Source of the DNA: Staphylococcus phage vB_SurM-PSU4 | Reading direction: 5' to 3' (one strand) | Sequence record: OL436245.1 | DNA: 64,000 bases | Part shown: positions 1 to 64,000 of the stretch, piece after piece | How positions within the stretch are numbered: the stretch's first letter is position 1 | Layout: each line of letters begins with the position of its first letter | Notes under the pieces: model-generated | What the model was told of the DNA's origin: nothing | Seen by the model: the letters and a program-made list of their open reading frames with translations, nothing else | Database searches by the model: none | Position numbers and translations under genes: made by a program

Positions 1-330
1 ATAGTTTTTTCTTTTAACATAATTTATTATTTCTACAATTACGTATCCTACAATTACACCTATAGATGATACAGACATAACAATCCAAATATCAATAAAA
101 TAACTGTAACGTGATGTATTTGAGACAGTATTTAGAATATCATACCTAATTAATGATGCTGTTTCCCTAAACATTATTGTTAAGTATACTGTTGATACTA
201 ATATTATAACATAAAATATTGAATCGAACAATATTGTTTGTTTAGGTCTAAATTGAACAATAATTATACCTAAGATAAGTAGAGAAGAAATAAAAGCTAA
301 AATTGACGTTACTAAGATACCTATATCCAT
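1..330 (-). CDS. Membrane protein (partial, extends past window start); start ATG at 328-330
   Basis: Open minus-strand frame from ATG 330 to the window edge, with an AGGTG RBS upstream. The translation (MDIGILVTSILAFISSLLILGIIIVQF...) is strongly hydrophobic with multiple predicted TM helices. Confidence 0.45.
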   Translation of the reverse strand, partial: MDIGILVTSILAFISSLLILGIIIVQFRPKQTILFDSIFYVIILVSTVYLTIMFRETASLIRYDILNTVSNTSRYSYFIDIWIVMSVSSIGVIVGYVIVEIINYVKRKNY

Positions 331-399
331 TTTATACACCTACTTTTTTAAGCTCTATAGTCTAATATATCAACGTTTATAAAATAAAAAAGAAGAGGT

Positions 400-1716
400 T
401 TATTCCTCTTCTTCTTCTTCTTCTGTTTGTTCTTCTTCTGTTTGTTCTTCTTGATATTGTTCTTGAGATTGTTCTGTTTGTTGTTCTTGAGATTGTTCTG
501 TTTGTTGTTCTTGAGATTGTTCTGTTTGTTGTTCTTGAGATTGTTCTTTAATTGCAGGTTCTAAAGGTACCATTGGAATAACTTCATTAGGTATTACAGG
601 TTCTAAAGGTACCATAGGTTGTTCTTGAGATTGTTCTGTTTGTTGTTCTTGAGATTGTTCTGTTTGTTGTTCTTGAGATTGTTCTTTAATTGCAGGTTCT
701 AAAGGTACCATTGGAATAACTTCATTAGGTATTGCAGGTTCTAAAGGTACCATAGGTTGTTCTTGTACTTTATTAGAAGATTCTAAAGTTACATCAGGTT
801 TTCTATATGGTACATTATTGTCATCTTCAATAGGTTGTTGAGGTTCTATAGGAACAAAAGACTCTGGAACTGTTTGATTATCTGTAGTATCTTGAGGTAC
901 CGTAGGTTCTTCCACAGGGTCTTGAGGTTCTATTGGTGTGTTAGGAAGAATTGGTTGTTCTATAGGTTTTTCAGATAAATTAGGTTGTTGTACTTGAGGA
1001 ACTTCGGGTGTTATAGGTTGTTGTACTTCTGGTTGTGCTTGAGGAACTTGTGGTTGCTCTACAGATGTAACAGGAGGTGCTTCTCCTTGATTATTACCTT
1101 GTGGTGGAACAATTGGTTCATTTTGTACTTGATTTCCTACAGGGTTACTTTGAGTTGGTTCTGTAGGTGTTGTAGGTGTATTATTAACACTTTCTACAAT
1201 ATCCTGTTCAGAACTATTTAAATCTTTACTATCTCCTTGTATTCCTTCTATAACTTTTTCCTTATCTATCTTATCTAACATACCTTTAGGAACTTCTACT
1301 TTCCCTATTCCGTCATCCCCTTGCACAATTCTAGGTTTATCAATCTTACTATTCTCTTTAATATCTTTACTAATTAGAACTAAGTCATCATACTTAGAGG
1401 AACCTTCATTATATTTATCTAATTGCTTATTCTGTTCTTTGGTACTTAATTCATTAAAACCTTTATAATTTGTTTCCTTCTTAACCTTTTTGATTTCTTC
1501 TTTCGCTTGACTTAATTTCTTAGCATAATTCTCAGAAATTTTATCATCTTTCTTATCTTCTTCTTTATAAATTTCTATTGTTCTTTCTTTTTCTTGTATC
1601 TCGTTTTGATACTCTTTGACTTGTTGATAGAAGATAATGAAACCAATCATAATTAAGATGATAAAGAATATAAAAATATTTAAGATTAAACTTTTACCAC
1701 TCTCTTTATTTTTCAT
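400..1716 (-). CDS. Membrane-anchored repetitive Pro/Gln/Glu-rich protein (N-terminal TM helix, coiled-coil, long low-complexity C-terminal repeats)
   Basis: 438-aa ORF with an N-terminal hydrophobic segment (LILNIFIFFIILIMIGFIIF), a K/E-rich coiled-coil, and PQ-rich and EQSQEQQT tandem repeats ending in a poly-E tail. Confidence 0.6.
   Translation of the reverse strand: MKNKESGKSLILNIFIFFIILIMIGFIIFYQQVKEYQNEIQEKERTIEIYKEEDKKDDKISENYAKKLSQAKEEIKKVKKETNYKGFNELSTKEQNKQLDKYNEGSSKYDDLVLISKDIKENSKIDKPRIVQGDDGIGKVEVPKGMLDKIDKEKVIEGIQGDSKDLNSSEQDIVESVNNTPTTPTEPTQSNPVGNQVQNEPIVPPQGNNQGEAPPVTSVEQPQVPQAQPEVQQPITPEVPQVQQPNLSEKPIEQPILPNTPIEPQDPVEEPTVPQDTTDNQTVPESFVPIEPQQPIEDDNNVPYRKPDVTLESSNKVQEQPMVPLEPAIPNEVIPMVPLEPAIKEQSQEQQTEQSQEQQTEQSQEQPMVPLEPVIPNEVIPMVPLEPAIKEQSQEQQTEQSQEQQTEQSQEQQTEQSQEQYQEEQTEEEQTEEEEEEE
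430..780. repeat. Intragenic tandem DNA repeats (24-nt unit ttgttcttgagattgttctgtttg in several copies, plus a ~100-nt unit repeated twice)
   Basis: Direct repeats visible at 451-560 and 631-700 (24-mers). The longer unit at ~537-640 recurs at ~675-778. At protein level these encode the QTEQSQEQ and MVPLEPAIPNEVIP repeats. Confidence 0.7.
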
Positions 1717-1731
1717 TGGGAAACCCTTTCT

Positions 1732-2082
1732 TTATTTAGTATTCCCCATAATATCTTTAAACTCCTTAAAATCAAAACTTTTACTCACTTTAAATATAAC
1801 ATTTATAATCGTTATATTTCCTTTTGAAGTTTTTTCTGTTGTATGCTCTAGGCTTACATTTATACCTGTTTCTTCTTTTCTATTGATTACACCTGCTAAT
1901 TTAATAAAACTTTTAGCTTCTTTTCTTGATTTTTCATCTTCCACAATGTCTACAAGAGGGTCTGAGTCATCAATTAACATATTGGGGATAGGGATAGCGA
2001 TTTCGTTAAATTCATAGTGTGTATCTTCAAAGTTAATCTTCTCAAGTTTCTTTTTCAATGAATCATAAAAACGATTACCCAT
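1732..2082 (-). CDS. Hypothetical protein
   Basis: 116-aa ORF whose start overlaps the stop of the upstream ORF (operon-like); no recognisable motif. Confidence 0.45.
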   Translation of the reverse strand: MGNRFYDSLKKKLEKINFEDTHYEFNEIAIPIPNMLIDDSDPLVDIVEDEKSRKEAKSFIKLAGVINRKEETGINVSLEHTTEKTSKGNITIINVIFKVSKSFDFKEFKDIMGNTK

Positions 2083-2572
2083 TATTTCTCTCCTCTAATT
2101 TTTGTTTTATTTTCTCTTCTGCCTCTTTTTCTTTTTGTTCTTTTTCTTCAAATAATGTTTTATCCATAAATGAAATTGTAAAATTATATTCATTACCAGA
2201 TAAAATATTACCTACTGCTGTATCTGTGATTTTAATATTTGAACCTAAAGGTAGTACATTTCCTTTTTCAACTTCTTCTCGGAACTTAACGTTAATCTCA
2301 TAAATATTTAAGTTATTATCAAAAGCTAACTTAAACATTTTATTGTGTTCTTCTGTAGTTAAAGGGTCATTTTGATGACTTTGGAAAAGTAATTGATGAC
2401 TGTAGTATTTCTGTTCTTCTGATTGAGGTGCTTGCCATAATACTTTATATTCAGAATAGAGATTATAAGCTACCTTAGATAAGTTTGTTACAAACTCTTC
2501 AACAGCCTTTTTCTTATTGTCTGAGCCCTTAATTAATGATTCTAATGTGTTATTGTTTAAAACTTTCTCCAT
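2075..2572 (-). CDS. Hypothetical protein
   Basis: 165-aa ORF immediately downstream of the terL terminator region on the minus strand. Confidence 0.5.
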   Translation of the reverse strand: MEKVLNNNTLESLIKGSDNKKKAVEEFVTNLSKVAYNLYSEYKVLWQAPQSEEQKYYSHQLLFQSHQNDPLTTEEHNKMFKLAFDNNLNIYEINVKFREEVEKGNVLPLGSNIKITDTAVGNILSGNEYNFTISFMDKTLFEEKEQKEKEAEEKIKQKLEERNNG

Positions 2573-2745
2573 AATAATAAATCTCCTTATTTTAGTTTTC
2601 TTTGTATATCTCTTAGTTTATATTCTATTTTCCCTTTTCTTTTAAGTTGTAATAGGTTTTTAAATAGAGTAACTAAAAAGATTAGTACAAAACCTATTAT
2701 ACACCCAAATAATATCAATGTCAACCGCCACCTAAATTTTTCCTT

Positions 2746-2777
2746 TATAAAAACCGTAAGCCTTAAACTTACGGTTT
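2746..2777 (-). terminator. Rho-independent terminator after terL (minus strand)
   Basis: Inverted repeat aaaccgtaag/cttacggttt followed on the minus strand by a T-rich tract (TTTTTATAAAGGAAAAATTT). Confidence 0.55.
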
Positions 2778-2781
2778 AGTT

Positions 2782-3546
2782 TTAATCATCTAAAAAGAAT
2801 TCGTTATTGTCTTCATAACTTGTGTTAATGAATACAGAATCAAATTCATTTTCATTATTTTTAATGTATAAGTCTTCTAGACGTGATAGACCAATTCTCG
2901 CATATATACTTGCTTGACTATAATGGTCATCACCTTTTCTCTTGATTACTTGATACATTTCTTCTGTCTTGCTATCTTCTTCATCTCTGATGACCACATT
3001 TTGCCAATGTTTAAGAAGTATAGCTTTATCATTATCATTTTCTTGGTAAATTCTTATTCTACCTGTTTTTAAATCTTGGATATAAATTTTGTTCTGCATC
3101 AATTTATCTACAGTAACAATATTTGAATTCTCGTTAAACACAGGTTTAATTTGTCCAGTAGATTTAGGAGATGATTTGTAAGTACAACCAAACACAATAT
3201 CTTCACCGAAGTATTGTTGGAGTCTTAGTAAGTTGTTTCCTGAATCTCCTGTATCTGCTACAATAATATCTGGGTTATACTTAGAAAATTCTACACGTAT
3301 TTTTTCTATATCCGATTCAACCATGTTAGGGTTTTTATTTCGTTTAACATTAAATAACCTAATGAGGTCTATCTTACCATCTTCAGTCATTCCATGAATT
3401 GTACAATAATGAATATTACCCCAATCCACTGATGCTGCGATAAATTTATAATCCCCTCTATTAAACATTTGTTTCTTAGCAATAGGAGATTGGTTGTTGT
3501 AAATATCTTCTTGTAATACTTTCATCTTCTGGTCTTCGTATGGAAA
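2782..3546 (-). CDS. terL: Terminase large subunit, last exon (C-terminal RNaseH-like nuclease domain); exon start approximate
   Basis: The translation carries the typical TerL nuclease motifs (FIAASVDWG, IVADTGDSG). The exon start at ~3546 is inferred by analogy to other intron 3' ends in this window (ggtagtaacg|tttcc). The ORF track lists 2782-3561 from a GTG start. Confidence 0.75.
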   Translation of the reverse strand, partial: FPYEDQKMKVLQEDIYNNQSPIAKKQMFNRGDYKFIAASVDWGNIHYCTIHGMTEDGKIDLIRLFNVKRNKNPNMVESDIEKIRVEFSKYNPDIIVADTGDSGNNLLRLQQYFGEDIVFGCTYKSSPKSTGQIKPVFNENSNIVTVDKLMQNKIYIQDLKTGRIRIYQENDNDKAILLKHWQNVVIRDEEDSKTEEMYQVIKRKGDDHYSQASIYARIGLSRLEDLYIKNNENEFDSVFINTSYEDNNEFFLDD

Positions 3547-4118
3547 CGTTACTACCGTCACTTTCGTGATATTTATATACGGACTAGACTATATCATATT
3601 CCTTATTTTTGACTAAGGAATCTCTACTTTACAGGTCGTTAACCTTCTCTTATAGTTCTACCTTACCTCATTTAGTAAGTTACCTATAAACTTAGTCGTT
3701 AGGCATTTATCTACTTTGTAGAATTTAGCAATTGATTGCCCTCATCTTTACATGTTAGGGGTTTCCAATTTTAGTAGAGTTATTCGATATACATTACTGT
3801 ATAAAGGGGCTATCCCGCTAACCCAGCGTGTAGTTGTAGAACAATTGAGTTGATTCAGTATTCATTTCTTTTTCTTTTAATTCACTAGCTGAAATCCAAC
3901 ATTTTTTTGTTACGATTGAGTTCGTTATTCTCAACCTTCTATATATCGCTATATAAGTTCAGACTATATCTTTACCTTATCAAATGAGACTTAGGTATCC
4001 TCTGTTTCGTGCTACTTAGCACTACTAATTAGTCGTTGCACGTTCTCTTATTACAAGAGCTTCGCTCATGATTATCTCTAATGAGAGACTTCCCATGAAT
4101 TAAAAGGACTTCACTCTA
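3547..4118 (-). mobile_element. ORF-less group I intron region in terL containing two P7-like cores; probably two introns flanking a cryptic ~100-nt micro-exon (~3821-3922)
   Basis: Two copies of the caacgacta...gatatagtct (P7 5'/3') motif pair are present. Between them, an open frame of 35 codons (NSIVTKKCWISASELKEKEMNTESTQLFYNYTLG) begins exactly at the predicted intron end. The same arrangement is seen in the tail-tube gene. Confidence 0.5.
3821..3922 (-). CDS. terL: Candidate terL micro-exon (cryptic, <60 aa, not in ORF track)
   Basis: The frame is open only in the exon-compatible phase. It is bounded by a ...gagaataacg intron-3'-like end and a gcccctttatacag intron-5'-like sequence. Inference only. 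Confidence 0.35.
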
Positions 4119-4499
4119 TACATTTCTATATAGAGGGGCTTGGTTAACCGCATTTAGCTGTGAAATAAAATAACCTCTTGTTCCTTTTCCACCTTTAGTT
4201 CTTTCAGGATACTTACAGTGCCATTCTCCGTTATACCATCTATCTAGAAGTTTACCACATTTTTGACAAACAAATTGGTAACTTCCTTCTTGCACTGTTT
4301 TAGCCATTTCGTCAACACCTTCAGGATTGACTAATAGGATATTTCCACTCTTCTCTAAGTTATCTGGGTCATAGTCTTCATAACTCATTTCATTTAAGTA
4401 ATCACAATGTGTACATCTATGACCATAATACCATTGGTCAGATTGCATATAGAGTTTATGAATTCCCATATTTGGAGTCGTCTTCAACATTACTATTTT
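4119..4499 (-). CDS. terL: Terminase large subunit exon (approximate boundaries)
   Basis: ORF 4116-4502 translates to ...YFISQLNAV..., lying between intron-like sequences. The putative upstream intron ends in ...gagatagtccattttattatg. Confidence 0.6.
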
Positions 4500-5691
4500 C
4501 ATAATAAAATGGACTATCTCATAATCCTTAGTTTTGGTTAAGGATTCTCTGCTTTACGATTTTATAAATAACTAAAAATAACTTCTTTTATTTCTTCATC
4601 TGTATAAGTATAGGGTATTCTTAATAAATCTATATTATTTTTTTCAGCATAATTATTTTTAATATTATCTCTTCTTTGTTGGTCTTTCAATTTTTTAGCC
4701 CCACCAAAAAATTCTACAGGTTTACTATGCTGAATTCCATCATATTCTATAAGAAGGTTTTTACTAGGAATATAAAAATCAAAAGGTAAGTATTTACCTC
4801 TAACTTTTAAATCTTCATATACTTTTTGTATTTCGTAAGTAACTTTATTATCTTTTAGAACTCTCTCTACTTTTCTCTCACCCTTAGATTGTTTACAAAA
4901 AGGACATCTATTACCATTTAAAAAATCTTTAGGTGTAACATAGTAATCAGAACCACAACCTTTATGATGAACAACAACATTTGACCTATTATTAATATAC
5001 TCAGATTTTAAAATAAATTCACCCTCACCTTTTTGTAATACCTCTTTTTTAAATTCCTCAGTAGTTTTTCTTCTATTACCAAAACAATAGGGGCATCTAT
5101 TACCTCTTAAGAAATCTTTAGGTGTCATATCAAAAATATTATCACATTTGAAATGTTTTATTTTTATCTTAGTAGTGCTTCTTCTATACTTTGTTAGTTG
5201 TTGATACTCTTCTTTTGCTATTTCTTTGAATTCTTTTTCAAAAATATAAGGATTTTTTCTTGTTGTGTTACATGAACATCTTCTATTATCATAGAAAAAA
5301 TGATTGGGTGTTGTTGTGAATATCTCACCACAATCAGTATGGAAAAAATCCATATTTACGTTACCTTTTATATATTCTGATTTAACCTTGTATTCTTCCC
5401 CTACTTTATTATACAATCTTTCTTTTATATCTTCTGTAGTTACTTTTTTAGTCATTTAAATCATCCTCTTATTAATATTTTATTCAATTATAACAAATAA
5501 ATATTAATAAGTCAATGATTATTTAAAATCTTTTATCTGATTCTACCTTACTCCTTTTAGTAAGTTACTCAGAAATTTAGTCTCTAGGCATTTACAAGTA
5601 TATAACTTGATTTAGCAATTGATTGTCTACAGCATTATCTGTTTAGAGTTTCCAATTTTAACAGAGTTTTTCAAAACAAATTACTTTGTTA
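4500..5691 (-). mobile_element. Group I intron in terL carrying a homing-endonuclease ORF
   Basis: The intron begins TAACAAAG right after exon ...CGTGGGGCT, giving an in-frame UAA. It has aattggaaac/gcaatcaattgctaaat family motifs and a 3' gagatagtcc core, and the 297-aa ORF sits inside. Confidence 0.65.
4562..5455 (-). CDS. Intron-encoded homing endonuclease, triple CxxC zinc-ribbon N-terminus plus Vsr/DUF559-like PD-(D/E)XK C-terminus
   Basis: The repeat C-x3-F-x3-P-x2-F-L-x-G-N-R-C-P-x-C occurs three times. The C-terminus reads LIEYDGIQH...FFGG...QQRRDNIKNNY...LLRIPYT and is shared with the ORFs at 6065-7048 and 27740-28675. Confidence 0.65.
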   Translation of the reverse strand: MTKKVTTEDIKERLYNKVGEEYKVKSEYIKGNVNMDFFHTDCGEIFTTTPNHFFYDNRRCSCNTTRKNPYIFEKEFKEIAKEEYQQLTKYRRSTTKIKIKHFKCDNIFDMTPKDFLRGNRCPYCFGNRRKTTEEFKKEVLQKGEGEFILKSEYINNRSNVVVHHKGCGSDYYVTPKDFLNGNRCPFCKQSKGERKVERVLKDNKVTYEIQKVYEDLKVRGKYLPFDFYIPSKNLLIEYDGIQHSKPVEFFGGAKKLKDQQRRDNIKNNYAEKNNIDLLRIPYTYTDEEIKEVIFSYL

Positions 5692-5997
5692 AGCCCCACG
5701 ATTTAACATAGGGGTACTCCAACGTCTTATAACCTTGAAAGGTGAACTTGACATTGATTCCATTGCTGATGATTCTGATGATGAAGGTACTCTATCATAT
5801 TCATCCAGTGACAAATAATCAATATCCACACCTTCTAAAGCTTTAGGTGTAGAACTTGTTCTAAAGAACATACTTGAATTTCTTATTTGTTTATATTTTA
5901 ATGAGTCATTATCTTGGTTAATGATGCTTGCAAAATAAGGTTGTTGCAATGTAGGGTTTATCCTACTTTGTACGAATTTCTGCATTTGGTCACTGGT
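5692..5997 (-). CDS. terL: Terminase large subunit exon (contains IDYLSLDEYD Walker-B-like motif); boundaries approximate
   Basis: ORF 5689-6000. A hhhhDE Walker B-like motif is followed by a Ser/Thr-rich segment. The exon is followed directly by an intron starting TAACAAAG. Confidence 0.6.
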
Positions 5998-7318
5998 CAT
6001 TTTTACCCCTAGTTTCCTAGTATTTAAAGGGATTAGACTATATCATAAGAATACATTTATATATTTAAATACGGACTGTATTCTTCTCTGCTTTACTTCC
6101 TAATAAGTATTTATCTTTTAAGTCTTCTAAGTAATTTATAAGTTTTATTCCTGCTATTGTGTAAGGTATTCTAATCATCTCAATGTTATTATCTTTAGCG
6201 TACTTATTTTTTATATCATCTCTTATTTGTTGCTTTTTGAAGGCTTCTAAACCTCCAAAATATTCTATAGGTTCATAATGTTGTTTCCCATCATATTCAA
6301 TAAAAAGCCCATTCTCACCATAATCAGGTATATAAAAATCAAACTTTAAAATGTTAATATATCTACAATCCTCAAATGATTTTTGAAACTCATATATTAT
6401 ACCTTCATCTTTTAAAAATCCCGCTATTATATCTTCGCCATTAGAAATACTACTACATTGAGGGCATCCTGTTAACCTTAAAACATGATTAGGTTCAGCT
6501 TTAAAAACACATTTACACTCATTACATTGGAAAGATGTTTTAGTATGAGTATTTACATAATCACCTATCAAACTTATTTTACCTTTGTGAAAATACTCTA
6601 ATTGTTCTTGAACAACATCTATCTTCTTACGTTGAGATTCTTTAACATTTTCTATGATACATTGAGGACATACATTCTTCCTTCTTTTACTTATCATATT
6701 TATAGGTGTATTATAAAAATAAAAATCATGTACATTACATTTTAATTTTATACTTTCCGAATATCCTGTATATTCACCAATAACAGAAATATTATTATTG
6801 TACTTTTTATTTATCTCATCTTTAAACGTATCTGTTGTTTTAATTCTTTTTTGATTATCACAATAATAACATCTACTATTTCCTGTTAGGAAATTATTTG
6901 GTTTTACAGACCATTCATTACCACAAATGTTATGTTTCATAAGTATTTTATCTCTAGTTCTTGTATACTTACCAATAACTGTGTATTCATTACCTACTAA
7001 ATCATATATTTCTCGTTCAAATTCTTCTTGTGTTTTCTTTTTAGACATTCTTATCCCCCTTTCTTATCTTTTTATACTTATTAGGTTTTCTTATACTATT
7101 TTCGTTATCTCCATTCAGATAACTATTAGTAAGTTTAGTCGTTAGACATTTATCCTAACATTACTATATCATATATAAATATAGTTGTCAAGAATTTAGT
7201 ACGGTAGGTTCCCACTATCTGTGTATAGTCAGAGTTAGGGTTTCTTACCAGTATATTGTTTATCTATACATTATTTTACTATGCCCGTTTAACAGAGTTT
7301 TAGTTCCCCACTCTGTTA
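5998..7318 (-). mobile_element. Group I intron in terL carrying a homing-endonuclease ORF
   Basis: The intron starts TAACAGAG directly after the exon codon ...ATGAAA. Its 3' end reads gatatagtctaatccctttaaatactaggaaactaggggtaaaaatg, and the 327-aa ORF sits inside. Confidence 0.65.
6065..7048 (-). CDS. Intron-encoded homing endonuclease (CxxC zinc-ribbon repeats plus Vsr/DUF559-like nuclease motif), paralog of 4562-5455
   Basis: Several CxxC/CPxC zinc-ribbon modules are followed by the C-terminus FIEYDGKQHYEPIEYFGG...QQIRDDIKNKY...MIRIPYT. Confidence 0.65.
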   Translation of the reverse strand: MSKKKTQEEFEREIYDLVGNEYTVIGKYTRTRDKILMKHNICGNEWSVKPNNFLTGNSRCYYCDNQKRIKTTDTFKDEINKKYNNNISVIGEYTGYSESIKLKCNVHDFYFYNTPINMISKRRKNVCPQCIIENVKESQRKKIDVVQEQLEYFHKGKISLIGDYVNTHTKTSFQCNECKCVFKAEPNHVLRLTGCPQCSSISNGEDIIAGFLKDEGIIYEFQKSFEDCRYINILKFDFYIPDYGENGLFIEYDGKQHYEPIEYFGGLEAFKKQQIRDDIKNKYAKDNNIEMIRIPYTIAGIKLINYLEDLKDKYLLGSKAEKNTVRI

Positions 7319-7473
7319 TTTCATAGGGAACGTGAACATACACTTGACAGAATCTTTACTATGTGTATCTGCAAAATGCAACATCTTATTGTATCCAACT
7401 TCACTTAATCCAAGTTGTCTCGATTTAAGTACTGCTATGTTAGGGTGTTTATCATTTATTATGGCAATCTGCC
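7319..7473 (-). CDS. terL: Candidate cryptic terL exon (~51 aa) with Walker-A-like SRQLGLS motif; not in ORF track
   Basis: The minus-strand translation is GQIAIINDKHPNIAVLKSRQLGLSEVGYNKMLHFADTHSKDSVKCMFTFPMK. It is flanked upstream by an intron 3'-end motif (...ctaggggtataaaacg) and downstream by TAACAGAG. SRQLG resembles the T4 gp17-type Walker A region. Confidence 0.45.
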
Positions 7474-7734
7474 CGTTTTATACCCCTAGTTTCCTAGTAT
7501 TTAAAGGGTTTGGACTATCTCATAGTTACTAATTTAGGTAAGTAACCCTCTTCTGTTACTTCTCTTAAAAAGAGCTTTCTTATACTGTTCTACACTCAAC
7601 CATTTATGAGCTTACCAGTAATTTTAGTCTCTAGGCATTTATGACTTATTAAGCCAATTTAGCAATTGATTGTCCTCGTCTTTACGTTAGGAGTTTCCAA
7701 TTTTAAGAAGAGTTTAAAGACCACAGCAAATTTA
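7474..7734 (-). mobile_element. ORF-less group I intron in terL (between exon 1 and the cryptic exon)
   Basis: It contains the same family motifs as the other terL introns (aattggaaactcctaacgtaaagacgaggacaatcaattgctaaatt ... gagatagtccaaaccctttaaatactaggaaactaggggtataaaacg). Confidence 0.5.
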
Positions 7735-7935
7735 TGGTCTATGAGCTTGAGCTTTACTTTTATCTCTATTTGGTATAGAAAAAGTAATATTATGCCCACG
7801 AATTAAATTGTGTTTCAACATATAAGCAGTAGTACTAGACATTGTTAATACATAATCTAATTGTTCTTGGGTAACATTTGTAGTTCCATATGTGGATATG
7901 AGTAAGTCTTTTAATTGTTTTCCATCCATTTTCAT
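7735..7935 (-). CDS. terL: Terminase large subunit, first exon (N-terminus); 3' boundary approximate
   Basis: The ATG at 7935 directly follows the stop of the upstream gene. The ORF closes at 7732 with TAA, and TAAATTTGC resembles the UAAC-type intron starts seen elsewhere in the gene. Confidence 0.5.
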
Positions 7936-7937
7936 AA

Positions 7938-8408
7938 TTAAAATGTCTCCGCATTTTGTTTATTCATAAGCTTCTCTTTTTCTGTAACCATTTCTGCTAC
8001 CTCATCGGCAGTCATTTCAGATAACTTATCTAAGTCCACATATTCATTTCCGTCTTCATCTACTTCACCTGTAGTTTCAACGAAGTTACTTAGTACAGCA
8101 CGTTCTTTTTCTCCTAATGCAGGTAGCGTACCCATACCACCTGAAGAGTTACCATTCATTTCACTAATTTGTCCGTACATGACTAATAATTTATAGATGT
8201 CGTTTGTGTCGTTTACATTGATTTCTCCACGCTCGACTTTATCTTCTAGTTTAATCATAAGTTTTTGTATGACACTTAAAAAACCATTGGATATAGCTTC
8301 ATTAGCATCTTCATTCTCTCGCTTTTTTTGCTTGAGTTGGTTTCTCATCGTATCTACTCTTGACTTCAAAAGTAAATCACTCCTCTTTCTTGTATTTATA
8401 ACAATCAC
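7938..8408 (-). CDS. Hypothetical acidic protein immediately upstream of terL (candidate terminase small subunit, unproven)
   Basis: 156-aa ORF with a basic N-terminus and acidic C-terminus. Only its position relative to terL suggests a packaging role. Confidence 0.4.
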   Translation of the reverse strand: MIVINTRKRSDLLLKSRVDTMRNQLKQKKRENEDANEAISNGFLSVIQKLMIKLEDKVERGEINVNDTNDIYKLLVMYGQISEMNGNSSGGMGTLPALGEKERAVLSNFVETTGEVDEDGNEYVDLDKLSEMTADEVAEMVTEKEKLMNKQNAETF

Positions 8409-8700
8409 TTAGTTTGTGACATATATCTAGTTGTAATACTTCACTGAAAACTAAGTGTAGGTGGTCATGCGAAGCAAAGGCTTTACCTGTTAGTTTATCA
8501 TATGTTGATAAGCTTCTCCCACAAATAGAGCATACCCTCGAAGAACTTGATATTCTTTTATCTCCTCTTTTTATATGTGTAACTTTAGATGCTCTTCTCT
8601 TTAACTTGTTCCTCGTCAGTTTTATCTTTTCTTTCAAGGTTTCTTCCACTCTCCTCACGAACTTTAGCTCGCATTCGAATCTCCTCTTTTGATATACCAT
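8377..8700 (-). CDS. Possible small Zn-binding protein (CSICGR...HDHLH); overlaps next ORF, doubtful
   Basis: 107-aa ORF overlapping 8585-8974 in another frame, with no clear RBS. Confidence 0.25.
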   Translation of the reverse strand: MVYQKRRFECELKFVRRVEETLKEKIKLTRNKLKRRASKVTHIKRGDKRISSSSRVCSICGRSLSTYDKLTGKAFASHDHLHLVFSEVLQLDICHKLSDCYKYKKEE

Positions 8701-8974
8701 ATTCTTCTATTAATTCTTTCATGACTTCTACTTCTTCAGATGTTTCTCTTGTTTTTCTTAGTATATATTCTGGTAGAGGGTCTTCTCTTCTCTGTATAAC
8801 TTTTTCGTGTATCTTATTACCTGTATAGTAAGCAAACACACCTACGCTCACGTAAACTAATACAGATAATGGTCGGATACTGAAAGTAAGAGCCATAATG
8901 TCAGCAAAGGATAAAAAGCATAATAACACTACCATTCCTAATATTAGTTTAAGAAAGAATTCATTCACTTTCAT
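8585..8974 (-). CDS. Small membrane protein (two TM helices, charged C-terminal tail)
   Basis: An AGGTGA RBS lies 10 nt upstream of ATG 8974. Two hydrophobic helices are followed by a highly charged C-terminus (holin-like topology, though the function is unknown). Confidence 0.5.
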   Translation of the reverse strand: MKVNEFFLKLILGMVVLLCFLSFADIMALTFSIRPLSVLVYVSVGVFAYYTGNKIHEKVIQRREDPLPEYILRKTRETSEEVEVMKELIEEYGISKEEIRMRAKVREESGRNLERKDKTDEEQVKEKSI

Positions 8975-9171
8975 ATTTCTTTTTCACCTAAATTCATTTT
9001 AATTTATGTGTGTCACACGTAAAAACTTTTAGTGATACTATTACTAATATAATAACACAATAGAAATAACACATACAATTTAGTTGTGCACTATTATATC
9101 GTTACTGTAATTAACTACTATGTTATATTATTACTAGGTATTTATACTAGACTAAGAATGGTGTGTTATGA

Positions 9172-9438
9172 ATGATATTAACAACCTCTATCTCTATAGT
9201 TATCATTCTCTTTTATCTTTATTGCCTTATCATTGTTACAAGGAATTTATCATCTTCTATATATTTCAAAAGAACAGATAATATTTTAAAATATGGGCTA
9301 ATTATTATAATAATATTTCTGTTCTATGTGTCCACTATAATATTAACTTTGCAAAATAATACTATAGCTTTACTATCTATCCTAACAATCTTACTTATAT
9401 CTCTTACTATTACTATTATAACATACTTTACGAGGTAA
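9172..9438 (+). CDS. Very hydrophobic small membrane protein
   Basis: 88-aa ORF that is almost entirely I/L/T/S-rich and is predicted to form 2-3 TM segments. Confidence 0.4.
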   Translation: MILTTSISIVIILFYLYCLIIVTRNLSSSIYFKRTDNILKYGLIIIIIFLFYVSTIILTLQNNTIALLSILTILLISLTITIITYFTR

Positions 9439-9469
9439 TACAAATTCAATTAATAGGGGGTTAGAACTA

Positions 9470-9793
9470 ATGACTAAATACAGAGATGTGTTGAAAGTAG
9501 AATTTAAAGATGCTATTAGGCACTTTCTCAGAAATCGTAATGTGTATCACATATACAGAATAAACCGTCTTATGTCTAATGGTACACTTATCAACTTCGA
9601 TTTTTATTTTTTACCTTCTCAAAACCCTGAGAGAGTAATACAAGAAATAGATTTAAAAGATTATGGTAAATTAACTTTTGAAATAGATGTTACTAATTCC
9701 TATGGAAAAATAATTAGTGATGATTACAATGATGTCATAAATAAATTTATAGAAAATTATGACGTAGAATCAAAACACCTTGGAAAGAATTAG
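9470..9793 (+). CDS. Hypothetical protein
   Basis: 107-aa ORF with an RBS-like GGGGG upstream. Confidence 0.45.
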   Translation: MTKYRDVLKVEFKDAIRHFLRNRNVYHIYRINRLMSNGTLINFDFYFLPSQNPERVIQEIDLKDYGKLTFEIDVTNSYGKIISDDYNDVINKFIENYDVESKHLGKN

Positions 9794-9805
9794 AGGTGTT
9801 ATATA

Positions 9806-10132
9806 GTGGAAAATTATGAAGACTTGTCACAAAAAGTAGAAACACTGAAAGAAAATATACAAGATAAAGGTTATATAGATAGTGCTACTTTTAAGGAGTT
9901 GGAAAATAGGGTTAATTTATTGAGTGATGCTGTAAAAGATTTGGATAAAGATATTGCTATTAAACAAGAAAAGCAAGCACAGATATATATTCAAATTGAT
10001 AGGTTAGATGAATTGATTAAAGAAATGAAAACCTCAACATCAACCAAAGAAGATAAAAAGAAAGACACTATCGAAAAAGTTTTACTTTTAATTATAGGTG
10101 GAATAATTTCTTTCGTGTTTAATAAATTATAA
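9806..10132 (+). CDS. Coiled-coil protein with C-terminal TM anchor
   Basis: 108-aa ORF with a heptad-rich acidic sequence and a C-terminal LLLIIGGIISFVF. Confidence 0.45.
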   Translation: MENYEDLSQKVETLKENIQDKGYIDSATFKELENRVNLLSDAVKDLDKDIAIKQEKQAQIYIQIDRLDELIKEMKTSTSTKEDKKKDTIEKVLLLIIGGIISFVFNKL

Positions 10133-10151
10133 TTGATAAGGAGAAAATGAA

Positions 10152-10355
10152 ATGATAGAGATAACTATGATTAGCGGAAAGATATATTATAAAAAAATGG
10201 AACAAAGTACAGAGAGAAGTAATGTAGGAGATATGCAAAAACTAATGTCAGGTAAGGGTAATGCTGTAGAAGCATACAGCACTGAAAGTTTTAACCAAGA
10301 AGATAAAGTATTTCTAAGTCCTTTTAATATTGAATCATTCCGTATTATCTTGTAA
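10152..10355 (+). CDS. Hypothetical small protein
   Basis: 67-aa ORF with an AGGAGA RBS. Confidence 0.4.
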   Translation: MIEITMISGKIYYKKMEQSTERSNVGDMQKLMSGKGNAVEAYSTESFNQEDKVFLSPFNIESFRIIL

Positions 10356-10373
10356 TATGTTAAGTAAGTAAGT

Positions 10374-10403
10374 AAGGGTAATTAAGTTTACCCTTATTTT
10401 TTT
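10374..10403 (+). terminator. Rho-independent terminator
   Basis: aagggtaa-ttaag-ttaccctt hairpin followed by a T-run. Confidence 0.6.
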
Positions 10404-10471
10404 ATATATTTTTACTTGCTAGAGAGAAAAAAGTATGATATAGTGTGAATATATAGAAAAATATAGTTAAT

Positions 10472-10500
10472 TTGATTTTACAAATTAGTAAAAGTATGAT
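10472..10500 (+). promoter_or_regulatory. Sigma-A-like promoter (TTGATT-17-TATGAT) reading into the ORF-less region
   Basis: The -35 element TTGATT is at 10472-10477 and the -10 element TATGAT at 10495-10500, with 17-nt spacing. A similar aaaagtatgatata element lies ~50 nt upstream. Confidence 0.45.
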
Positions 10501-11326
10501 ATACTATATTTAGTTAGAAATACATAACAATTAAATAAAGAGCTGATGAGTACACATAATGGTGAGATGTGTAGGAATAGCGACATTGAGGAAGTTAAAT
10601 CGGAGCTTCGAGCATCACCATGAAAATTCGATGGGTATATATGTAAATAAATAGTACAATGGTGCATATATTTCCAGATTTGGTGATGACTACCAATGTA
10701 CTAAAAAGGTCAGGGAGGTTTCTTGTTGTGCTTTGCACAGGGGAGCCTTGTTCCCATATACAGACTTCACGAGGGGCGGTAGCTATCCCCTCTTTAAACA
10801 TTATAACTAAAGGCTAAACGAAGTAGTATAGGTTGTTAGGACAAGAATTAACGTAAAACAAGGTTAGCACTAGACCGTAATCTATACATATTTTATACAC
10901 TATGATTATATCTTTCTAGTTACAATTCTGTTGTACCTAGGGGATAAGTCTACCCGTAATGCTACGCAAACCTAAACCAATAAAACACAAAACAAATAAC
11001 CTAAATAATTAATAACTTATTATTTACTGTAGACTTATCTAATAACTAAATAAATTAAATAATAAATATATAGACTTAAAAAAGAGAATAAGATATATAA
11101 CAAATTAGAGAGTATATAGAAAGTAACTAAATAATATATACAGTAAAATAAATAAATATACATAATATATAATTAAACTTAAAAGTATATAAATATATTA
11201 ATTTAAGTAAGTGATTGTAGTGAAGAATTAGAGCGAATCTTTATAACTTAATTATATACATATACATACATAAATATTTAGATATACTGGATAAATTAAT
11301 TTAGTATATATTTTTTTATATAAGTG

Positions 11327-11355
11327 TTGACATATTACGATTTATAAGATATAGT
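11327..11355 (+). promoter_or_regulatory. Strong sigma-A-like promoter (TTGACA-17-TATAGT)
   Basis: Consensus -35 element TTGACA at 11327-11332 and -10 element at 11350-11355, in an AT-rich tract. Confidence 0.5.
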
Positions 11356-11396
11356 TAAACTATACTAATTATTCAAGATATTAATTAAAAAAGTTA

Positions 11397-11425
11397 TTGA
11401 CAAACACTAATCAATATATTATAAT
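11397..11425 (+). promoter_or_regulatory. Strong sigma-A-like promoter (TTGACA-17-TATAAT) for the 11465 gene
   Basis: Perfect consensus -35 (11397-11402) and -10 (11420-11425) hexamers ~40 nt upstream of the RBS/ATG. Confidence 0.55.
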
Positions 11426-11464
11426 TAGATATATAAAATAAATTAAAGAAAAGGAAATGATAAT

Positions 11465-11674
11465 ATGAAAAAACAAGTAATGGTTTATAGTAAATTAGAA
11501 TGTCAAGAATGCGGAACTGATTTAAGTATTCCTAGAAAAAGAGCTAAGAAAAGAAGTGAAGGACACATTAAACATATGTATTGTCCTACATGCCAATCAA
11601 CAACAGGATTTGTAGAAACAAATAAAGATAAGTCATATGATTTTTGGGAACAATGGCAAGCACAATTTAACTAA
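11465..11674 (+). CDS. Small zinc-ribbon protein (CQEC...CPTC)
   Basis: 69-aa ORF with two CxxC pairs, driven by consensus early-type promoters. Confidence 0.5.
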   Translation: MKKQVMVYSKLECQECGTDLSIPRKRAKKRSEGHIKHMYCPTCQSTTGFVETNKDKSYDFWEQWQAQFN

Positions 11675-11688
11675 GGAGATGATAAAAG

Positions 11689-11991
11689 ATGAGTAACTAT
11701 ACAAGACATGGACAGAAAAGAATACGTAAAAGACAAGGTGTTAAAAAAAGTAATTTAGAAGATGAAATAGATAAAGTGTTAGATGAAGGGTTAAGTCATG
11801 GAGACTGTAAAGGAAAACTTAAGAAATACTTAGACAGATTATGGTTTAGTCATAAGAGTGGTTACTTCAGAGTATATAAATCTAACATTTATATATTTGA
11901 CTTTAATACAGATAGGTTAATTACAATGTATGCTCTTCCTGGACACTTAAATAAGATATATCAACAATGTTTAAAAAAGAAGTCAATTTGA
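11689..11991 (+). CDS. Hypothetical basic protein
   Basis: 100-aa ORF with an AGGAGA RBS, co-transcribed with 11465-11674. Confidence 0.45.
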   Translation: MSNYTRHGQKRIRKRQGVKKSNLEDEIDKVLDEGLSHGDCKGKLKKYLDRLWFSHKSGYFRVYKSNIYIFDFNTDRLITMYALPGHLNKIYQQCLKKKSI

Positions 11992-12139
11992 TTTTGTAGA
12001 AATGGACTTATGTGTTATAATGTACTTAAGTAGTTGATATACACTACTTAAACCACATACCCACCCTAAGTTCAGAGGGATTAAGTTCTCTCTGTTCATA
12101 CATAAATATTAGTGTATTGAAAGCACTTGTTATAATGAC

Positions 12140-12310
12140 TGAATAATGGTTTGGTATCCATAAGGTATAAGATAATCAAACGAACTAAAACTTATCGGAG
12201 ACATAATGCTCCACTAGTAGGTAACTTACTGGAAGGAGCTACAATTGTAATCGGTAGGATGAGTCGTCATTAGTATTGTTTAATACGATTGGTATACTTG
12301 GTACTTGATT
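12140..12310 (+). pseudogene. Decayed fragment of an endolysin SH3b cell-wall-binding domain
   Basis: The stretch 12205-12249 (aatgctccactagtaggtaacttactggaaggagctacaattgta) is ~80% identical to the lysin gene at ~15735-15780 (aatgctccagtaggaggtaacttaccagcaggggctacaattgta). The translation NAPLVGNLLEGATIV matches [15 protein letters not shown] and is followed by a stop. Weaker similarity extends upstream. Confidence 0.5.
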
Positions 12311-13424
12311 ATAAGGACTGTAGAGTATGATAACAGCTAGAGTTTAACTTCTTCTTAGGGTCTTAGCGGAATCCTATGAAGATACGCTATAACGACTTCT
12401 TGTAGTTGGAGCACAGAAATGTGTTTGATAATAGAGGTTATCAGTACAAGTAGCATAAATCTACATTTCAAAAGATATATTTGGTAAATATAAAAGTGAA
12501 ACCAAATAAATTATTTCTTCAACCATGTGAACGTTACTAACTATTATGTTAGTATCACATTATCCTTTTGGATTGCGTGAGATGGACTTAAGGTAGCTCC
12601 TTAATAGAGTCAATCGTAGTGATTCACTTAATAACAGGTCTTATAATCAGGTTCTCGGTGAGACGAGTTATAACAAGTGCTTTGATTACATTAGTAATCT
12701 AATAACAATAATTCCTTCGTTTTATTCCTTACATTTTTTATTGTTATATTAAGTCTTAGGTATATGAAAAGATATTGTAGTTATCAAAATTTAAATCATA
12801 TAAATCCTCCTTTCCCTTTGTTTTTTTGTATAGATTCATTCTACAGACAAATCGAAGTAATATACCTATAAACCCACTTTAAATAATTAGTATGGATGAA
12901 TAGTGGGCTCCATACTATACATAAACATTTTAACATATGACTGTTTTTTTAGACCTTACCCTGTTTTCCAGTATAAAACAATAACTAATGGTAAGGGTAT
13001 ATTTGAAATTTAGACTTTTCATTAAGTCTTTCCGTTCGTGAAAAATGATTGAGGGTTTTGAGAGTTCCCCTTGGCTAACAATAACTCTCTTTATATCCCT
13101 TAATTGTGTAAAACATGAGAGATACCATGTCATTAGGGAGTTTCGGCTGGTAACTTCTTCCAGTCCAGTATCTAAATAGCTTATGGTGAGCGTATACGTC
13201 AGAAAAGACGTTAAAAACTTAGGATGACATTGACTGAGTAGGAATAATATGTTACTCGATTTCCCCACACGAGTATAAATAAGCATTGGGGAGCATACAT
13301 AATAGTAATTGATATTGCCCCTGTTTCAATCTTTATCAATTCTTTTTTACATATATTAAAAGGATAAAATTATATGAATGTATAGGAAATTACATATAAC
13401 TTATCTGATGAGAGGGGATTTAAT

Positions 13425-13661
13425 ATGGATAAACAATTACCTAAGTTTAGTATATTTAAAGTAACTAAATATAAAAAAGTTTCTGATATTCAAGTAGATA
13501 ACTCGAAAGAAGAAGGAAATGTTTCTATATCAAAAGAAGAATATTACTTTAGCACTAAAGAATTAGCACAGAAATATATTAGTCAATATAAATATGTAAT
13601 TAATATTGATTGTAAATTAAAAGAAATAAAAGTGAATGAGGAAGTTATTTTAAATGGCTAG
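13425..13661 (+). CDS. Hypothetical protein
   Basis: 78-aa ORF with an AGAGGGG RBS. Confidence 0.45.
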   Translation: MDKQLPKFSIFKVTKYKKVSDIQVDNSKEEGNVSISKEEYYFSTKELAQKYISQYKYVINIDCKLKEIKVNEEVILNG

Positions 13662-13839
13662 TTATAAACAAACTAACTATGTAAATAGTTTAATTGTAAA
13701 AGGTTTAATGGAAGATAAAATTAAAGACAAACAAGACTTATTAGATAAGTTAGAAATCCTTGATGGGGTTAGTTTATCAGATTTTGATACAAAAGAGACT
13801 TCCGATATTATTAAAAAATTAAATACAATAGTAGAATAA
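13654..13839 (+). CDS. Hypothetical small protein
   Basis: 61-aa ORF whose start overlaps the upstream stop. Confidence 0.4.
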   Translation: MASYKQTNYVNSLIVKGLMEDKIKDKQDLLDKLEILDGVSLSDFDTKETSDIIKKLNTIVE

Positions 13840-13851
13840 AATTGCTATATT

Positions 13852-13890
13852 ATCCATTGAAGATTAAAAGTCTTTGATGGATTTTTTTAT
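13852..13890 (+). terminator. Rho-independent terminator upstream of lysis cassette
   Basis: 12-bp stem (atccattgaaga/tctttgatggat, 2 G-U pairs) followed by TTTTTTT. Confidence 0.5.
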
Positions 13891-13914
13891 ATAATATTAT
13901 AGGAGTGATAGATA

Positions 13915-14436
13915 GTGTCAAAAGATACTAACCAGAAAAAACCTAAAGTATTTTTAGGTCAAAACTTATCTACACGTGTACGTAGTCCTTATTTTTGGAC
14001 AGGTGTTGTAGGTATTTTAGGTAGTGCAGTTGTATCATTCGGTGGATTAATAGGTGTAGACTTATCAGCTCAAGTAGATAATGTCACAGCTAACTCAAGT
14101 AAAATTATTGAGTTTATTTTCTTAATCCTTGGATTGTTAGGTGTTTCAGTAGACCCTAATAGTAAAGGTAGAAAAGATAGTGAGATTGTGAGAACTAGTT
14201 ACAAAAAACCTAGAAATGATAAAGACCCTAACGAATTTGTTCAATGGCAAGAAAATGCAAAACAAACAAGTGCTTTTGAGATAGACGAATACGAAAACAA
14301 TGCAGAGCCTGATACAGATGATAGTGATGAAGTACTTGCTATCGAAGATGAGATTGATGGGGGCTCAGCACCTTCTCAAGAGGAAGAAGATACTGAGGAA
14401 CATGGTAAAGTATTTGCAGAGGATGAAGTTAAGTAA
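13915..14436 (+). CDS. Holin
   Basis: 173-aa protein with two predicted TM helices and a charged C-terminus. It starts at GTG with an AGGAGTG RBS and ends overlapping the endolysin start (ATGA). Confidence 0.7.
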
Positions 14437-15923
14437 TGACTAAGACTCAAGCAGAAATAAATAAACGTTTAGATGCTTACGCAAAAGGAACAGTAGATAG
14501 CCCTTATAGAGTTAAGAAAGCAACAAGTTATGACCCTAGTTTTGGTGTTATGGAAGCAGGAGCTATTGATGTAGATAAATATTACCACGCTCAATGTCAA
14601 GACCTTATTACAGACTATGTATTATGGCTAACAGATAATAAAGTTAGAACTTGGGGTAATGCTAAAGACCAAATCAAACAAAGTTACGGTACTGGATTTA
14701 AAATACACCAAAATAAACCTTCTACAGTACCTAAAAAAGGTTGGATTGCAGTATTTACAGGTGGTAGTTATTCACAGTGGGGTCATATAGGTATTGTATA
14801 TGATGGAGGTAATACTTCAACATTTACTATTTTAGAGCAAAACTGGAACGGTTACGCTAATAAAAAACCTACAAAACGTGTAGATAATTATTACGGATTA
14901 ACTCATTTCATCGAAATACCTTTAAAAGCAGGAACTACTGTTAAAAAAGAAACAGCTAAGAAAAGTGCAAGTAAAACACCCGAACCTAAAAAGAAAGCAA
15001 CATTAAAAGTTTCTAAGAATCATATTAACTATACAATGGCTAAACGTGGTAAAAAACCTGAAGGCATGGTAATACACAACGATGCGGGTCGTTCTTCAGG
15101 ACAACAATATGAGAATTCATTAGCTAAAGCAGGTTATGCTAGGTATGCTAATGGTATTGCTCATTACTACGGTTCTGAAGGTTATATATGGGAAGCAATA
15201 GATGCTAAGAATCAAATTGCTTGGCACACAGGTGATGGAACAGGAGCAAACTCAGGTAACTTTAGATTTGCAGGTATTGAAGTCTGTCAATCAATGAGTG
15301 CTAGTGATGCTCAATTCCTTAAAAATGAACAAGCAGTATTCCAATTTACAGCAGAAAAATTTAAAGAGTGGGGTATTACGCCTAACCGTAAAAGTGTAAG
15401 ATTACACATGGAATTCGTTCCTACTGCGTGCCCTCACCGTTCAATGGTTCTTCATACAGGATTTAATCCAGTAACTCAAGGAAGACCATCACAAGCAATA
15501 ATGAATAAACTAAAAGATTATTTCATTAAACAAATTAAAAACTACATGGATAAAGGCACTTCAAGTTCTACTGTAGTTAAAAAAGGTAAAACAAGTAGTG
15601 CAAGTACACCAGCAACTAGACCAGTTGTAGGTTCTTGGAAAAAGAACCAGTACGGAACTTGGTATAAACCAGAAAATGCAACATTTGTTAATGGTAACCA
15701 ACCTATAGTAACTAGAATAGGTTCTCCATTCTTAAATGCTCCAGTAGGAGGTAACTTACCAGCAGGGGCTACAATTGTATATGACGAAGTTTGTATCCAA
15801 GCAGGTCATATTTGGATAGGTTATAATGCTTATAACGGTAACAGAGTATATTGCCCTGTTAGAACATGTCAAGGTGTTCCACCAAACCATATACCAGGAG
15901 TTGCCTGGGGTGTATTTAAATAG
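14436..15923 (+). CDS. Endolysin, LysK-like: N-terminal CHAP, central amidase_2 (N-acetylmuramoyl-L-alanine amidase) and C-terminal SH3b cell-wall-binding regions
   Basis: 495-aa ORF whose regions were assigned by eye: a CHAP-like segment ([12 protein letters not shown] ... SQWGHIGIV), an amidase_2-like segment (MVIHNDAG...[11 protein letters not shown]) and an SH3b-like C-terminus. The length and order match phage K LysK. No intron is evident. Confidence 0.9.
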
Positions 15924-15933
15924 AAGTAAAGAA

Positions 15934-15966
15934 GAGAGACCTATTTACAGGTCTCTTTTTTTTTTA
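15934..15966 (+). terminator. Rho-independent terminator after endolysin
   Basis: agagacc-tatttac-aggtctct hairpin followed by T10. Confidence 0.7.
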
Positions 15967-16137
15967 TTTTTCTGTTATAATATTCTGAATAATTACATAC
16001 TGTAACTTTTGTAATCAAACCTTAATATTATTACACTATTTAGTGGTATATTATACCTTGTGAGAAAAGCATAAGTATGTTATGATTACTTATGTAATAA
16101 AAAATACATTAAAAAATATTAAGGAGTTTTAATAATT

Positions 16138-16881
16138 ATGAAGAAAACAATTTTTGCAACATTAGCATTAGGAGCAACGATTACATTTAGTGGGGTATCT
16201 AGTAATGAAGCTAGTGCTGACGAAATTGATTACAATAAATTAGCAGAACAAGCTAAAACAAATGCACCAGAAATTAATAATGAACCAATCCAAGAAGGAA
16301 ATTATGATTTCTCATTTAGTGATGGAGAATTTACTTACCATTTCTACAATTACAATGGTATCTTTGGGTATGAATATCACTATGGTTCAACACAAGTAAA
16401 TAATACAAGTTCACAATTAGCAGCACAAGAGCAATCTTATAATACACAATCATATAATGCACCTGAACAAAAAGTAGACCAACAACAAGCACAATTTGAT
16501 ACTCAAAATGAACAAGATACTAAAGACATAGTACAACCTAAGCAAGAAACTGTGCAACTGACATCAGTGTCGGCTCCAGTACAGAAAGAAACTAAACAAC
16601 CAACACAGTCTACAAGTAAATCAGGAGGTTCAATTGAAGCTCAAATATTAGCAGCAGGTGGAGACCAAGCGATGGTAGAAATTGCTAAACGAGAGTCTAC
16701 GCTAAATCCAAATGCTACAAATGCAAGCTCAGGAGCACAAGGATTGTTCCAAGGATTAGGAAAATCATGGGCTAATGGTTCGGTAGCTGAGCAGACTAAA
16801 GGTGCTAAACAATATATGATTGACCGTTATGGTTCAACAAGTGCAGCCCTTTCTTACCATGATGCTCATAACTATTATTAA
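16138..16881 (+). CDS. Secreted IsaA/SceD-like transglycosylase-domain protein (signal peptide plus C-terminal lytic-transglycosylase-like motif)
   Basis: The N-terminus MKKTIFATLALGATITFSGVSSNEASA is a signal peptide. The C-terminus SSGAQGLFQGLGKSWANGS resembles the staphylococcal IsaA transglycosylase-like domain. An AGGAG RBS is present. Confidence 0.6.
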   Translation: MKKTIFATLALGATITFSGVSSNEASADEIDYNKLAEQAKTNAPEINNEPIQEGNYDFSFSDGEFTYHFYNYNGIFGYEYHYGSTQVNNTSSQLAAQEQSYNTQSYNAPEQKVDQQQAQFDTQNEQDTKDIVQPKQETVQLTSVSAPVQKETKQPTQSTSKSGGSIEAQILAAGGDQAMVEIAKRESTLNPNATNASSGAQGLFQGLGKSWANGSVAEQTKGAKQYMIDRYGSTSAALSYHDAHNYY

Positions 16882-16885
16882 TATC

Positions 16886-16917
16886 TAAGACTAGGATAAT
16901 ATCCTAGTCTTTTTTCT
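16886..16917 (+). terminator. Rho-independent terminator
   Basis: aagactaggat-aat-atcctagtctt hairpin followed by a T-run. Confidence 0.65.
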
Positions 16918-16959
16918 GTATTATATTAGAAATATAATACATGAAAGGAGTATTGCTAT

Positions 16960-17394
16960 GTGAGAGACCACAACAAACGAGAAATTTACAATCTTGTCTA
17001 TTATTTATTAGATAATGGATATTTATGGCATATGCAATATGCAAATACTGTATTAATACCTAGTGAGGTACAAAAGATAATGAAAGAACGAGAAAAATTT
17101 AATAAAAGTATCTTAGAAAGGATTGACCAACTTTTGGGTAAAGAAGAGCCTAACCCTATAAAGTATATAGAAATATATACACAATCATGTATAGTTAATT
17201 TAAATAATGAACATTATACGAACGAACAACTTAATACTGTATTTAATCAATTAGAAGAAGGTAAAGATGTATACGTAGAAAGTGAATATAAAACAACATG
17301 TATTAAAAATTACACAGGATACCAAATAACATATATTAATGATTATGAAAAACATATGAGTAAACAAAATGAAAAAGATATTAACTTAGAATAA
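16960..17394 (+). CDS. Hypothetical protein
   Basis: 144-aa ORF with a GAAAGGAG RBS. Confidence 0.45.
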   Translation: MRDHNKREIYNLVYYLLDNGYLWHMQYANTVLIPSEVQKIMKEREKFNKSILERIDQLLGKEEPNPIKYIEIYTQSCIVNLNNEHYTNEQLNTVFNQLEEGKDVYVESEYKTTCIKNYTGYQITYINDYEKHMSKQNEKDINLE

Positions 17395-17397
17395 ATT

Positions 17398-17425
17398 GAC
17401 TACTATTAAAGTAGTCTTTTTTTAT
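17398..17425 (+). terminator. Rho-independent terminator
   Basis: gactactat-taaa-gtagtc hairpin followed by a T-run. Confidence 0.55.
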
Positions 17426-17581
17426 TTTGTAAAAAAAGGATTATATGCTATAATAAATGTATAGCAAATGTATAAGATAAATATACATAATAAAATCAAC
17501 AAGAAAGTTAATAATGTTATATTATGTAGAGAGTACACATATGTATTTGAAAAATATAACATAAGAGAGGTGTAAAACCTT

Positions 17582-18370
17582 TTGGAAGAGACAAAATTTA
17601 ATACTTTTGTTCCTTTAGATTTAGAGAAGTCTACAGAGGTAGAAAATGACACTAGAGAATTCTCTACAGTATCTGGTTGGGCTTCAACACCTAACTTAGA
17701 TTTACAAAATGATATTGTAAACCCTAAAGGGATAGATATAGAATACTTCAAAAAGCATGGATATGTTAACTATGAACATCAACCTGACCAAATCGTAGGT
17801 ATTCCTTCAGAAAATTGTTATGTAGATATGAATAAAGGATTATACATTGAAGCTAAATTGTTTAAAGACAATGATAAAGTTATTAAGATGTTAGATTTAG
17901 CAGAGAAATTACAAAAGACAGGCTCAGGACGTAGGTTAGGATTCTCTATAGAGGGAGCAGTTAAGAGTAGAAATGTTAATGATAATAGAATTATAGATTC
18001 TGTTATGATTAGTGGTGTAGCTTTAACTGCACATCCTGCAAATCCTGAAGCTACATGGGAGAAATTTGTTAAATCATTTGTTACAGGTTATGGTACAACA
18101 CCAGAAACACAACAAGATGCAGGAGCATTAAGAAGAGAACAAATTTCAAGTAGTATTACTAACCTAACATATTCTACAAGCCTTCAAAATCCTAAAGACT
18201 TAGATAAATTATGGAAAGATGTAGTTAATTACATGTCTAAAAATAATAAACTAGGTTATGAGGAATCTATTGTTACATTACAATTAGCAAAAGGATTATC
18301 AAGAAAAGATGCTGAAAAAGCAGTTTTAGATATAAGACGAAACGAATTAGATTCGGAAGGAGAAAAATAA
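17582..18370 (+). CDS. Prohead (head maturation) protease, HK97/U35 family
   Basis: The sequence FSTVSGWASTPNLDLQNDIVNPKGIDIEYFKKHGYVNYEH fits the prohead protease signature (G-[YW]-AS...D...D.I...G.......P.L..H). It uses a TTG start. Confidence 0.7.
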   Translation: MEETKFNTFVPLDLEKSTEVENDTREFSTVSGWASTPNLDLQNDIVNPKGIDIEYFKKHGYVNYEHQPDQIVGIPSENCYVDMNKGLYIEAKLFKDNDKVIKMLDLAEKLQKTGSGRRLGFSIEGAVKSRNVNDNRIIDSVMISGVALTAHPANPEATWEKFVKSFVTGYGTTPETQQDAGALRREQISSSITNLTYSTSLQNPKDLDKLWKDVVNYMSKNNKLGYEESIVTLQLAKGLSRKDAEKAVLDIRRNELDSEGEK

Positions 18371-19389
18371 TGGCTAGTACAGAATTTGATAATATTTTAG
18401 ATAAGTACGAAAATCTAAATAAAGAAGAGGTTACTAAGTCGGAAGACGTAACCAAAGCACAAGGTGAAGATGAACAAGTACCTGCTGATGCACAAGAAGA
18501 ACCTAAAGAACCTACTAAAGTAGAAGGTACTGAAGAGCAAGATAAGAAAAATAAAGAAGACCAAAAGAACTTAGAAGAACAACATGTTGAAGGTGAAGAT
18601 TCAGAAGAAGTAGAGAAATCTAAAAAAGAATCTAACGACCCAGTAGACCAAAAAGACACTAACACTGAAGACAAAGACAACAAGAAACGTAAGAACGAAA
18701 AAGATGATGAAGACTCTGATGATTCAGAAGATGAAGATTCAGAAGATAAAGAGAAATCTAAAAAAGAATCTAAAGACCCTGTAGACCATACAGATACTAA
18801 CACAGAAGATAAAGACAACGAGAAACGTAAGAACAAAAAAGAAGAAGCTAAAAAATCAATCTCTGATGAACAAGTATTAAAAGGATTTAATTCTATTCTT
18901 AAAAACTTAGAATCATTAAATGAAGATAGAAAAGAATTTGTTACTAAATCAGACTTAGAAAAAATTCAAGATTCTATTCAAGAGTTAAATGAAAAAATTG
19001 AAGCTAAAGAAGAAGCTCCAATTTCTAAATCAACTGACTACATGAATGAAGAATCTAATGAAGAAGATGTAGTTCAAAAATCAGCTACTGCTGAAACAGT
19101 TGCTAAAGGTGAAAAAGCTGAAGGTATTGTTTCTAAATCAGTAGAAGGAGATAGTGCTGTAGAAGATGCTCCACAAGAACAAGTTACTGAAGAACAAGCA
19201 CAAGATAACAAAGCTGAAGAAAATGCTAAACTTAGAAGTGCTTTCATGAAACAATTTACTGAACGTGCTTCAAAATCACCACGTAACAACGAAATTGAAA
19301 TTGCTCGTCAAGACTATATCAATTGGCAAAATGGTGTAGCAACTGAAGACCAAGTACAAAATATCAAACGTTTTGCAGGTTTAGAGTAA
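18370..19389 (+). CDS. Putative scaffolding protein (highly acidic, internal ~50-aa tandem repeat)
   Basis: It is extremely D/E/K-rich, and the SKKES(N/K)DPVD(Q/H)(K/T)DTNTEDKDN(K/E)KRKN block is repeated. It sits between the protease and the major capsid protein. Confidence 0.55.
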   Translation: MASTEFDNILDKYENLNKEEVTKSEDVTKAQGEDEQVPADAQEEPKEPTKVEGTEEQDKKNKEDQKNLEEQHVEGEDSEEVEKSKKESNDPVDQKDTNTEDKDNKKRKNEKDDEDSDDSEDEDSEDKEKSKKESKDPVDHTDTNTEDKDNEKRKNKKEEAKKSISDEQVLKGFNSILKNLESLNEDRKEFVTKSDLEKIQDSIQELNEKIEAKEEAPISKSTDYMNEESNEEDVVQKSATAETVAKGEKAEGIVSKSVEGDSAVEDAPQEQVTEEQAQDNKAEENAKLRSAFMKQFTERASKSPRNNEIEIARQDYINWQNGVATEDQVQNIKRFAGLE

Positions 19390-19474
19390 ACAGTAAAACT
19401 TATGTTATATTATAGTACGAAGTGAAATAAAATTTAAACTTTTAAAAAACATATAAATGAAAGGTGAATAATAA

Positions 19475-20899
19475 ATGACCGAAGAAAATAAAAACGGTTT
19501 TGAACAAAAGTTAAAACCAAGTCAACGTGAATTCGCTGAAAACTTGCAAGAACAATTGTCAAAATCATTCCAAACAGGATACGGAATTACTCCTGATACA
19601 CAAATTGATGCAGGAGCTTTACGTAGAGAAATTTTAGATGACCAAATTACAATGCTTACTTATACTAATGAAGACTTGATTTTCTTCAGACAAATTACTA
19701 AACGTCCAGCTCAATCAACAGTTATGAAATATGACGTTTACTTAAACCATGGTGAAGTAGGTCACTCAGGTTTCGTTCGTGAAATCGGCGTAGCACCTGT
19801 ATCAGACCCTAACATCCGTCAAAAGACCGTTAACATGAAATACGTAAGTTCTACTCGTAACATGTCAATCGCTACAACGTTAGTAAACAACGTTGAAGAC
19901 CCTGCTCAAATCTTGACAGAAGATGCAATTGTAACAGTTGCTAAAAATATTGAGTGGGCTTCATTCTATGGTGATGCTTCATTATCAAGTGAACCAACTA
20001 ACGAAGGCGGACTTGAATTTGATGGTTTAGTTAAATTAATTTCTAAAGAAAACGTAATTGATGCAAAAGGTAAAGCATTAGACCAATTATTATTAAATGA
20101 TGCAGCAGTTCACATTTCTAAAGGTTTCGGACAACCTACAGATGCTTTCATGCCTTTAGGTGTACATGCAGAATTCGTAAACGATATGCTTTCTAACCAA
20201 CGTCAATTAATGTCAGACAACAGTGGTAACTTAACAGCAGGTTACAACGTACAAGGATTTAACTCAGTACGTGGACACATTGCTTTACATGGTTCTACTG
20301 TAATGGAAAATGACTTAATTTTAGACGAATCAGTTCAACCAAAACCAAATGCACCTCAACCAGCTAAAGTAAGTGCTACTGTTCAAACAGACCAAAAAGG
20401 TAAATTTGACGACCCACAAGAAACTGAAGTTAACTACAAAGTAGTAGTAAACTCAGATGAAGCTAAATCTTATGCTAGTGAAGAAGTACAAGCACAAGTT
20501 TCAAATGCTACAGATGCAGTTGAATTAACTATTCAATTACAATCTATGTATCAATCTCAACCTCAATTCGTTTCTATTTACCGTCAAGGTAAAAACACTG
20601 GTTTATTCTACCTAATCGATAGAGTAGCAGTTTCTCAACAAAACGAAGAAGGAAACATTGTGTACTTAGACCGTAACGAAAACTTACCAGAAACAGCAGA
20701 CGTATTCGTTGGTGAATTAACTCCAACAGTAATTCACTTATTCGAGTTACTTCCAATGATGAGATTACCATTAGCTCAAATTAATGCTTCAATTACATTT
20801 GCAGTATTATGGTATGGTGCTTTAGCACTACGTGCACCTAAAAAATGGGCTCGTATTAAAAACGTTCGTTACACAGCAGTTAACCCATACGCACACTAA
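19475..20899 (+). CDS. Major capsid protein (HK97 fold)
   Basis: 474-aa ORF after the protease and scaffold, with an AAAGGTG RBS and a strong terminator downstream. The composition and position are typical of a Twort-like major capsid protein. Confidence 0.75.
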   Translation: MTEENKNGFEQKLKPSQREFAENLQEQLSKSFQTGYGITPDTQIDAGALRREILDDQITMLTYTNEDLIFFRQITKRPAQSTVMKYDVYLNHGEVGHSGFVREIGVAPVSDPNIRQKTVNMKYVSSTRNMSIATTLVNNVEDPAQILTEDAIVTVAKNIEWASFYGDASLSSEPTNEGGLEFDGLVKLISKENVIDAKGKALDQLLLNDAAVHISKGFGQPTDAFMPLGVHAEFVNDMLSNQRQLMSDNSGNLTAGYNVQGFNSVRGHIALHGSTVMENDLILDESVQPKPNAPQPAKVSATVQTDQKGKFDDPQETEVNYKVVVNSDEAKSYASEEVQAQVSNATDAVELTIQLQSMYQSQPQFVSIYRQGKNTGLFYLIDRVAVSQQNEEGNIVYLDRNENLPETADVFVGELTPTVIHLFELLPMMRLPLAQINASITFAVLWYGALALRAPKKWARIKNVRYTAVNPYAH

Positions 20900-20938
20900 T
20901 TTAATAAACACTTTAAATAACAATTTAATACAACTCAA

Positions 20939-20973
20939 TAAGCTAAGGTCATATAACCTTAGCTTTTTTTATT
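20939..20973 (+). terminator. Rho-independent terminator after capsid gene
   Basis: aagctaaggt-catata-accttagctt hairpin followed by T7. Confidence 0.7.
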
Positions 20974-20998
20974 ATAATAAAAGAAAGGATACTAATAT

Positions 20999-21292
20999 AT
21001 GCTAAAATATAAAGGCTCATTTAATAAAAAAGTTCAAACTGTAGTAGGAGAAGTTACAGTTGATGAATTTGGATTAGTTAAAGGATTAAAGAAAGCAGAT
21101 GAAGATATTCTTTTAAATGGATTTAATTTTGAACAAGCAGAAGAGTCAAAATCTACTAATAAATCACAACCTAAGTCAGAGAATAAAGAAGATTCTAAAG
21201 AAGAGGGAAAAACTTCAACAACTAAAAAGACAACAGGAACTACTAGAAAAACAACTGCACGTAAAACAACTAAAAAAACTGAAGAGAAATAA
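20999..21292 (+). CDS. Small K/T-rich virion-associated protein
   Basis: 97-aa ORF with an AAAGGA RBS and a low-complexity TTKKTTGTTRKTTARKTTKK tail. Confidence 0.45.
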   Translation: MLKYKGSFNKKVQTVVGEVTVDEFGLVKGLKKADEDILLNGFNFEQAEESKSTNKSQPKSENKEDSKEEGKTSTTKKTTGTTRKTTARKTTKKTEEK

Positions 21293-21304
21293 AGGTGATA
21301 AAGA

Positions 21305-22216
21305 ATGTCTAACCCTATGTTTGGCGGACATCTAGACCCGTATGAAACAACAGATAATTATGAGTATCCTTATCATCCAGCAGGTAATCCTAAGAAGATA
21401 GATAAATCAGAAGTAGAATCCTATACTCTAGCTGATTATGGATGGACACCTGAAGCTATCAAAGAGCATTACATGTATGGTATAAGGGTACAAAACCCTG
21501 AAACAGGTAAAGAAATGGATGATGCTTTCTATAACCATGTATTTGAAGTGGCTATAGATAAAGCAGAAAAAGCATTAGATATATCTATACTACCCGATTT
21601 CCAAGATGAGCAAAGAGACTATTATGAACAAGACTTTAATAGTTACATGTTTGTTCATGCTTATAAGAAACCAATACTCCAAGTTGAAGGATTACAATTA
21701 CACTTCAATGGTAGACCAATATATAAATACCCAGCTAATTGGTGGAAAGTACACCATGTAGATGGACAAGTACAGCTATACCCAACAGCTTTAATGCAAG
21801 TAGGTCAAGGAGCTAGTTATTCTAGTGCGGTAAGTGGTTATCCATACCTAGCAGGTATGATGCCACCTCAAGGTAATACTTATGCTCCTCAAATGATACA
21901 TTTAGAGTATATTTCAGGTATGTTACCACAGAAAAGAGCAGGGGTAACTAAACCATGGGAATGTCCTACAAGCTTACAACAATTAGTGATTAAATATGCA
22001 CTTAAAGAGATATACCAAGTATGGGGTAACCTTATTATCGGTGCAGGAATAGCAAACAAATCACTAGATGTTGATGGTATTAGTGAAACAATTGGCACTA
22101 CTCAATCAGCTATGTATGGTGGAGCTAGTGCTCAAATAATTCAAATAAATGATGATATTGATGAGCTATTAAAAGGTTTACAATCATACTTTGGTACCAA
22201 CATGGTAGCTATCTAA
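21305..22216 (+). CDS. Virion structural protein (head-tail region)
   Basis: 303-aa ORF in the structural operon between the capsid and sheath genes. Confidence 0.5.
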   Translation: MSNPMFGGHLDPYETTDNYEYPYHPAGNPKKIDKSEVESYTLADYGWTPEAIKEHYMYGIRVQNPETGKEMDDAFYNHVFEVAIDKAEKALDISILPDFQDEQRDYYEQDFNSYMFVHAYKKPILQVEGLQLHFNGRPIYKYPANWWKVHHVDGQVQLYPTALMQVGQGASYSSAVSGYPYLAGMMPPQGNTYAPQMIHLEYISGMLPQKRAGVTKPWECPTSLQQLVIKYALKEIYQVWGNLIIGAGIANKSLDVDGISETIGTTQSAMYGGASAQIIQINDDIDELLKGLQSYFGTNMVAI

Positions 22217-22229
22217 AGGAGGAATATAG

Positions 22230-23111
22230 TTGGAAAAGAGTTATAAATTAACAAGTAGTAGAGTAGATAAAGTTAATCCTTCTATAGATAATGATACTTC
22301 CTATTCTCCTTTAGAAAAAGAAGAACCTCAAACATCAACAACAAGATTAGAATTTGACACAAAAGAAATGCGTAGGTTTATGTATCATAGAGGTATAAAA
22401 GTTCTTTGGGAACAAGCATACCTCTGTCCTTGTTTAAATACAAAAACAGGAGCACCTAGAATAGATTGTCCAAGATGTCATGGTTCAGGTATAGCTTATT
22501 TACCACCTAAAGAGACAGTAATGGCTATTCAATCACAAGGTAAAGGTGTGAGTGTATTCGACTTAGGTATTATGGAAACAGGAACTGCTATAGGAACAAC
22601 ACAATTAGAACATAGAGTATCCTACAGGGATAGATTTACAGTTCCAGATGTAGTAATGCCTCAACATATGATTTTCTTAATAACAGAAGATAGAGTTAAA
22701 AAAGGAATATCATTAGTCTATGATACAAAAGAAATTATATATATAACAACAGATGAACGTGTCTTGTATGAAGAAGATTATACAGTAAAAGATAATAGAC
22801 TATATTTAGATAAATCATTTATAGGACAAAATGTATCTTTAAAAATATATATGACTTTAAGATATACTGTTTCAGATATACTTAAAGAAAGTCGTTATCA
22901 ATATACACAATTCAATGAACCTCAAACTAAATTTGAAAATTTACCACAAAAGTTACTCTTAAAAAGAGAAGATGTTTTTGTTAAACCAGAAGCATATAAA
23001 CCTAAAGATGGTATTAATGAGGATATACAAATAGATGATGTTATAGATGACCCTAAGTCTAAACCTACAAGTCAAGAAAATAAAGGTGGATTCTTTGGTG
23101 GTGTTTTCTAA
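22230..23111 (+). CDS. Virion structural protein (head-tail region)
   Basis: 293-aa ORF with a GGAGGA RBS. Confidence 0.5.
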   Translation: MEKSYKLTSSRVDKVNPSIDNDTSYSPLEKEEPQTSTTRLEFDTKEMRRFMYHRGIKVLWEQAYLCPCLNTKTGAPRIDCPRCHGSGIAYLPPKETVMAIQSQGKGVSVFDLGIMETGTAIGTTQLEHRVSYRDRFTVPDVVMPQHMIFLITEDRVKKGISLVYDTKEIIYITTDERVLYEEDYTVKDNRLYLDKSFIGQNVSLKIYMTLRYTVSDILKESRYQYTQFNEPQTKFENLPQKLLLKREDVFVKPEAYKPKDGINEDIQIDDVIDDPKSKPTSQENKGGFFGGVF

Positions 23112-23719
23112 TGTCAAAGAATAAAATACCTAAATTTTTAGCAAATCCTAGTGAATCATCTAGGAAGATTGCTAAAGGTTTAGAGAATGATGCTACAAAT
23201 GAATTACATTTACAAGCTCAACAAATCCAAATGGATATGGACGATGTAAAGGTAACTAGAGTTAATAACAGAATTCAAATAGAAAAGAAAATGGAAGAAA
23301 ACAATATCATTGACTTAAAACCATACTTTGCTAGGTCTTCTAAGAAGAAAGACAAGAAAGATGGGGGATGGTACTTAATAGTACCTATTCGTGTAAAAAC
23401 AAGTCAAATGAGTAGTAGAATGTATACAAAATTAAACAAGGTTCAAAAACAAGGTAAGTATACAAATACTTTAATAGATTATATAGAAGGTACTAGACAG
23501 AAAACAACAGTCCCTAGCTTAGCACCAAAACAAGCTAGTAAAAATATAACTAAAGTAGATAAACCTAAAAACAAATCTCATTATGTATTCTTCAGAACAG
23601 TTTCTGATACATCACCTCCAAACTCTTGGATAATAAACAGAGGAAATACTGAAGGGATGTCTTCAAGAGATAGAAGAGATATTGAATCATTAATGAGATG
23701 GAAGATGAACAACCTATAA
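23111..23719 (+). CDS. Virion structural protein
   Basis: 202-aa ORF whose start overlaps the upstream stop. Confidence 0.45.
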   Translation: MSKNKIPKFLANPSESSRKIAKGLENDATNELHLQAQQIQMDMDDVKVTRVNNRIQIEKKMEENNIIDLKPYFARSSKKKDKKDGGWYLIVPIRVKTSQMSSRMYTKLNKVQKQGKYTNTLIDYIEGTRQKTTVPSLAPKQASKNITKVDKPKNKSHYVFFRTVSDTSPPNSWIINRGNTEGMSSRDRRDIESLMRWKMNNL

Positions 23720-23735
23720 AGGAGAAAAGACTATT

Positions 23736-24578
23736 ATGGCTATCACTTCAACTGACTCATATTTACTAGAAGAAATAGAGCCTAGATTACAGACAGTGCT
23801 TAAAAATTGTTATATTATAGACGAGGTTTTGAAGGACTACAACGAATCCACAAGAGAGAATTTTAAAGAAGGTTTTTGTGGAGAAAATGCACCTTATGAA
23901 GTCACTATAAGTTTCAAAACACCTGAATTTAAAAATGGTACTAAAGCACATTATCTCATTCAACAAGGACAAGGCAGGGAATCAAATACATCCTTCTCTA
24001 ATATACAAGCTGATTACTTAGAAGCAAGTGGTAATACACAATCTGAATATAGTACAGTGTATAGAGATGGGGATAGATTGAAACTTAAAGTTTCTAAACC
24101 TATTCATGATGTATTAGTTGTAGAACATATTTCCTTTGCTGAGTTTGATGATTTGAAGTGGGAAGATAATGTTATTTCTTTTAGATATGATGGAAATGAA
24201 TCTTTAGAAAATTATCAGGCTATTGTTAAATATGTTGAAAAAACAGGTGATACCAAAGGTCTTGTAAAAGGTTTTACTGTTAGTGAACAAGTAACGATTG
24301 TTGGATTATCTGATAACGTAGATACAGCAAGGTGTTTAGATGCTATTTTAAAAATGATTTTAATATCAATGAGAGATAGCTTACAAGAACAACAATCTTT
24401 ACAATTACAAAGATTAGAGTTCGGAGATTTATCCCCTATAATTACAGAAACTGATTTTTATATTTGGGGTAGACCAACAATCATTTCATATGAAACATCT
24501 ATAGATATGGACTATACAATCACTCAAGACATCAACAAATTAACATTTAAAGGAAGGTATGACTATAACAATGGCTAG
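23736..24578 (+). CDS. Virion structural protein
   Basis: 280-aa ORF with an AGGAGA RBS. Confidence 0.45.
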   Translation: MAITSTDSYLLEEIEPRLQTVLKNCYIIDEVLKDYNESTRENFKEGFCGENAPYEVTISFKTPEFKNGTKAHYLIQQGQGRESNTSFSNIQADYLEASGNTQSEYSTVYRDGDRLKLKVSKPIHDVLVVEHISFAEFDDLKWEDNVISFRYDGNESLENYQAIVKYVEKTGDTKGLVKGFTVSEQVTIVGLSDNVDTARCLDAILKMILISMRDSLQEQQSLQLQRLEFGDLSPIITETDFYIWGRPTIISYETSIDMDYTITQDINKLTFKGRYDYNNG

Positions 24579-24786
24579 TAAAAAACCAACAACAAAACAA
24601 ACAAAACCTAAATTCACAGGATATGCTGATATAGATACTTTTATTAACTCAGCACAAACAGTCTTTAAATTCTCTGATGGAGAAGCTAAAGGATTTAAAG
24701 CTTTTATGGAAGGTAAATATTATCAACGTTCAGAACGTGATTTTATACCTTACTTAGAAAGTTATTTAGGTAAAAAATTAAAATAA
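24559..24786 (+). CDS. Small structural-module protein
   Basis: 75-aa ORF overlapping the upstream gene's end. Confidence 0.4.
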   Translation: MTITMASKKPTTKQTKPKFTGYADIDTFINSAQTVFKFSDGEAKGFKAFMEGKYYQRSERDFIPYLESYLGKKLK

Positions 24787-24807
24787 TAGATAGGAGACAT
24801 AAATAAT

Positions 24808-26577
24808 ATGGCTGAAAGTGTATTTCCAAGAATCCCTATCACCCGTCCACATACAGAAATAAATGTAGATACGTCAGGTATTGGTGGTTCAGCAAGTTCA
24901 AGTGAGAAGATTCTTTGCTTAATTGGACAAGCTGAAGGTGGGGAACCTAACACAGTATATGAATTACGAAATTATTCACAAGCTGAACAAATTTTCCGTT
25001 CAGGAGAATTAGTAGATGCTATTCACTTAGCATGGACTACAAACCCACAATTTACAGCAGGAACTATTTTAGCAATGCGTATTGAAGATGCAGAACCTGC
25101 AACACTAACTAAAGGTGGATTAACTTTTAAATCTAAAATCTATGGTGTAGACTCTAATGACATTCAAGTTGCTTTAGAAGAAAACACTATCACAGATTCT
25201 TACCGTTTGAAAGTTATCTTTGATAAAGACCGTATTCGTAACACTTACGATAATATTGGTAACATCTTCAAATTAGAGTATACAGGTGAAGGTCAAGGTA
25301 CTTATACAGTTAAACATAATAAAGAAACTGGTGAAGCTACAAACCTAATCTTAAGTGAAGATGGTTCAGAAGTAAGAAATTATGCACTAGGTGAAGGTGT
25401 ATATGAATATACGAATGACATCATTAAAGACGTAAACAACTTACCAAGCTTTAAAGCTACATTGTCACCATTCGGAAATAAAGACTTAGAAACTAAGTAT
25501 TTAGATGAAGCTAAAGATGTAGATATTAAAGTTGAAGATGGGGTTTATGTAACAGCAATCTTCGGAGATATTTTAAAACAAACTAAATATGACCAAGCAA
25601 TATCAATTGAACGTACAGAAGAACAACAAGATTCTCCAAGCGATGTAAGTGTAGAAGCAGGTGAAAGTAGTGCTGAAGTATCAGCAGGAAGTACTGTATC
25701 TGTACAAGACATTGAACCATTTGAATTATCTAACTTACAAGGCGGAACAAATGGAACACCTCCAAGCACTTGGTCAGAAAAATTAGATAAATTTTCACAT
25801 GAAGGTGGATACTACATTGTACCACTAAGTTCTAGACAATCTGTACACGCAGAGGTTGCACACTTTGTAACTTCACGTTCAGATGCAGGAGAACCAATGA
25901 GAGCTATTGTAGGTGCAGGAATTAATGAAGCAAAAGAACAATTAATTGGTCGTGCTTCAGCTCTAGTAAATCCTCGTGTTACACTTGTAGCTAACTCTGG
26001 TACATTTATGATGGATGATGGACGTAGAAACCATGTACCTGCATATATGGTAGCAGCAGCTATCGGTGGTTTAGCAAGTGGACTAGGTATTGGTGAATCA
26101 ATTACATTCAAGAACTTCCGTATTAATTCACTAGACCAAGTTTATGAATCAGCAGACTTAGACCAATTAAACGAAAACGGTGTAGTAACTATCGAATTCG
26201 TTCGTGACAGATTAAACACTCGTTTCCGTATTGTTGATGATGTAACAACATACAATGACACAAGAGACCCTGTTAAATCTGAAATGGCAATTGGTGAAGA
26301 AAACGACTTCTTAAGTTCTGAACTTAAAATCTTACTTGATGATAACTTCATCGGTTCTAGAACAACAGAAACAAGCCCTTCAATCATCAAAGACTTTATT
26401 CAGTCTTATCTTGAACGTAAAAAACGTGACCATGAAATCCAAGATTTCACACCAGAAGACGTACAAGTTATTGTTGAAGGTAAAGAAGCACGAATCTCAA
26501 TGACAGTATTCCCAATCAGAACATTGAAAAAAATTACTGTATCATTGGTTTACAAAGAACAACAATTACAAGCCTAA
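24808..26577 (+). CDS. Tail sheath protein
   Basis: 589 aa. The N-terminus MAESVFPRIPITRPHTEINVDTSGIGGSASSSEKILCLIGQAEGGEPNTVYELRNYSQAEQIFRSGEL and the C-terminus ...ISMTVFPIRTLKKITVSLVYKEQQLQA closely match what I recall of the Twort-like/phage K sheath. Confidence 0.85.
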   Translation: MAESVFPRIPITRPHTEINVDTSGIGGSASSSEKILCLIGQAEGGEPNTVYELRNYSQAEQIFRSGELVDAIHLAWTTNPQFTAGTILAMRIEDAEPATLTKGGLTFKSKIYGVDSNDIQVALEENTITDSYRLKVIFDKDRIRNTYDNIGNIFKLEYTGEGQGTYTVKHNKETGEATNLILSEDGSEVRNYALGEGVYEYTNDIIKDVNNLPSFKATLSPFGNKDLETKYLDEAKDVDIKVEDGVYVTAIFGDILKQTKYDQAISIERTEEQQDSPSDVSVEAGESSAEVSAGSTVSVQDIEPFELSNLQGGTNGTPPSTWSEKLDKFSHEGGYYIVPLSSRQSVHAEVAHFVTSRSDAGEPMRAIVGAGINEAKEQLIGRASALVNPRVTLVANSGTFMMDDGRRNHVPAYMVAAAIGGLASGLGIGESITFKNFRINSLDQVYESADLDQLNENGVVTIEFVRDRLNTRFRIVDDVTTYNDTRDPVKSEMAIGEENDFLSSELKILLDDNFIGSRTTETSPSIIKDFIQSYLERKKRDHEIQDFTPEDVQVIVEGKEARISMTVFPIRTLKKITVSLVYKEQQLQA

Positions 26578-26646
26578 TCTAGTGGAGTACCTAGATTAGG
26601 TACTCCTATTATGAAAAAGTTAAACAAAATAGGAGAGTGAATATAG

Positions 26647-26974
26647 ATGGCAAGTGAAGCTAAACAAAGTATTCACACTGGTAATACCGTCTATCTAATG
26701 GTTAAGGGTAAAATTGTAGGCAGAGCTCAATCAGCTTCAGGTACACGTGAATACGGTACTGAGGGCGTATATGAAATTGGTTCTATCATGCCACAAGAAC
26801 ACGTTTACCTTAGATACGAAGGTACAGTGACAATAGAAAGATTACGAATGAAAAAAGAAAACTTTGCAAAATTAGGATATGCTTCTTTAGGTGAAGAAAT
26901 CCTTAAAAAAGATGTTATCGATATTTTAGTTGTAGATAACTTAACTAAGAGTGTAATCATAGCGTATCATGGTT
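26647..26974 (+). CDS. Tail tube protein, exon 1
   Basis: MASEAKQSIHTGNTVYLMVKGKIVGRAQSASG... matches what I recall of the Twort-like tail tube. The unspliced ORF stops at 26985 after only 112 aa, and the exon is predicted to end at ...CATGGTT. Confidence 0.7.
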
Positions 26975-27275
26975 TAACTAAATAGACCCCTTGTACAGTG
27001 ATGTGCATTGAATAATACTTTAAATTGCTAGAACACCGTAAAGCTAACTTAACCACATAGGAATTGGAAACGATAAACTAGAAGGTCAGGAAACTAGAAA
27101 AAATAAGTTAGATGGTATATGGTTAAAACCTAAGTACTAATTAATCGGAAATTAGCATCGAAGCTCCTGTAAAATGGAGAACGTTCAACGACTATAATAA
27201 GTGAGTCTTAGTTACAATAAGATTATGGAATAGTCTAGTCCGTATATAAATATTGCGAAAGCAACGGTAGAATCG
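26975..27275 (+). mobile_element. ORF-less group I intron 1 in tail-tube gene
   Basis: It begins TAACTAAATAGACCCC like the terL introns. It contains gagaacgttcaacgactataa (P7 5') and ggaatagtctagtccgtatataaat (P7 3'), and ends ...ggtagaatcG. Exon 1 + exon 2 then read YHG-C-SANNY in frame. Confidence 0.65.
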
Positions 27276-27352
27276 GTTCAGCGAATAACTATGATGAAGA
27301 GATAAACACGAACGAAATGATAACTGAGAGCATAGAGTTTTCTTATCTTACA
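27276..27352 (+). CDS. Tail tube protein, micro-exon 2 (encodes CSANNYDEEINTNEMITESIEFSYLT)
   Basis: The frame is open only in the phase created by splicing from 26974. The peptide matches my recollection of the phage K tail tube C-terminal region. The exact 3' end is ambiguous within ~3 nt. Confidence 0.6.
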
Positions 27353-27616
27353 GCATTAAATTTCTAGTGCCCTTATACAGTAATGTATATTGAATAAATC
27401 CTCTAATTCAGGGAAACCCTAAACGAAATTAAGACGTAGGCAATCCTGAGCTAAGCCTGTAACATACAGGAAAGTGCAACGACTATCTCTACGGAGAGTA
27501 CGCTCAAGTGAGTGGAAATGGGGATTATCCTATAAAGTATAGGATAGTGATATAGTCTGGACATATATGGAAACATATAGAAGGTTAGGAGTAACGAACC
27601 TAATCGTAACACAATC
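27353..27616 (+). mobile_element. ORF-less group I intron 2 in tail-tube gene (or non-spliced 3' intron relic)
   Basis: gcccttatacagtaatgtatattgaataa...ggaaaccctaa...ggcaatc...gtgcaacgactat...gatatagtctgg is closely similar to the 3' half of terL intron 3. If spliced, the C-terminus becomes ...YLTADKAS*. If not, the protein ends ...YLTALNF* at 27367. Confidence 0.5.
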
Positions 27617-27634
27617 GCAGATAAAGCATCATAA
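27617..27634 (+). CDS. Tail tube protein, putative terminal mini-exon 3 (ADKAS-stop)
   Basis: gca gat aaa gca tca taa lies immediately upstream of a strong terminator. It matches the recalled K-like C-terminus ...SDKARQ. Inference. Confidence 0.4.
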   Translation, partial: ADKAS

Positions 27635-27648
27635 TAATTTAGTATACT

Positions 27649-27688
27649 TAAACCCAACTTTTATTGTTGGGTTTATTTTTTTTTAATT
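27649..27688 (+). terminator. Rho-independent terminator after tail-tube gene
   Basis: aaacccaac-ttttatt-gttgggttt hairpin followed by T11. Confidence 0.7.
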
Positions 27689-27689
27689 T

Positions 27690-27725
27690 GCTTTATCAGA
27701 AGCAGTATGTTATAATATAAATATA
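27690..27725 (+). promoter_or_regulatory. Promoter of the free-standing homing endonuclease gene (TTGCTT ... TGTTATAAT)
   Basis: A -35-like TTGCTT and an extended -10 TGtTATAAT are followed by an AAGGAGA RBS and the ATG at 27740. Confidence 0.5.
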
Positions 27726-27739
27726 AGGAGATGATATAA

Positions 27740-28675
27740 ATGAAACAAACAAACCAATTTACATTTAATAAAAAAGAAAGTCAGAAGATATGGGAAGAAT
27801 GGTGTATCAATCAGGGGTTAAAACCTTTAGTTACATATGAGAAATCTCAACAACCTTTTTATTTTGAATTTACTTCAGGTAAATTTAAAGGATTAGTAGG
27901 TAAAACATATTGGGCTAGTATAAAAAGAGGTTCAATAATGAGATTGAGTTGCTTAACAGAAGAGAGTAAAAATAAATATATTAAAGAATTAGGTAAAAGT
28001 AAAGGAATAGAAATTATAGAAGACTATAAAGGAGGTAGAAAAATAAAGCATAAGTTTATTTCAATAGATGGAAAATACAAAGGGTGTGAGGGACAAGTAA
28101 CCTTAAATGACTTAGAGAATATGAAATCTATAGATAATAGAAGTTTAACAATTAAAGGTAAAAAACAATATTTTGATTATAAAGCGAAACAAAGAGATTG
28201 TACAATACTAGAATATCCAGAAAATTATAATATAAAAACCAATGAAAAACTAATAGTAGAAGATAACAAAGGATTAAAACATGAGATAATAGTCCAAGAC
28301 TTTTTTGAGAAAAACTCTATATTAGAAGTTTCAAATTTTAGTGAAGGAGAAAAAATAGTTAAAGAAATACTTATAGAAAGAGGTATTGATTTTATCAAAG
28401 AGAAAGGATTTAAAAATAGTAAAGGTATAACACAGAGGTTTGACTTTTATATAGAATTAGGAGAAGAATTATTTGTAATAGAGTATAATGGTTCACAACA
28501 TTATAAAAAAGCAACGGGATACTTTAAAGATACATTAGAAAAAACTCAAAAAAGAGATGAGTTGAAAAGAGAATATTGTAAAAGAAATAATATATATCTT
28601 TTGGAAATACCTTATACTATTAAAGATAAAGAAAGTATAGACAAAGAGATAAAAGAATTTTTAGACCTAGATTAA
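27740..28675 (+). CDS. Free-standing homing endonuclease (zinc-ribbon repeats plus Vsr/DUF559-like nuclease motif), paralog of the two terL intron ORFs
   Basis: 311-aa protein with the C-terminus FVIEYNGSQHYKKATGYF...QKRDELKREYC...YLLEIPYT, very similar to the C-termini of 4562-5455 and 6065-7048. It has its own promoter and terminator. Confidence 0.65.
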   Translation: MKQTNQFTFNKKESQKIWEEWCINQGLKPLVTYEKSQQPFYFEFTSGKFKGLVGKTYWASIKRGSIMRLSCLTEESKNKYIKELGKSKGIEIIEDYKGGRKIKHKFISIDGKYKGCEGQVTLNDLENMKSIDNRSLTIKGKKQYFDYKAKQRDCTILEYPENYNIKTNEKLIVEDNKGLKHEIIVQDFFEKNSILEVSNFSEGEKIVKEILIERGIDFIKEKGFKNSKGITQRFDFYIELGEELFVIEYNGSQHYKKATGYFKDTLEKTQKRDELKREYCKRNNIYLLEIPYTIKDKESIDKEIKEFLDLD

Positions 28676-28696
28676 TTTCTAGGTCTTTTTTTTTAT
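28663..28696 (+). terminator. Rho-independent terminator after endonuclease gene
   Basis: agacctag-attaatttct-aggtct hairpin spanning the stop, followed by T9. Confidence 0.65.
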
Positions 28697-28826
28697 TCCT
28701 ATTTTGTTATATATATAAAATATGATATAATTAATATAAATAAGATAGAATAATATTATTGCGTGCTATATTAGATATGTAAAAGGAAAAAATTAATTAC
28801 TAAGAAGAGGAGAAAGTGTTTATATT

Positions 28827-29384
28827 ATGGCTGAAGAAAATAAAAAAGATTTATCTGAAATGACCGAAGAAGAGATAGATGAATTAAAATATAAAAAAGA
28901 TACTAAAGAAACAGAAGATAAAACAGAAGATAAAAAAGAAGAATCTAAAGAAGAGGATTCTAAAGAAAAAGAAGAAAAACAAAAACCTGTTTCTGAAATG
29001 ACTAAAGAAGAAATAGAAGAACTAAAATACAAACAAGAACAAGAAAAACAAAAAGTATTGGATAAAGTTATTAGGGGATATAATGATACGTTCATTAAAC
29101 ATTATGACTTTAGAGAATTAGGTTTAACATTCACAATTAAATTACACTTACCTAATATGATTGAACAAGGTCAAATTAATGCTCTACGCTCTAAATATCT
29201 TGGAGGTACGGATGTAGACCAACCTGCATATATTTATTATGCTTTTGAAATGTTAGCTACAATTCAAGTTGTAGGTGATGACGTTCCTAAGTATTTCAAG
29301 AATGAAGAAGACGTGTATAACCCTGCTCCATTAATTCAAATGTATAATGATTGGATGGAATTTCAATCAACCTTTCGTTACTAG
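28827..29384 (+). CDS. Tail assembly chaperone (upstream ORF of a frameshift pair)
   Basis: 185-aa acidic protein between the tail tube and tape measure genes. It overlaps the next ORF by 38 nt. Confidence 0.55.
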   Translation: MAEENKKDLSEMTEEEIDELKYKKDTKETEDKTEDKKEESKEEDSKEKEEKQKPVSEMTKEEIEELKYKQEQEKQKVLDKVIRGYNDTFIKHYDFRELGLTFTIKLHLPNMIEQGQINALRSKYLGGTDVDQPAYIYYAFEMLATIQVVGDDVPKYFKNEEDVYNPAPLIQMYNDWMEFQSTFRY

Positions 29385-29976
29385 AAGAGATATACAAGAA
29401 TTAGGTGGTATGAAGCATGTTGCGAAGAATAACTATGGACGTAACATGTGGAGAATCATGGATAAGTTCCAAGTACTACCTACAGATGAAAGATTCCAAA
29501 ATCTATCTCCTGACCAAATAGAGTACATATTTGCTAATATGGAAATGGATATGAAAGAACAACAAAGAATGGCTAAAGGACTTAAAAACACAGTTGAAGA
29601 TGATGATGATTCATGGTGGAATGAAGATTCTGAAACGTTTGACCCATTACGTGAAGACCATGATGAAGACGATTTAGCTAAACAAGTAGATGCTTTACTT
29701 TCTGAAACAGAAAGACGTAAGAAAGCAGAACGTATTAAAGCAGACGATTACTCAGAAGAAGAACAAGAAATGATTAAACAAAACCATCAAGATGAAGTTA
29801 GAGATTATATTAATAAACAACTCGAAGAACTTGATGATGAAGTAAGCAATGGAAAAACTAAAGAAGAAAAACCTTCTACAACAGTTCCAGAAGATATGAC
29901 TAAAGATGATTTAGAAAGTGCAATAAGCTTATTCAATGGTACAGAAGAAGAGACGGATGATTTCTTCGATATTTAA
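29347..29976 (+). CDS. Tail assembly chaperone extension ORF (probably expressed as a +1-frame fusion to 28827-29384)
   Basis: It has no RBS. It lies in the +1 frame relative to the upstream ORF, and that frame is open for more than 40 codons upstream of its ATG. The position is analogous to the gpG/gpGT pair. Confidence 0.45.
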   Translation: MIGWNFNQPFVTRRDIQELGGMKHVAKNNYGRNMWRIMDKFQVLPTDERFQNLSPDQIEYIFANMEMDMKEQQRMAKGLKNTVEDDDDSWWNEDSETFDPLREDHDEDDLAKQVDALLSETERRKKAERIKADDYSEEEQEMIKQNHQDEVRDYINKQLEELDDEVSNGKTKEEKPSTTVPEDMTKDDLESAISLFNGTEEETDDFFDI

Positions 29977-29977
29977 A

Positions 29978-30010
29978 GGTGGTGGTTAAAATCCACTACC
30001 TTATTTTTTT
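29978..30010 (+). terminator. Rho-independent terminator
   Basis: ggtggtgg-ttaaaat-ccactacc hairpin followed by a T-run. Confidence 0.6.
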
Positions 30011-30030
30011 AGAGAAGTGGTGGTAAACAA

Positions 30031-33000
30031 ATGGCAATGAATGAAACTTATAATTTAACCATAAATGGTGATGGTTCCAAGTTAAATAAGGAACTGGAGA
30101 CAATACTTACAAATTTAAAATCTATTGAAAATCAAAATATGTCTAAGCCTTTAAAAGACTATGAACAAAAGATTAGAAAAGCTGTAGATTTAAACAAACA
30201 ATTACAAAAGATAATGAGTAAAAACGAAGGTAATACAATTGTATCTTCTAAAGATATGAATAGTTCATTAAAGATAACACAAGAAATGACTAAACATATG
30301 AAAGACTTACAAGGTGTATTACAAGATGTTCAGAAGACTGGATTATCTAAAGGTATTAAAGCTGACTATGATATGTTGCATCAAACATTAAATGGTTTGA
30401 ATGGAACAATGAGTCAGACAATAAAACAACAAAAAGAGTTTAATAGTTTAAAAACAACAAGAGACCCTAACGTTCAAGCGATGATTAAAGATTGGGAACG
30501 TTTAGGTAAAATGCCTAAAGAATATAAACAGTCTATGAAAGAGATAGACAAAACAAAAGAAGCTAACAAGACTTTAAATAAACAAAGAAACAGAATTACA
30601 TCTGCAAATGAAAGAGAACGTAGAGATGGTAAATACTCTGCTAGAGATGGTGCAGAAGTAGCTAAAGCTTTAAACCAAGATTATGACCAATATAGAAATG
30701 AGCTTAAGAAAGCTAAAGCCTCTTTAAAAGAGTTAAGAAAAAAACAAGAAGATATTGCTAAAAATCAAGAGAAGACAAATACAGACTACTCAAGTAATAA
30801 AATTGGAAAAGAAGAACATAGAGAGCAAACAGCTTATAATTCTACCTTATCAAGTCAATACGATAAAGAAATTAAAGAGAGAGAAAAATATGTCTCTAAC
30901 TTAAAAAGTATGACTAACGACTTAGGTAAAACTGGAGCAACAAGACAACAATTTGAACAAGGAAGAGTAGCTAGAAGTCGAGATACGTTACTAGGTACTG
31001 CTTTAGAACGTGCACCATCCATCGCATCTCATGCTACTATGGGAGTAGGTGGAGCACTAGGTTTACAATACGCTCAAGGTAAAAGCTCTCTAGAAGGTAT
31101 TAGAGGGGAAGAAATAGCACTAGGACAACAAACAGGTGCAAGTGATTATTCTTCTCTAAGAAAAAACTTATTCCAAGCATCCGATGATAGAGGGTTAGGA
31201 TTTAAACCTTCTGAACTTGTTAAAATGTCTTCGCAAGCTATGCAAGCAATTGGAGATAAAGGATTACCAAACCAAGAAGAAATCACAACAGAACTAGCTA
31301 CAGGAGCTAGAGGTATGGGTGTAGCTGATACAGAATCTTACTTAAAATCTATGACAGATATTATGCACAGTGGTGGAATTGGTGATGATGTAGATTTAAA
31401 ACAATTCCAAAAAACAGTATCTGGCGGTATTAAAGAATCAGGTATGAAAGCCCAAGCAGATGAACAACTAAAAGCTTTATCTTCTATGTCTAATACAATG
31501 GGAGCTCAACGTGAACTTTCAACTGCTGATTTAAATTCTATTGCTAGTTTACAGGGTACTTTTGCAGAATCAGGTAATAAAGCATTACAAGGTGAAAAAG
31601 GTGCAAATGCTTTAAACCAAATCCAACAAGGTATTGCGGGAGCATACCAAGACCCTTCAATGAGAAATATAATGGGGTTCGGTTCTGAATACACAGGTGT
31701 TACAGGAGCATGGCAACAAAGAAAAGATTTAGGAGACCCTAGTAAACTAGGGGAGAACTTAAGTCAATTCATGGGATTCTATGGTACAGCAACACCTGAA
31801 CAAGAAGCTGCTACTGGTATGGGTCTCATGGATAATTTTGGACTTAGTGGACAACAAGCTGAAGAAATCATGAAGTTGTATGACAAAGGTGAATTATCTG
31901 AGGAAGAATTAGGTAAGAAAGTAAAAGAATACCAAGACTCTAGTGAGATAGACAAAAACAACAAAGACCAATCAGAACAACAACAAGGTAAAGATAACAC
32001 AACACAATCTAGACAAGAAGCTCAATCACAAGCTTTATATGAATCATTAGGAGCTTTAAGAAACTTCCAAGGAATGTTAGCTGGATTAAATCCAGTTTTT
32101 TATCAAATAATGGTTGCTGGAGAAGCACTAGCAGCAAGTATGGCTTCATCTGCTGCAATGATGGGTGGAGCTTATGGAATGAAACGTGCAGGAGGAGCAA
32201 TGAATAGAAGAGGTTCCTCTATGACTCGTCAAAGAGCAGATAAAGATAACAAATCAGGAAAAGGTACAAACTTAGGAGGTACTCCTAGAGGAAGAAAACG
32301 AGCAAGTGGAAAATCTGATGAAAAAAGCTCAGGTTCTAGTGGTATTGTAGATGGCGGAATGATGTCTGGAATGATGATGGGCGGAATGATGGGAAGCCCA
32401 TTTGGAGGTGGAGACACTCAAGAAGGTGGAAAACGTAAAGGTATGTTAGGTAAAATCGGTCAAGCAGGAGGACGAATGGCTAGATTTGGTATGATGCCTA
32501 TGATGATGGGTTCCATGATGAGTGGTGGACAAACCGATGGAGAAGGAAATCCTACAGGCGGTTCATCTATGGGTTCTATGGGTTCTATGATGATGCAAAT
32601 TATGGCTATGGAAGCTCTTATGAATGGTGGAATAGGTAAATTAGGAGACCTAGGTAAAAAAGGATTTGAAAAAGGTAAAGGTATCTATGGTAAAGGTAAA
32701 GACAGTTATAAAAAAGGTGGAACTAAACGACTAGGTAAAAGAGCTGGAATTAAATTCCTTAAAGGGGATAAAGCTTTAAGAGGATTCCCTAATATGGCTA
32801 AAGGTAAACTAAGTGATTTAGCTAAGTCCGAAAAAGTATCTAAAACTGAATCTATATTAGGTAAGGGTTTTGATAAATCTAAAGGATTTTCCCAAAAAGG
32901 ATTTGGAAAATTATCTAGCTTTGGTGGACAATCACCTACAGGTAATATGAGTAAAACTTTAGGTAAAGGTTCAGGTATGCTAGGTAAGCTAGGTAAGGTT

Positions 33001-34371
33001 GGTAAATTCGGTAAAGGAATACCTCTTGTAGGAGGAGCCTTAAGTGCTTTAGGAATTGGAAGTTCTTTAATGCAAGGAGATATGAAAGGTGCTAGTGGTG
33101 GTGTAGGAGCAACAGCAGGAGCTACTATAGGAGGAACTCTAGGTTCTGTAGTACCTGGAATAGGTACAGCTATTGGAGCGACTGCAGGAGGACTCTTAGG
33201 TGGTTCTGTAGGAAAACACGCTTATGACACTACTAAGAAAAACAATGAAGCTATTAAAAAAGGAAATATCGTTGGAAAAGGTGGACTTGTAGACTTTAGT
33301 TGGGGTAATGGAGATAAAGATGGTAAAGGTGGTTTCGGAGATTCTGTTGTAGGTAAACCTGTTATGGGAGCTATTAATGGAATCAAGTCACTCTTTGGTG
33401 GAGGAAATGAAGCTAAAGGTGGTGGCGGTGGAGGACAAGATTCCACTGGAATTGCAGGAGCTTATGATAATACTGAAAATTCAGGAGGACAAGAAAATAG
33501 TATCAAAGGCTCAGAAAATAAGAAGAAAAAAATGACTGCTGAAGAACTAAGACAGAAAAACAATAAATCTGAATCTGAGAATTTAAACATGTTCAAAAAC
33601 CTACTAACACGTTGGGAACAATCTATCCAAGAAGCTAAAGGTTTAGATGCTGGAGGAGATAGTGATTCAGAGGACTCAGGAGGCAGTGCATCAGACGTTG
33701 GAGGTAGTGGTTCTAAGAAAATATATAAATTCTTAAAATCTAAAGGACTATCTGATAATCAAGTAGGAGCTATTATGGGTAACCTAAAACAAGAATCTAA
33801 TCTTGACCCTAATGCTAAAAACCCTTCTAGCGGAGCTTTTGGTATAGCTCAATGGCTAGGTTCTAGAAAAACGGGACTAGATAATTTTGCTAAATCTAAA
33901 GGAAAAAAATCAAGTGATTTAGATGTTCAATTAGATTATCTATGGAAAGAAATGCAATCAGATTATGAGAGTAACAGTCTTAAAAATGCAGGATGGAGTA
34001 AAAATGCTAGTCTTGAGAAAAATACTCAAGCATTTGCTACAGGATTTGAACGTATGGGTGCACATGAAGCTATGATGGGTACTAGAGTTAACAATGCTAA
34101 ATCCTTTAAGAAAAAATATGGAGGTGGGGGAGGCGGTAAAGATTGGTCATCTGAACCATCTTACACAAATCGCTCCATGGCTACTTTACAAAGTCAGCAA
34201 GCAACAATGACTCAACCAACCTCAGGCAATACTGCTAACGTATCAGTAAGTATAAATATTAATGGCGGGGATAGTCCAGCAGAAACAGCACAAGCTGTTA
34301 GAGAGAGATTAGATAGTTACTTTGATTCAAGTGATTTTGATATTTTCCAAAATAACTATCGAAGAACATAG
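30031..34371 (+). CDS. Tail tape measure protein with C-terminal lysozyme-like (phage tail lysozyme/SLT-type) domain
   Basis: 1446 aa, with a coiled-coil N-terminus, a central Gly/Met-rich low-complexity region (GGMMSGMMMGGMMG...), and a C-terminal motif SSGAFGIAQWLGSRK typical of tail-associated lysozyme domains. Confidence 0.75.
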   Translation: MAMNETYNLTINGDGSKLNKELETILTNLKSIENQNMSKPLKDYEQKIRKAVDLNKQLQKIMSKNEGNTIVSSKDMNSSLKITQEMTKHMKDLQGVLQDVQKTGLSKGIKADYDMLHQTLNGLNGTMSQTIKQQKEFNSLKTTRDPNVQAMIKDWERLGKMPKEYKQSMKEIDKTKEANKTLNKQRNRITSANERERRDGKYSARDGAEVAKALNQDYDQYRNELKKAKASLKELRKKQEDIAKNQEKTNTDYSSNKIGKEEHREQTAYNSTLSSQYDKEIKEREKYVSNLKSMTNDLGKTGATRQQFEQGRVARSRDTLLGTALERAPSIASHATMGVGGALGLQYAQGKSSLEGIRGEEIALGQQTGASDYSSLRKNLFQASDDRGLGFKPSELVKMSSQAMQAIGDKGLPNQEEITTELATGARGMGVADTESYLKSMTDIMHSGGIGDDVDLKQFQKTVSGGIKESGMKAQADEQLKALSSMSNTMGAQRELSTADLNSIASLQGTFAESGNKALQGEKGANALNQIQQGIAGAYQDPSMRNIMGFGSEYTGVTGAWQQRKDLGDPSKLGENLSQFMGFYGTATPEQEAATGMGLMDNFGLSGQQAEEIMKLYDKGELSEEELGKKVKEYQDSSEIDKNNKDQSEQQQGKDNTTQSRQEAQSQALYESLGALRNFQGMLAGLNPVFYQIMVAGEALAASMASSAAMMGGAYGMKRAGGAMNRRGSSMTRQRADKDNKSGKGTNLGGTPRGRKRASGKSDEKSSGSSGIVDGGMMSGMMMGGMMGSPFGGGDTQEGGKRKGMLGKIGQAGGRMARFGMMPMMMGSMMSGGQTDGEGNPTGGSSMGSMGSMMMQIMAMEALMNGGIGKLGDLGKKGFEKGKGIYGKGKDSYKKGGTKRLGKRAGIKFLKGDKALRGFPNMAKGKLSDLAKSEKVSKTESILGKGFDKSKGFSQKGFGKLSSFGGQSPTGNMSKTLGKGSGMLGKLGKVGKFGKGIPLVGGALSALGIGSSLMQGDMKGASGGVGATAGATIGGTLGSVVPGIGTAIGATAGGLLGGSVGKHAYDTTKKNNEAIKKGNIVGKGGLVDFSWGNGDKDGKGGFGDSVVGKPVMGAINGIKSLFGGGNEAKGGGGGGQDSTGIAGAYDNTENSGGQENSIKGSENKKKKMTAEELRQKNNKSESENLNMFKNLLTRWEQSIQEAKGLDAGGDSDSEDSGGSASDVGGSGSKKIYKFLKSKGLSDNQVGAIMGNLKQESNLDPNAKNPSSGAFGIAQWLGSRKTGLDNFAKSKGKKSSDLDVQLDYLWKEMQSDYESNSLKNAGWSKNASLEKNTQAFATGFERMGAHEAMMGTRVNNAKSFKKKYGGGGGGKDWSSEPSYTNRSMATLQSQQATMTQPTSGNTANVSVSININGGDSPAETAQAVRERLDSYFDSSDFDIFQNNYRRT

Positions 34372-34418
34372 TAGGGTAAAACCTACTATGTATACATATA
34401 AAAAAGGAGTGACACTGA

Positions 34419-36857
34419 TTGACTAAAAGCTATCACGTAAGACGACCAAGATTCAGAGTAGAGGCTATTAACGATACTAATGCTGTATCTTTTGAATATG
34501 AAGCAAGAGCTTCAGCTACTGATAAAGAAAAAACAAGTCGTGCTATACAATTTCAAACAAAAAACTCAATGTCTGATGATAGTGCAGTATTCCAAATTAT
34601 CCTCTACGGAGATGTTCAATGGGATAGAGTGCTACAAGCAAATGATATTATTAAAATATACGTAATAGAAGATGAAACAATTATAGATGGAAAAGAGCAC
34701 TTAATACTAAACGGAATGGTAAGTCAAGTATCTACAGTTGGAGAACACTCTAATGATAAAGCAGTATACAGAGTAACAGGACAATCATTCTCTAAACCAT
34801 TTTTAAACTTTGGTTTAGGTATTATACAAGAAGTAAGTGCAGTTCTTTCTTCTAGTGTAGGATGGTTACCAGATGATAAAGAACATGGTATTGAATTTAC
34901 TGGTAAAACAGCAAAAGAAGTTATGAACTCAGCTTTAGATAGATTTTTAGAATATATGAAATATGATTACTCAGGTGAGAATGGTAATGTAGATAAAACA
35001 CTTAAGAGTAACTTTACTAGAAACTTAGCTAGTTGGGAAGAATATGAAAACTTACAAGACCATTCAAACTTAATTAATTTTGACGGTAATTTCAAACAGA
35101 TGTTAGATTTAATTACTTGTAAACCATTTAATGAATTATTCTTTAGAAATGGAGAAGAAGGCAAGTCAGAATTAGTATTAAGGAGAACTCCATTTGACCC
35201 AAGTGATTGGAGAAGTTTAGAAATTGTTCATGAAGACACTGGAAGATTAATTAATGAAGACTTAGGTAAATCTGATGTTGAATCATACGCAGTATTTAAC
35301 GTTGTAACACCACAACAAACTAAAGAATTATCTTCTACAGTATCTTCTAAACCACAAACTCATAGAGCTTTAAGAAATAGGTATGGATATAAGAAACTAG
35401 AAGCAGAATACATGTTCTTACCTATGACTGATTCAGATAGTAACTCTGAAGAAGGAGATAGTCAAGAAAATGACGATAAAGGTAATGTTGAAATAACATA
35501 CGACCAAATATTTAACGAACTTGAAGACTTAGGACAAAAACGTGTTTCTAGAGATAAAGATGGAATTGTCAAGAGAATGTCTTCTAAATATAGAGGATTA
35601 GATAAACCTAAAGCTAAGAAACTTGTAGAGAAATATATTAAAACAAACAGTTTACCTCCTGAATACTTCCAAGAAGTAACAGGAATAGACCCTAATAGAA
35701 AAGTAACTGAAGATGCAATTAGTAAATTCCCTTCAGCAAAAGACGTACAAAGTTTTGTAGAAGGTAAATATCCTCAAAGTAAATTCAAAGAAACTTTTAA
35801 AGAAGATAGTGATTATAAGAAATTAACTAAAGCAATTAAAGAAAAATACCCTATGATTAAAGAAACACATATAGCACAATTAACAGCAGATTTTAAGAAG
35901 AAAAAAGGTGCTTTAACTTCAGATGACTATAAGAAGTTTACAGATAGAGCTAAACAAAGAGTTCAAAATGCTCAAGAAACAGGAGCAGCTGCAGGAGATA
36001 ATGCTTTTTCTATATTCTCTAAAAAACTATTTAATTGGTATCATGCAAACCAAAACTTCTCTAACGGTACACTAACAGTATTAGGTAGTGGAGATTATGA
36101 CTTAGGTAAAAGATTAATCATGCACAATAGACAGAATAATGAACGTTGGGAATATTATATAGAATCTGTTGAACATAACTTTGATATGCAACAAGGGTAC
36201 ACAACAACTCTAGGAGTAACAAGAGGTTTAAGAATGGAACCTAATGATAAAAATGAATCAGGTTCATCTAATAGATTTGCTTTCTTATGGGGTCAAAGTG
36301 TAGATTTCCTAGGAGGGTACTTAGGAGAGAAAACTTTAACACAACTTAAAGAAGAAGGTGTAGCTTCTAAGAAGAAGAAATCAGGTGACGGAGACGGTGG
36401 AAGTGAACATGGAGGAGGAACACTAGCAGGACTTAAAAAATATAAAGGTAAACTACCAACACCTAAAAACAAATCAAATACCTCATGGACAGCACCAGGA
36501 AACCCTAATAGAGGACAGTGGGCTAGAGAATGTACTTGGTATTGTTATAATAGACGACATGAATTGGGGTTAAGCACACCATTTAATGGAGATGCTGCTG
36601 AATGGATAGGAACAGCTAAATCAGCAGGAGTTAAAACAGGAAACACACCTAAACAAGGTGCAGTTGCTGTTTGGCAAAGAGGGGTAAAAGGTGGTTCAGC
36701 TCGATATGGTCACGTAGCTTTTGTTGAATCAGTATCAAGCGATGGTAAATCATTTCATTTGTCTGAATATAACTATGACACACCAAAAGGTTATGGAGAG
36801 AGAACAATACAAATGAGTTCACCCGAAGGGAAAAATGCTAAGTTTATTTACGATTAA
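34419..36857 (+). CDS. Tail-associated peptidoglycan hydrolase (C-terminal CHAP domain)
   Basis: 812 aa. The C-terminus has a CHAP signature (QWARECTWYCYNRRHELG ... AVAVWQRG ... YGHVAFVESV). Position after the tape measure gene as in Twort-like phages. Confidence 0.75.
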   Translation: MTKSYHVRRPRFRVEAINDTNAVSFEYEARASATDKEKTSRAIQFQTKNSMSDDSAVFQIILYGDVQWDRVLQANDIIKIYVIEDETIIDGKEHLILNGMVSQVSTVGEHSNDKAVYRVTGQSFSKPFLNFGLGIIQEVSAVLSSSVGWLPDDKEHGIEFTGKTAKEVMNSALDRFLEYMKYDYSGENGNVDKTLKSNFTRNLASWEEYENLQDHSNLINFDGNFKQMLDLITCKPFNELFFRNGEEGKSELVLRRTPFDPSDWRSLEIVHEDTGRLINEDLGKSDVESYAVFNVVTPQQTKELSSTVSSKPQTHRALRNRYGYKKLEAEYMFLPMTDSDSNSEEGDSQENDDKGNVEITYDQIFNELEDLGQKRVSRDKDGIVKRMSSKYRGLDKPKAKKLVEKYIKTNSLPPEYFQEVTGIDPNRKVTEDAISKFPSAKDVQSFVEGKYPQSKFKETFKEDSDYKKLTKAIKEKYPMIKETHIAQLTADFKKKKGALTSDDYKKFTDRAKQRVQNAQETGAAAGDNAFSIFSKKLFNWYHANQNFSNGTLTVLGSGDYDLGKRLIMHNRQNNERWEYYIESVEHNFDMQQGYTTTLGVTRGLRMEPNDKNESGSSNRFAFLWGQSVDFLGGYLGEKTLTQLKEEGVASKKKKSGDGDGGSEHGGGTLAGLKKYKGKLPTPKNKSNTSWTAPGNPNRGQWARECTWYCYNRRHELGLSTPFNGDAAEWIGTAKSAGVKTGNTPKQGAVAVWQRGVKGGSARYGHVAFVESVSSDGKSFHLSEYNYDTPKGYGERTIQMSSPEGKNAKFIYD

Positions 36858-36869
36858 GGAGGTTAGATT

Positions 36870-37772
36870 TTGGATACAGATATTAATAAAATAGTAGAGA
36901 TGTATATTAAAAATATATATGAATATGAAAAAGATTTTGATGAAGACACAATATTTGATAAACAAAAAGAGTTAGAACAAATAGCAGAAACAGATACAGT
37001 AGATTCAGCTTCACATTTAAGACCTTACTCTAATGTAGTTCAACAAATGATAATAACAAACACTAACTATGATATAAAAGAAATACAAACAGGATTATAT
37101 GAAGTGAATATTAAGGTAAGAACCTTAACACATACTTATGATGGTAAGAAGGCTGAATCAGAGCATACTGAACAAATAAAAGTAGAAAGAACACTTAAAT
37201 CAAGTTACTTTATAAGTTCCTTATCTTCAGACATACAACAAATATATGCTACCTATATGGATTACGAAGACCCACAACCTGAACTTAGAAAGTCAGAACA
37301 AGCATATTATGAATATATGATAGGTAATGTTAATTTAGATAATATATATTACATGTATAAAGGTTACCCATTCCAAAATCCATTAGTGAATGATGATAAA
37401 CAACTCCCTTGTGATTCATATAACTTTATCTATTGGCTATATTATAATGTAGACGTAGAATTAGAATATCCATTAAGAAGTGTTGATGTCTTGACAGGAG
37501 AGAATTTTAATACTATACTAGAAAAAGGTCATAAATACAAAGATGATATTTCAAAAATTAATGAAGGAGATTTAATATTCTTTGGTATTAATGATGATAA
37601 TGTAGGTATTTATATGGGAGATGGAGAAGTAGCGACTATTATAGGTTACTTCCCTATAGACGAATCTGGAAGAGTGAGAACTTATAAGTTAGAAGAACTT
37701 TGGGAAGCTTTTAACGGAAGAGTCATGAGATATAAAGACCCTATATTTGATTTTTATGTGGAGGGTAAATAG
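36870..37772 (+). CDS. Tail/baseplate protein (possible NlpC/P60-like C-terminus)
   Basis: 300-aa ORF with a C-terminal GDLIFFG...GIYMGDGEVATIIG motif. Confidence 0.45.
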   Translation: MDTDINKIVEMYIKNIYEYEKDFDEDTIFDKQKELEQIAETDTVDSASHLRPYSNVVQQMIITNTNYDIKEIQTGLYEVNIKVRTLTHTYDGKKAESEHTEQIKVERTLKSSYFISSLSSDIQQIYATYMDYEDPQPELRKSEQAYYEYMIGNVNLDNIYYMYKGYPFQNPLVNDDKQLPCDSYNFIYWLYYNVDVELEYPLRSVDVLTGENFNTILEKGHKYKDDISKINEGDLIFFGINDDNVGIYMGDGEVATIIGYFPIDESGRVRTYKLEELWEAFNGRVMRYKDPIFDFYVEGK

Positions 37773-48606: not shown

Positions 48607-51600
48607 ATGGCAGTTAATTTAAGGACTTCTCCTTATAATGATAGATTTGACCCTAGAAAAGATAGGGTCAAGTTATTGTTTAATCCTGATAGACCATTAC
48701 AACAAGCTGAATTAAATGAAATGCAATCTATCATAGAATATTACCAAAAGAATTTTGGAGATTCAATCTTCAAAGACGGAGATATTCAATCAGGATTAAA
48801 CTTTACATTAACACAAGATAATGTCCTAACCTTAAACCCAGGTTATGTATATATAGGAGGAAGAATTCGTTACTATGATGGTGATGATTCTATTCAATTA
48901 TCAGGTGTAGGTAAAGAGACAATAGGATTGAAATTAACACAAACAATTATAACACCTGATGAAGATTCTAGTTTATTAGACCAAACAAATGGTGTACCTA
49001 GTTACTTCTCTAGAGGTGCTGATAGGCTCGAAGAAAAATTATCAATAGGACTTAATGACCCTACTTCAGCACCAATTCATGTTTTCCAAGATGGGAAATT
49101 ATATATTCGTTCACTTAACCCTGAAGCCGAGAAGTTCCATACTATACTAGCTGAAAGAACATATGACGAATCAGGTTCATATAAAGTAGAAGGATTTAAT
49201 ATATTCTCTGAGGAAAGACCAGAAGATAAAGGTAAAGATACTGTACCTGTAGTTATTGATGCAGGTAAAGCTTATGTAGAAGGTTTTAAAGTAGATAAAC
49301 CAACCTCAACTCGAATATCTGTACCAAAGTCTACAGCAACGAAAAAAGGTACAAATGAATCTACAGTATTTAATAAATCTGACAATAAAATCACTCTAGC
49401 AAATGCACCTGTTAAATCAGTAGATAGAGTATCTGGACAAGTATTAGTTACTAAAGAAGAAGTAGGTAGAGCAAGTGCAGGAGATAGTGCAGACTACCTC
49501 AAAAATAACACAGCTTTTGAAGTTGTAAAAGTATGGACAGAATCAAGCCCAGGTAATACACTTAAAGAATATAAACAAGGTCAAGATTATGTGTTAACCA
49601 ATGGACAAGAAATTAATTGGTCTCCTCAAGGTCAAGAACCTCAAGGTGGTACAAGTTACTATGTATCATATAAATATACAAGAACTATGCGTGAAGGAAC
49701 AGATTACAAAGTAGTCAATGTAAATGAAGGTGAAGGTGTATTAGAAAGAACATACTTAGACTTCAATCTAAATGGTGTTAAACCAATTGACCAATCCGTT
49801 ATTTTAGTAGACTATACTTACTACTTAGCACGTAAAGATGTTCTTATGTTAAATAAATATGGGGATATTACTAGACTTGAAGGTGAACCTGATATTCTAA
49901 GAATGGCAGTTGCACCACAACAAACAGACCCATTAAACTTAAAATTAGGTATCGTAACTGTATTACCTAATTCAGATGAAGCTTATTGTGAAGAAGATTC
50001 TGTTAAACGTTTATCAATGTCTGAATTACAGAAACTTAAAACAAGACTAGAAAACGTAGAATATAACCAAGCTGTTAATGCTTTAGACCAAGATGCAATG
50101 GAAGGGCAAGACCCTCTTACACTACGTTCTGTTTTCTCAGAAGGTTTTATTAGTCTTGATAAAGCAGACATCACTAATTCTAATTTTGGTGTATCCTTTA
50201 GTTTTGAAGATGCTGAGGCTACATTACAGTTTACTACAGCAGTTAATGAACCTAGTATTGACAAGAACAAAACAAATGCTCATATATGGGGAAGATTAGT
50301 TTCTGCTCCATTTACAGAAGAGAGGGCACTTTTCCAATCACAAGCAAGTGAAACAATGAACGTTAACCCTTATAACATTCCAAATAAACAAGGGGTATTA
50401 CGAATTACACCAAGTGAGGATAACTGGATTGATGAGGAACGTATTACAGTTACAGACCAAAAAACAAAAACAATGACCGTTAATCGTTGGTGGAGACACT
50501 TAGATGACCCTAACAGGTTCGGTTCTAATGAACAAGCAGCATTTAATAATATTAAATTAGATGCAGGGCAATCATGGGGTAACCAAGGACGAACAGCAGG
50601 TGCTGCTTACAGATATGATACTAAATATGGTCGTACTGGTACAATGCTTGAAGCAGGTGGAACTAGAACACTAGAAGAAGCTATTGAGTTTATTCGTGTA
50701 AGAGATATTAATTTTACAGTTACAGGCTTACATCCTAATGCTGATAACTTATACGTACTGTTCGATGGAATTCGTTGTCCTATTGTTCCACATACAGATA
50801 GAGGGTTCACAAAAGGTTCTGAATCTGGTACAATTAGAACAAATGCTAAAGGAAGAGCTGAAGGTCACTTTACAATTCCAGCAGGTGTACGTTGTGGTAC
50901 GAGAGAGGTTACAATAAGAAACGAGGAATCTGTAGCTTCTACTTCATATTCAGCACATGGACGTAAGAAAACAGTACAAGATGTTATTATTCGTACACGA
51001 GTTACAATTAACTTAGTAGACCCACTAGCACAATCATTCCAATTCTTAGATAATAGAACGATAAGTTCTCTAGGATTATACTTTGCTAGTAAAGGGGATA
51101 AGAATTCTAACGTAACAATTCAAATTCGTGAAATGGGAGACCAAGGTTTCCCAACAAAAGTAATTTGTGCTGAAACAGTATTAAATGCTGACGACATTAA
51201 AATCTCTAATGATGCAAGTGCAGAAACAAGAGTTTACTTTGATGACCCAATGATGGCTCAAGCAGGTAAAGAGTATGCAATTGTAGTTATTACAGAGAAT
51301 GATGATTATACTATGTGGATAGGGACAAGAACACAACCGAAAATAGATAAACCTAAAGAAACAATATCTGGTAACCCTTATTTAGAAGGTGTACTATTCA
51401 GTTCATCCAACGCAAGTACATGGTCTGTTCACCAAAACTCTGATATGAAATTTGGCGTATATACTTCTAGATATGAAGAAAACGGTACTATAGAATTTGA
51501 CCCTATTGAGAATGTAGAAGCAGATAGAGTAGTGCTTATGTCTTCTTATCTAACTCCAGAAAATACAGGTTGTTTCTGGGAAGCTAAGATTATTTTTGAA

Positions 51601-52104
51601 GACATGGATGAAGGTGTAACGTTCGATATGCTTACTTGGCAACCAATTGGTAACTATCAAGATATTGACTTAGGGGCAAAAGCTAGACAGATTAAACTTA
51701 GAGCTACATTTAAATCTAATAGATATATTTCCCCATTACTAAGCTCAAGTGACTTAACATTTACTACATTCTTAACTGAATTAACAGGTAGTTATGTAGG
51801 TAGAGCAATCGACATGTCAGAAGCACCATACAACACTATTAGAATAAGTTATGAAGCTTTCTTACCACAAGGAACAAAAGTAACACCTAAATATTCTACA
51901 GATAATGGTTCTACATGGAAAACGTTCACTGAGACACCAGATGTTAGAAGAGCAAACACAGAATTCTATAGATATGTTATAGAAGAAAAAGTTAAATCTA
52001 GTGGAACATATGATAACTTTAAAGTTCGTTTAGATTTAGAAACACAAAATAGCTTCTTAAGACCAAGAATTAGAAGACTTATGTGTACGATGAGAGAAGA
52101 ATAA
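48607..52104 (+). CDS. Adsorption-associated tail protein / tail fiber
   Basis: 1165-aa ORF with a terminator downstream. Large, beta-rich composition. Confidence 0.5.
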   Translation: MAVNLRTSPYNDRFDPRKDRVKLLFNPDRPLQQAELNEMQSIIEYYQKNFGDSIFKDGDIQSGLNFTLTQDNVLTLNPGYVYIGGRIRYYDGDDSIQLSGVGKETIGLKLTQTIITPDEDSSLLDQTNGVPSYFSRGADRLEEKLSIGLNDPTSAPIHVFQDGKLYIRSLNPEAEKFHTILAERTYDESGSYKVEGFNIFSEERPEDKGKDTVPVVIDAGKAYVEGFKVDKPTSTRISVPKSTATKKGTNESTVFNKSDNKITLANAPVKSVDRVSGQVLVTKEEVGRASAGDSADYLKNNTAFEVVKVWTESSPGNTLKEYKQGQDYVLTNGQEINWSPQGQEPQGGTSYYVSYKYTRTMREGTDYKVVNVNEGEGVLERTYLDFNLNGVKPIDQSVILVDYTYYLARKDVLMLNKYGDITRLEGEPDILRMAVAPQQTDPLNLKLGIVTVLPNSDEAYCEEDSVKRLSMSELQKLKTRLENVEYNQAVNALDQDAMEGQDPLTLRSVFSEGFISLDKADITNSNFGVSFSFEDAEATLQFTTAVNEPSIDKNKTNAHIWGRLVSAPFTEERALFQSQASETMNVNPYNIPNKQGVLRITPSEDNWIDEERITVTDQKTKTMTVNRWWRHLDDPNRFGSNEQAAFNNIKLDAGQSWGNQGRTAGAAYRYDTKYGRTGTMLEAGGTRTLEEAIEFIRVRDINFTVTGLHPNADNLYVLFDGIRCPIVPHTDRGFTKGSESGTIRTNAKGRAEGHFTIPAGVRCGTREVTIRNEESVASTSYSAHGRKKTVQDVIIRTRVTINLVDPLAQSFQFLDNRTISSLGLYFASKGDKNSNVTIQIREMGDQGFPTKVICAETVLNADDIKISNDASAETRVYFDDPMMAQAGKEYAIVVITENDDYTMWIGTRTQPKIDKPKETISGNPYLEGVLFSSSNASTWSVHQNSDMKFGVYTSRYEENGTIEFDPIENVEADRVVLMSSYLTPENTGCFWEAKIIFEDMDEGVTFDMLTWQPIGNYQDIDLGAKARQIKLRATFKSNRYISPLLSSSDLTFTTFLTELTGSYVGRAIDMSEAPYNTIRISYEAFLPQGTKVTPKYSTDNGSTWKTFTETPDVRRANTEFYRYVIEEKVKSSGTYDNFKVRLDLETQNSFLRPRIRRLMCTMREE

Positions 52105-52106
52105 TA

Positions 52107-52129
52107 AAAGGGCTATCAAGCCCTTTTTC
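52107..52129 (+). terminator. Rho-independent terminator
   Basis: aaagggct-atca-agcccttt hairpin followed by a T-run. Confidence 0.6.
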
Positions 52130-52162
52130 TTACATACAAAAAATACTTAAGAGGTGAAAGAA

Positions 52163-52333
52163 ATGCCTACAGAAAAAAGAGATTATTATTCAGGTGCATT
52201 ATTATTTGTACCTACACGAGAAGAAAGAACAACAAAAAAGCTTAAAGAAGATTTGAGAAGTGAACTAGACGAAGTTAAAAAAATAAAAGAAGAATATATG
52301 AAAGAATTAAACAAATTGAGAGAAGGTAAATAG
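52163..52333 (+). CDS. Small hypothetical protein (56 aa, below ORF-track cutoff)
   Basis: ATG preceded by a GAGGTGAAAG RBS. The charged helical peptide ends 3 nt before the next gene. Confidence 0.35.
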   Translation: MPTEKRDYYSGALLFVPTREERTTKKLKEDLRSELDEVKKIKEEYMKELNKLREGK

Positions 52334-52336
52334 AAT

Positions 52337-54319
52337 ATGGCATTTGAATTTAATAGCTTAACTGAAAAGCAATATTTATCTGATATGACTAAGGAAGTAA
52401 ATAAGGTAGGAGAATACCTAAAGAATGAACTAACTAAAGAAGATGTAGAGACCGTAGATTCTCCTGACTTTGAAGATATTTTAAAATATATAAATGTAAC
52501 AGGAAATTATTATGTAACAACCTCTAAAAACCAACCTAAAGATTCAAATTGGAATGGTTTTGTTTTCTTTGAAAAGAGAAATAATAACTCCTACAAAATA
52601 TATTTTAATCCTTATAATAATGAAAACTTATATTTAAGAACCTACCGTAATGGAGTACTATCTGATTGGAAAAAGTTTGTATTGGACGAAGAAACAAATA
52701 ATTGGCAAAAATATAAATTTACCAATGAACAAGGTCAATATACTACACAAGAAGATATAGATATTAGAGAATTAAATAATAGTAAAACAATATATGTTAA
52801 GAACTTAGTAGACCCTCCAAAACCTGAAATGAATGAAGGATGGTTAGAGACAAAAGTTCATGAGAATGGTAATACAAGTATCACAACATTCAATCCTGTT
52901 AATTCTACTACAACATATACAAAAATGCAAAAAAGAGCTAGGGAAGTACAAAACCCTAACTTAATTAAAGATGCTTTATTTACAAAAATACCTCAGAGGT
53001 ACACAGAAGAAACAGTAGATAAAGCTTGGAGCTCTCAAATAATTGGTGTATCAAGAGGCATAGATTTTGATACAGGAGTTAAATTTCAAGGTCAAAAAAC
53101 AGTAGGTATTTCGGATACTACTTCATATAATCATCCATTAATAAGAAGTAATTATTTAGAAGTAGGTAAAGATGTTAAAGTGGGAGACGAAATTACGTTC
53201 TCTTCTTACGTTATGGTTGATAATGTAGATGCTATGAAAGATAACTGGGTTTATATACAAATTGCTAAATATGATAGTATAAATTCAGACATAAATAATC
53301 AAATAGGTAGTGCTACAACGGTTAATGGAACTAATGCTATAGAAATAATTAAACCAGGTGAGTGGGTAAGAATAACCAATACACAAACAGTTCCTTCAGG
53401 AGTTAAGTACATTACAGGTAACTTAAGAGGGAATTTAACTAGAACAGCCCCATCAAACAGTTGGACAGCTTATTTCGCACTACCTAAATTGGAAAAGGGA
53501 GATAAAGTTACCCCATTTATTACACATGTAGATGATAAGAAACAATTTGATGAAATCTATACAAATTGGTTAGAAAACCCTGATGAACAATCTATATTAA
53601 ATAACTACCCAACAGATATTAACAATGATAACTATTTCAAATATACGTTTTGGAAGAACGAAGTAGGAAATATGACTTTACAAGATTTAATACAAACACT
53701 ACCTCAAGGTTTCCATACTTTTTACGCTCAAGGTGGTATAGAAGGGACTCCAAAAGGTAATTCTGTAAGAGGGACAGTTCAAGTAGATAATGATAATGGA
53801 GATACAAAATCAGGTCGTAAGTTTATTAATGCACAATTTACAGATTACGATGGGTTAAACTATAATTTGTATTACGATGATAATAGATTCAGTGAAGCAG
53901 ACAGTCAAGAAGGGTGGTCTCCTTTAAGAAAGACAGAACAAGCAACATACTTGTGGGATGGTACCCTAGACTTAGGAGAAATAGGAGCTAAAGTTAAATT
54001 ATCTGATAGTATACACAATTATGAGTTTTTAGATGTAACTTATTATACAAATGCAGCAGGGCATCTTGCTACTAGAAGAGTTAGAGTTTCTCCTGATTTC
54101 TCTGAATACTATTATATAAGAGACTTTAACTTAAGTAATAGTTCTACAGGAACAGGATTCGGTGCTTTCGAGGGCTATTTTATTGTATCTAATGATAATC
54201 CTATAGAGGCTGTATCTGGAATGTCTAAAAATTTAAGTGTTACAGATAAAAAAGTAAATAGATTTAATGAAAAAGGTGATATATCAATAAAACGTATAAC
54301 AGGAATTAATACATTGTAG
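52337..54319 (+). CDS. Receptor-binding protein / tail fiber
   Basis: 660-aa ORF whose N-terminal ~40 aa are paralogous to 54747-56147 (MAFEFNSLTEKQYLSDMTKEVNKVG vs MAVEFNRITETDTFLKYTEELNKIG). Confidence 0.55.
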   Translation: MAFEFNSLTEKQYLSDMTKEVNKVGEYLKNELTKEDVETVDSPDFEDILKYINVTGNYYVTTSKNQPKDSNWNGFVFFEKRNNNSYKIYFNPYNNENLYLRTYRNGVLSDWKKFVLDEETNNWQKYKFTNEQGQYTTQEDIDIRELNNSKTIYVKNLVDPPKPEMNEGWLETKVHENGNTSITTFNPVNSTTTYTKMQKRAREVQNPNLIKDALFTKIPQRYTEETVDKAWSSQIIGVSRGIDFDTGVKFQGQKTVGISDTTSYNHPLIRSNYLEVGKDVKVGDEITFSSYVMVDNVDAMKDNWVYIQIAKYDSINSDINNQIGSATTVNGTNAIEIIKPGEWVRITNTQTVPSGVKYITGNLRGNLTRTAPSNSWTAYFALPKLEKGDKVTPFITHVDDKKQFDEIYTNWLENPDEQSILNNYPTDINNDNYFKYTFWKNEVGNMTLQDLIQTLPQGFHTFYAQGGIEGTPKGNSVRGTVQVDNDNGDTKSGRKFINAQFTDYDGLNYNLYYDDNRFSEADSQEGWSPLRKTEQATYLWDGTLDLGEIGAKVKLSDSIHNYEFLDVTYYTNAAGHLATRRVRVSPDFSEYYYIRDFNLSNSSTGTGFGAFEGYFIVSNDNPIEAVSGMSKNLSVTDKKVNRFNEKGDISIKRITGINTL

Positions 54320-54333
54320 AAAAGGAGAGATTT

Positions 54334-54747
54334 ATGATGACTAAAACAATTGAACCTAGTTTTAGAAATGTAGACTATAGAAATAATGATAATATAACCT
54401 TAAACGTTGATACTGAAACAGGGATTATTACAGGGTATACAACATTCGGAGGTATAACAGGAGAAGATGACCCTAGAAGTTTTTACTTTGAAAATGCAAG
54501 CCTACTTTTACCCGATAATTTCTTTAAAGACTATGATACAGATAGGTTTGTTTTACTTACAGAACCTTACGAGGTTAGAGAAAATACCGAATATGGGGAA
54601 ATTGTAAAACGTAGAGAAGAAGAACAACGTAAAAGAGAAGAACAACAACAACAAGTTGAAACAGTATCTAGAGAAGAATATGATAAATTAGCTAAAGAAT
54701 TAGAAGAACTTAAAAAATTAATATTAGGTAAGGGAGAATCTAAATAA
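54334..54747 (+). CDS. Tail fiber-associated protein (possible chaperone/linker)
   Basis: 137-aa ORF with a coiled-coil C-terminus (EEEQRKREEQQQQ...). Confidence 0.45.
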   Translation: MMTKTIEPSFRNVDYRNNDNITLNVDTETGIITGYTTFGGITGEDDPRSFYFENASLLLPDNFFKDYDTDRFVLLTEPYEVRENTEYGEIVKRREEEQRKREEQQQQVETVSREEYDKLAKELEELKKLILGKGESK

Positions 54748-56147
54748 TGGCTGTAGAATTTAACAGAATAACAGAAACTGATACCTTCCTTAAATACACA
54801 GAAGAACTTAATAAAATAGGTGGGGAGTTGTCTAAATCAGGCAATATCTTCACCCAAGTTAATGACTTAAAATCTTCTTTAGGAAACTCACAAAGATACA
54901 AACTAACAACAGATACAGGATTAGCTTTAAGCAAGACAATAAGATACTTGTCAGACTTAACTCAAGCAGGTACTTATTATGTGACAGCATCTGTATTAGC
55001 AACATTACCAGATAAACCTAAATCTCTAATTACAAGTGATTCTATTATAGAAATAAAACCTACAAGAAGAGAAGCTGAAGTTATTCAGCAAATCACAACA
55101 TTAGGTAAAAACTTAGAAGATGGTAAAGTTGTTTATAGGTTTATTACACAAGAAGGTAACTCAGAGTGGGTATACTTTAATGCGTTATCTAATAATAGAT
55201 ATTTTAGTAAGTCTTTAGACTTATCAAATACAGCTGAACCTGGTACTTATTTCTTAACAAATAATAGTACTGGTTTACCTGAAGAAATTAAAAATCCTGA
55301 AGGTGTTGTTAAAATATTTGTAGATAACAATAATAATAAATACTATGAATATTATAATAATGAATTAGGAATGTTCTATACAGGGTATAAAACTTCATCT
55401 CAATCATCAATAGGTTGGAAGACAAATAAAACAGATGCAAGTGAAATACAGAACCTCTTATTAGGGGATGTAGGTGTTACAGAGACAGGTAAAGAGTATT
55501 CAAACTTTGGTCTATTTGTTTATAAGTCAGATAATATTGATTGGGAAACAGCAGTATTAAATAAGTTAAAAACAGGTAAAACAATGTTTACCTTCTATTG
55601 TCAAGGTGGTGTAGATAAATCACCTGCTGGTAAGTATAGTAGCCGAGGAATGGTAATTTCTGATACACCAGAAGGTGGTTACGGTATTTATTACGCAATT
55701 ACCAATGGTGGGAGATTATTTACAGGAGCTATAAGTAGTTCCACTTTCACCCCTCCAAATACTACACCAAGTGGAAATGTCCTATGGCAAGGTGCTTTAA
55801 ACTTTAAAACAGTTAATAAAACTCAAAAAATGAGAGACACAATTAATAATTATGAATATGTTGAAGTATATACTAAAATGAGAACCTTTAAAGAAACTAA
55901 AGGAAAAGACCTTATTCAAAATATAGCACATAAATTCTATAGAGATGGAGAAACTTATTTTGTATGTACAGGCTCTATACTAGGTGGAGAGTTTGATGGA
56001 AGTAAAAATGTTCCTTCTCAAGATGTATACAGAGTAAGTTTAGAGTTTAAAGGAGATACCTTCCAACTTAAAGATAGTGCAATAAATAGTGATAAAACTC
56101 AATATGTAACCAGAATCATTGGTTATAATATGATAGATGCCTTTTAA
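54747..56147 (+). CDS. Receptor-binding protein / tail fiber (paralogous N-terminus)
   Basis: 466-aa ORF sharing an N-terminal anchor domain with 52337-54319. Confidence 0.55.
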   Translation: MAVEFNRITETDTFLKYTEELNKIGGELSKSGNIFTQVNDLKSSLGNSQRYKLTTDTGLALSKTIRYLSDLTQAGTYYVTASVLATLPDKPKSLITSDSIIEIKPTRREAEVIQQITTLGKNLEDGKVVYRFITQEGNSEWVYFNALSNNRYFSKSLDLSNTAEPGTYFLTNNSTGLPEEIKNPEGVVKIFVDNNNNKYYEYYNNELGMFYTGYKTSSQSSIGWKTNKTDASEIQNLLLGDVGVTETGKEYSNFGLFVYKSDNIDWETAVLNKLKTGKTMFTFYCQGGVDKSPAGKYSSRGMVISDTPEGGYGIYYAITNGGRLFTGAISSSTFTPPNTTPSGNVLWQGALNFKTVNKTQKMRDTINNYEYVEVYTKMRTFKETKGKDLIQNIAHKFYRDGETYFVCTGSILGGEFDGSKNVPSQDVYRVSLEFKGDTFQLKDSAINSDKTQYVTRIIGYNMIDAF

Positions 56148-56166
56148 TAAAGGGCATCTTTTTTTG
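56135..56166 (+). terminator. Rho-independent terminator
   Basis: agatgcctttt-aataa-agggcatct hairpin spanning the stop, followed by T8. Confidence 0.6.
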
Positions 56167-56214
56167 ACTTAATTTAACTTATATGGTATAATAAATACAT
56201 GGTGGGTATGAATA

Positions 56215-57975
56215 TTGAAAGGAGAACAAATGAAATTATATTTGCAAAATATTTATACTTACGTGGAATTTGGTGGTAACGAAGAAACGTTAAGGGAGGT
56301 TTTTAGGAAGAGGGTGCATACACATATAGGTGTAAGAGCACAAGGTTATCAATTTGTTAAAGCATTTAAACTTAAGAAATGGGATGGATATACAGACTTC
56401 TATGAATTCGATAAAGATAGATTTCCTAGTGGGCTTTTAGAACAAGTAAAAGAATTATTATACGATTTACAGAATAGGTATACATTCCAATTTGATGTTG
56501 TAGATGAAAGAAGTGAAGCTTTCTTAGAACCAGAAGATATAACTAAAGAAATAAAGTTATTAGATAACAAGATAGGAACAATTACGCTAAGAGATTATCA
56601 ACAAGAAGCTGTAGAGGAATCTCTAGTTAAGTATGATGGGCTTGTAAATATAGCGACTAATGGTGGAAAAACAGAAATCGCTAGTGGTATTATACAAGAA
56701 CTTCTACCTTACTTAGAAAAAGGAGAAACGATTGCTTTCTTCACACATAGTAAAGAGATATTCCATCAAACAGCAGATAGAATGAAAGAGAGACTAAACA
56801 TTCCTATAGGTAAAATAGGTGCAGGTTCATTTGATATAAAACAAGTAAACGTGGTAATGATACCTACAGTTAATGCAAACCTTAAAGACCCTAGCGAGGG
56901 TGTAACTTTAACTCAGAAACAAATGATATATAAGAAAGTTTCTTTACATGTATTACCTAAACTATCTACAACACCTAACAAAAGAACAATGTTATTCTTA
57001 ATGTTAGAACAAATGAAAGTTAAAACAAAAGCAGACCAAGCATTTAAAGAAGAACTAACTAAAATATATCAAGAACATAAATCAGATTCAGAATTAATGA
57101 TGAAATTAAATACGTATAATGTTAAGTATCAAGAAATCCTTAGAAAGAAAAATGAAAAGAAGTATGATAAGTACTACAAGATGAAAGACTTCTTACAGAG
57201 TATTGTATGTTTCATTGGTGATGAATTCCATCATGCTAAATCTGATACTTGGTATACAAGTTTATTACAATGTGAAAATGCTTTATACAAAATAGGACTA
57301 ACAGGTTCTATTGACCACAGTGACCCTCTAACAGTACAGAGATTAAAAGCGATATGTGGAGAAATACTTATTAAAGTATCTAATGATTATCTAATAGAAA
57401 GAGGAATATCAGCTAGACCAACAATCAATTCAATACCTATAGCTAACCCAACTGACTTAGAGGAAGAAAATCAATACCAAGTAGCATATGATAAAGGTAT
57501 TGTGAATAATGAATTTAGAAATACATTAGTTGCAAAAATAACAGAAAAGTGTTATCATGATAATAAAGGTATTTTAATTATTGTTAATTTCTTACAACAT
57601 GGTAATAATATATCGGAATTACTAGAAAGTTATGATATTCCTCATGAATTTATTTACGGTGATTTAGAAACAGATAAACGTAAACAGTATTTATCTGATA
57701 TGAAGTCAGGTAAACTTAAAGTTCTTATTGCTACTTCACTTATAGATGAAGGTGTGGATATTTCTGGAATTAATACTTTAATTATTGCAGCAGGAGGAAA
57801 ATCCTTAAGACAGGTATTACAAAGAATAGGTCGTGCTTTAAGACGTAAAGAAGAAGACAATACAACACAAATATATGACTTTATAGATATGACTAATAAA
57901 TTCCTCTATAAACATTATTTAGAGAGAAGAAGTATTTATGATAACGAAAACTTTGAAGTAAGAGAAATAAAATAG
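56215..57975 (+). CDS. SF2 DNA helicase (DExH box)
   Basis: It has Walker A-like ATNGGKTEIASG, a DEFHH motif (DExH), and C-terminal helicase motifs (QRIGRALRR). Confidence 0.7.
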   Translation: MKGEQMKLYLQNIYTYVEFGGNEETLREVFRKRVHTHIGVRAQGYQFVKAFKLKKWDGYTDFYEFDKDRFPSGLLEQVKELLYDLQNRYTFQFDVVDERSEAFLEPEDITKEIKLLDNKIGTITLRDYQQEAVEESLVKYDGLVNIATNGGKTEIASGIIQELLPYLEKGETIAFFTHSKEIFHQTADRMKERLNIPIGKIGAGSFDIKQVNVVMIPTVNANLKDPSEGVTLTQKQMIYKKVSLHVLPKLSTTPNKRTMLFLMLEQMKVKTKADQAFKEELTKIYQEHKSDSELMMKLNTYNVKYQEILRKKNEKKYDKYYKMKDFLQSIVCFIGDEFHHAKSDTWYTSLLQCENALYKIGLTGSIDHSDPLTVQRLKAICGEILIKVSNDYLIERGISARPTINSIPIANPTDLEEENQYQVAYDKGIVNNEFRNTLVAKITEKCYHDNKGILIIVNFLQHGNNISELLESYDIPHEFIYGDLETDKRKQYLSDMKSGKLKVLIATSLIDEGVDISGINTLIIAAGGKSLRQVLQRIGRALRRKEEDNTTQIYDFIDMTNKFLYKHYLERRSIYDNENFEVREIK

Positions 57976-57991
57976 AAAGTGGTGGGTTAAT

Positions 57992-59536
57992 GTGGATAAG
58001 CAAGAAGTACTTAAATATTTAAAAGAAAACAGTAAGCAAAGATTATTTAATATAAGAACTAAGAAATTACTAGCTGAAAAATTAAGTATCTCTATACCTA
58101 TATTAAATAGTAGACTAAAACAACTAGAAGAAGAGAATAAGATTAAAGTAGAAAAGAAGAAACAAGGTTTAGATATTATTATTAATACAGAAGTAGACCT
58201 TCAATATTTTCTCAATACTAATGAAAATATTATCGAATCTGATAGTGATTATGCAAAAGACTTGAGGTCTAGGGTATTTTACAGAAAAGAGAATAAGAGA
58301 ACACCTAAAGAACAAGTTGTCTTTGATTCGATTACAGATGAGGAAAGAAAAATAATTCAAGAAATGAACTTTAGAATGAGATATAGTAGATTTCCAACCA
58401 AAGAAGTCTTTGAAGTATCCTCTGACCCAGAGAAACATTTTAAGACTTATATACTCTCGAAAATATATGATAAACTTTGTACAATACACTTAAAGGTTAG
58501 AAAAAGAAAGTTTAAAGAACAAACAGAGAAAGCAATTAAGAATAATGAATCACCAGAATACATTTCTTCTTTAGAAGCTAAATCTAATTATTATGCAAAA
58601 CAAGTTGTTAAGTACGAAAGACAACAAACTCTTAATGATGATTTCTTTGGTAACACAACTTATGGTTATTTCCTATACCTGTATCATCTATCTTATGAAA
58701 TAGATATAATTAAATTTATGATAAATGTATTTAGTACACATAGTTTTATGTTTGAGCAAGGTAAAGAAGATAAACCTGTACCTCAACCTGTAGAGTTTAC
58801 AGAACAAAGAAAGATAGATAATTATTATAAATATCTGGATGCAATTAGAAATCGTATGAATAGTGATAATAGACAACTCACTAACTACACACAACGAATG
58901 AATAGTGAAGTTGAATATAATGAAGATACAATCTTACAACAATTAAAGCTATTATTAATTAAAGACTATCATCATTTAACTTATGATATTAATACAGTAT
59001 TTAATGTAGCTATGGATTTAGAAGATTATCAAATGGGTTTAATCGAGCAGAAACAACAACACTTACTTAATTATTACCAAACGTTCAAAGAAGAAATAAA
59101 ACAATTTGAACAAGAGGACAAAGAAAAGATAGATAGGTTTGTTAAGCTACTAATTATAGATAGTTATGCACCTAAAACAATTACTAATACTTATAGATTA
59201 TCTATGTTCCCTCTACAAAGAATGTATTTAATTGATTTAATTCTTTCAGAACAAACTAGAGCTTTATCTGTAGCACATCTAAGAAGGATAGGATTAATCC
59301 GACCTCTTAATAACAACGTCTTAGAGATTGAAGGTTTGACTGATACTGAAGCAGATATACGATTAGGAGCAGACTTTGTAAATGCACATAATGATATTAT
59401 AGACTATAATACTTTAAGGATGTTTGGTTACTACACAGGGTTAGATATAGATATGAGAGAAATAAAACACATACTGGAAAAATATAATAAAAAACATTTG
59501 ATTCCACTTACAAAGTATGGTATGTTAAATATATAG
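57992..59536 (+). CDS. Putative replication-associated protein (N-terminal wHTH-like)
   Basis: 514-aa ORF between the two helicase genes; no catalytic motif recognised. Confidence 0.4.
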   Translation: MDKQEVLKYLKENSKQRLFNIRTKKLLAEKLSISIPILNSRLKQLEEENKIKVEKKKQGLDIIINTEVDLQYFLNTNENIIESDSDYAKDLRSRVFYRKENKRTPKEQVVFDSITDEERKIIQEMNFRMRYSRFPTKEVFEVSSDPEKHFKTYILSKIYDKLCTIHLKVRKRKFKEQTEKAIKNNESPEYISSLEAKSNYYAKQVVKYERQQTLNDDFFGNTTYGYFLYLYHLSYEIDIIKFMINVFSTHSFMFEQGKEDKPVPQPVEFTEQRKIDNYYKYLDAIRNRMNSDNRQLTNYTQRMNSEVEYNEDTILQQLKLLLIKDYHHLTYDINTVFNVAMDLEDYQMGLIEQKQQHLLNYYQTFKEEIKQFEQEDKEKIDRFVKLLIIDSYAPKTITNTYRLSMFPLQRMYLIDLILSEQTRALSVAHLRRIGLIRPLNNNVLEIEGLTDTEADIRLGADFVNAHNDIIDYNTLRMFGYYTGLDIDMREIKHILEKYNKKHLIPLTKYGMLNI

Positions 59537-59551
59537 GAAAGGAGTACTAAG

Positions 59552-60997
59552 ATGAGTAAAACGATTAAAGATTCTATCTTAAGTAAATCTATTAAAGATA
59601 TTGGGTTTGCGAAGGATGTTCTTACAACTTTACCTGGTAAGCTATTTACAGATAATGATAATATGAGTACAATATTTACAGTTCTTAAAAGAAATGCTGT
59701 GACTAACTCTGAACCATTATCTCAGCAAGCATTATCAGCTAAGATTGAAGAACTATTAGATAGAAGTAAAAAAGACCCTGAAGAAGTAACACAAACAATC
59801 CAATATTTAGATGGCTTATATAATGTTGAAGTAGATAGTCAAGATAAAGGATTAAATAAAGAGATAGAGAGATATGTTAAAACAGAATTATCTAAAAATG
59901 CTCTAGCTAAATTCTTATCTGAAAACAAACAAGAAGATTCAGAGAACTTGAATGAACTTATAGATGAGTTAAAACAAATAGACATTAAAGATATAGCAGG
60001 AACAAATGGTTCTTTTATTGACTTCTTTAATGATGTAGATAAAAAACGTGAACTATTAAATACAATCAATCAAAATAAATTCTCTACAGGTTATCATGCT
60101 TTAGATAGAGAAATCGAAGGTGGGATTGCAAGAGGGGAAGTTGGAGTATTCATTGCACCTACAGGTAAAGGTAAATCTTTCTTTGCTTCTAACTTAGCAA
60201 GAAATTATGTTAAGCAAGGACTTAATGTTTTATATGTAGCATTAGAGGAATTAGAAAACAGATTAGTACTAAGAGCAGAGCAACAATTTGCTGGTATAGA
60301 TAAGAAGACTTTAATGAACTCTGAGATGCAACTGAACGAAGACTTATTTGAAGGTATCCAAAGTATTTATAAAAGAGATGGACATATGTTTGGTGATTAT
60401 TATATTGCTAAATACCAACCTAATGAACTTTCAATTGGTAACTTGGAACAATTGATTATAGATACAACGATTAAAAAAGGTAAAAATATAGATGTAGTTG
60501 TAATTGACTATCCTAAACTTATGAGAAACCAATTTGATAGATACTATGATATAAGTGAGTCAGGTGGTAAGATGTTTGAAGAAATACGAAGTCTAGCACA
60601 GAAATATGATTTTGTATGTTGGACACTAGCTCAAACAAATAGAACTGCATATAGTGCAGAAGTAATTACAAGTGAACATGTAGAAGGTTCTAGGAAAATA
60701 CTTAACACTGTAGAAGTAGCTTTAGTTCTTAACCAAACAAGTGAGGAATTTAAATCTGGATTTATGAGACTTTATCTAGATAAAGTTCGTAACGGTACAA
60801 GAACAGGAGACCCATTCGTACATCTGAAAGTAGAACCAGAGAAAATGAGAATTAGAGATGAGACTGAAGATGAATTAATTGAACATAAATCCTTAATTAA
60901 TGATTCAGACAGCAAACCGAATAACAGTAAATTTGAGAAGACTGAAAATAAAAGAGAAGCTTTAAATAATAAATTCGGAGGTATGTCCATTGGATGA
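59552..60997 (+). CDS. DnaB-family/RecA-fold replicative helicase
   Basis: It has Walker A GVFIAPTGKGKSF, Walker B VVVIDYPKLM, and a C-terminal RecA-like region. Confidence 0.65.
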   Translation: MSKTIKDSILSKSIKDIGFAKDVLTTLPGKLFTDNDNMSTIFTVLKRNAVTNSEPLSQQALSAKIEELLDRSKKDPEEVTQTIQYLDGLYNVEVDSQDKGLNKEIERYVKTELSKNALAKFLSENKQEDSENLNELIDELKQIDIKDIAGTNGSFIDFFNDVDKKRELLNTINQNKFSTGYHALDREIEGGIARGEVGVFIAPTGKGKSFFASNLARNYVKQGLNVLYVALEELENRLVLRAEQQFAGIDKKTLMNSEMQLNEDLFEGIQSIYKRDGHMFGDYYIAKYQPNELSIGNLEQLIIDTTIKKGKNIDVVVIDYPKLMRNQFDRYYDISESGGKMFEEIRSLAQKYDFVCWTLAQTNRTAYSAEVITSEHVEGSRKILNTVEVALVLNQTSEEFKSGFMRLYLDKVRNGTRTGDPFVHLKVEPEKMRIRDETEDELIEHKSLINDSDSKPNNSKFEKTENKREALNNKFGGMSIG

Positions 60998-61262
60998 TTT
61001 TAAAAAGATTTATAAAAAAGCAAGACGTATATTCACAAGACACAAAGCAACATGGGAAGATAAAGGGAATATTAAAGCTTTTTATTTAAAAGGTACAAGT
61101 ATAGGAGTAATTGACTTAGATGAGTCGGCTAAACTACAAGGTAAAGAAGGGAACCCTTCAGGTTATAAATACAATGTTATGTCTGATAAAAAGCCTGCAA
61201 TACCTTGTAATTCTCTAGATGAGGTAATAGAAGCTATAGAAATAAAATTAAAAGAAAAATAA
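60990..61262 (+). CDS. Hypothetical protein
   Basis: 90-aa ORF overlapping the upstream stop. Confidence 0.4.
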   Translation: MDDFKKIYKKARRIFTRHKATWEDKGNIKAFYLKGTSIGVIDLDESAKLQGKEGNPSGYKYNVMSDKKPAIPCNSLDEVIEAIEIKLKEK

Positions 61263-61265
61263 TTT

Positions 61266-61296
61266 AAACTACCTATTGACTTAGGTAGTTTTTTAT
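61266..61296 (+). terminator. Rho-independent terminator
   Basis: aactacct-attgactt-aggtagtt hairpin followed by a T-run. Confidence 0.6.
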
Positions 61297-61336
61297 TGTA
61301 TAATGATATTATAAACAAATAAAGGAGAAGTTATAT

Positions 61337-61675
61337 ATGGATATTACTTACATAAAAGAATTACCAGAGGAAAGTATCGAAAGTTTGATAGAAACATTAG
61401 AAGGTGCAATTGATATTGTACTAGACGAACAAAAAGGTGAAGAGGATGAATACAATTTAGTAAAACTAGAAATGACAATTAAAGTATTAGAAGGTATTAA
61501 AAAAGGAGAAGACTTTGTTGATACATGGTATACAGAAGGATGGGAATATGCACACTTTGTACCTAGAGTACTAGATGAAATGGGGATATTCCACTTGGAA
61601 GAAAAACTAAATAACAGTTCAGAAACAATTGTATGCACAATGTATTTAAATATTGACAATGACCAAGTATTATAG
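61337..61675 (+). CDS. Hypothetical acidic protein
   Basis: 112-aa ORF with an AAGGAGA RBS. Confidence 0.45.
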   Translation: MDITYIKELPEESIESLIETLEGAIDIVLDEQKGEEDEYNLVKLEMTIKVLEGIKKGEDFVDTWYTEGWEYAHFVPRVLDEMGIFHLEEKLNNSSETIVCTMYLNIDNDQVL

Positions 61676-61680
61676 TATAC

Positions 61681-61995
61681 TTGGTTTACAAACAAAAAAA
61701 GGAGAGATTTATAATGAGAAATTTTGACCCAATAATTAACTTTAGATTTTTTAATAGTAGTAAACCAGAAGGATATGTAGTATTTCTAACAAGTGAGTCA
61801 GAAAATAAAGGGATGACAATTGAAGTAGCAAGTCCAGAAGATAGAGTGTTTGAGCTTGAATATAAACCAAATACAATTATTTTAACAGATAACAATAATA
61901 AAATAACTACTTATGTAAATGATGTAGATACTTCATCTGACGAACTAGAAAAACATATACACAAACTTGTTGAAGAGGATTTGGAGGATAAATAA
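61681..61995 (+). CDS. Hypothetical protein
   Basis: 104-aa ORF whose stop overlaps the next start (ATAATG). Confidence 0.4.
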   Translation: MVYKQKKERFIMRNFDPIINFRFFNSSKPEGYVVFLTSESENKGMTIEVASPEDRVFELEYKPNTIILTDNNNKITTYVNDVDTSSDELEKHIHKLVEEDLEDK

Positions 61996-63020
61996 TGAAA
62001 TTTATATTTTTTACTGATAGTCATTTTCATTTATTTACAAACTATGCAAAACCTGATGAATATTATGTAAATGATAGATTTAAAGAGCAAATAGAGGCAT
62101 TACAGAAAGTGTTTAATATTGCTAGAGAAGAAAAAGCTAAAGTTATATTTGGAGGAGATTTGTTCCACAAACGTAATTCAGTAGATACTAGAGTGTATAA
62201 CAAGGTCTTTGAAATATTTGCTAATAATCAAGACATTAAAGTTTATATGGTTAGAGGTAATCATGATGCTGTAAGTAACTCACTATACACTGATTCAAGT
62301 ATAGATATATTTGAAACTTTACCTAATGTAGAAGTAGCTAAAACATTAAGAAGTGAACCTTTAAGCTCAAAGGTACAGTTAACGATGTGTGCTTATGGGG
62401 ATGAGACAGAAGAGATTAAAGAATTTATTAAAGATAGCTACCAAGAAGGTAAAGTAAATATTCTAGTAGGACACTTAGGTGTAGAGGGTTCTCTGACAGG
62501 AAAGGGTTCACACAGACTTGAAGGTGCATTTGGTTATCAAGACTTATTACCTGATAATTATGCTTTTATTCTATTAGGTCACTACCATAGAAGACAGTAT
62601 TTCATTAATCCTAATCATTTTTATGGGGGTTCTTTATTACAACAATCCTTCTCAGATGAACAAGAGTCTAATGGGGTACACTTAATAGATACAGATAAAT
62701 TAACTACTGAATTCATACCTTTAGATACACGTAAGTTCATTACAATACAAGGAGATAATGTTCCTGATAATATTGATGAGCTTGTAGAAAAAGGAAACTT
62801 TATTCGTTTTATAGGGACACCTGAACAAGCTAAACAAATTAATTTAAATAAAGAACAAGAAGATAATATTGAAGTTCAAGTTAAAAAAGAGTATACCGTA
62901 GAAAAACGTATTGATAGTGATGTATCAGATGACCCATTAACAATTGCAGAAGCATATGCTAAACAATTCACACCAGAAGCTAAGAAAGAAATAATAGAAT
63001 GTCTTAAGGAGGTTCTATAA
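61995..63020 (+). CDS. sbcD: SbcD/Mre11-family exonuclease subunit
   Basis: It has the calcineurin-like phosphoesterase motifs FTDSHFH, GGDLFH, GNHD, GHLG and GHYH. Confidence 0.75.
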   Translation: MKFIFFTDSHFHLFTNYAKPDEYYVNDRFKEQIEALQKVFNIAREEKAKVIFGGDLFHKRNSVDTRVYNKVFEIFANNQDIKVYMVRGNHDAVSNSLYTDSSIDIFETLPNVEVAKTLRSEPLSSKVQLTMCAYGDETEEIKEFIKDSYQEGKVNILVGHLGVEGSLTGKGSHRLEGAFGYQDLLPDNYAFILLGHYHRRQYFINPNHFYGGSLLQQSFSDEQESNGVHLIDTDKLTTEFIPLDTRKFITIQGDNVPDNIDELVEKGNFIRFIGTPEQAKQINLNKEQEDNIEVQVKKEYTVEKRIDSDVSDDPLTIAEAYAKQFTPEAKKEIIECLKEVL

Positions 63021-63382
63021 TGAAAAAATATATTAATGGTTTAGAAGAATATAAATTGGATAAAGATGATTTAACTCAAGACTTAATTGACTATGTAGAA
63101 AATACAAGACCTAAAACGAATTATTTAGATATTAGAAATGTATATCAAGAAGACTTATTCTTAAATAAGTCTATCTTACAATTTGAAGAATCAGACGGAA
63201 GTAGAGTAAATATATGTAATGTTATAGATTTAGAAGATGGAATGAATAAAATGAAAAAGATTTTCAAAGATAGTGGTTTTGAGAAAAACTATTACAATAG
63301 AATTATAGAATATGATGATTACTATAAAATTGATTATGGTTCTCACCGATGTTTCTTTATTGTGACTAAGGAGGTTCTATAA
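63020..63382 (+). CDS. Hypothetical protein
   Basis: 120-aa ORF, translationally coupled (ATAATG). Confidence 0.4.
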   Translation: MKKYINGLEEYKLDKDDLTQDLIDYVENTRPKTNYLDIRNVYQEDLFLNKSILQFEESDGSRVNICNVIDLEDGMNKMKKIFKDSGFEKNYYNRIIEYDDYYKIDYGSHRCFFIVTKEVL

Positions 63383-64000
63383 TGGTTCGATTTAAAAAAG
63401 TTGAGATGCAAAACTTCATGGCAATTAAGGAAGCTACTTTAGAATTAGATAATAGAGGTTTGATTCTAATAGAAGGTGAGAATAAAACAAATGAATCCTT
63501 TCATTCTAATGGGGCTAGTAAATCATCTTTAGTATCTTCTATTACTTATGCTCTTTATGGTAAAACAGAAAAAGGTTTAAAAGCAGATGATGTTGTAAAT
63601 AATAAGATAGGTAAAAACACATATGTTAAACTTTACTTTGATATTGGAGAAGACCATTATCGTATTGAAAGATACCGTAAAGATAAAGAAAATAAGAATA
63701 AAGTTAAACTATTCCTAAACGATAAAGATATTACAGGTTCTACAAATGATGTGACAGATAAACAAATACAAGAATTATTTGGTATAGATTTTAATACTTA
63801 CCTTAACTCTATCATATATGGTCAAGGGGATATTCCTATGTTTTCTCAAGCCACTGACAAAGGTAAAAAGGAAATTTTAGAATCTATTACTAAAACAGAT
63901 ATTTATAAAGAAGCTCAAGAAGTAGCTAAAGAGAAATATAAAGAAGTAGAAGAAAAACAAAACAACCTAGAACAAGAAATTGAAAAAGTAGGTTATAAAA
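63382..64000 (+). CDS. sbcC: SbcC/Rad50-family ATPase, N-terminal part (runs off window end)
   Basis: It starts MVRFKKVEMQNFMAIKEATLELDNRGLILIEGENKTNESFHSNGASKSS (AAA/SMC N-terminal Walker A region). The frame is open to the end of the window. Confidence 0.65.
   Translation, partial: MVRFKKVEMQNFMAIKEATLELDNRGLILIEGENKTNESFHSNGASKSSLVSSITYALYGKTEKGLKADDVVNNKIGKNTYVKLYFDIGEDHYRIERYRKDKENKNKVKLFLNDKDITGSTNDVTDKQIQELFGIDFNTYLNSIIYGQGDIPMFSQATDKGKKEILESITKTDIYKEAQEVAKEKYKEVEEKQNNLEQEIEKVGYK

Follow-up and report, generated by a model that had tools for sequence, protein, structure and literature searches.

How a single terminase could arise from a gene that is open only in pieces is the question raised by the minus strand of Staphylococcus phage vB_SurM-PSU4 (OL436245.1). 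In the window, the 64,000-nt stretch of this record analyzed here, four minus-strand ORF fragments resemble the terminase large subunit (TerL), at 7732–7935, 5689–6000, 4116–4502, and 2782–3561. The original prediction, made from the letters alone, named these four fragments and proposed that they belong to one gene of six exons and five related group I introns, with two mini-exons invisible to ORF calling.

Exon structure of the terminase gene

The tblastn queries were the TerL pieces of JDF86, BS1, and BS2 and the 605-aa TerL of Kayvirus S25-4, whose gene is uninterrupted. Six exons of 202, 149, 288, 335, 79, and 765 nt were delineated on the minus strand from 7935 to 2782, and they join into a reading frame of 1818 nt, that is, 605 aa plus a stop codon, without an internal stop; the 620–630 aa estimated originally were too many. 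In order, the exons cover each residue of the intron-less S25-4 protein, the mini-exon segments included, as the prediction required. All features described below lie on this strand, and the small terminase gene (7938–8408; phrog_1063 terminase small subunit, E 2e-41) is located directly upstream of terL.

Exon 1 (7734–7935) encodes residues 1–67 and the first base of the Trp68 codon and is 98–100% identical to residues 1–67 of JDF86 and BS1 (tblastn). Exon 2 (7325–7473; residues 68–117) carries the P-loop-like motif KSRQLGLSE, in which the Walker-A-like SRQLG had been recognized, and is collinear with residues 69–117 of JDF86 (94%, E 9e-29) and 67–115 of S25-4; the match at 7471–7325 reaches E 1e-15 to 9e-29 across the tblastn queries. 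Its end lies at 7325 rather than at 7319, and the ORF list contains no ORF of at least 25 aa with a start codon in its frame. Exon 3 (5710–5997; residues 118–213) contains the Walker-B-like DYLSLDEYD and matches residues 116–211 of S25-4 at 69% (tblastn), its junction having been refined on Golestan101, which is intron-less at that site. Exon 4 (4147–4481; residues 214–325) matches S25-4 residues 212–323 at 84% (tblastn). Exon 5 (3821–3899; residues 325–351), WISASELKEKEMNTESTQLFYNYTLG, matches JDF86 and BS2, whose sequence is uninterrupted here, at 100% identity (tblastn, 3898–3821); with 79 nt it is shorter than the roughly 102 nt (3821–3922) assigned to it before. Thus, both cryptic mini-exons are coding, with 94–100% conservation and collinear matches. 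Finally, exon 6 (2782–3546, stop codon included; residues 352–605) encodes the nuclease half and is 95–97% identical to JDF86, BS1, and BS2 (tblastn), and the junction GGT|TTT between exons 5 and 6 corresponds to GGa|TTc in intron-less alleles.

The junctions could be fixed because every one of the five sites has at least one relative (TerL protein identity 92–99%) in which the gene runs through without interruption, with a one-base ambiguity at each junction that was settled by the U/G rule alone, namely, U before the intron and G at its end. The spliced protein matches the Pfam family GpA_ATPase (PF05876) with 78.9 bits (cut-off 25.6) and is 67% identical to Kayvirus TerL over residues 3–605. 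Collectively, the ATPase domain match and the full-length collinearity identify the predicted spliced product as a terminase large subunit with a gpA-type ATPase.

The intervening sequences as probable group I ribozymes

The five intervening sequences measure 260 nt (I1, 7474–7733), 1327 nt (I2, 5998–7324), 1228 nt (I3, 4482–5709), 247 nt (I4, 3900–4146), and 274 nt (I5, 3547–3820); I1, I4, and I5 contain no ORF, whereas I2 and I3 each enclose an endonuclease gene. Agreement with the Rfam group I model RF00028, suggested at the outset as a check, was graded. I4 alone passed the gathering threshold of 50 bits (90.8 bits, E 6e-23) and aligned to the whole model. I5 scored slightly below it (48.8 bits, E 2e-10), as did, at a greater distance, I1 searched alone (35.4 bits, E 1e-7, spanning the whole model) and the 5' half of I3 (26.9 bits), and the 5' half of I2 had no Rfam match. 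The long ORF inserts of I2 and I3 break the model. An Rfam scan over the whole 64-kb window reported no intron, since its filters drop even I4.

Covariation was assessed in two small alignments. The first comprised seven introns of the I1/I3/I5 type, among them the ORF-less 265-nt versions (94–99% identity) that occupy the I3 site in BS1, JDF86, BS2, and RSM, and was arranged on a hand-drawn group I fold with P2–P9, the P3/P7 pseudoknot, and P7.1/P7.2. In this fold, 91% of the cells are paired compared with 32–42% for slid partners, and compensatory changes are found in 36 of 59 pairs. In particular, the two P7.1 helices, which are subgroup IA hairpins between P7 and P3', are 100% paired with nine of ten pairs compensated, while P7.2 is variable (61% paired). 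The second alignment contained five ORF-deleted homologues of I2, for which P3, P5, P7, P7.1, P8, and P9 could be drawn; 98.7% of the cells are paired compared with 34–48% for slid partners, and 25 of 47 pairs are compensated, a score that is inflated because this alignment had itself contributed to the structure.

A P1 helix can be drawn at every 5' splice site: AGACCAU/UGUGGUCU for I1, GUUCCCU/GGGGAAC for I2, CCCU/GGGG for I3, and GGGU+UA/UAGCCC for I5. From I1 to I5, these helices comprise 7+1, 7+2, 4+3, 3+1, and 4+2 base pairs on the exon and intron sides, so that those of I4 and I3 are short, with three and four exon pairs. The final U of the upstream exon, beginning with that of exon 1, stands opposite G in all five, and every intron ends in G at the sole position that fits the intron-less alleles. 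The common start UAAC that had been proposed for every intron does not hold, the first bases being AAAUUU, AUGAAA, AUGUUA, UAACCA, and UAGCGG. However, the associated expectation that unspliced RNA soon reaches an in-frame stop agrees with the sequence, in which stops follow the five 5' splice sites after 0, 2, 6, 10, and 0 codons.

Collectively, the Rfam matches of I4, I5, I1, and the 5' half of I3, the covariation, and the P1 helices with terminal G indicate that all five are group I introns with IA2-like features, and with the collinearity of the exons they bear out the predicted architecture. A single related family describes them only in part. The cores of I1, I3, and I5 are 75–78% alike over 98–154 nt (type A), whereas I2 (type B) has only its 3' 48 nt in common with I1 (92% identical), and the closest relative of I4 (type C) is an intron of the tail-tube gene, which has two introns in the same window. 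The introns are thus best assigned to three sub-types rather than to one family.

Based on these features, terL would be transcribed as a single precursor of approximately 5.15 kb in which every intron folds as a separate ribozyme. The guide sequence would pair with the final three to seven exon bases before the intron and thereby place a U·G pair at the 5' splice site. Guanosine would attack at this position, and the freed exon end would then attack past the terminal G of the intron. Five such events would yield the 1818-nt mRNA and the 605-aa terminase, and the early stops may keep ribosomes off the unspliced cores. If vB_SurM-PSU4 was cultured, as its name suggests, it is viable, and terL must therefore be expressed.

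Whether each ribozyme would act unaided is a separate matter. Some introns of Herelleviridae splice in vivo and not in vitro (PMC11878797); therefore, the term self-splicing may not apply to all five. It is possible, although we consider it rather unlikely, that at least one intron, most plausibly I2, or I3 or I4 with their short P1, is not autonomous and splices slowly, in a fixed order, or with the help of a factor, so that splicing would limit or time the supply of TerL and exon-skipped dead-end products would arise. The low or absent Rfam scores of I1, I3, and I2 are in keeping with such dependence, as are the terL and polymerase introns of Bastillevirinae that are spliced in vivo alone and the exon skipping in SIOphi TerL (PMC11878797). 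Moreover, the exon phases (1/0 and 2/0) are such that skipping exon 2 or exon 5 shifts the frame, which would make mis-pairing between neighboring ribozymes costly. In contrast, the core helices are well kept by compensatory changes, each guide sequence fits solely its own upstream exon, and the sequence gives no sign of a maturase, both intron ORFs resembling DNA endonucleases. Such dependence would in any case be compatible with five group I introns.

Endonuclease genes and probable mobility of the introns

The gene within I2 (6065–7048; 327 aa) belongs to phrog_559 (E 3e-78), has a Pfam DUF4379 zinc finger, and overlaps P3' and the 5' strand of P8 with its last approximately 10 codons. The gene within I3 (4562–5455; 297 aa), inserted in the P7.2 region, belongs to the same cluster (E 2e-86), and its product, a paralogue of the I2 protein with 34% identity, matches UGL60517.1 from phage vB_SurM-PSU4 at 100% identity. 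Its AlphaFold model (pLDDT 90.5) comprises three N-terminal repeats and a C-terminal domain, whose top PDB matches are the Vsr endonuclease structures 1cw0 and 1vsr (probability 1.00 and TM 0.54–0.57 on the target, with E values of only 0.015–0.023); no sequence-level PDB relative was found. The model thus points to a Vsr-like nuclease fold for the catalytic domain. Among 50 homologues, Glu237, Gly240, His243, Asp263, and Lys266 are invariant and Asp239 is conserved in at least 90%. The PHROG label "HNH endonuclease" was discarded as a name only, Pfam reporting DUF4379 and CapR alone and no HNH family in these proteins. Homologues are present in Bacillus phages, and members of phrog_559 are described from terL introns in Bastillevirinae (PMC11878797).

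To place the introns among relatives, we compared terL alleles site by site. I1 occupies the same site in Golestan101 and RSM-J51Sa (97% identity) and is missing from BS1, JDF86, and BS2. I4 is found at the same site in Golestan101 (99.6% identity), while its core, at 85% identity, occupies another site in BS1 and RSM. The I5 counterpart of RSM-J51Sa carries an inserted ORF (1279 nt). RSM-J51Sa and Golestan101-M have five terL introns each in other combinations of sites, and six and seven are present in two IMG/VR contigs, of which one has a 21-nt exon; across the relatives, 14 insertion sites occur in total. Five introns in terL are accordingly not unique in sequence databases.

The exon sequence around the sites varies together with the introns. 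In 30-nt windows of the spliced coding sequence, carriers of the same intron are usually identical at 29–30 of 30 positions, whereas relatives that lack it usually agree at 18–26, through synonymous changes; the intron-less L012 allele departs from this pattern at nt 974. Alleles without an intron at the I2 or I5 site have A there in place of the splice-site U. These patches of synonymous divergence, seen in most intron-less alleles, presumably fit site-specific cleavage by the endonucleases. The I2 and I3 proteins, both of which combine three zinc-finger-like repeats with a Vsr-like domain, would presumably cut intron-less terL in mixed infection, and repair would copy the intron and flanking exon sequence, probably with nearby ORF-less introns. 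Taken together, we regard it as very probable that terL of this Baoshanvirus-like Staphylococcus myovirus is interrupted by five mobile phage group I introns of the IA2 type.

It could be argued instead that terL is decaying, its pieces being either translated one by one or left untranslated, with endonuclease cassettes and junk between them, as in genes split by free-standing homing endonucleases. In public annotations of relatives, several distinct CDS fragments do bear the name "terminase large subunit", and the four fragments here are listed ORFs, one of them starting with GTG. However, TerL is essential, the sequence corresponds to a named phage record, exons 2 and 5 are strongly conserved without a usable start codon, and ribozyme cores are conserved in all the intervening sequences. 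Furthermore, joining the exons gives exactly 1818 nt in all nine independent alleles, and every intron there is preceded by U and ends in G; we consider decay very improbable. Even less probable are fewer, larger introns, with 7733–5998 or 4146–3547 each forming one intron or a twintron, a reading suggested by the shortness of the mini-exons (149 and 79 nt) and the similar intron ends on both sides of them, since dropping exon 2 would remove KSRQLG, dropping exon 5 would remove 26 conserved residues, either loss would shift the frame, both segments are fused to their neighbors in the uninterrupted DNA of relatives, and the flanking introns each have a complete core, a P1, and a terminal G.

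Comparison with known introns and implications

The five-intron terL resembles the td, nrdB, and nrdD introns of phage T4, which are of the IA2 type with P7.1/P7.2, have in-frame stops a short way into the intron and endonuclease ORFs in peripheral loops, and co-convert their flanks during homing; unlike terL here, those genes contain one intron each, serve nucleotide metabolism, and use GIY-YIG or HNH endonucleases. Twort terL (NC_007021) has three introns, near residues 70/71, 89/90, and approximately 299, and its second exon of approximately 18 aa contains KSRQLG. To our knowledge, this structure is unpublished as such. Its introns are fewer than those described here, and the sites overlap partly, none of the three lying exactly at a site of the window; identity between I1 and a Twort terL intron is 74%.

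The three introns previously cited for comparison were those of Twort orf142 (Landthaler & Shub 1999, cited in PMC5618024), which encodes the tail tube protein and not the terminase (PMC11878797). With terL here, orf142 shares several IA2-type introns in a late structural gene of Twortvirinae, related ribozyme cores, short internal exons, and an intron with an endonuclease ORF, and it differs in being another gene with three introns rather than five. In the kayviruses MSA6, fRuSau02, and Team1, a single terL intron encodes I-MsaI (PMC5618024). Its site appears equivalent to that of I1, since Ter.1 has 65 aa and I1 follows residue 67 of a protein two residues longer, and vB_Q1 has an ORF-containing intron at exactly the I1 site. 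In contrast to the one ORF-bearing Kayvirus intron, I1 has no ORF and a core of a different sub-type, and the gene here contains four further introns. Group I introns also interrupt terL in Bastillevirinae, where some genomes have two or three and the reported maximum per gene is three; small internal exons and exon skipping were observed, and some of these introns encode PHROG 559 endonucleases with a Vsr-like fold (PMC11878797). Those phages infect Bacillus and their splicing was shown experimentally (PMC11878797), whereas splicing of the introns described here is predicted from the sequence.

Phage terminase genes are a known location of group I introns, and the intron density found here is unusually high and undescribed. 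The literature searched reports one to three introns per phage terminase gene, and five exceeds the number in any phage gene reported there; the claim that five surpasses the known three holds against this literature and fails against the databases. With 14 insertion sites, up to seven introns per allele, and exons down to 21 nt, we tentatively suggest, without attaching high likelihood to it, that Baoshanvirus-like staphylococcal terL is the most intron-dense protein-coding gene known from any bacterial virus and that this load is not neutral. If so, the endonuclease introns, dragging ORF-less neighbors along, might act as weapons of marker exclusion or interference in mixed infections; alternatively, multi-step splicing might time or limit terminase production. 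Each gene copy would require five correct splicing events here and six or seven in relatives, one of them across a 21-nt exon. The locus could thus serve as a test system for how several similar ribozymes in one transcript fold and pick the right partners, how ORF-less introns spread beside endonuclease-bearing neighbors, and how introns reach new sites by changing the guide sequence alone.

Correct annotation of terL matters because several of these phages are under discussion for therapy. In the annotated genomes of Golestan101-M and BS1, gene callers have split terL into "hypothetical" fragments and missed the mini-exons.

Six-exon structure of terL

Between positions 7935 and 2782, the minus strand of the window holds four ORF fragments that resemble the large terminase, with two long ORFs in between. 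The window DNA is ~95% identical to that of Baoshanvirus phages (Herelleviridae, Twortvirinae), its relatives being Golestan101-M, RSM-J51Sa, phiSA_BS1 (BS1), phiSA_BS2 (BS2), and JDF86; the terL region is covered to at most 44% by any single record of the phage collection. In tblastn searches with the terL pieces of these relatives and the uninterrupted 605-aa TerL of the Kayvirus S25-4, six collinear segments cover every TerL residue. The original prediction of six terL exons describes a real arrangement, and its interpretation is essentially right. Its two "cryptic" mini-exons are coding as well: the segment 7471-7325 shares 94% identity with JDF86 residues 69-117, and the segment 3898-3821 matches, at 100% identity, a stretch of residues with no interruption in JDF86 and BS2.

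To refine the junctions, we compared each with a relative without that intron, and the leftover one-base ambiguity was settled by the rule that an intron follows U and ends in G. The resulting exons are 7935-7734, 7473-7325, 5997-5710, 4481-4147, 3899-3821, and 3546-2782 (-); the boundaries of the second and fifth had been predicted somewhat off. Together, they comprise 1818 nt and encode 605 aa rather than the 620-630 aa proposed. The conceptual spliced protein is as long as S25-4 TerL, aligns collinearly with intron-less TerL, and matches Pfam GpA_ATPase with 78.9 bits. Protein-level splicing of an intein was rejected because the intervening sequences contain in-frame stops and ribozyme cores. 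In unspliced RNA, these stops lie 0, 2, 6, 10, and 0 codons after the 5' splice sites of I1 to I5, the five introns in 5' to 3' order. These early stops are what underlies the UAA pattern noted in the original prediction; the proposed common "UAAC" start is incorrect.

Group I features and intron-borne ORFs

Judged by their sequences, the five intervening sequences are group I introns: I1 (7474-7733, 260 nt), I2 (5998-7324, 1327 nt), I3 (4482-5709, 1228 nt), I4 (3900-4146, 247 nt), and I5 (3547-3820, 274 nt), all on the minus strand. When the Rfam search suggested in the original prediction was run on short stretches, RF00028 matched I5 (48.8 bits), I1 (35.4 bits), and the 5' half of I3 (26.9 bits) in addition to I4. 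The 5' half of I2 gave no Rfam match at all, so I2 rests on homologue covariation instead. With the full 64-kb window, Rfam cmscan reported no group I match, whether run in gathering or in E-value mode, but searches of a few kb score I4 at 90.8 bits (6 kb searched) and the second tail-tube intron at 95.5 bits. Because the same sequence reaches 90.8 bits in 6 kb, the empty whole-window scan is a filter effect and not absence: the speed filters lose these introns in this AT-rich sequence, and routine annotation would therefore miss all seven window introns. A weak Rfam match to S808 sRNA on the window (27.7 bits, with the threshold at 76) was taken as chance, and a tRNA search found no tRNAs.

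All five introns have a P1 helix, in which the last exon base, always U, faces G, and all five end in G. The cores of I1, I3, and I5 are 75-78% identical across 98-154 nt, and the last 48 nt of I2 are 92% shared with I1; I4 is more distant. We aligned seven I1/I3/I5-type introns from the window and its relatives, natural ORF-less 265-nt I3 copies included, and marked on them the standard helices of group I, among them the P3/P7 pseudoknot and the IA-specific hairpins P7.1/P7.2. In this alignment, 91% of the helix cells are paired, compared with 32-42% when the partners are slid, and compensatory changes occur in 36 of 59 pairs. Similarly, for five homologues of the I2 type with the ORF removed, helices P3, P5, P7, P7.1, P8, and P9 have 98.7% of cells paired versus 34-48% when slid, with 25 compensated pairs; these values are somewhat favoured, as the structure derives partly from the same alignment. 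For example, P3 of this type is CUCUG/CAGAG in some homologues and CCUUG/CAAGG in others.

The ORFs of I2 (327 aa) and I3 (297 aa) are paralogues with 34% identity, and both strongly match PHROG 559. The I3 ORF is 100% identical to the protein UGL60517.1 of vB_SurM-PSU4, and Bacillus phages hold homologues at 57-61% identity. The PHROG 559 cluster was found in Bastillevirinae terL introns in a survey that noted a Vsr-type fold (PMC11878797). A PDB sequence search with the endonuclease returned no relative, so a fold search was needed. The AlphaFold model (pLDDT 90.5) has three repeats at the N-terminus and, at the C-terminus, a domain whose best solved matches are to Vsr endonuclease, with weak E-values. 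The name "HNH" for these endonucleases is not supported, since no HNH domain was detected in the Pfam search. The I3 ORF is placed in the P7.2 region, exactly where relatives have a short loop, and the last ~10 codons of the I2 ORF overlap P3' and P8. The elements belong to a familiar category: mobile group I introns of the IA2 type that come with homing endonucleases and reside in a conserved phage gene. Their splicing, the activity of the endonucleases, and a selective role, if any, are what we infer.

Intron distribution and signs of mobility among related alleles

Using an ungapped, position-locked junction finder, we reassembled eight further terL alleles, each of exactly 1818 nt (605 aa), in which every intron follows U and ends in G. 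The window allele carries five introns, after CDS nt 202, 351, 639, 974, and 1053. Five are also present in RSM-J51Sa (202, 268, 639, 886, and 1053) and in Golestan101-M (202, 268, 898, 974, and 1053). An ENA metagenome contig (L012) has four (351, 525, 546, and 639), phiSA_BS1 three (546, 639, and 886), phiSA_BS2 three (346, 546, and 639), and JDF86 two (546 and 639). The terL of the IMG/VR contig L019 (IMGVR_UViG_3300010165_000001, 7537-12098) has six, after nt 202, 268, 346, 542, 1053, and 1674; the last, close to the gene's 3' end, is 1330 nt and could accommodate an ORF, at a site used by L019 alone among the alleles examined. The terL of a second IMG/VR contig, L018 (IMGVR_UViG_3300020227_000045, 6726-10516), has seven, after nt 218, 268, 346, 525, 546, 639, and 974, all ORF-less and 246-351 nt long. 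Its eight exons measure 218, 50, 78, 179, 21, 93, 335, and 844 nt. The shortest of these, ATTGATTATTTGTCACTGGAT (21 nt), encodes the Walker-B-like IDYLSLD, and the guide sequence of each flanking intron pairs over 6 bp with its own upstream exon. In total, the nine Baoshanvirus-like alleles use 14 distinct insertion sites. Twort terL has three introns, near aa 70/71, 89/90, and ~299.

For the nt-346 intron (phiSA_BS2 ~6080-6366 (-); L018 7690-7998; L019 8410-8703), the U/terminal-G rule needs Tyr at residue 116 (FTYPT) rather than the conserved Phe; with Phe kept, the intron would end in C or A. A six-piece terL in vB_Q1 (2604-4459), annotated as five abutting or overlapping CDS, was considered and dismissed: its pieces adjoin or overlap in the way that frameshift breaks do, and the fragmentation looks like frameshift errors in the record, not introns. 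Only one real intron, with an ORF, is present there, at the I1 site.

In the papers searched, a single terL intron is reported for some Kayvirus phages (PMC5618024), and a few Bastillevirinae have two or three (PMC11878797). The original prediction chose the wrong gene for comparison, as Twort orf142, with three introns, is the tail-tube gene and not terL (PMC11878797). Five introns do exceed the one to three per gene in the literature searched, but not the databases, where relatives carry 5-7. The dense terL introns are neither annotated in the relatives' records examined nor discussed in the literature found, and the literature search found no paper on Baoshanvirus terL introns or on vB_SurM-PSU4. 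The density is new. Several alleles have it, and the window is not a unique case.

For each of the five window sites, one or more close relatives lack the intron. In 30-nt windows of spliced CDS at the insertion sites, alleles sharing a given window intron are usually 29-30/30 identical, whereas alleles without it usually match at 18-26/30, differing by synonymous changes. At the I4 site, identity is 30/30 for the two intron-bearing alleles and 18-20/30 for five intron-less ones; however, the intron-less L012 reaches 29/30 there, so the rule has an exception. The splice-site U that intron-bearing alleles have at the I2 and I5 sites is replaced by A in the intron-less alleles. This flank pattern is the one that would be expected from endonuclease-driven homing with co-conversion, plus target-site divergence.

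Moreover, near-identical cores are found at more than one site, combined there with other guide sequences. An I4-like core (84-85% identical to window 3900-4146) with a different 5' guide region follows CDS nt 886 in phiSA_BS1 (2518-2721) and RSM-J51Sa (5842-6044), which looks like intron relocation by guide-sequence change. In Twort, an I1-like core is placed 11 nt downstream. Additionally, the I3 copies of JDF86 (2762-3026) and BS2 (4262-4526) have, in place of the P2 hairpin native to I3 (window 5640-5709), that of I5, suggesting recombination between introns at different sites of one gene.

Tail-tube gene and other ORFs of the window

The tail-tube gene of the window (26647-27634 (+)), homologous to Twort orf142, contains two ORF-less group I introns: one of 301 nt at 26975-27275 (+), with an RF00028 score of 33.2 bits, and one of 261 nt at 27357-27617 (+), with 95.5 bits. 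Exons of 328, 81, and only 17 nt give a spliced product of 141 aa. Together with the five of terL, this brings the group I introns in the window to at least seven. Just downstream lies a free-standing endonuclease gene (27740-28675 (+), 311 aa), an arrangement also reported in Kayvirus 812 (PMC6445280); its product resembles the terL intron ORFs, with 26% identity to the I3 ORF. Finally, a 438-aa ORF at 400-1716 (-) is rich in Pro, Gln, and Glu, has a poly-Glu tail, and contains long repeats (…PMVPLEPAIKEQSQEQQTEQSQEQ…) in its interior. In BS2 and Golestan101, the gene that occupies the equivalent place downstream of terL bears the annotation "tenebrin".

Follow-up and report, generated by a model that had tools for sequence, protein, structure and literature searches.

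Group IA2 introns of two lineages in the terL and tail-tube genes of a Baoshanvirus-like Staphylococcus phage

The window analysed here, a 64,000-nucleotide stretch of Staphylococcus phage vB_SurM-PSU4 (OL436245.1), carries seven group IA2 introns, five in terL (I1 to I5) and two in the tail-tube gene (TT_I1 and TT_I2). We consider it likely that they represent two old IA2 lineages, both of which occur in terL as well as in the tail-tube gene, and that they were maintained by homing with Vsr-like endonucleases, together with an occasional move to a new site and module exchange between introns. Lineage X comprises I1, I2, I3, I5 and TT_I1; in this lineage P9 forms a closed stem whose hairpin is capped by GAAA, the tail is short, and Vsr-like endonuclease genes are associated with it. 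Lineage Y comprises I4 and TT_I2, is of the Twort orf142/T4 nrdB type, and forms a further 3' helix (labelled P9.1) after the P9 hairpin. The source is a Baoshanvirus-like member of the Twortvirinae: the nearest database records are phiSA_BS1 and JDF86 (about 94% nucleotide identity), and for the terL region no database record reached a coverage of at least 80%. The comparison covered about 30 introns, drawn from 10 phages.

Searching by tblastn with the TerL proteins of JDF86, BE04 and Listeria phage WIL-1 located six colinear terL exons on the minus strand, and splice reconstruction placed the introns after codons 67, 117, 213, 325 and 351, a site combination found in no record searched. Exon 1 (7734..7935) contains codons 1–67 and the first base of W68 and is followed by I1 (7474..7733; 260 nt), exon 2 (7325..7473), I2 (5998..7324; 1327 nt, with an extended P5 region), exon 3 (5710..5997), I3 (4482..5709; 1228 nt), exon 4 (4147..4481), I4 (3900..4146; 247 nt), the 26-codon exon 5 (3821..3899), I5 (3547..3820; 274 nt) and exon 6 (2782..3546), which ends at the stop codon. 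I1, I4 and I5 are without ORFs. The helices of I1 do not include P2; in its P1 the exon sequence GACCAU pairs with GUGGUC, and its outer P7 pair is G-C.

The tail-tube gene lies on the plus strand and consists of exon 1 (26647..26974), TT_I1 (26975..27275; 301 nt, within codon 111), the 27-codon exon 2 (27276..27356), TT_I2 (27357..27617; 261 nt, within codon 137) and exon 3 (27618..27634), which encodes only SDKAS and the stop; at the equivalent place Twort carries cagataaagcttcacgatag. JDF86 does not have TT_I1, and its exons are joined exactly as predicted for the window. In TT_I1 the P5 loop is enlarged by an insertion of about 97 nt, P7.1/P7.2 are missing, and there is a terL-type P9 tail. 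A terminator-like hairpin (27649..27675, plus strand) directly follows the stop and forms the 5' edge of an endonuclease-gene cassette. In the splice reconstruction, removing the introns yields an open 605-aa TerL frame and a 141-aa tail-tube protein. The first-pass annotation spoke of six or seven intron cores and gave the interval 3547–7734, whose ends coincide exactly with the final bases of I5 and of exon 1; there are seven introns, and the tail-tube pair (26975–27275, 27357–27617) lies outside that interval.

All seven inserts have the structure of group I ribozymes. P1 and P3–P9 are complementary in each of them with sequences that differ every time, and in 31 of 31 introns collected the 5' exon ends in U and the intron in G. 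Comparison with Rfam RF00028 gave matches for TT_I2 (95.5 bits, E 1e-25), I4 (90.8 bits), I5 (48.8 bits, E 1.6e-10), I1 (35.4 bits, E 1e-7, full-length alignment) and TT_I1 (33.2 bits, E 6e-7), the last three falling below the gathering score of 50; I2 and I3 could not be scored whole because of their ORFs. In an alignment of lineage Y, including I4 and TT_I2, with the T4 td and nrdB introns, 92.3% of cells were paired, compared with 77.5% in shuffles and 33–46% with slid partners, and 38 of 64 pairs showed compensatory changes, a level reached by 0 of 500 shuffles. Lineage X, including I5, gave 87.8% against 76.5%, with compensatory changes in 23 of 48 pairs (again 0 of 500). Guide sequences fitted their own exons only modestly better than foreign ones (mean 4.9 versus 2.9 bp), the own exon being best or tied in 8 of 17 cases.

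The repeated strings that had suggested a single family are real and lie within genuine group IA2 introns. The first shared block occurs on the minus strand at 3770..3722 (I5) and 7702..7656 (I1), with a tail-tube variant at 27412–27457, and the diverged terminal 27-mers of TT_I1 (27249–27275) and I5 (3573..3547) agree at 21 of 27 positions. Sharing of long blocks also exceeds chance: blastn-short among the seven cores recovered 44 nt at 93% for I1/I2 (E 3e-14), 52 nt at 90% in the P4–P6 block of I1/I5 (E 2e-12), 41 nt at 90% for TT_I1/I5 (E 5e-10), 25 nt at 96% for TT_I2/I5 (E 1e-7) and 63 nt at 82.5% for TT_I2/I4 (E 2e-6), and for the 18-mer GCAATCAATTGCTAAATT, allowing up to 3 mismatches, there are 3 occurrences where 0.18 would be expected. 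The P7 3' strand, said to be present in all the introns, occurs exactly as GATATAGTCT in only four of the seven (I2, I4, I5 and TT_I2), with GAGATAGTCC in I1 and I3 and GGAATAGTCT in TT_I1; this 10-mer is not enriched in the window (8 matches against 9.0 expected at up to one mismatch).

Much of this similarity could be generic, imposed by ribozyme function on any group I or IA2 intron, so that the kinship would be subgroup membership only. The P7 strands (ataaatgcctaacgacta, gatatagtctg) are identical in the td and nrdB introns of E. coli phage T4, most of the quoted motifs (GAUAUAGUCU, AGACUA, AAUUGCGGGAAA and GGUAAUCC..GCCAA) stand in the RF00028 consensus, and, taken as a whole, the introns resemble those of T4 about as closely as they resemble their own paralogues. 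The link between terL and the tail-tube gene through the first block is therefore generic. As a complete account, however, this explanation is highly improbable. Peripheral elements outside the core are 85–95% alike between different sites, including the P9 tail shared by sites 351, 89 and 300 and TT_I1, the I1/I2 tail (90%) and the I1/I5 P4–P6 block; sister pairs from different sites have 81–100% bootstrap support; and P9 is built differently in the T4 introns. The first-pass annotation had itself named generic consensus as the finding that would undo its case: two of its three quoted blocks are of that kind, and the P9 tail of I5/TT_I1 and the P4–P6 block of I1/I5 are specific to the subtype.

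A single lineage duplicated or transposed within this genome into both genes, recently enough to leave long shared blocks, was the original proposal, and we regard it as highly improbable and largely refuted. It would account for blocks of 41–63 nt at 82–93% identity across sites, including terL against the tail tube, for the P9 tails of I5 and TT_I1 (85% identical, the only subtype-specific link between the two genes), and for two further cases of subtype-specific similarity, the P9 tails of I1 and I2 and the G-C form of the outer P7 pair common to I1 and I3. Against it, the seven introns are not monophyletic: in neighbour-joining trees of the ribozyme core (MAFFT alignment, 154–219 columns), T4 nrdB groups with TT_I2 and Twort orf142-I2/I3 in 88–94% of bootstraps, and a split between the T4 introns and all Staphylococcus/Listeria phage introns appears in only 1–3%. 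Shared peripheral architecture could be what pulls T4 nrdB towards TT_I2. Sites 295 and 325 group at 100%, 67 and 182 at 92–98%, and 117 and 300 at 81–94%; support is only 49–78% for lineage X when TT_I1 is included and only 59–75% for lineage Y when sites 295/325 are included. The introns are related, all seven being homologous and each tail-tube intron having terL relatives, but they do not form one lineage.

Recent spread within the genome is contradicted by the distances as well. Window paralogues are 39–71% identical in the 5' domain, no higher than their identity to T4 td/nrdB (41–65%), and, I2 apart, each intron is matched much more closely in another phage (85–99.6%), mostly at the same site. 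I1 is 96–98% identical to its counterparts in Golestan101-M and RSM-J51Sa, the ribozyme flanks of I3 are 98.9% and 100% identical to the same-site ORF-less BS1 intron, and I4 is 99.6% identical to that of Golestan101-M and 78% to introns of Stau2 terL and of Silviavirus DNA helicase genes. TT_I1 has full-length orthologues (85–87%) in the tail-tube genes of Romulus, phiIPLA-RODI and BE25, from Silviavirus, Kayvirus and Sepunavirus phages; the close relative of TT_I2 is in the same gene at a different site. For I2 and its endonuclease gene the phage collection held no close orthologue (best 66–78%, partial). The I5/TT_I1-type tail also occurs at terL sites 89, 300 and 351 of other phages and in a Listeria phage, and its presence at sites 89 and 300 and in the latter indicates that it was not copied from I5 in this genome.

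Among relatives, terL is interrupted after codons 67/89/300/325/351 in Golestan101-M, 67/89/213/295/351 in RSM-J51Sa, 182/213/295 in BS1, 182/213 in JDF86, 73/351 in BE04, 89 in Listeria WIL-1, 71/89/300 in Twort and 71/89/117/175/560 in Romulus. Mosaics were also seen. The core of I2 has Golestan site 300 as its sister, whereas in the P9 tail I2 is 90% identical to I1 and only 65% to site 300; at site 213, the JDF86 intron has a P2 of the I5/TT_I2 type, different from that in BS1, RSM and the window.

That the inserts are not introns at all, and instead decayed or fragmented genes, other mobile DNA or assembly artefacts, can be practically dismissed although the pieces appear as separate genes in public annotations of related phages, given that both proteins are restored exactly in frame, Rfam matches reach 95 bits, covariation extends over 64 and 48 base pairs, and the homologous Twort orf142 introns reportedly splice. 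One paper does speak of two separate terminase subunits (PMC11951804).

Three paralogous putative endonuclease genes, 27–36% identical to one another and all matching phrog_559, accompany the introns. The I2 ORF (7048..6065; 327 aa; phrog_559 at 2.7e-78) spans P3' into the P8 loop, and that of I3 is at 5455..4562 (297 aa). The two best promoter-like sites of the terL region (11/12, with TG) lie directly upstream of these ORFs: TTGACA-17-TATAGT at 7191..7163 and TTGACT-17-TATAAT at 5515..5487. I3 differs from the ORF-less BS1 intron by a clean 967-nt cassette in place of 4 nt. Site 351 holds endonuclease-containing versions in RSM-J51Sa and BE04, and in Golestan it retains a TTGACA-N17-TATAAT promoter with the gene absent. 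The third gene is free-standing (27740..28675, plus strand; 311 aa), between the tail-tube stop and the native terminator (28663–28686); its cassette is precisely missing from JDF86, and it is 39% identical to Twort ORF018, which has the same position. It does not track TT_I1, present without it in Romulus, and JDF86 has TT_I2 without it.

Related introns inside one Twort gene and a five-intron terL (Romulus) are already on record. The Twort orf142 introns, several and related, are said to have been known to splice since the work of Landthaler and Shub in PNAS in 1999, and Golden et al. reportedly solved a Twort ribozyme crystal structure in 2005. Twort orf142 encodes the tail-tube protein (PMC11878797), so that the gene is shared with the window, and TT_I2 occupies the Twort I3 site before SDKAS, with 87%/85% identity (5'/3' domains) to I2 and 77%/88% to I3. 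Both systems have several related, ORF-less IA2 introns in a short late gene with a nuclease gene just downstream. Twort has three introns, however, and the window two; the window has no intron at the Twort sites of codons 116 and 130, and TT_I1, at codon 111, uses a site unused in Twort and belongs to the other lineage.

The T4 td/nrdB introns share the subgroup, the secondary structure with covariation and identical P7 strands, and nrdB groups with TT_I2. Domain shuffling between T4 introns was reportedly described by Bryk and Belfort in 1990, and such recombination of paralogous introns at conserved core sequences is a precedent for the mosaics found here. In T4, however, the endonuclease ORFs are located in P6a and are of the GIY-YIG and HNH families, whereas those of the window follow the P7 5' strand and are Vsr-like; the T4 hosts are nucleotide-metabolism genes, the window's are packaging and tail genes.

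Split terL genes with several group I introns, some with endonuclease genes, are described from Silviavirus Romulus/Remus/KSAP7 and Twort (Vandersteegen 2013; PMC7497331); Romulus likewise has five terL introns, shares site 117 with the window and carries the TT_I1 orthologue. For the Bastillevirinae, Weglewska et al. (NAR 2025, PMC11878797) describe phrog_559/VSR-type endonucleases in terL introns, the same family in the same host gene as here, as well as genes with more than one intron and heterogeneity within the IA2 subgroup. Those phages differ in subfamily and hosts, their terL genes are reported to hold two or three introns each, and the tail-tube gene is not in the split-gene list as quoted from that paper. 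Collaborative (trans) homing pairs a free-standing endonuclease with an adjacent ORF-less intron (Zeng, Bonocora and Shub 2009; reviewed in PMC3984707). The window has such a gene about 120 nt downstream of a gene with two ORF-less introns, in a cassette variably present among close relatives, but it does not strictly co-occur with either tail-tube intron, and the arrangement is a resemblance only.

On the two-lineage reading, each ribozyme would fold after transcription into P1–P9 with a P3/P7 pseudoknot, bind guanosine, cut after the exon U paired with G of the internal guide sequence, and join the exons after the intron's terminal G, giving mRNAs for the 605-aa and 141-aa proteins. The introns may have spread by homing in co-infected cells. 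The endonuclease genes of I2 and I3, equipped with promoters, would drive it, perhaps together with the free-standing gene, and ORF-less neighbours would be carried along by co-conversion across short exons (78–339 nt). Rare moves could have reached new sites where the last 3–4 exon bases fit the guide sequence, and modules may have been swapped when paralogous introns underwent homologous recombination within the universally conserved core. Both lineages would belong to a pool common to the Twortvirinae and related Herelleviridae; the introns of the window, coming from two old phage lineages common to many phages, are therefore not one family recently multiplied in this genome.

The large terminase gene (terL) was resolved into six colinear exons by tblastn, with TerL of JDF86, of BE04 (a Staphylococcus phage) and of WIL-1 (a Listeria phage) as queries. 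Boundaries were placed so that each intron followed a U and closed with a G, and all terL sites are numbered here by codon of the window TerL protein. On the minus strand, the five terL introns lie at 7733..7474 (I1, site 67), 7324..5998 (I2, site 117), 5709..4482 (I3, site 213), 4146..3900 (I4, site 325) and 3820..3547 (I5, site 351); joining the exons gave a single open frame of 605 codons, encoding a 605-aa TerL. In the tail-tube gene, which runs from 26647 onward on the plus strand, two introns occupy 26975-27275 (TT_I1, site 111) and 27357-27617 (TT_I2, site 137), and the joined exons comprise 141 codons, giving a 141-aa protein with the C-terminus SDKAS. The sites of I1, I2, I4, I5 and TT_I1 are empty in JDF86, in which TT_I2 is retained and the junction without TT_I1 reads exactly as predicted (GC joined to SANNY). 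U before the intron and G at its end were found in 31 of 31 introns collected, and in all seven introns of the window the 5' exon U pairs with a G of the internal guide sequence (P1, 3-7 contiguous pairs) and the intron closes with a G.

Both genes, terL and tail tube, are intact in this phage and in its relatives; the public records give fragments or intron read-through. The terL exons are entered as separate genes (segments L001 and L009), and the Golestan101-M paper speaks of 'two separate TLS', that is, two separate terminase subunits (PMC11951804). The Golestan101-M tail-tube CDS (648-986 of segment L006) reads into TT_I1 and ends in YHGLTK. That of JDF86 (648-1067 of segment L005) ends in LTALNF, inside TT_I2, and was dropped as an intron-less reference for this reason.

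The terL region is nearest to that of Staphylococcus phages phiSA_BS1 and vB_SauM_JDF86 (Herelleviridae, Twortvirinae, Baoshanvirus), at ~94% nucleotide identity; query coverage is at most 54% in any matching record because the inserts differ. The terS-terL block (8408..2782, minus strand) is divergent from the portal, head and tail genes, which lie on the plus strand from ~13915. Twort (NC_007021) has terL and portal in the same direction; the matched Baoshanvirus records are oriented as the window is, and the divergent terS-terL orientation therefore looks like a genus-level rearrangement. Downstream of terL, a 438-aa ORF (400-1716, minus strand) carries long P/Q/E-rich tandem repeats (EQSQEQQT, PMVPLEPAI) and an acidic tail, in the position of Twort ORF029 and of the Silviavirus orf10 protein, whose PIEPEK repeat number is variable. 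The intervals 10355-11465 and 12000-13900 hold few or no long ORFs, and neither a tRNA nor an Rfam match at E up to 1 was found in them; tRNAs were found nowhere in the window. A weak match to the Staphylococcus sRNA S808 (15479-15741, plus strand; 27.7 bits against a gathering score of 76, E 0.007) sits within a 495-aa ORF (14436-15923) and is probably due to chance.

Rfam scans of the whole 64 kb, at gathering scores and again at an E cutoff of 10, returned no group I intron (RF00028), because the speed filters lose AT-rich IA2 introns; the introns were scored by scanning short stretches (300-4300 bases) with laxer filters. Against the RF00028 gathering score of 50 bits, the full-length matches of TT_I2 (95.5 bits, E 1.2e-25) and I4 (90.8 bits, E 4.1e-23) lie above the threshold, and those of I5 (48.8 bits, E 1.6e-10), I1 (35.4 bits, E 1.1e-7) and TT_I1 (33.2 bits, E 6.2e-7) lie below it and are significant. 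I2 and I3 cannot match as a whole because their ORFs split them: I3 gave a 3' fragment only (22.6 bits), and I2 gave no RF00028 match in the short-stretch scan. Negative whole-genome group I scans in AT-rich phages are not to be trusted, the default 64-kb scan having missed all seven introns.

Helices P1, P3, P4, P5, P7, P8 and P9 could be written for all seven introns (P5 excepted in I2), fully complementary and with sequences that differ between introns; P6a was assigned in six, and in I2, whose P5 region is extended, neither P5 nor P6a was assigned. Pairs were counted on lineage-specific alignments. For I4 and TT_I2 aligned with the RSM-J51Sa site 295 intron, Twort I2/I3 and the ORF-deleted T4 td and nrdB introns (64 pairs, including the P3/P7 pseudoknot), 92.3% of cells were paired, compared with 77.5% in shuffles and 33-46% with slid partners, and 38 of 64 pairs showed compensatory changes, a count reached by none of 500 shuffles. 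For I5, I1 and TT_I1 with four relatives (48 pairs), 87.8% were paired against 76.5%, with compensatory changes in 23 pairs (0/500 shuffles) and covariation in four of the four P9 hairpin pairs. The outer P7 pair also covaries (A-U vs G-C). Judged from sequence, group I membership of the seven introns is well supported. Guanosine-dependent self-splicing has been shown for the homologous Twort orf142 introns, and by established group I biology the late transcripts of the window phage would likewise self-splice with guanosine as the initiator.

Of P7.1/P7.2, expected between P7 and P3' in subgroup IA2, both are present in TT_I2, and I4 has a single hairpin; I1 and I5 carry long inserts between P7 and P3', and TT_I1 has nothing there. 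TT_I1, without P7.1/P7.2, has an insertion of ~97 nt in its P5 loop (intron positions about 70-166). This insertion contains AATTGGAAAC and a P7-like string, and the idea that it is a decayed nested terL-type intron was dropped: local alignments to I5, I1, I3 and BS1_182 did not rise above shuffles (z 0.3-1.8), and the 10-mer in the insertion is a chance occurrence. An nhmmer search with an eight-intron profile found no copies in the window beyond the seven, and the window intron profile reached T4 nrdB (2e-10) and td (6e-9).

The first-pass annotation had read blocks shared between terL and tail-tube introns as the mark of a single paralogous family spread within this genome. The strings it quoted are all present at the places it gave, and the sharing is beyond chance: E values among the seven cores range from 2e-6 to 3e-14, and an 18-mer occurs three times against 0.18 expected. 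The P7 3' strand, claimed for every intron, is exact in four of the seven and not in the remaining three. Exact copies of ataaatgcctaacgacta and gatatagtctg(g) occur in the T4 td and nrdB introns, and the RF00028 consensus reads AAUUGCGGgAAA, GguAAuCCGCAGCCAA, AGACUA and GAUAUAGUCu. The P7 block is therefore generic, and the same applies to the terL/tail-tube link drawn from the string common to I1 and I5 and, in diverged form, to the tail-tube intron 3' core.

Global comparisons, with the 5' domain taken from the intron start to the P7 5' strand, failed to place the paralogues closer to each other than to outside introns. Identity between paralogues of the window is 39-71% (5' domain) and 49-78% (3' domain), against 85-100% for same-site orthologues; window introns compared with T4 td/nrdB give 41-65% and 43-66%, respectively. 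Three shared blocks lie outside the universal core: the P9 tails of I1 and I2 (90% identity), the P9 tails of I5 and TT_I1 (85%), and a 52-nt P4-P6 block of I1 and I5 (90%). The hairpin differences between the I5 and TT_I1 tails are compensatory (UCAC/GUGA vs UUGC/GCAA). These modules are not private to the window genome: in Golestan101-M and RSM-J51Sa, the I5-type P9 tail recurs at terL sites 89 and 300 (92-95% identity), and Listeria phage WIL-1 has it at 80%.

Neighbour-joining trees used the 5' and 3' domains in concatenation, over 154-219 columns at four gap thresholds and with 200 bootstraps. One group comprised all terL introns at sites 67, 73, 89, 117, 182, 213, 300 and 351 together with TT_I1 (support 49-78%); the other comprised TT_I2, Twort I2/I3 and T4 nrdB (88-94%), with sites 295 and 325 joining at 59-75%. 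The T4 introns were split from all others in only 1-3% of bootstrap replicates, and a single clade of the seven that excludes the introns of unrelated phages is therefore not upheld. By these groupings, the genome holds two old IA2 lineages, I1, I2, I3, I5 and TT_I1 on the one side and I4 and TT_I2 on the other, each represented in both genes. Sister introns occupy different sites (295 and 325, 100%; 67 and 182, 92-98%; 117 and 300, 81-94%). Introns have moved from site to site and from gene to gene, but over the past of the phage group and not inside this genome; what the first-pass annotation observed is confirmed, and its interpretation is borne out in part only.

A five-intron terL is not unique to the window phage (sites 67, 117, 213, 325, 351), being also found in Golestan101-M (67, 89, 300, 325, 351), RSM-J51Sa (67, 89, 213, 295, 351) and Romulus (71, 89, 117, 175, 560). 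Other complements are those of BS1 (182, 213, 295), JDF86 (182, 213), BE04 (73, 351), WIL-1 (89) and Twort (71, 89, 300), and complements differ between phages with TerL exon segments 86-100% identical in protein. The tail-tube gene is interrupted at sites 111 and 137 in the window; Twort uses 116, 130 and 137, and Romulus and phiIPLA-RODI use 111 and a site at about 134. Across these phages, at least 12 distinct terL sites and five tail-tube sites are occupied. The closest relative of I4 is the Golestan101-M copy (99.6%), followed by introns of Stau2 terL and of Silviavirus DNA helicase genes (78%). TT_I1 is 99% identical in Golestan101-M and RSM-J51Sa, its full-length identity to tail-tube introns from three other genera is 85-87%, and TT_I2 is 87%/85% identical to Twort orf142-I2; for I2, no close orthologue was found.

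The 1999 Twort intron paper reportedly described three related IA2 introns in orf142. This gene is the tail-tube gene, and Twortvirinae introns have been called well documented (PMC11878797); split terL genes in Silviavirus were also described earlier (PMC7497331), and the paper on Golestan101-M, the closest five-intron relative, leaves introns unmentioned (PMC11951804). The new instances here are the combination of introns and the site 117 intron with its endonuclease, both of a kind already known.

Mosaic structure is seen in two cases. The core of I2 is sister to the Golestan101-M site 300 intron, with which it has the endonuclease 3' end and P8 in common; after the P7 3' strand, I2 carries the tail of I1, its neighbour 150 nt upstream, at 90% identity against 65% to site 300. 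In the JDF86 site 213 intron, P2 is UAUACA-GUAA-UGUAUA, the type of I5/TT_I2, whereas in BS1, RSM-J51Sa and the window it is AACAAA-GUAA-UUUGUU, the introns being otherwise 93-99% identical. Both cases match the shuffling of domains among T4 introns that Bryk and Belfort reportedly described in 1990, with conserved core sequences as the points of recombination.

Homing-endonuclease genes (HEGs) are present in I2 (327 aa), in I3 (297 aa) and as a free-standing paralogue (311 aa) after the tail-tube gene. The three proteins are 27-36% identical, have the C-terminal motif FDFYI..IEY(D/N)GxQH..RD..K, and all match phrog_559, reported as VSR-type in Bastillevirinae terL introns (PMC11878797). Pfam gave weak zinc-finger and DUF2726 matches only, and no solved structure was matched. 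In every HEG-bearing intron of the set the gene belongs to this family (31-62% identity between sites), and the best two promoter-like sites of the terL region (11/12, with TG) lie within I2 and I3, upstream of the ORFs. As in mobile introns, the ORFs of I2 and I3 are intact and the introns are variably present among close relatives. I3 equals the ORF-less BS1 intron (flanks 98.9% and 100%) with a 967-nt cassette in place of 4 nt. As in the introns with endonuclease genes, a consensus TTGACA-N17-TATAAT stands in the P6 loop of two ORF-less introns, Golestan101-M site 351 (L009 6408-6721) and BE04 site 73 (L004 1018-1367), where it looks like the footprint of a lost gene; the I3 cassette and the Golestan101-M promoter illustrate how endonuclease genes come and go.

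The free-standing cassette (27636-28690), made up of a terminator-like hairpin of its own (27649-27675) and the 311-aa ORF downstream of it, is inserted between the tail-tube stop and the native terminator (28663-28686), and is precisely missing from JDF86; Twort ORF018 is a distant orthologue in the same position. A placement of this gene inside TT_I2, with the true 3' splice site beyond it, was rejected: the intron end and the last exon recur in JDF86, where the gene is missing, and the last exon recurs in Twort. Its co-occurrence with TT_I1 or TT_I2 is not strict, adjacency being all that is seen, and collaborative homing by this endonuclease is therefore only a guess.

By established group I biology, we infer that these introns spread through homing by double-strand break repair in mixed infections. 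Closely spaced ORF-less neighbours would be carried along by co-conversion, introns would rarely move to new sites, and paralogous introns would recombine. The last exon bases tend to agree between the different sites of related introns: GCAU at Twort I2, Twort I3 and TT_I2; GGU at sites 295 and 325; GGGU at site 351, WIL-1 site 89 and T4 td; and GGAU at sites 89 and 182. Such agreement fits insertion directed by the guide sequence, with weak statistical support and modest discrimination when guide sequences are set against own and foreign exons.

A broader reading is that group I introns are actively moving to ectopic sites within a protein-coding gene, the terL of Baoshanvirus and related phages: two IA2 lineages would have colonised the terL and tail-tube sites by guide-directed, reverse-splicing-like insertion, as the sister introns at different sites and the matching last exon bases would suggest, with later module exchange at invariant P7 strands; we regard this as rather unlikely. 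If true, crosses of near-identical phages with different intron sets would make ectopic transposition directly testable, a process for which reviews find direct evidence still lacking (PMC3984707). Nothing known since the Twort work is overturned. The genus offers phages close enough to have TerL exon segments 86-100% identical, yet with no more than one to three terL introns in common out of as many as five. With its clean gain or loss of an endonuclease cassette and its clear intron mosaics, it lends itself as a natural system in which homing, co-conversion, the loss of introns and their movement to new sites can be measured.

What the first reader, a model, noticed from the sequence alone, without database searches (positions are those of the whole stretch)
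4562..7048. Homing-endonuclease family with triple CxxC zinc-ribbon repeats fused to a Vsr/DUF559-like PD-(D/E)XK nuclease motif, in three paralogous copies
The ORFs at 4562-5455, 6065-7048 and 27740-28675 share a C-terminal block (I/V)EYDG.QH(Y)...(E)(F/Y)FGG......Q..RD..K..Y...NNI.LL(R/E)IPYT. This resembles the (V/I)ExDGxxH core of Vsr/DUF559-type PD-(D/E)XK nucleases, not HNH, GIY-YIG or LAGLIDADG. The N-termini contain two to three repeats of a C-x3-(F/Y)-x3-P-x2-F-L-x-G-N-R-C-P-x-C zinc-ribbon-like module that could act as modular DNA-binding units. The only Vsr-fold homing endonuclease I know of is I-Bth0305I, and this architecture may be distinct from it.
Basis: partly seen in the sequence, partly recalled or inferred. 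Interest (0 to 1): 0.7.

Follow-up and report, generated by a model that had tools for sequence, protein, structure and literature searches.

The report
Vsr-fold, zinc-finger homing endonucleases in phage

Summary
The observation mostly holds. All three ORFs exist and are the only three carriers of a shared C-terminal ~110-aa domain in the window.

ORF1 (4562-5455) and ORF2 (6065-7048) each carry exactly three ~62-aa zinc modules with ligands (H/C)-x2-C...C-x1-2-C. ORF3 (27740-28675) has three repeats of similar length but no metal ligands.

The N-terminal modules match Pfam CapR/DUF4379/DUF723. CapR is an experimentally shown zinc-dependent DNA binder.

ORF1 and ORF2 sit in group I introns of a terL gene split by five introns. 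Close relatives carry intron-free or ORF-free alleles at the same sites. ORF3 is free-standing, just downstream of a tail-tube gene that holds two ORF-less introns.

The architecture is not new. Merk & Eddy (NAR 2025) described "CapR-like domains + EDxHD/Vsr-like nuclease" homing endonucleases, and a 2025 Bastillevirinae study reported the same PHROG in terL introns. No member has been tested biochemically as far as I found.

Verdict: a correct, ordinary-to-moderately interesting new member of a known kind.

The parts
4562..5455 (-). HEG1: 297-aa homing-endonuclease ORF. Three zinc modules lie at nt 5267-5449, 5075-5260 and 4886-5071; the Vsr-like nuclease domain is at nt 4565-4885.
   Evidence: ORF. 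Repeat HMM. Nuclease HMM E 2e-43. AF2 pLDDT 91. PHROG 559 E 2e-86. 100% identical to a hypothetical protein of Staphylococcus phage vB_SurM-PSU4.
4560..5526 (-). HEG1 cassette of 967 nt (promoter-like site, RBS and ORF). JDF86 and phiSA_BS1 have only 4 nt (AATT / AACT) here, inside an otherwise 94-97% identical intron.
   Evidence: blastn block boundaries. Junction sequences.
5487..5515 (-). Sigma-70-like promoter TTGACT-17-TATAAT with a TG extension, 32 nt upstream of the HEG1 start codon.
   Evidence: One of the two 11-of-12 matches, the best in the region. This is a consensus match only.
4482..5709 (-). terL intron C (group I, 1228 nt), which hosts HEG1. It is inserted at RRWSTP|TTPNMGIH.
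   Evidence: The 3' part hits Rfam RF00028 at 22.6 bits. An intron-free allele exists in Golestan101-M. Bacillus phage BCP8-2 has an intron at the same site with a 59% identical HEG.
6065..7048 (-). HEG2: 327-aa homing-endonuclease ORF. Three zinc modules lie at nt 6854-7042, 6659-6844 and 6452-6631; the nuclease domain is at about nt 6068-6451.
   Evidence: Pfam DUF4379 scores 33.5 bits, above its 24.5-bit cut-off. PHROG 559 E 3e-78.
7163..7191 (-). Sigma-70-like promoter TTGACA-17-TATAGT with a TG extension, upstream of HEG2.
   Evidence: 11 of 12 matches. This is a consensus match only.
5998..7324 (-). terL intron B (1327 nt), which hosts HEG2. It is inserted at MFTFP|TSDQM.
   Evidence: JDF86 and phiSA_BS1 lack it and have contiguous exons. 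The spliced exons translate into continuous TerL. The 5' exon ends in T and the intron ends in G. No Rfam hit was found across the ORF-interrupted core.
27740..28675 (+). HEG3: 311-aa free-standing ORF. Three ligand-less ~60-aa repeats lie at about nt 27761-28327; the Vsr-like nuclease domain is at nt 28328-28672.
   Evidence: PHROG 7140 'intron encoded nuclease' E 1e-37. One homologue is named 'VSR endonuclease' in phage ZCSS1.
27649..27675 (+). Terminator-like hairpin between the tail-tube stop codon and HEG3.
   Evidence: 2 such sites found against 0.2 expected.
28663..28686 (+). Terminator-like hairpin overlapping the HEG3 stop codon.
26975..27275 (+). Tail-tube intron 1 (group I, ORF-less), inserted at YHG|CSA.
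   Evidence: Rfam RF00028 at 33.2 bits, E 1e-6. The junction restores the Cys codon T|GT seen in the uninterrupted genes of PMS3 and SAM2.
27357..27617 (+). Tail-tube intron 2 (group I, ORF-less), inserted at FSYLTA|SDKAS.
   Evidence: Rfam RF00028 at 95.5 bits. The junction was inferred from the uninterrupted SAM2 gene.
2782..7935 (-). terL, six exons: 7935-7734, 7473-7325, 5997-5710, 4481-4147, 3899-3821 and 3546-2782. It is the host gene of HEG1 and HEG2. The ORF-less introns are A (7733-7474), D (4146-3900) and E (3820-3547).
   Evidence: tblastn. Rfam hits at 35.4, 90.8 and 48.8 bits. Exact junctions.

Best explanation
HEG1 and HEG2 are intron-encoded, and HEG3 is free-standing. All three belong to the large clade of homing endonucleases that join N-terminal CapR-like treble-clef zinc modules to a C-terminal EDxHD/Vsr-like PD-(D/E)XK nuclease.

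Proposed mechanism:
1. The protein is made from its own promoter inside the intron. This is inferred from consensus matches only.
2. The three tandem ~62-aa zinc modules lay the protein along the DNA of an intron-free terL allele and supply most of the binding. This is inferred from CapR.
3. The C-terminal domain cuts close to the intron insertion site. By analogy with Vsr and I-Bth0305I, it would use a Mg2+ held by D226 and D263, with H243 as general base and E193/E237 as accessory acids.
4. During co-infection the break is repaired from the intron-bearing genome. That copies the intron and the HEG, plus a tract of flanking exon.

What is shown here: fold, motif conservation, repeat architecture, intron location, and presence/absence polymorphism in close relatives. 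What is inferred: zinc binding, DNA binding, cleavage, the target sites, and whether the enzyme nicks or makes a double-strand break.
For: Fold and motif:
- The AF2 model of the domain has pLDDT 94.3.
- Foldseek on the full model puts Vsr, PvuRts1I and AbaSI on top.
- hhalign places E193/D226/E237/D239/D263/K266 on I-Bth0305I E170/D196/E206/N208/D222/K225, with H243 one residue from H213. PMC3239194 names E170, D196, H213 and D222 as active-site residues.
- E54, G57, H60, D80 and K83 of the domain are invariant in 40 diverse homologues and are present in all three window ORFs.

DNA-binding modules:
- Each of HEG1 and HEG2 has three repeats with invariant Cys/His.
- They hit Pfam DUF4379, CapR and DUF723.
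- CapR needs its four Cys for DNA binding (PMC8096241).

Mobility:
- The HEG1 cassette is cleanly absent from the same intron in JDF86 and phiSA_BS1.
- Intron C is absent in Golestan101-M.
- Introns A and B are absent in JDF86.
- Exon 2, which lies between introns A and B, is 85.9% identical to JDF86, against 96.0% and 93.9% for its neighbours. Synonymous changes cluster at the insertion sites.
- Bacillus phage BCP8-2 has the same terL site occupied by an intron with a 59% identical HEG.
- Baoshanvirus terL genes hold at least five members that are 33-40% identical to one another.

Family size and literature:
- The nuclease profile finds 46,381 representatives at 50% clustering with E<=1e-3. 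Of the top 150, 134 carry 1-10 zinc modules, most often three.
- There are 304 BFVD hits, including giant viruses.
- Two papers read the family the same way: PMC12350094 and PMC11878797.
Against: - No member of this clade has been shown to cleave DNA in anything I found.
- Sequence-only links to solved structures fail: phmmer and a profile search of PDB sequences gave nothing.
- hhalign to I-Bth0305I is weak (E 0.08), so the link rests on a predicted structure.
- Pfam DUF559 and DUF2726 hits for the window proteins are below the curated cut-offs.
- The histidine is offset by one residue relative to Vsr and I-Bth0305I (D-G-x-x-H against N/H-G-x-x-x-H).
- HEG3 has Asn at the D239 position and no zinc ligands.
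- The promoters are consensus matches only.
Confidence: 0.8

Rival explanations
1. They are HNH endonucleases, as PHROG 559 and several GenBank/RefSeq records call their relatives.
For: PHROG 559 is labelled 'HNH endonuclease'. phiSA_BS1 gp188, Lactococcus phage AM4 and Lactobacillus phage Lpa804 homologues carry that name. The many CxxC pairs look superficially like zinc-binding HNH proteins.
Confidence: 0.02
2. They are domesticated DNA-binding proteins, either repressors like PLE CapR or splicing helpers, and they no longer cut DNA.
For: CapR itself is a domesticated homing-endonuclease DNA-binding domain. HEG3 has lost its zinc ligands and has Asn at one acidic position. JDF86 and phiSA_BS1 do well with an ORF-less intron C.
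Against: CapR lacks a nuclease domain. Here the nuclease domain is full length, with all five EDxHD-equivalent residues kept in all three ORFs and across the HEG3 subfamily. The presence/absence pattern and the exon divergence at the insertion sites are what active homing leaves behind.
Confidence: 0.08
3. They are Vsr/DUF559-type repair, restriction or anti-competitor nucleases that merely happen to lie in introns. They would act against host or rival-phage DNA in general rather than homing to their own insertion sites.
For: Some BFVD relatives are named 'restriction enzyme'. The nuclease clade is very large and also occurs on contigs of 1.9-5.2 Mb, which are bacterial-chromosome size. HEG3 is not in an intron.
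Against: Two of the three sit in loops of self-splicing introns of an essential gene, and each is associated with a different insertion site. The same site is used in Bacillus and Staphylococcus phages together with an orthologous HEG. Vsr's mismatch-intercalating elements and its own Pfam family are not detected.
Confidence: 0.07
4. For HEG3 only: it is a free-standing homing endonuclease that cuts the intron-free tail-tube gene and so mobilises the two neighbouring ORF-less introns in trans. This would be collaborative homing, as described for cyanophage S-PM2 F-CphI and psbA. This comparison is from my own knowledge; PMC6083498 was listed but not read.
For: HEG3 is a separate transcription unit 105 nt downstream of a tail-tube gene carrying two ORF-less group I introns. 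HEG3 homologues co-occur with these introns in JS1, and similar coverage in SAP1 and V1SA09 suggests the same there, though I did not map those two. PMS3 and SAM2 have neither the introns nor the HEG. B2-102 has the introns with a different HEG at the same position.
Against: Linkage alone does not show targeting. HEG3 might instead home to the intergenic site it occupies. It has no detectable zinc modules, so its DNA-binding mode is unknown.
Confidence: 0.35

Closest known systems
CapR-like + EDxHD/Vsr-like homing endonucleases of phage introns (Merk & Eddy, NAR 2025, PMC12350094)
   Same: The architecture is identical: three to five ~60-aa domains related to Pfam CapR/DUF4379/DUF723, followed by a ~100-aa nuclease distantly related to EDxHD/Vsr. 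That group is also intron-encoded in phages and has thousands of unannotated relatives. HEG1 and HEG2 fit this description point by point.
   Different: The published examples lie in group II and group I introns of a virion RNA polymerase gene. Here the hosts are group I introns of terL in a Staphylococcus Twortvirinae phage. HEG3 is a ligand-less, free-standing variant not described there. Neither study includes biochemistry.
PHROG 559 'VSR' nucleases in terL introns of Bastillevirinae (NAR 2025, PMC11878797)
   Same: They share the PHROG (E 2e-86 and 3e-78), the host gene and the virus family (Herelleviridae). The BCP8-2 member is 59% identical to HEG1 and sits at the same RRWSTP|T site.
   Different: The subfamily and host genus differ. 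The paper notes only a 'less typical' VSR signature and does not describe the zinc modules.
I-Bth0305I, prototype of the EDxHD homing endonucleases (PDB 3R3P; PMC3239194)
   Different: I-Bth0305I binds DNA through two NUMOD2/helix-turn-helix repeats and has no zinc. The window proteins use three treble-clef-like zinc modules. The relationship is not detectable by HMM against PDB sequences. The histidine spacing is D-G-x-x-H, as in DUF559, rather than N-G-x-x-x-H. Dimerisation was not tested.
E. coli Vsr and DUF559/DUF2726 proteins (for example NGO0050, PDB 3HRL)
   Different: Vsr is a stand-alone T:G mismatch nickase with its own zinc site and intercalating Trp residues, and it has no N-terminal repeat array (PMC3239194). 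The window proteins score below the Pfam cut-offs.
CapR and the T5orf172 (GIY-YIG-like) homing endonucleases of ICP1 (PMC8096241, PMC10448857)
   Same: They use the same type of repeated CxxC...CxC/CxxC zinc DNA-binding module, present in variable copy number and shuffled between nucleases.
   Different: The nuclease there is T5orf172, or absent in CapR itself, not a Vsr-like domain.

Membership tests
EDxHD homing endonucleases (I-Bth0305I family) | Vsr-like PD-(D/E)XK catalytic fold | tested here: met
EDxHD homing endonucleases (I-Bth0305I family) | Composite motif E...D...x...H...D (I-Bth0305I E170, D196, H213, D222) | tested here: met
   E193, D226, E237, H243 and D263 are conserved in all three ORFs and invariant or nearly so in 40 homologues. 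hhalign maps them onto I-Bth0305I, with the His offset by one residue; the alignment itself is weak, E 0.08.
EDxHD homing endonucleases (I-Bth0305I family) | N-terminal NUMOD2 / helix-turn-helix DNA-binding repeats | tested here: not met
   The N-termini are CapR/DUF4379/DUF723-type zinc modules, or ligand-less repeats in HEG3. No NUMOD hit was found in Pfam.
EDxHD homing endonucleases (I-Bth0305I family) | Significant sequence similarity to family members | tested here: not met
   phmmer and profile hmmsearch against all PDB sequences, which include 3R3P, gave no hit at E<=10. This is why the clade is best called an outgroup, as in PMC12350094.
EDxHD homing endonucleases (I-Bth0305I family) | Site-specific cleavage next to the intron insertion site; dimeric enzyme | not testable with these tools
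   This needs purified protein and the intron-free alleles identified.
CapR-like + Vsr-like phage homing endonucleases (PMC12350094; PHROG 559) | Several ~60-aa CapR/DUF4379/DUF723-like domains at the N-terminus | tested here: met
   HEG1 and HEG2 have three modules each. Pfam DUF4379 scores 33.5 bits for HEG2 (above cut-off) and 23.8 bits for HEG1 (just below the 24.5-bit cut-off), and CapR gives E 0.002-0.005. This is not met for HEG3, where the evidence is inconclusive (E 0.03-0.17).
CapR-like + Vsr-like phage homing endonucleases (PMC12350094; PHROG 559) | C-terminal ~100-aa EDxHD/Vsr-like domain | tested here: met
   PHROG 559 gives E 2e-86, 3e-78 and 9e-33 for the three ORFs.
CapR-like + Vsr-like phage homing endonucleases (PMC12350094; PHROG 559) | Encoded in a self-splicing intron or otherwise showing mobile-element behaviour | tested here: met
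   HEG1 and HEG2 lie in terL group I introns, and relatives carry empty alleles. HEG3 is free-standing and is absent from PMS3 and SAM2.
HNH endonucleases (database label of PHROG 559) | beta-beta-alpha-Me fold with an H-N-H motif | tested here: not met
   There is no Pfam HNH hit, and the fold is alpha/beta Vsr-like.
Pfam DUF559 / DUF2726 (Vsr-like clan) | Score at or above the curated gathering threshold | tested here: inconclusive
   The window proteins score 13.2-18.6 bits against cut-offs of 20.6 and 24.7. Of 40 family members, 29 hit DUF2726 at E<=0.1, with a best E of 6.7e-9.
Zinc-binding treble-clef finger | Four ligands from a beta-hairpin knuckle and a helix N-terminus, with bound Zn | not testable with these tools
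   Ligand conservation and the predicted secondary structure fit this.

The most novel reading that the evidence does not exclude
The window may catch two stages of how mobile introns are assembled, for a homing-endonuclease clade that has never been tested biochemically.

(a) HEG3 would be a zinc-less, free-standing derivative that cuts the intron-free tail-tube gene and mobilises two adjacent ORF-less introns in trans.

(b) The 967-nt HEG1 unit (promoter, RBS and ORF) would be a self-contained cassette that entered a pre-existing ORF-less terL intron. JDF86 and phiSA_BS1 would preserve the empty state, which differs by only 4 nt at the junction.
Probability: 0.25. Interest if true: 0.55.

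Novelty: new member of a known kind. Interest (0 to 1): 0.3.

Why it matters
EDxHD/Vsr-type homing endonucleases have one characterised member, I-Bth0305I. The clade seen here is far larger and is usually mislabelled HNH or left as 'hypothetical'. Its nuclease profile finds about 46,000 cluster representatives, in phages of Firmicutes and in giant viruses. It uses a countable array of ~62-aa zinc modules for DNA recognition.

This locus offers a convenient test system. It has three divergent enzymes in one genome. Natural intron-free target alleles exist in sequenced sister phages, with exact insertion sites in hand. There is also an ORF-less version of the same intron.

Showing cleavage, and working out how each zinc module reads DNA, would put a sixth homing-endonuclease fold family on firmer ground. 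It might also give a modular DNA-targeting scaffold. For genome annotation, the practical point is that PHROG 559-type 'HNH endonuclease' labels are wrong. A second point is that terL in these phages has six exons, so it should not be annotated as several separate 'terminase' fragments.

Tried and rejected
- Rfam at gathering thresholds on the whole window found no RNA. The whole window in E-value mode also found nothing. The introns appear only when short stretches are scanned, so the empty results are filter losses, not absence.
- Rfam on 5400-7800 and on 26500-29200 missed introns that shorter scans later found.
- phmmer of HEG1 against PDB sequences gave only noise. The 40-sequence domain profile against PDB sequences gave nothing, so the link to I-Bth0305I needed a structure prediction.
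- NCBIfam has no model for any of the three proteins.
- The zinc-module HMM against HEG3 found no match. hhalign of the HEG3-family N-terminus against the module profile gave E 0.14 overall and 0.03-0.17 per repeat.
- I first took the tail-tube 3' exon to lie downstream of HEG3, which would have made HEG3 intronic. I rejected this because no such exon lies in 28676-28826, and the last two exons are upstream at 27276-27356 and 27618-27634.
- The HNH reading was considered and rejected.
- I looked for papers on a characterised member of this clade and found only computational descriptions.


Full report
**What the window is.** The region belongs to a Staphylococcus phage of the Twortvirinae. HEG1 is 100% identical to a hypothetical protein of vB_SurM-PSU4. 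The nearest DNA in the phage collection is from Baoshanvirus genomes: phiSA_BS1, JDF86 and Golestan101-M, at 93-95% identity but covering only a third to half of the query.

**Observation.** The three ORFs are present as stated.
- They share a C-terminal block with invariant FDFYI, IEY.G.QH, Q.RD..K..Y, NNI and IPYT.
- An HMM of this domain, built from 40 diverse homologues, hits exactly these three ORFs among all six-frame ORFs of the window. The E-values are 2e-43, 2e-39 and 9e-30, and the next hit is at E 0.17.
- The N-terminal repeats are real in two of the three ORFs.
  - A 63-position repeat HMM finds three tandem ~62-aa units in HEG1 and three in HEG2.
  - It finds none in HEG3.
- Each unit has a ligand pattern of H/C-x2-C...C-x1-2-C. 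Those positions are invariant or nearly so in a 43-sequence alignment.
- HEG3's N-terminus is also three ~60-aa repeats (hhalign E 0.003 and 0.0009 between neighbours).
  - It has no Cys/His ligands.
  - It matches the zinc-module profile only weakly, though in register (E 0.03-0.17).

**What the domains are.** Pfam assigns the N-terminal units to DUF4379 ('probable treble clef zinc finger') and to the CapR homology domain. DUF723 appears in the homologues, and for HEG2 only at a non-significant E of 0.65.

The C-terminus gets sub-threshold DUF2726, DUF559 and DUF5889 hits. Across 40 homologues, DUF2726 is hit by 29. PvuRts1I-N, MTES_1575 and RAP also appear, and from my own knowledge these are Vsr-like PD-(D/E)XK families. 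No HNH family is hit.

Sequence searches of PDB fail, both with one sequence and with the profile. I therefore predicted structures.
- The full-length HEG1 model has pLDDT 91. It shows three copies of helix, three strands and short helix, followed by an alpha/beta domain.
- The isolated domain model has pLDDT 94.
- Foldseek with the whole model agrees.

I fetched I-Bth0305I from phage 0305phi8-36. hhalign with the domain profile gives a weak alignment (E 0.08). It places HEG1 E193, D226, E237, D239, D263 and K266 on I-Bth0305I E170, D196, E206, N208, D222 and K225, and H243 lies one residue from H213. The I-Bth0305I paper names E170, D196, H213 and D222 as the Vsr-equivalent active-site residues. 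All are present in the three window proteins. HEG3 has Asn at the D239 position, as I-Bth0305I does at N208.

**Genomic anatomy.** terL lies on the minus strand and is split into six exons by five group I introns. I fixed the junctions in three ways: by tblastn with relatives' TerL, by comparison with intron-free alleles, and by a splice search that had to restore the conserved protein. In every case the 5' exon ends in T and the intron ends in G.

| Element | Coordinates | Note |
|---|---|---|
| Exon 1 | 7935-7734 | |
| Intron A | 7733-7474 | ORF-less |
| Exon 2 | 7473-7325 | |
| Intron B | 7324-5998 | holds HEG2 |
| Exon 3 | 5997-5710 | |
| Intron C | 5709-4482 | holds HEG1 |
| Exon 4 | 4481-4147 | |
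| Intron D | 4146-3900 | ORF-less |
| Exon 5 | 3899-3821 | |
| Intron E | 3820-3547 | ORF-less |
| Exon 6 | 3546-2782 | |

Rfam's group I model matches introns D (90.8 bits), E (48.8), A (35.4) and the 3' part of C (22.6) when short stretches are scanned.

The two best promoter-like sites on that strand (11 of 12 matches, with a TG extension) lie just upstream of the HEG1 and HEG2 start codons.

HEG3 is different. The tail-tube gene has its own exon-intron structure:

| Element | Coordinates |
|---|---|
| Exon 1 | 26647-26974 |
| Intron 1 (ORF-less, group I) | 26975-27275 |
| Exon 2 | 27276-27356 |
| Intron 2 (ORF-less, group I) | 27357-27617 |
| Exon 3 | 27618-27634 |

A terminator-like hairpin follows at 27649-27675. 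HEG3 then starts at 27740 and ends in a second hairpin at 28663-28686. HEG3 is therefore free-standing, not intron-encoded.

**Evidence of mobility.**
- In JDF86 and phiSA_BS1, intron C is present at 94-97% identity. The 967 nt at 4560-5526 (promoter, RBS and HEG1) are replaced there by 4 nt.
- Golestan101-M lacks intron C altogether and reads RRWSTP|TTPNMGIH without interruption.
- JDF86 lacks introns A and B.
- Exon 2, which lies between introns A and B, is 85.9% identical to JDF86, against 96.0% and 93.9% for exons 1 and 3. Synonymous changes, including TCN/AGY serine switches, cluster within a few bases of sites B and C. This is what co-conversion and target-site divergence would leave.
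- Bacillus phage BCP8-2 has an intron at the same RRWSTP|T site, with a 59% identical HEG and a recognisably similar intron 3' segment.
- Baoshanvirus terL genes together hold at least five members of the family that are only 33-40% identical to each other. This fits one lineage per insertion site rather than duplication within a genome.
- The HEG3 subfamily is small and confined to staphylococcal Twortvirinae.
  - It co-occurs with the tail-tube introns in JS1. Similar coverage in SAP1 and V1SA09 suggests the same there, but I did not map those two.
  - Both the introns and the HEG are missing from PMS3 and SAM2.

**Mechanism proposed.** The tandem zinc modules bind a long stretch of the intron-free allele. 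This is inferred from CapR, whose DNA binding is lost when its four Cys are mutated (PMC8096241).

The Vsr-like domain then cuts near the insertion site by Mg2+-dependent catalysis with a histidine base. This is inferred from Vsr and I-Bth0305I (PMC3239194). Recombinational repair during co-infection copies the element. Whether the enzyme nicks like Vsr or dimerises to make a double-strand break like I-Bth0305I cannot be decided here.

**Comparison with what is known.** The architecture is already in the literature.
[quoted passage not shown] - A 2025 survey of Bastillevirinae introns lists PHROG 559 proteins with a VSR signature, all in terL introns.
- One HEG3 homologue is already named 'VSR endonuclease' in GenBank.

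My own searches confirm the scale.
- The domain profile finds 46,381 representatives at 50% clustering with E<=1e-3.
- Of the best 150, 134 carry 1-10 zinc modules, most often three.
- 488 phage records hold a homologue, usually labelled hypothetical or HNH.
- BFVD has 304 hits, including giant viruses.

Against the strict EDxHD family definition, the fold and motif tests are met. The NUMOD2 DNA-binding region and significant sequence similarity are not. These proteins therefore work like I-Bth0305I but belong to a sister or outgroup clade.

**Verdict.** Three points need correcting: the third copy has no zinc ligands, the third copy is not intronic, and the modules look like treble-clef fingers rather than zinc ribbons. 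The finding is not new as a kind, but it is a new and unusually well-furnished example. No biochemical characterisation of the clade turned up in the searches. The remaining interest is experimental, together with the possible collaborative-homing role of HEG3.

Noticed in passing
window 2782-7935 (-): terL is cut into six exons by five group I introns (A 7733-7474, B 7324-5998, C 5709-4482, D 4146-3900, E 3820-3547). Relatives add at least one more occupied site: JDF86 has a HEG-bearing intron at LSLD|EYDR. Public records annotate the pieces as separate 'terminase' genes.
   Followed up: yes
window 26647-27634 (+): The tail-tube gene carries two ORF-less group I introns (26975-27275 and 27357-27617), and its final exon is only 17 nt. 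In phage JS1 the homologues of these two introns lie in the opposite order (L004 1428-1701 and 1755-2048).
   Followed up: partly
whole window: Rfam cmscan on the full 64 kb reports no group I intron in either gathering or E-value mode. Two of the introns nevertheless score 90.8 and 95.5 bits, against a gathering score of 50, when a stretch of a few kb or less is scanned. The speed filters lose these AT-rich introns, so more introns may lie unseen elsewhere in the window.
   Followed up: partly
window 7325-7473 (-): terL exon 2, flanked by introns A and B, is 85.9% identical to JDF86, while exons 1 and 3 are 96.0% and 93.9% identical. Synonymous changes, including TCN/AGY serine switches, pile up within about 10 nt of insertion sites B and C. 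This looks like a co-conversion or target-immunity signature.
   Followed up: partly
L007 14861-15373 (Bacillus phage 0305phi8-36 gp194): The phage that encodes I-Bth0305I also encodes a 170-aa 'homing nuclease' that hits this window's nuclease-domain HMM at E 7.6e-13. It has an N-terminal CxxC...CxxC segment, so both Vsr-like clades coexist in one genome.
   Followed up: no
P0139 (Staphylococcus phage Twort, 437 aa); L005 3078-4040: The Twort homologue of HEG3 carries a C-terminal extension of about 130 aa. The extension resembles the unrelated endonuclease-like ORF that occupies the position downstream of the tail-tube gene in phage B2-102. This suggests module shuffling between homing-endonuclease types at this hotspot.
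   Followed up: no
window 8377-8700 (-): A 107-aa ORF upstream of the terminase genes contains CSICG and HDHLH motifs. It may be a small zinc-binding protein.
   Followed up: no

Follow-up and report, generated by a model that had tools for sequence, protein, structure and literature searches.

A gene-poor region of Staphylococcus phage vB_SurM-PSU4 probably encodes a divergent ROOL-related homolog of Kayvirus lncRNA2 and a second candidate structured RNA

Results and Discussion

Gene content and features of the region

The window analysed here is a stretch of 64,000 nt from Staphylococcus phage vB_SurM-PSU4 (OL436245.1), and the region of interest spans positions 10356-13424 of it. Credible genes in this region number two, and the genomes of five relatives annotate these two small genes alone at the corresponding place. 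A preliminary description of the sequence had stated that no other open reading frame of at least 60 aa exists on either strand. This holds for credible genes but not for mechanical reading frames, which are present on the minus strand at 10485-10667 (60 aa), 10595-10801 (68 aa) and 12930-13286 (118 aa). None of the three has a PHROG match, and the longest covers 13050-13263, a part that is missing or diverged in relatives. The homologous regions of relatives carry no intact conserved reading frames, and with ARAGORN neither tRNA genes nor recognisable tRNA remnants were found in the window or in the Baoshanvirus loci. The two-codon “gene” noted earlier on the minus strand does exist (GGAGG, a 6-nt spacer and ATG ATT TAA at 12797-12812). 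The last gene of the upstream block (10152-10355) is similar to phage K gp190 (34% identity, E 2e-8). From there on, the following features were recognised:

10370-10399, plus strand: terminator-like hairpin with T-run that closes the upstream gene block (terminator scan)
10472-10505, plus strand: overlapping promoter-like sites directed toward element A, TTTACA-17-TATACT with TG and TTGATT-17-TATGAT (consensus match only)
10523-10978, plus strand: element A, candidate structured RNA of ~450 nt with no assigned class (profile match)
10990-11440, no strand: AT-rich stretch with 13-17.5% GC, positional counterpart of the proposed origin of phage K (composition profile)
11465-11674, plus strand: gene for a small zinc-finger protein, homolog of phage K gp191 (phrog_1257, E 7.5e-25)
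11689-11991, plus strand: small gene of 100 aa, function unassigned, annotated in Baoshanvirus relatives (phrog_16724, E 3.9e-51)
12013-12060, plus strand: extended -10 box TGTTATAAT at 12013-12021 and leader hairpin at ~12028-12060, read from the sequence
12107-12696, plus strand: ROOL-like large structured RNA of ~590 nt, homolog of Kayvirus lncRNA2, with closing arms at 12107-12135 and 12668-12693/12696
12205-12249, plus strand: 45-nt insertion that derives from the SH3b-coding part of the endolysin gene and lies in the helix 5 terminal loop, whose stem pairs 12192-12196 and 12258-12262
12303-12652, plus strand: core and 3' domains of the RNA, enclosed by helix 7 (12303-12321 with 12634-12652) and aligning to ROOL model positions 171-537
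12457-12524, plus strand: AU-rich variable linker with a 4-bp closing helix (12453-12456 with 12525-12528), from the ROOL alignment
12594-12598, plus strand: helix 16 loop UAGCU, in a conserved GGUnGCUCC hairpin common to ROOL; loop self-complementary in most lineages
12697-13306, plus strand: variable tRNA-less stretch, an indel mosaic among relatives
13307-13348, plus strand: AT-rich hairpin AATTGATA with TATCAATT, then CTTTTTT, read from the sequence

The product of 11465-11674 shares 47% identity with phage K gp191 (E 2e-23), which is annotated as “ribosome associated inhibitor A; zinc finger domain”.

Promoter-like sites are no commoner in the region than in shuffled sequence (27 found versus 29.3 expected), and promoters were therefore not used as evidence on their own. 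Two strong sigma-A-type promoters, probably early ones, for the small genes lie at 11327-11355 and 11397-11425, with 11 and 12 of 12 matches, respectively. The TGTTATAAT boxes of the preliminary description are present, at 12013-12021 and 12128-12136 rather than at ~12018 and ~12125. The second box falls within the 5' arm of the closing helix of the ROOL-like RNA. Because this arm, which begins at 12107, must itself be transcribed, we place the promoter at 12013-12021 and infer that 12013-12060 comprises the promoter and 5' leader of the RNA. In Kayvirus and Silviavirus the promoter is found directly upstream of the closing-helix 5' arm. The putative promoter of PSU4 would lie ~90 nt farther upstream than that of lncRNA2.

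Element A and the AT-rich stretch

The conserved 5' domain of element A (10542-10754) is predicted to form 46 pairs that are 95.9% paired across homologs, compared with 38-46% in slid controls, and 19 of these pairs show compensatory changes versus 1-4 in the controls. Its G-U pairs point to the plus strand. Homologs occur in Baoshanvirus, PG-2021 phages, Sepunavirus and Silviavirus CF5, at differing loci, and the promoter-like sequence at 10472-10505 is conserved in Baoshanvirus relatives. A 531-nt slice containing element A had no match in Rfam. Identity with Kayvirus lncRNA1 was rejected because no convincing alignment and no profile match were obtained; a homolog of lncRNA1 is not present in the window. 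The start of element A, CUGANGAG-stem-GGAAUAG, resembles a hammerhead core; no model supports this resemblance and no hammerhead match was found. Element A is thus far undescribed as a candidate structured RNA.

Between element A and the small genes lies the AT-rich stretch. Its counterpart in phage K (18-22% GC) is untranscribed and AT-rich and was proposed as replication origin (PMC9241854). Both stretches have the same flanking genes and the lowest GC content of their neighbourhood. While the gp190-gp191 gap of phage K measures 450 bp, the corresponding gap is 1.1 kb here, because element A and its putative promoter separate the AT-rich part from the gp190-like gene. Repeats in the stretch are limited to weak two-copy families of 21-26 nt, and no reliable iteron-like repeats were detected in it. 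The earlier suggestion of a replication origin is plausible, by synteny with the origin proposed for phage K, for the AT-rich part alone, and by this analogy the stretch probably holds the origin.

Homology to Kayvirus lncRNA2

Across 244-317 Staphylococcus phage records, the sequence 12132-12671 is conserved and lacks an annotated gene, and the ROOL-like RNA corresponds to positions 38032-38568 of phage K. The published coordinates of lncRNA2 are 38,024-38,566 in phage K and 38,000-38,525 in vB_SauM-515A1. The RNA of PSU4 hence combines sequence homology with the genomic position of a transcript that was defined by RNA-seq. In Kayvirus, lncRNA2 is the most abundant phage transcript, with 8.4% of counts, or 27% of reads if lncRNA1 is included; it is made from an early promoter and accumulates throughout infection. 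A lack of transcription had been named in the preliminary description as a reason to abandon its reading of the region; the homologous region of Kayvirus is heavily transcribed (PMC7698491, PMC9241854, PMC11598898).

The two RNAs are orthologous, share 76% identity across the whole element and the same fold, and are located after a gp191-like zinc-finger gene and ahead of the lysis genes. They differ in the sequence of the closing helix, which is entirely different in PSU4, in the tRNA genes downstream, which PSU4 lacks, and in their insertions: the 45-nt lysK-derived insertion is present here and the 36-nt hairpin insertion of phage K is not. The position of the locus does not differ among the six Twortvirinae groups that were sampled, and the zinc-finger gene lies upstream of the RNA in every examined Twortvirinae genome with an annotated locus. 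Kayvirus, Silviavirus and Twortvirus share one gene order, in which the zinc-finger gene is followed by the RNA, (tRNAs), a small ORF, the holin and the lysin; synteny was followed as far as the holin in Sepunavirus and covers the gene at the zinc-finger position and the RNA only in Sciuriunavirus. Baoshanvirus has the same gene order with one extra small gene ahead of the RNA.

In published reports we found neither a secondary-structure model nor a demonstrated family assignment for lncRNA2. One Kayvirus paper likens it to GOLLD and ROOL on the basis of position and abundance only, and a 2023 review asserts sequence similarity to both, with data not given.

Fold and covariation

In the fold of the ROOL-like RNA, a closing helix surrounds a 5' domain, in which there are two hairpins, followed by a core, the AU-rich linker and a 3' domain that bears the GGUnGCUCC hairpin. 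RNAalifold predicted 142 pairs from a 15-sequence alignment, of which 89-90 show compensatory changes, a count that comes from few independent lineages and in part reflects shared ancestry. The predicted pairs are formed to 97.4% and 96.0%, compared with 36-40% in slid controls, and none of 500 shuffles was as good. The closing helix corresponds to a 29-nt inverted repeat (12107-12135 with 12668-12693/12696) and has ~24-29 bp, 14 of them with compensatory changes; long closing helices of differing sequence were found in each genus. Helix 7 comprises 19 bp (12 compensatory). The helix that closes the linker is 100% paired, U-A in 10 sequences and C-G in five, while the linker itself varies in sequence and length across lineages. 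This covarying, ROOL-type helix replaced helices 12 and 13 of the RNAalifold prediction. Due to many invariant G-U pairs, the RNA was assigned to the plus strand.

These observations bear on the possibility that the ORF-free DNA acts mainly as DNA, as a replication origin or packaging signal, and that the RNA structures are incidental. The extreme AT-richness of 10990-11440 and its match in position to the stretch proposed as phage K origin fit this idea, which we nevertheless regard as unlikely. It is applicable to the AT-rich part only, and even there just weak two-copy repeats are present. In contrast, the helices of both 12107-12696 and 10542-10754 are maintained by compensatory changes, invariant G-U pairs would read A-C in DNA or on the opposite strand, and the Kayvirus ortholog is the most abundant transcript.

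Relation to ROOL and GOLLD

With a 611-nt slice, cmscan matched 12307-12648 to positions 171-537 of the Rfam ROOL model (RF03087) with 52.7 bits and an E-value of 9.8e-10, a score below the curated gathering threshold of 99.1. Scans of the 64-kb window and of a 3.4-kb section against Rfam gave no ROOL match; these are false negatives, because the search filters lost the match. The relation is also seen in reciprocal nhmmer searches, in which a ROOL profile found phage SEP1 (E 5.7e-16) and the phage profile found a ROOL (E 2.9e-8). The phage RNA and ROOL have in common GUACAAGUAGC, a GAAA hairpin, GUGAA(A/C)GUU, GGUnGCUCC and AAUA. Of the retrieved contigs scanned after a search with the motif GTAYRAGTAGCAYAAAYCYRCA from the phage alignment, 14 of 19 hold a full ROOL (136-203 bits); the contigs come from gut and rumen, and most of these ROOLs adjoin tRNAs.

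Beyond this significant similarity in sequence plus structure, the RNA has the long closing helix, the multi-domain fold of ~550-600 nt and the second long helix of ROOL, as well as a non-conserved AU-rich linker with a short closing helix between core and 3' domain. The linker at 12457-12524 corresponds to the disordered internal linker described for ROOL (PMC12286853). The phage context is a further point of likeness, as is, for Kayvirus, the very high abundance; in relatives, tRNAs adjoin the RNA. The Rfam alignment does not reach the 5' domain of ROOL (model positions 1-170), which is a hairpin with an internal loop followed by a helix that encloses three hairpins. When 14 true ROOLs were used to build a covariance model of this domain, it scored 5.5 bits (E 0.39) at the expected place in the window and found nothing significant in eight relatives, and for this reason we claim homology for the core and 3' domains only. 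The 5' third of the phage RNA is remodelled, and its resemblance to ROOL is architectural only: two 5' hairpins are present here versus three in ROOL. Likewise, the core has a single hairpin instead of two. ROOL itself is an octameric RNA nanocage from phages and prophages of Firmicutes; the RNA described here belongs to strictly lytic Staphylococcus myoviruses of 130-150 kb.

The helix 16 loop provides an indirect hint of a homo-octamer, as it keeps its self-complementarity while its sequence changes: it contains AGCU in most lineages, UAGCUA in SEP1 and Remus and UUGCAA in ZCSS1. Judged from these sequences, the loop might form an intermolecular kissing contact.

In the Kayvirus literature, GOLLD serves as the second comparison. 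It is likewise a large, ornate, phage-borne, tRNA-associated and abundant RNA but differs in size and architecture, and its covariance model gave no match with E up to 10 for 12095-12705 or 10470-11000.

Typical ROOL loci have tRNAs, and tRNAs are found downstream of the RNA in Kayvirus, Stab23 and Remus; the window and the other Baoshanvirus loci have none. Could 12107-12696 then be a mere long 5' leader or processing scaffold of a phage tRNA operon and lack an independent function? In Kayvirus the RNA heads one transcription unit with tRNA-Asp, tRNA-Phe and tRNA-Trp, and in Remus its 3' arm stops 3-4 nt short of tRNA-Ser. Baoshanvirus phages, PSU4 included, nevertheless keep the full covarying RNA with no tRNAs at the locus, the downstream tRNAs of phage K are far scarcer than the RNA, and the related ROOL occurs and assembles on its own. 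We therefore consider a mere leader role quite unlikely.

The endolysin-derived insert

The homology of 12205-12249 to the endolysin SH3b coding region, noted in the preliminary description, is genuine, with 15735-15779 as counterpart. The insert is identical to the endolysin gene of the window at 39 of 45 bases and to most Kayvirus lysK genes at 41 of 45 (91.1%, E 7e-9); in tblastn the stretch matched the endolysin over 15 aa with 73% identity. No other similarity to lysin or holin was detected in 10356-13424 by tblastn with LysK and holin, where only LysK residues 434-448 matched. The insert is missing from K, 515A1 and phiSA_BS1 and is carried by one of 244 matching records (Stab23) in a search of 50,697 phage records. 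Its junction GCTACAATTGTAATCGGTAGG had no match in IMG/VR and metagenome contigs.

In the RNA, the insert folds as an extension of its host hairpin (-25.2 kcal/mol, z -4.8), while the same 45 nt in the lysK context have a z-score of +1.4. The helix 5 loop that contains it varies more than any other site in the 5' domain. We propose that a 45-nt patch was copied, in a templated manner, from the endolysin gene of the phage itself into this variable terminal loop, and that it has since been remodelled into the extended hairpin. Most likely, the insert is structurally tolerated rather than a lysin relic.

A functional role of the hairpin, as a mimic of lysK mRNA that is displayed on an abundant RNA and titrates a factor acting on this mRNA (nuclease, antisense RNA or immune effector of the host), appears improbable to us. 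The insert does have the lysK sense and belongs to a presumably very abundant RNA, is retained in two phages with differing flanks, and has substitutions that strengthen the hairpin instead of scrambling it. However, these two are the only known genomes with the insert, the closest relatives do without it, the occupied loop is the most variable of the 5' domain, and other lineages have unrelated insertions elsewhere in the RNA. Mimicry is further weakened because the insert already differs at 4-6 of 45 positions from any lysK.

The leading idea of the preliminary description, that the region is a decayed remnant of an older lysis cassette replaced by the downstream holin-lysin pair, is extremely improbable: the homology of the patch is real and the region lies immediately upstream of the lysis genes, but the lysin or holin similarity in 3 kb is limited to 45 nt, placed in the hairpin loop of a conserved RNA and flanked on both sides by structured-RNA sequence conserved across Twortvirinae. 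Since neither the closest relatives nor any record except Stab23 has the patch, it was inserted recently and is no old remnant. Homology past the short patch, as expected of an endolysin pseudogene with decayed reading frames, was not found.

Interpretation of the locus

Taken together, we consider it likely that Twort-like staphylococcal phages have, in this ORF-poor region, a conserved non-coding locus for control and RNA functions, whose principal RNA is the ortholog of lncRNA2 and a divergent, compact relative of ROOL, with the insert, element A and the probable origin as described above. The structured non-coding RNAs that the preliminary description had offered as an alternative are strongly supported, with two RNAs whose structures are backed by covariation, one of them an lncRNA2 homolog.

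The ROOL-like RNA would be transcribed from the extended -10 promoter at 12013-12021 and would accumulate as a very stable molecule, as its Kayvirus ortholog does. By analogy with ROOL, it could assemble into a homo-oligomeric shell that encloses the AU-rich linker, a suggestion that we put forward tentatively, at slightly less than even chances. Such a shell would sequester or scaffold something during infection; tRNAs and ribosomal components are candidates. It is a long shot that Twort-like phages have a compact ROOL-type cage RNA together with a new class of large RNA (element A), and that the cage RNA of PSU4 displays a domesticated fragment of endolysin mRNA tied to lysis control or to escape from a host factor directed against this mRNA.

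The locus joins two questions, the role of ROOL nanocage RNAs and the role of the abundant lncRNAs in therapeutic Kayvirus phages. If the relation to ROOL is true, a lytic phage-host pair with established hosts and time-resolved RNA-seq becomes available for tests of ROOL biology. Standard Rfam annotation overlooks this branch of ROOL, as it scores under the threshold and filters discard the match at genome scale. The compact RNA has fewer peripheral hairpins and lineage-specific insertions at defined loops and occurs with or without downstream tRNAs, and such natural variants indicate which parts of the fold are dispensable. The 45-nt coding fragment captured in an RNA loop is a clean natural case of the gain of an expansion segment, and element A is a further candidate RNA class for comparison.

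The downstream stretch

The mosaic between the ROOL-like RNA and the next gene contains a hairpin (12933-12993) that in phage K is found upstream of lncRNA2 and a pseudoknotted motif (13197-13305) that shows covariation with phage SA2. Rfam matches in 12690-13430 were at chance level only; a pistol ribozyme at 13254-13319 (14.3 bits, E 6.8, gathering score 34.5) was rejected. The hairpin at 13307-13348 was missed by the terminator scan because its stem has no G-C pairs. Judged from its sequence, it is likely a terminator ahead of the promoter of the gene at 13425, and it is conserved in phiSA_BS1 and RSM-J51Sa.

The ORF-poor region and its genes

The phage behind the window is a Twort-like myovirus of Staphylococcus (Herelleviridae, Twortvirinae). 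Its closest relatives over the region described here are the Baoshanvirus phages phiSA_BS1/BS2, Golestan101-M, RSM-J51Sa and JDF86, with 89-92% identity. The preliminary description had called 10356-13424 poor in ORFs, which is largely correct, as only two supported ORFs lie there and the same two genes, and no others, are annotated in relatives. The region contains the following features:

10370-10399, terminator upstream of element A
10472-10505, promoter-like sites upstream of element A
10523-10978 (approximate), +, element A, a second structured RNA candidate: a GC-richer element of about 450 nt seen in the profile
11465-11674, zinc-finger protein gene, matching phrog_1257 (gp191 in phage K)
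11689-11991, small gene, matching phrog_16724
12107-12696, +, main RNA, a structured RNA gene
12933-12993, +, hairpin CCTTACC...GGTAAGG with inner TGTTTT...AAAACA, homologous to a piece of phage K (5699-5752 of the slice L003)
13197-13305, +, pseudoknotted motif of about 110 nt
13307-13348, terminator-like AT-rich hairpin

Three mechanical ORFs of 60, 68 and 118 amino acids on the minus strand gave no family match in the PHROG search, and the longest spans a stretch that is absent from relatives. The promoter-like boxes proposed to point into the ORF-free stretches do exist, but they are equally common in shuffled sequence (27 found, 29.3 expected). The minus-strand two-codon frame, GGAGG followed by a 6-nt spacer and ATG ATT TAA, is real. 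This strong Shine-Dalgarno sequence with its frame occupies 12797-12812 and reads AUCCUCCUUUC on the plus strand, like the tail at the 3' end of 16S rRNA. In Kayvirus, the non-homologous stretch from lncRNA2 to tRNA-Asp holds three CCTCC motifs, one of which is CACCTCCTTTC. Elsewhere in the window, stretches of 550-890 nt free of ORFs of at least 80 amino acids on either strand are found at 3562-4115, 7049-7937 and 26986-27739.

A conserved RNA gene orthologous to Kayvirus lncRNA2

The main RNA is a conserved, strongly structured RNA gene of the plus strand and is orthologous to Kayvirus lncRNA2. Its 540-nt core (12132-12671) is shared by 244 records of Staphylococcus phages at about 75-92% and, at greater distance, by 317; among the matches listed, the records are mostly unannotated under the core, and a few carry hypothetical proteins only. 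The core maps to phage K 38032-38568, where three independent RNA-seq studies have placed lncRNA2 (PMC7698491, PMC9241854, PMC11598898). The phage K transcript lies between gp191 and the tRNAs (PMC9241854), extends over 38,024-38,566 and makes up 27% of reads together with lncRNA1 (PMC11598898). In vB_SauM-515A1, lncRNA2 (38,000-38,525) has an early promoter and a share of 8.4% of counts, and its level increases 45-fold in the course of infection (PMC7698491). The Kayvirus ortholog of the main RNA is produced early and builds up to a top rank among the phage transcripts. Its function was declared unknown in late 2024 (PMC11598898).

The locus is conserved as well. Kayvirus, Silviavirus and Twortvirus share the order zinc-finger gene, about 1 kb of non-coding DNA, tRNAs where present, small ORF, holin and lysin, and Baoshanvirus has the same order with one additional small gene ahead of the RNA. 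For Sepunavirus the order was followed up to the holin, and for Sciuriunavirus the check covered the first gene and the RNA. Since the RNA is kept in phages that have no tRNAs, it is argued not to be merely a tRNA leader. In phage Remus (1405-1970 of the slice L010) the 3' arm of the helix closing the RNA ends 3-4 nt ahead of tRNA-Ser, followed by a transposase gene, and this arrangement suggests that RNase P processing could fix the 3' end of the Remus RNA. The window has no homolog of lncRNA1. The 3' part of Kayvirus lncRNA1 in vB_SauM-515A1 (1231-1367, minus strand, of the slice L005) resembles the Rfam DUF3800-I motif with 43.4 bits (E 3.3e-5), slightly below the gathering score of 44.2.

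Fold and covariation of the main RNA

In every genus an inverted repeat of 26-30 nt flanks about 480-530 nt, and the sequence of the repeat is genus-specific. The closing helix is formed by AAGCACTTGTTATAA with TTATAACAAGTGCTT in the window and by CTAAATATCTGAGCATA with TATGCTTGGATATTTAG, including G-U wobbles, in Kayvirus, while Remus has a perfect helix of 25 bp with yet another sequence. The RNAalifold consensus of a 15-sequence alignment contains 142 pairs. Compensatory double changes affect 89 pairs, compared with 12-24 in controls in which the partners were slid by 1-3 columns; standard pairs amount to 97.4% on the consensus and to 37-40% in these controls. Values as high as those of the consensus were not seen in any of 500 shuffles. 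The sequences are related and represent few lineages, so that the covariation counts overstate the number of independent events, yet the slid controls keep this relatedness and remain far lower. Because many pairs are invariant G-U pairs, the plus strand must be the RNA. A further helix of the ROOL type, which closes a linker and was overlooked by RNAalifold, is fully paired in all 15 sequences and covaries (U-A in ten and C-G in five).

In architecture the 5' part keeps a likeness to ROOL: it has a closing helix, a hairpin interrupted by an internal UGAA loop, and a helix around further hairpins. A second insertion site lies between helices 14 and 15, where phage K, PG-2021_9, Remus and qdsa001 have a lineage-specific hairpin of 36-38 nt (alignment columns 487-522) that is absent from the window. 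A leader hairpin region (12028-12046) and 12110-12128 in the 5' arm of the closing helix show 74% complementarity over 19 nt and could pair as an alternative during transcription.

Relation to ROOL

Scans of the whole window or of 3.4 kb gave no match to ROOL or any other relevant Rfam family. The alignment-derived motif GTAYRAGTAGCAYAAAYCYRCA, searched in public collections, matched Twort-like phages, metagenome-assembled genomes of gut and rumen Bacilli and Clostridia, and mid-sized viral contigs; in 14 of the 19 loci scanned it was enclosed in a full-length ROOL (RF03087, 136-203 bits), and most of these loci adjoin tRNAs. Applied to a 611-nt slice, the ROOL model matched 12307-12648 with positions 171-537 of its 574 (E 9.8e-10), the score of 52.7 bits being well under the Rfam gathering score of 99.1. 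Profiles built from sequence only, with no structure, connected the two groups in both directions: that of 14 ROOLs found SEP1 (E 5.7e-16), and that of the phage RNA found a ROOL (E 2.9e-8).

The main RNA and ROOL have in common a 19-bp enclosing helix and the helix next to it, a GAAA-capped hairpin, GUACAAGUAGC, the AU-rich linker, GUGAA(A/C)GUU, the GGUnGCUCC hairpin and AAUA. They differ in that the main RNA has two 5' hairpins and one core hairpin, compared with three and two in ROOL. In the 5' third of the main RNA no similarity to ROOL was detected; a 5'-domain model from the 14 ROOLs had no significant match in eight relatives and, in the window, a score of 5.5 bits (E 0.39) at the expected place. 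The relation to ROOL thus covers the core and 3' domains. Given the score below gathering, the 5' third with no similarity detected and the smaller number of hairpins, we call the main RNA a compact, divergent relative of ROOL that is no member by the curated criterion.

In the literature searched we found no paper demonstrating a link between lncRNA2 and ROOL. The phage K study of 2022 noted that position and abundance, and no more, are reminiscent of GOLLD and ROOL (PMC9241854), and a 2023 review asserts sequence similarity to both with the data not displayed. The main RNA as a Kayvirus transcript and ROOL as a family are already known. The link between them, the covariation-supported fold and the compact architecture under the Rfam threshold appear to be new, as do the expansion segment from a coding gene and element A.

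Transcription of the main RNA would begin after the extended -10 box at 12013-12021, because the second TGTTATAAT (12128-12136) lies within the 5' arm of the closing helix, which the RNA must contain. The transcript probably folds as a flat multi-domain monomer and, as described for ROOL cages (PMC12286853, PMC12515178), might then assemble into a closed homo-oligomer that encloses the AU-rich linker. Cage formation is nearly an even question, leaning slightly to the negative. The loop of helix 16 stays self-complementary across sequence changes (AGCU, UAGCUA, UUGCAA), which hints at a contact between identical chains.

The endolysin-like insert

The preliminary description favoured the decayed remains of a lysis cassette, drawing on a similarity of 12205-12249 to the endolysin SH3b region. 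This similarity is real (39 of 45 bases shared with the window's own endolysin gene at 15735-15779), but the lysis-cassette reading is wrong: the 45 nt are the sole lysin or holin similarity in the region. The alternative it had offered, structured RNAs and a possible origin, describes the region properly. Compared with phage K, 515A1 and phiSA_BS1, the 45 nt are an insertion, with the same boundaries in Stab23, the only carrier among the 244 flank-matching records. In the other records it is the endolysin gene that the 45 nt match (41 of 45 bases). All fetched loci lack the insert, among them IMG/VR contigs with 99% identity to the window in element A, and the junction of the insert was not found in IMG/VR or metagenome contigs.

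Helix 5 (stem 12192-12196 with 12258-12262) carries the insert in its terminal loop, which varies more than any other loop of the 5' domain in the alignment. With the insert the hairpin becomes a single extended stem-loop of -25.2 kcal/mol (z -4.8; -22.7 kcal/mol in Stab23), compared with a fold no better than shuffles for these 45 nt within their lysK surroundings (z +1.4), and substitutions relative to lysK, such as CCAG to CTGG, make stem pairs. We propose that the endolysin gene, which lies 3.5 kb downstream, may have templated a short patch that was copied into a tolerant loop and later reshaped as an expansion segment. The two phages that carry it have different closing helices, which suggests that it spread through recombination within the RNA gene. 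That the insert acts by functional mimicry is highly improbable.

The endolysin gene itself (14436-15923) is one intact ORF of 495 amino acids in the window; it is interrupted by an intron with an HNH endonuclease in phage K and 515A1, and is annotated in pieces in several Baoshanvirus records.

Element A

Element A is found at this locus in Baoshanvirus and at other loci in PG-2021 phages, Sepunavirus (phiIPLA-C1C and relatives) and Silviavirus CF5, and it also occurs in IMG/VR contigs bearing the ROOL-like RNA. In its 5' domain (10542-10754) the 46 predicted pairs are 95.9% paired, compared with 38-46% in slid controls, and 19 are compensatory, compared with 1-4 in controls, among seven distinct sequences. 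The 3' half is group-specific and gives no reliable alignment. There was no Rfam match, also when a short slice was scanned. Element A quite likely represents a genuine structured RNA whose class has not been described. Identity with Kayvirus lncRNA1 was rejected on comparison. The element starts (10540-10585, +) with CUGANGAG, a 7-bp covarying stem and GGAAUAG; the N position is U, A or C among homologs, as in the hammerhead core, and the hammerhead models of Rfam do not match this start.

The AT-rich stretch and the downstream mosaic

Between the gp190-like and gp191-like genes, 10990-11440 has 13-17.5% GC and weak repeats only; at its 3' end lie two promoters of the two small genes, both close to consensus. 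The same position in phage K is the only untranscribed stretch, has the lowest GC and was proposed as origin (PMC9241854). By analogy, 10990-11440 might be a replication origin, an assignment we regard as tentative and somewhat doubtful.

Downstream of the main RNA, 12697-13424 is a mosaic that is indel-variable even among close relatives and has no tRNAs and no significant Rfam match. The hairpin at 12933-12993 follows the RNA in the window, whereas its phage K counterpart lies upstream of lncRNA2 within a short promoter-to-terminator unit. The motif at 13197-13305, for which Rfam gave the Pistol ribozyme at chance level only (14.3 bits, E 6.8), consists of a small hairpin ACGUC/GACGU and a CUCG...CGAG hairpin whose loop UCCCCA pairs with UGGGGA downstream. 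A copy with 88.7% identity is present in the unrelated siphovirus SA2 (Sextaecvirus; about 1700-1832 of the slice L063), upstream of the gene for the terminase large subunit, and there the pseudoknot covaries, UCCCAC pairing with GUGGGA.

Follow-up and report, generated by a model that had tools for sequence, protein, structure and literature searches.

Why does the tail-tube gene of Staphylococcus phage vB_SurM-PSU4 appear to stop early, and where is the end of its product encoded? In the window, the whole stretch of 64,000 nucleotides analyzed here (sequence record OL436245.1), the unspliced tail-tube ORF (26647-26985, + strand) encodes only 112 aa, with the C-terminus ...AYHGLTK*. No substantial ORF was listed on the + strand between 26986 and 27646, the biggest being one of 39 aa. 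The ORF list thus bears out the early stop and the ORF-free gap described in the initial annotation. The data presented below indicate that the gene is very probably split by two ORF-less group I introns flanking a micro-exon, and that its transcript would be spliced to encode a 141-aa protein.

Exon layout and predicted product of the tail-tube gene

In the predicted layout, all on the + strand, exon 1 (26647-26974, 328 nt; ORF list, PHROG 985) extends from Met1 to the first base of Cys110, and its 3' end is U26974, the U partner of the P1 U.G pair of intron 1. Micro-exon 2 (27276-27356) has 81 nt, not the ~77 nt first estimated, and provides the rest of Cys110, SANNYDEEINTNEMITESIEFSYLTA, and the first base of Ser137. 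Exon 3 (27618-27634, 17 nt) encodes the rest of Ser137 and DKAS, followed by the stop codon TAA (27632-27634). Once joined, the exons (328 + 81 + 17 nt) would form a 426-nt mRNA whose translation across both junctions gives a 141-aa tail-tube protein with the C-terminus ...AYHG-C-SANNYDEEINTNEMITESIEFSYLTA-S-DKAS*, the last residues being ...SYLTASDKAS*; this predicted product includes HGCSANNYDEEINTNEMITESIEFSYLTASDK, a stretch covering both junctions. In-frame stop codons are found just inside the two introns, TAG 26983-26985 in intron 1 and TAG 27365-27367 in intron 2, and the genomic ORF is limited to 112 aa because the reading frame runs into intron 1 and meets the first of them. Downstream of exon 3, a terminator scan detected an intrinsic-terminator-like hairpin with a T tract (27649-27685, + strand; 10-bp stem at 27649-27675, then the T run) that closes the tail-tube transcription unit, and a terminator is annotated at the equivalent position in phage K.

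Residues 1-140 of the spliced protein gave a gap-free alignment with the 142-aa tail tube of phage K, as the resemblance of its C-terminus to that protein had suggested, and likewise with the solved tail-tube structure PDB 8q01. The spliced protein also matched PHROG 985 (virion structural protein, tail tube) with an E value of 5e-71 over positions 1-140/141, while a Pfam search with the tail-tube protein matched no family. The alignment of the exons with Kayvirus tail-tube proteins, which had been proposed as a check, showed that related proteins have ~142 aa and contain the micro-exon peptide. This peptide, CSANNYDEEINTNEMITESIEFSYLTA, corresponds to an unbroken C-terminus in intronless homologues: JDF86 shows this across the first junction, and phage K and PDB 8q01 show it along the entire protein. 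Exons 1 and 2 are uninterrupted in JDF86 and phage K, the phage K tail tube ends in ...SYLTASDKART*, and the start of exon 3, CAGATAAAGC, directly follows the intron in all eight introns found at that site.

The first junction, 26974/27276, was exact as originally placed, according to the micro-exon match and to the JDF86 allele, which lacks exactly 26975-27275 and reads ...CATGGCT|GTTCAGC... between aligned flanks that are 95.8% identical. For the second intron, its removal and the DKAS* end of the protein were retained, but the boundaries had to be moved from 27353-27616 to 27357-27617. The junction was thus set at 27356/27618, since this position places the U.G pair at the 5' splice site, leaves G27617 as the terminal G of the intron, and restores a conserved Ser. 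The C-terminus initially read as ...YLTADKAS* became ...SYLTASDKAS*, the Ser being present in every homologue (...TASDKA..., with SASDKA in two of them).

Two group I introns of different structural types

Intron 1 (26975-27275, + strand) is a 301-nt sequence with no ORF and a terminal G27275. Its region 26965-27257 matched the Rfam family Intron_gpI (RF00028) along the full length of the model with 33.2 bits (E 2e-6), which falls short of the gathering score (50), and the member of the same intron family in V1SA19 scored 34.5 bits. These low scores are explained by a large P5 insertion and by the lack of P7.1/P7.2. The predicted helices are P1 (26971-26976/26983-26988), P2 (26992-26997/27002-27007), P3 (27016-27020/27199-27203), P4 (27026-27031/27152-27157), P5 (27035-27038/27146-27149) with a ~100-nt extension (27044-27139), P6 (27159-27167/27176-27183), P7 (27190-27195/27230-27235), P8 (27204-27212/27216-27224), and P9 (27240-27267). 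With a P7-P3' spacing of ~6 nt and no P7.1/P7.2 hairpins, intron 1 was not filed as IA2.

Homologues of intron 1 were found at the same site in nine other phages. The P1 pair U26974.G26985 was kept in 10/10 homologues, and all of them had the terminal G. A hand-built P1-P9 fold of 84 pairs was 98.5% paired among the 10 phages (8 distinct sequences), a value inflated by the partial derivation of the structure from the sequences tested. The compensatory count, judged against slid controls, is free of this inflation: 26 of the 84 pairs had changed on both sides, versus 0-2 in slid controls and 0/500 shuffles. P3, P4, P5, P6, P8, and P9 each contained at least one compensatory pair, and P7 was invariant. 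RNAalifold proposed another fold, in which 27025-27038 paired with the start of exon 2 and P3/P4/P5 were missing; the canonical pairing was preferred for its compensatory support. The single-sequence folding energy of intron 1 (z -0.70) was no better than that of shuffles, a measure that is uninformative for AT-rich RNA. Its identity with the Kay-, Silvia-, and Sepunavirus counterparts was 85-87%, compared to 78-82% for exon 1 and 70-76% for the 3' end of the sheath gene. These results support the assignment of intron 1, from its sequence and predicted fold, as a group I intron with a P3/P7 pseudoknot core, the U.G pair, and a terminal G.

Intron 2 (27357-27617, + strand, 261 nt) also has no ORF and ends with a terminal G27617. 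The covariance search suggested in the initial annotation gave a far higher score here, with region 27347-27580 matching Intron_gpI at 95.5 bits (E 4e-25, gathering score 50, full model 1-253). P1 (27353-27358/27365-27370) contains the pair U27356.G27367, which was conserved in 8/8 homologues, and the strands of P7 lie within 27477-27485 and 27552-27558. From eight homologues, RNAalifold recovered P1, P2, P3, P4, P5, P6, P7.1, P7.2, P8, P9, and P9.1, with compensatory changes in 22 of the 73 consensus pairs, including both P7.1 (UCUCU/AGAGA) and P7.2 (CGCUC/GAGUG). The position of these two predicted hairpins, between P7 and P3', places intron 2 in the IA2 class (Twort orf142-I2 type). Intron 2 is absent from phages K and DH2; K lacks both introns, and contiguous ORFs of 142-143 aa were observed. 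The two introns of the window are 54% identical and differ in structural type. The ORF list for 26986-27700 contained no endonuclease ORF inside either of them, the only entries being the 39-aa ORF on the + strand (27567-27686), which begins within the final 51 nt of intron 2 and extends into the terminator, and two on the minus strand (29 aa, 26967-27056; 68 aa, 27451-27657).

The introns had first been recognized by a repeated pair of P7 motifs. The caacgacta-type motif was indeed present in both copies (CAACGACTA, exact at 27186 and 27477), whereas gatatagtct was exact only in the second, the first reading ggaatagtct (ATAGTCT at 27230 and 27552). Taken alone, such short motifs occurred in the window at least as often as expected by chance (12 matches for 9.4 expected, and 25 for 19.3); what raises the two introns above chance is the Rfam matches, the exact absence of intron 1 from JDF86, and the covariation in both introns. 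Rfam scans of the whole 64-kb window, in gathering and E-value modes, returned no Intron_gpI match. Detection depended on a short query, the 95.5 bits being obtained in a 1.2-kb scan, and the whole-window miss is most likely an effect of the search speed filters on a 64-kb query and not evidence of absence. The proposed likeness to introns of terL, a gene located on the minus strand at ~2.8-7 kb, also held, two more Intron_gpI matches being detected on that strand between the terL fragments (3564-3830 and 3939-4157). A scan of 8900-14000 for terL introns found nothing.

Proposed splicing and alternative readings

From the sequence and by analogy with the established group I mechanism, we infer that catalysis in vB_SurM-PSU4 would proceed as follows. 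A single precursor, extending from about 26640 to the terminator, would carry two ORF-less group I ribozymes, each folding into a P1-P9 core with a P3/P7 pseudoknot. Exogenous guanosine would attack immediately 3' of U26974 (intron 1) or U27356 (intron 2), the U of the respective P1 U.G pair, and the freed 5' exon would then attack after the terminal G (G27275 and G27617, respectively) to join the exons. The in-frame stops just inside the introns would halt ribosomes on unspliced RNA.

Splicing of the second intron at 27352/27617, giving ...SYLTADKAS*, also leaves an open frame ending in DKAS*. It is nevertheless extremely unlikely, as it would end the exon with A27352 and the intron with C27616, against the U.G/terminal-G rule, while P1 pairs U27356 with G27367 in both the Rfam alignment and RNAalifold in 8/8 homologues, and the Ser of T/S-A-S-D-K-A is kept by every intronless or resolved homologue. 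A broken gene, with a truncated or pseudogenised 112-aa tail tube or separately translated pieces, and with the downstream similarity being a remnant, would agree with the GenBank record of the closest relative, in which the 112-aa ORF alone is annotated "tail tube protein". This reading is scarcely conceivable, however. Neither exon 2 nor exon 3 carries its own start codon or ribosome-binding site, and only splicing brings them into phase; the protein sequence of the micro-exon is conserved and the exon-intron boundaries are exact; the introns are under structural selection; and a 142-aa chain is present in solved virion structures.

Two other possibilities concern how the precursor is processed. 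Intron 1 may not be autonomous: either it is a decayed group I relic dependent on a protein of the phage or host, or it is excised only along with intron 2, so that the full-length product would be made inefficiently or replaced by a variant. Its Rfam matches, which at 33-35 bits stay under the gathering threshold both here and in V1SA19, its large P5 insertion without P7.1/P7.2, and a folding energy indistinguishable from shuffles are in line with such a decay. We consider this very unlikely in view of the strong covariation seen in all core helices but P7, which is invariant, the conserved U.G pair and terminal G, and a sequence more conserved than the flanking coding sequence. Moreover, the site is shared across Baoshan-, Kay-, Silvia-, and Sepunaviruses and genus-unassigned Twortvirinae, and an intact tail tube is assumed, from general phage biology, to be indispensable, which together argue for efficient removal of intron 1. 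It is also unlikely, though less so, that some transcripts skip the micro-exon, joining 26974 to 27618 to encode an in-frame 114-aa variant (...AYHGSDKAS*). The 81 nt of the micro-exon are a multiple of three, so that skipping would keep the frame, and skipping across a 23-nt exon was detected by RT-PCR between tandem group I introns in Twort orf142. However, the Twort event was ascribed to I2 and I3 being highly similar, whereas the introns of the window are 54% identical and of different structural types, and the skipped product would be without 27 conserved residues found in the solved tail-tube chain sequences.

Related loci, the adjacent nuclease gene, and annotation

In the initial annotation, no description of introns in a major tail structural gene was known for these phages, but there are precedents in Twort, phage 812, and P4W, and vB_SurM-PSU4 adds another example. 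The orf142 gene of Twort, for which Landthaler & Shub (1999, PNAS 96:7005) reportedly described three group I introns together with exon skipping, is the tail-tube gene (PMC11878797, PMC5526547), and guanosine-initiated self-splicing was reported for its introns, including the site-409 homologue I3 (PMC11878797). Our Rfam searches gave three matches at the Twort tail-tube locus. Orf142-I2 is reportedly the Twort ribozyme crystallised by Golden et al. in 2005. As in orf142, the ORF-less group I introns of the window are separated by a micro-exon in the same 3'-terminal region of the same gene, and a related nuclease gene (ORF018 in Twort) is located directly downstream. Intron 2 occupies the exact insertion site of Twort I3 (GCAT|...G|CAGATAAAGC), with 82% identity to I2, 71.5% identity to I3, and the same P7.1/P7.2 architecture; these comparisons make it the counterpart of I3 in insertion site and of I2 in sequence. 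In contrast, comparison of intron 1 with each of the Twort tail-tube introns gave only 48-55% identity. The Twort introns are inserted at nt 345, 386, and 409, with none at 328, and those of the window at 328 and 409. The micro-exons also differ, with 81 nt in the window versus 41 and 23 nt in Twort.

Two non-coding tail-tube introns and an adjacent nuclease gene were described in phages 812, A3R, 676Z, Fi200W, and P4W, and 812a mutants had lost the introns and the nuclease gene jointly (Botka et al. 2019, PMC6445280). The P4W GenBank record annotates tmpA as a three-exon join. Lobocka et al. are also said to have described, in 2012, Kayvirus tmpA with two non-coding introns and an adjacent "Ioh"/putative intron nuclease. 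The window shares with these kayviruses the order of tail sheath, three-exon tail-tube gene with two ORF-less introns, terminator, and free-standing PHROG 7140 nuclease. It differs from P4W by the insertion sites (about nt 355-360 and 391 in P4W) and by the nuclease, the 467-aa P4W protein being only distantly related to the 311-aa protein of the window.

Comparison of the insertion sites places intron 1 in a second family, widespread and characterized by a long P5 extension and the lack of P7.1/P7.2, inserted after nt 328 in Baoshan-, Kay-, Silvia-, and Sepunaviruses yet scoring under the Rfam threshold. Its members were found in phiIPLA-RODI, Romulus/Remus, BE25, B2-102, V1SA19, SapYZU04, EW15, and DH2, where they are mostly unannotated in GenBank, and no accessible paper was found that explicitly describes this family. 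They share the insertion point GGTT|GTTCAGC, a length of 301-303 nt, and the fold with its compensatory changes, with 85-87% identity to intron 1 (72% for DH2), but the additional introns that accompany them (second, third, or fourth) vary, being located at nt 360, 374, 391, or 402. Among 18 loci, about 10 distinct group I insertion sites were observed (nt 328, 339, 345, ~355-360, 366, 374, 386, 391, 402, and 409), with up to four introns per 429-nt gene and micro-exons of 17-18 nt; the boundaries are approximate for the ~355-360 site in P4W and SapYZU04 and for the last intron of Quidividi and BE25, and the group I rule is built into the aligner, which accepts only introns that follow a T and terminate in G. 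When the K and window cDNAs were the only references, spliced alignment overlooked terminal micro-exons of RODI, Romulus, and Twort, owing to different synonymous codons at the K 3' end; adding RODI and Twort references recovered most of them. Intronless alleles carry synonymous differences around the insertion sites.

The free-standing nuclease gene downstream of the terminator (27740-28675, + strand) encodes 311 aa and matched PHROG 7140, "intron encoded nuclease" (E 1e-37), with a weak Pfam DUF2726 match at the C-terminus. Its family is common to Twort ORF018 and RODI/P4W "Ioh", at the same position, and adjoins the intron-bearing gene while being variably present among relatives. It was found downstream in 13 of the 18 loci, all 13 intron-bearing, and is absent from K (intronless) and JDF86; JDF86, Romulus, DH2, and SapYZU04 are intron-bearing loci without it, and this link is a correlation in a small, non-random sample. 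Judging from sequence, this protein is possibly a homing endonuclease associated with the introns, which, more tentatively than the splicing itself, would probably have spread through recombination promoted by this gene, with no intron-encoded enzyme. The arrangement of ORF-less group I introns in a conserved phage gene beside a free-standing nuclease gene is similar to "collaborative homing", reportedly described in 2009 by Zeng et al. and by Bonocora & Shub for the cyanophage psbA intron with F-CphI and the T3/phiI DNA polymerase intron. The present likeness is by analogy, and the system differs in that some intron-bearing relatives have no nuclease.

A broader reading, which we regard as rather doubtful, is that the terminal ~80 nt of the Twortvirinae tail-tube gene form an exceptional battleground for introns, where the nuclease would cut intronless alleles, ORF-less introns would, by co-conversion, travel along with it or give protection from it, and the micro-exon could be skipped in frame in the window. 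Silviavirus tail-tube sequences were reported to group with those of Kayvirus (PMC7409376), a grouping that co-conversion, if true, would explain.

For the well-studied Twort orf142 ribozyme system, this locus is another example and opens no new question. The main practical consequence is for annotation: truncated "tail tube" or "capsid" proteins of 112-122 aa are recorded in GenBank for Golestan101-M (the closest relative), RODI, Romulus, CG, BE25, Twillingate, and Quidividi, among many other Twortvirinae, and proteomics, structural studies, and phylogenies built on core genes of therapeutic staphylococcal phages all require properly spliced gene models. In Romulus, promoters are predicted inside an intron. 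Finally, one paper denies a tmpA intron in its phages, and the CG locus carries one.

Two group I introns in the tail-tube gene

The window derives from a Twort-like staphylococcal myovirus, and its closest database relative over 26400-27800 was Staphylococcus phage vB_SsapH-Golestan101-M (Baoshanvirus, Twortvirinae; 98.2% identity). The tail sheath gene (24808-26577) precedes the unspliced tail-tube ORF (26647-26985), which encodes 112 aa ending in ...AYHGLTK before the stop codon. The ORF list contained no substantial ORF between 26985 and 27740. The initial annotation proposed that two ORF-less group I introns flanking a micro-exon of about 77 nt split this gene. The motifs it quoted were present (CAACGACTA at 27186 and 27477, ATAGTCT at 27230 and 27552). 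In a window this AT-rich, such short motifs alone occur at least as often as expected by chance; they are a lead, not evidence. A local Rfam scan of 26600-27750 with the covariance model Intron_gpI (gathering score 50) returned full-length matches at 27347-27580 (95.5 bits, E 4e-25) and 26965-27257 (33.2 bits, E 2e-6). These matches, together with covariation, a phage without the first intron (JDF86) and full-length homologues, bore out the presence of both introns.

Scans of the whole 64-kb window, in gathering and E-value modes alike, gave zero Intron_gpI matches, whereas short-range scans found four such matches, of which three scored close to or above the gathering threshold. The misses were most likely due to search speed filters that are stricter on long queries, and routine annotation probably overlooks such elements for the same reason; default settings for large queries therefore miss these AT-rich phage introns.

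For intron 1 (26975-27275, 301 nt), the strongest evidence was comparative. JDF86, whose aligned flanking sequence is 95.8% identical to the window, reads ...CATGGCT/GTTCAGCT..., precisely without this segment, and its ORF runs on as ...AYHGCSANNYDEEINTNEMITESIEFSYLTA. The insertion point is nt 328 of the gene, in phase 1 of Cys110; U26974, the last base of the 5' exon, pairs with G26985 in P1, and G27275 is the last base of the intron. In a spliced-alignment survey, nine other phages (Golestan101-M, phiIPLA-RODI, Romulus, DH2, SapYZU04, B2-102, V1SA19, EW15, and BE25) had a homologous insertion of 301-303 nt at nt 328. When the canonical P1-P9 structure with its P3/P7 pseudoknot was written onto the alignment of all ten copies, 98.5% of cells held standard pairs, and both sides had changed in 26 of 84 pairs, against 0-2 after sliding the 3' partners by 1-3 columns; none of 500 shuffles reached the observed values. 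Compensatory pairs occurred in P1, P2, P3, P4, P5, the long P5 extension, P6, P8, and P9, and P7 was invariant. The P5 extension of about 100 nt and the lack of P7.1/P7.2 account for the low Rfam score of intron 1; in V1SA19, the family scores 34.5 bits. Single-sequence folding energy was uninformative (z -0.70). RNAalifold also paired 27025-27038, the 5' strand of P4/P5, with the opening 10 nt of exon 2 (27276-27285); these 11 conserved pairs, with zero compensatory changes, may reflect an alternative structure before splicing or merely chance complementarity.

Intron 2 spans 27357-27617 (261 nt). Its P1, GCAU(UA)/(UA)GUGC, in which U27356 pairs with G27367, was placed identically by the Rfam alignment and by an RNAalifold consensus built independently from eight homologues; the last base of the intron is G27617. 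The consensus contains P1, P2, P3, P4, P5, P6, P7.1, P7.2, P8, P9, and P9.1, and compensatory changes occur in 22 of its 73 pairs. Intron 2 shares 82% identity with Twort orf142-I2 and 71.5% with orf142-I3, and lies at the exact I3 site (GCAT/...G/CAGATAAAGC). The initially proposed second junction, 27352/27617, was rejected: the exon would end in A, the intron in C, and a conserved Ser would be deleted. The structural interpretation is supported, with this junction corrected to 27356/27618.

The predicted product and its expected splicing

Joining 26647-26974, 27276-27356, and 27618-27634 gave 426 nt encoding 141 aa and ending in ...SYLTASDKAS, compared with the uninterrupted 142-aa phage K tail tube ending in ...SYLTASDKART. 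The product matched residues 1-140 of the latter in one tblastn piece (85.7% identity), aligned without gaps over 1-140 to the tail-tube chain solved in PDB 8q01 and ten further entries, and covered positions 1-140 of 141 in PHROG 985. A terminator-like hairpin (27649-27675) and T run lie 3' of the stop. Both introns carry in-frame stops within a few codons (TAG at 26983-26985 and 27365-27367), as phage group I introns typically do (PMC3984707).

The analysis showed the folds, the splice-site rules, the exact boundaries, alleles without introns, and a full-length protein in related phages. Most likely, both segments are self-splicing ribozymes that would be removed by the standard two-step guanosine-initiated transesterification. 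We are highly confident of the splicing, although catalysis in vB_SurM-PSU4 itself is inferred.

A downstream nuclease gene and possible mobility

A free-standing nuclease gene lies immediately downstream (27740-28675, 311 aa; PHROG 7140, 'intron encoded nuclease'), in the same family and position as Twort ORF018 and the RODI/P4W 'Ioh', with a weak Pfam DUF2726 match at residues 244-304. Golestan101-M carries it at 97% identity, JDF86 and K lack it, and in relatives this position is taken by varied homologues that are 35-52% identical. Such a gene lay downstream in 13 of 18 loci, all 13 with tail-tube introns; phage K has neither, and JDF86, Romulus, DH2, and SapYZU04 have introns and no nuclease gene. 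Derivatives of phage 812 lost both introns jointly with the nuclease gene (PMC6445280). Between genera, identity was 85-87% for intron 1, higher than the 78-82% for exon 1 and the 70-76% for the 3' end of the sheath gene; between RODI and Romulus it climbed from a sheath value of 77% to 94% for intron 1. K, which has no introns, and the intron-bearing alleles carry different bases at synonymous positions near the insertion sites. The nuclease association, the joint loss in 812, the intron conservation, and these K differences suggest, as correlations, a tentative and somewhat doubtful scenario in which the ORF-less introns may spread through nuclease-stimulated recombination with co-conversion.

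K (L004 1121-1229) and RODI exons 2-3 (L002) encode the same C-terminal peptide. Their synonymous differences cluster directly after nt 328 (TGC TCT versus TGT TCA) and again over the 402-409 sites plus the last exon (AGT GAC AAA GCA CGT versus TCA GAT AAA GCT AGA), with near-identical sequence in between. Such differences would interfere with the pairing of the introns to their exons and alter any site that the nuclease targets.

Introns in related phages and elsewhere in the window

The two-intron arrangement is not new, and the idea that introns in a tail structural gene were undescribed was refuted by Twort and P4W. Twort 'orf142', the tail-tube gene (PMC11878797; tmpA in PMC5526547), has three group I introns, and one of its exons, 23 nt long, can be skipped (Landthaler & Shub 1999, as related in PMC10136302); we mapped them to nt 345, 386, and 409, with Rfam matches of 63.6, 97.4, and 100.9 bits. 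Botka et al. (PMC6445280) describe phages 812, A3R, 676Z, Fi200W, and P4W as having two non-coding tail-tube introns beside a nuclease gene. In the P4W GenBank record, tmpA is joined from three exons, and Ioh comes next. The value of the finding is annotation correction, not discovery. In the Golestan101-M record the 112-aa ORF is the only part listed, and the accompanying paper does not mention introns; as far as the accessible literature was checked, this phage lineage is unannotated. In that accessible part of the literature, no explicit description of the nt-328 family was found.

Across 18 loci picked from BLAST hits, some with uncertain boundaries, about ten distinct insertion sites fell in the last ~80 nt of the gene (328, 339, 345, ~355-360, 366, 374, 386, 391, 402, and 409), a tally that is a lead, not a result. 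V1SA19 (L015 3568-4731) and SapYZU04 (L011 3568-4763) have four group I introns in one 429-nt gene, confirmed in V1SA19 by four Rfam matches; the micro-exons in V1SA19 measure 46, 17, and 18 nt, the last two shorter than the 23-nt Twort exon. The vB_Sau_CG paper reports that no tmpA introns were detected (PMC5526547), but the record (L012 3340-3672) has a 333-nt insertion after nt 339, then a 'putative intron-encoded nuclease', and splicing the insertion out in the model brings back all 142 aa of the protein. The Romulus record (L007 3568-4241) labels exon 1 'capsid protein', annotates two predicted promoters within the nt-328 intron, and leaves both introns (nt 328 and 402) unannotated.

Elsewhere in the window, 10355-13425 had unusually low coding density, with short ORFs only, zero tRNA genes, and zero Rfam matches. 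A weak Staphylococcus sRNA S808 match within a coding region (15479-15741; 27.7 bits, E 0.007, where the gathering score is 76) is probably chance. The large terminase gene is also split, on the minus strand (2782-7200), with terL fragments at 2782-3561 and 4116-4502 (PHROG 675). Two ORF-less Intron_gpI matches, one of 48.8 bits at 3564-3830 and one of 90.8 bits at 3939-4157, flank a micro-exon of ~108 nt, and two HNH-type endonuclease ORFs (4562-5455 and 6065-7048) presumably lie inside further introns. The terL introns are only 45-57% identical to those of the tail-tube gene.
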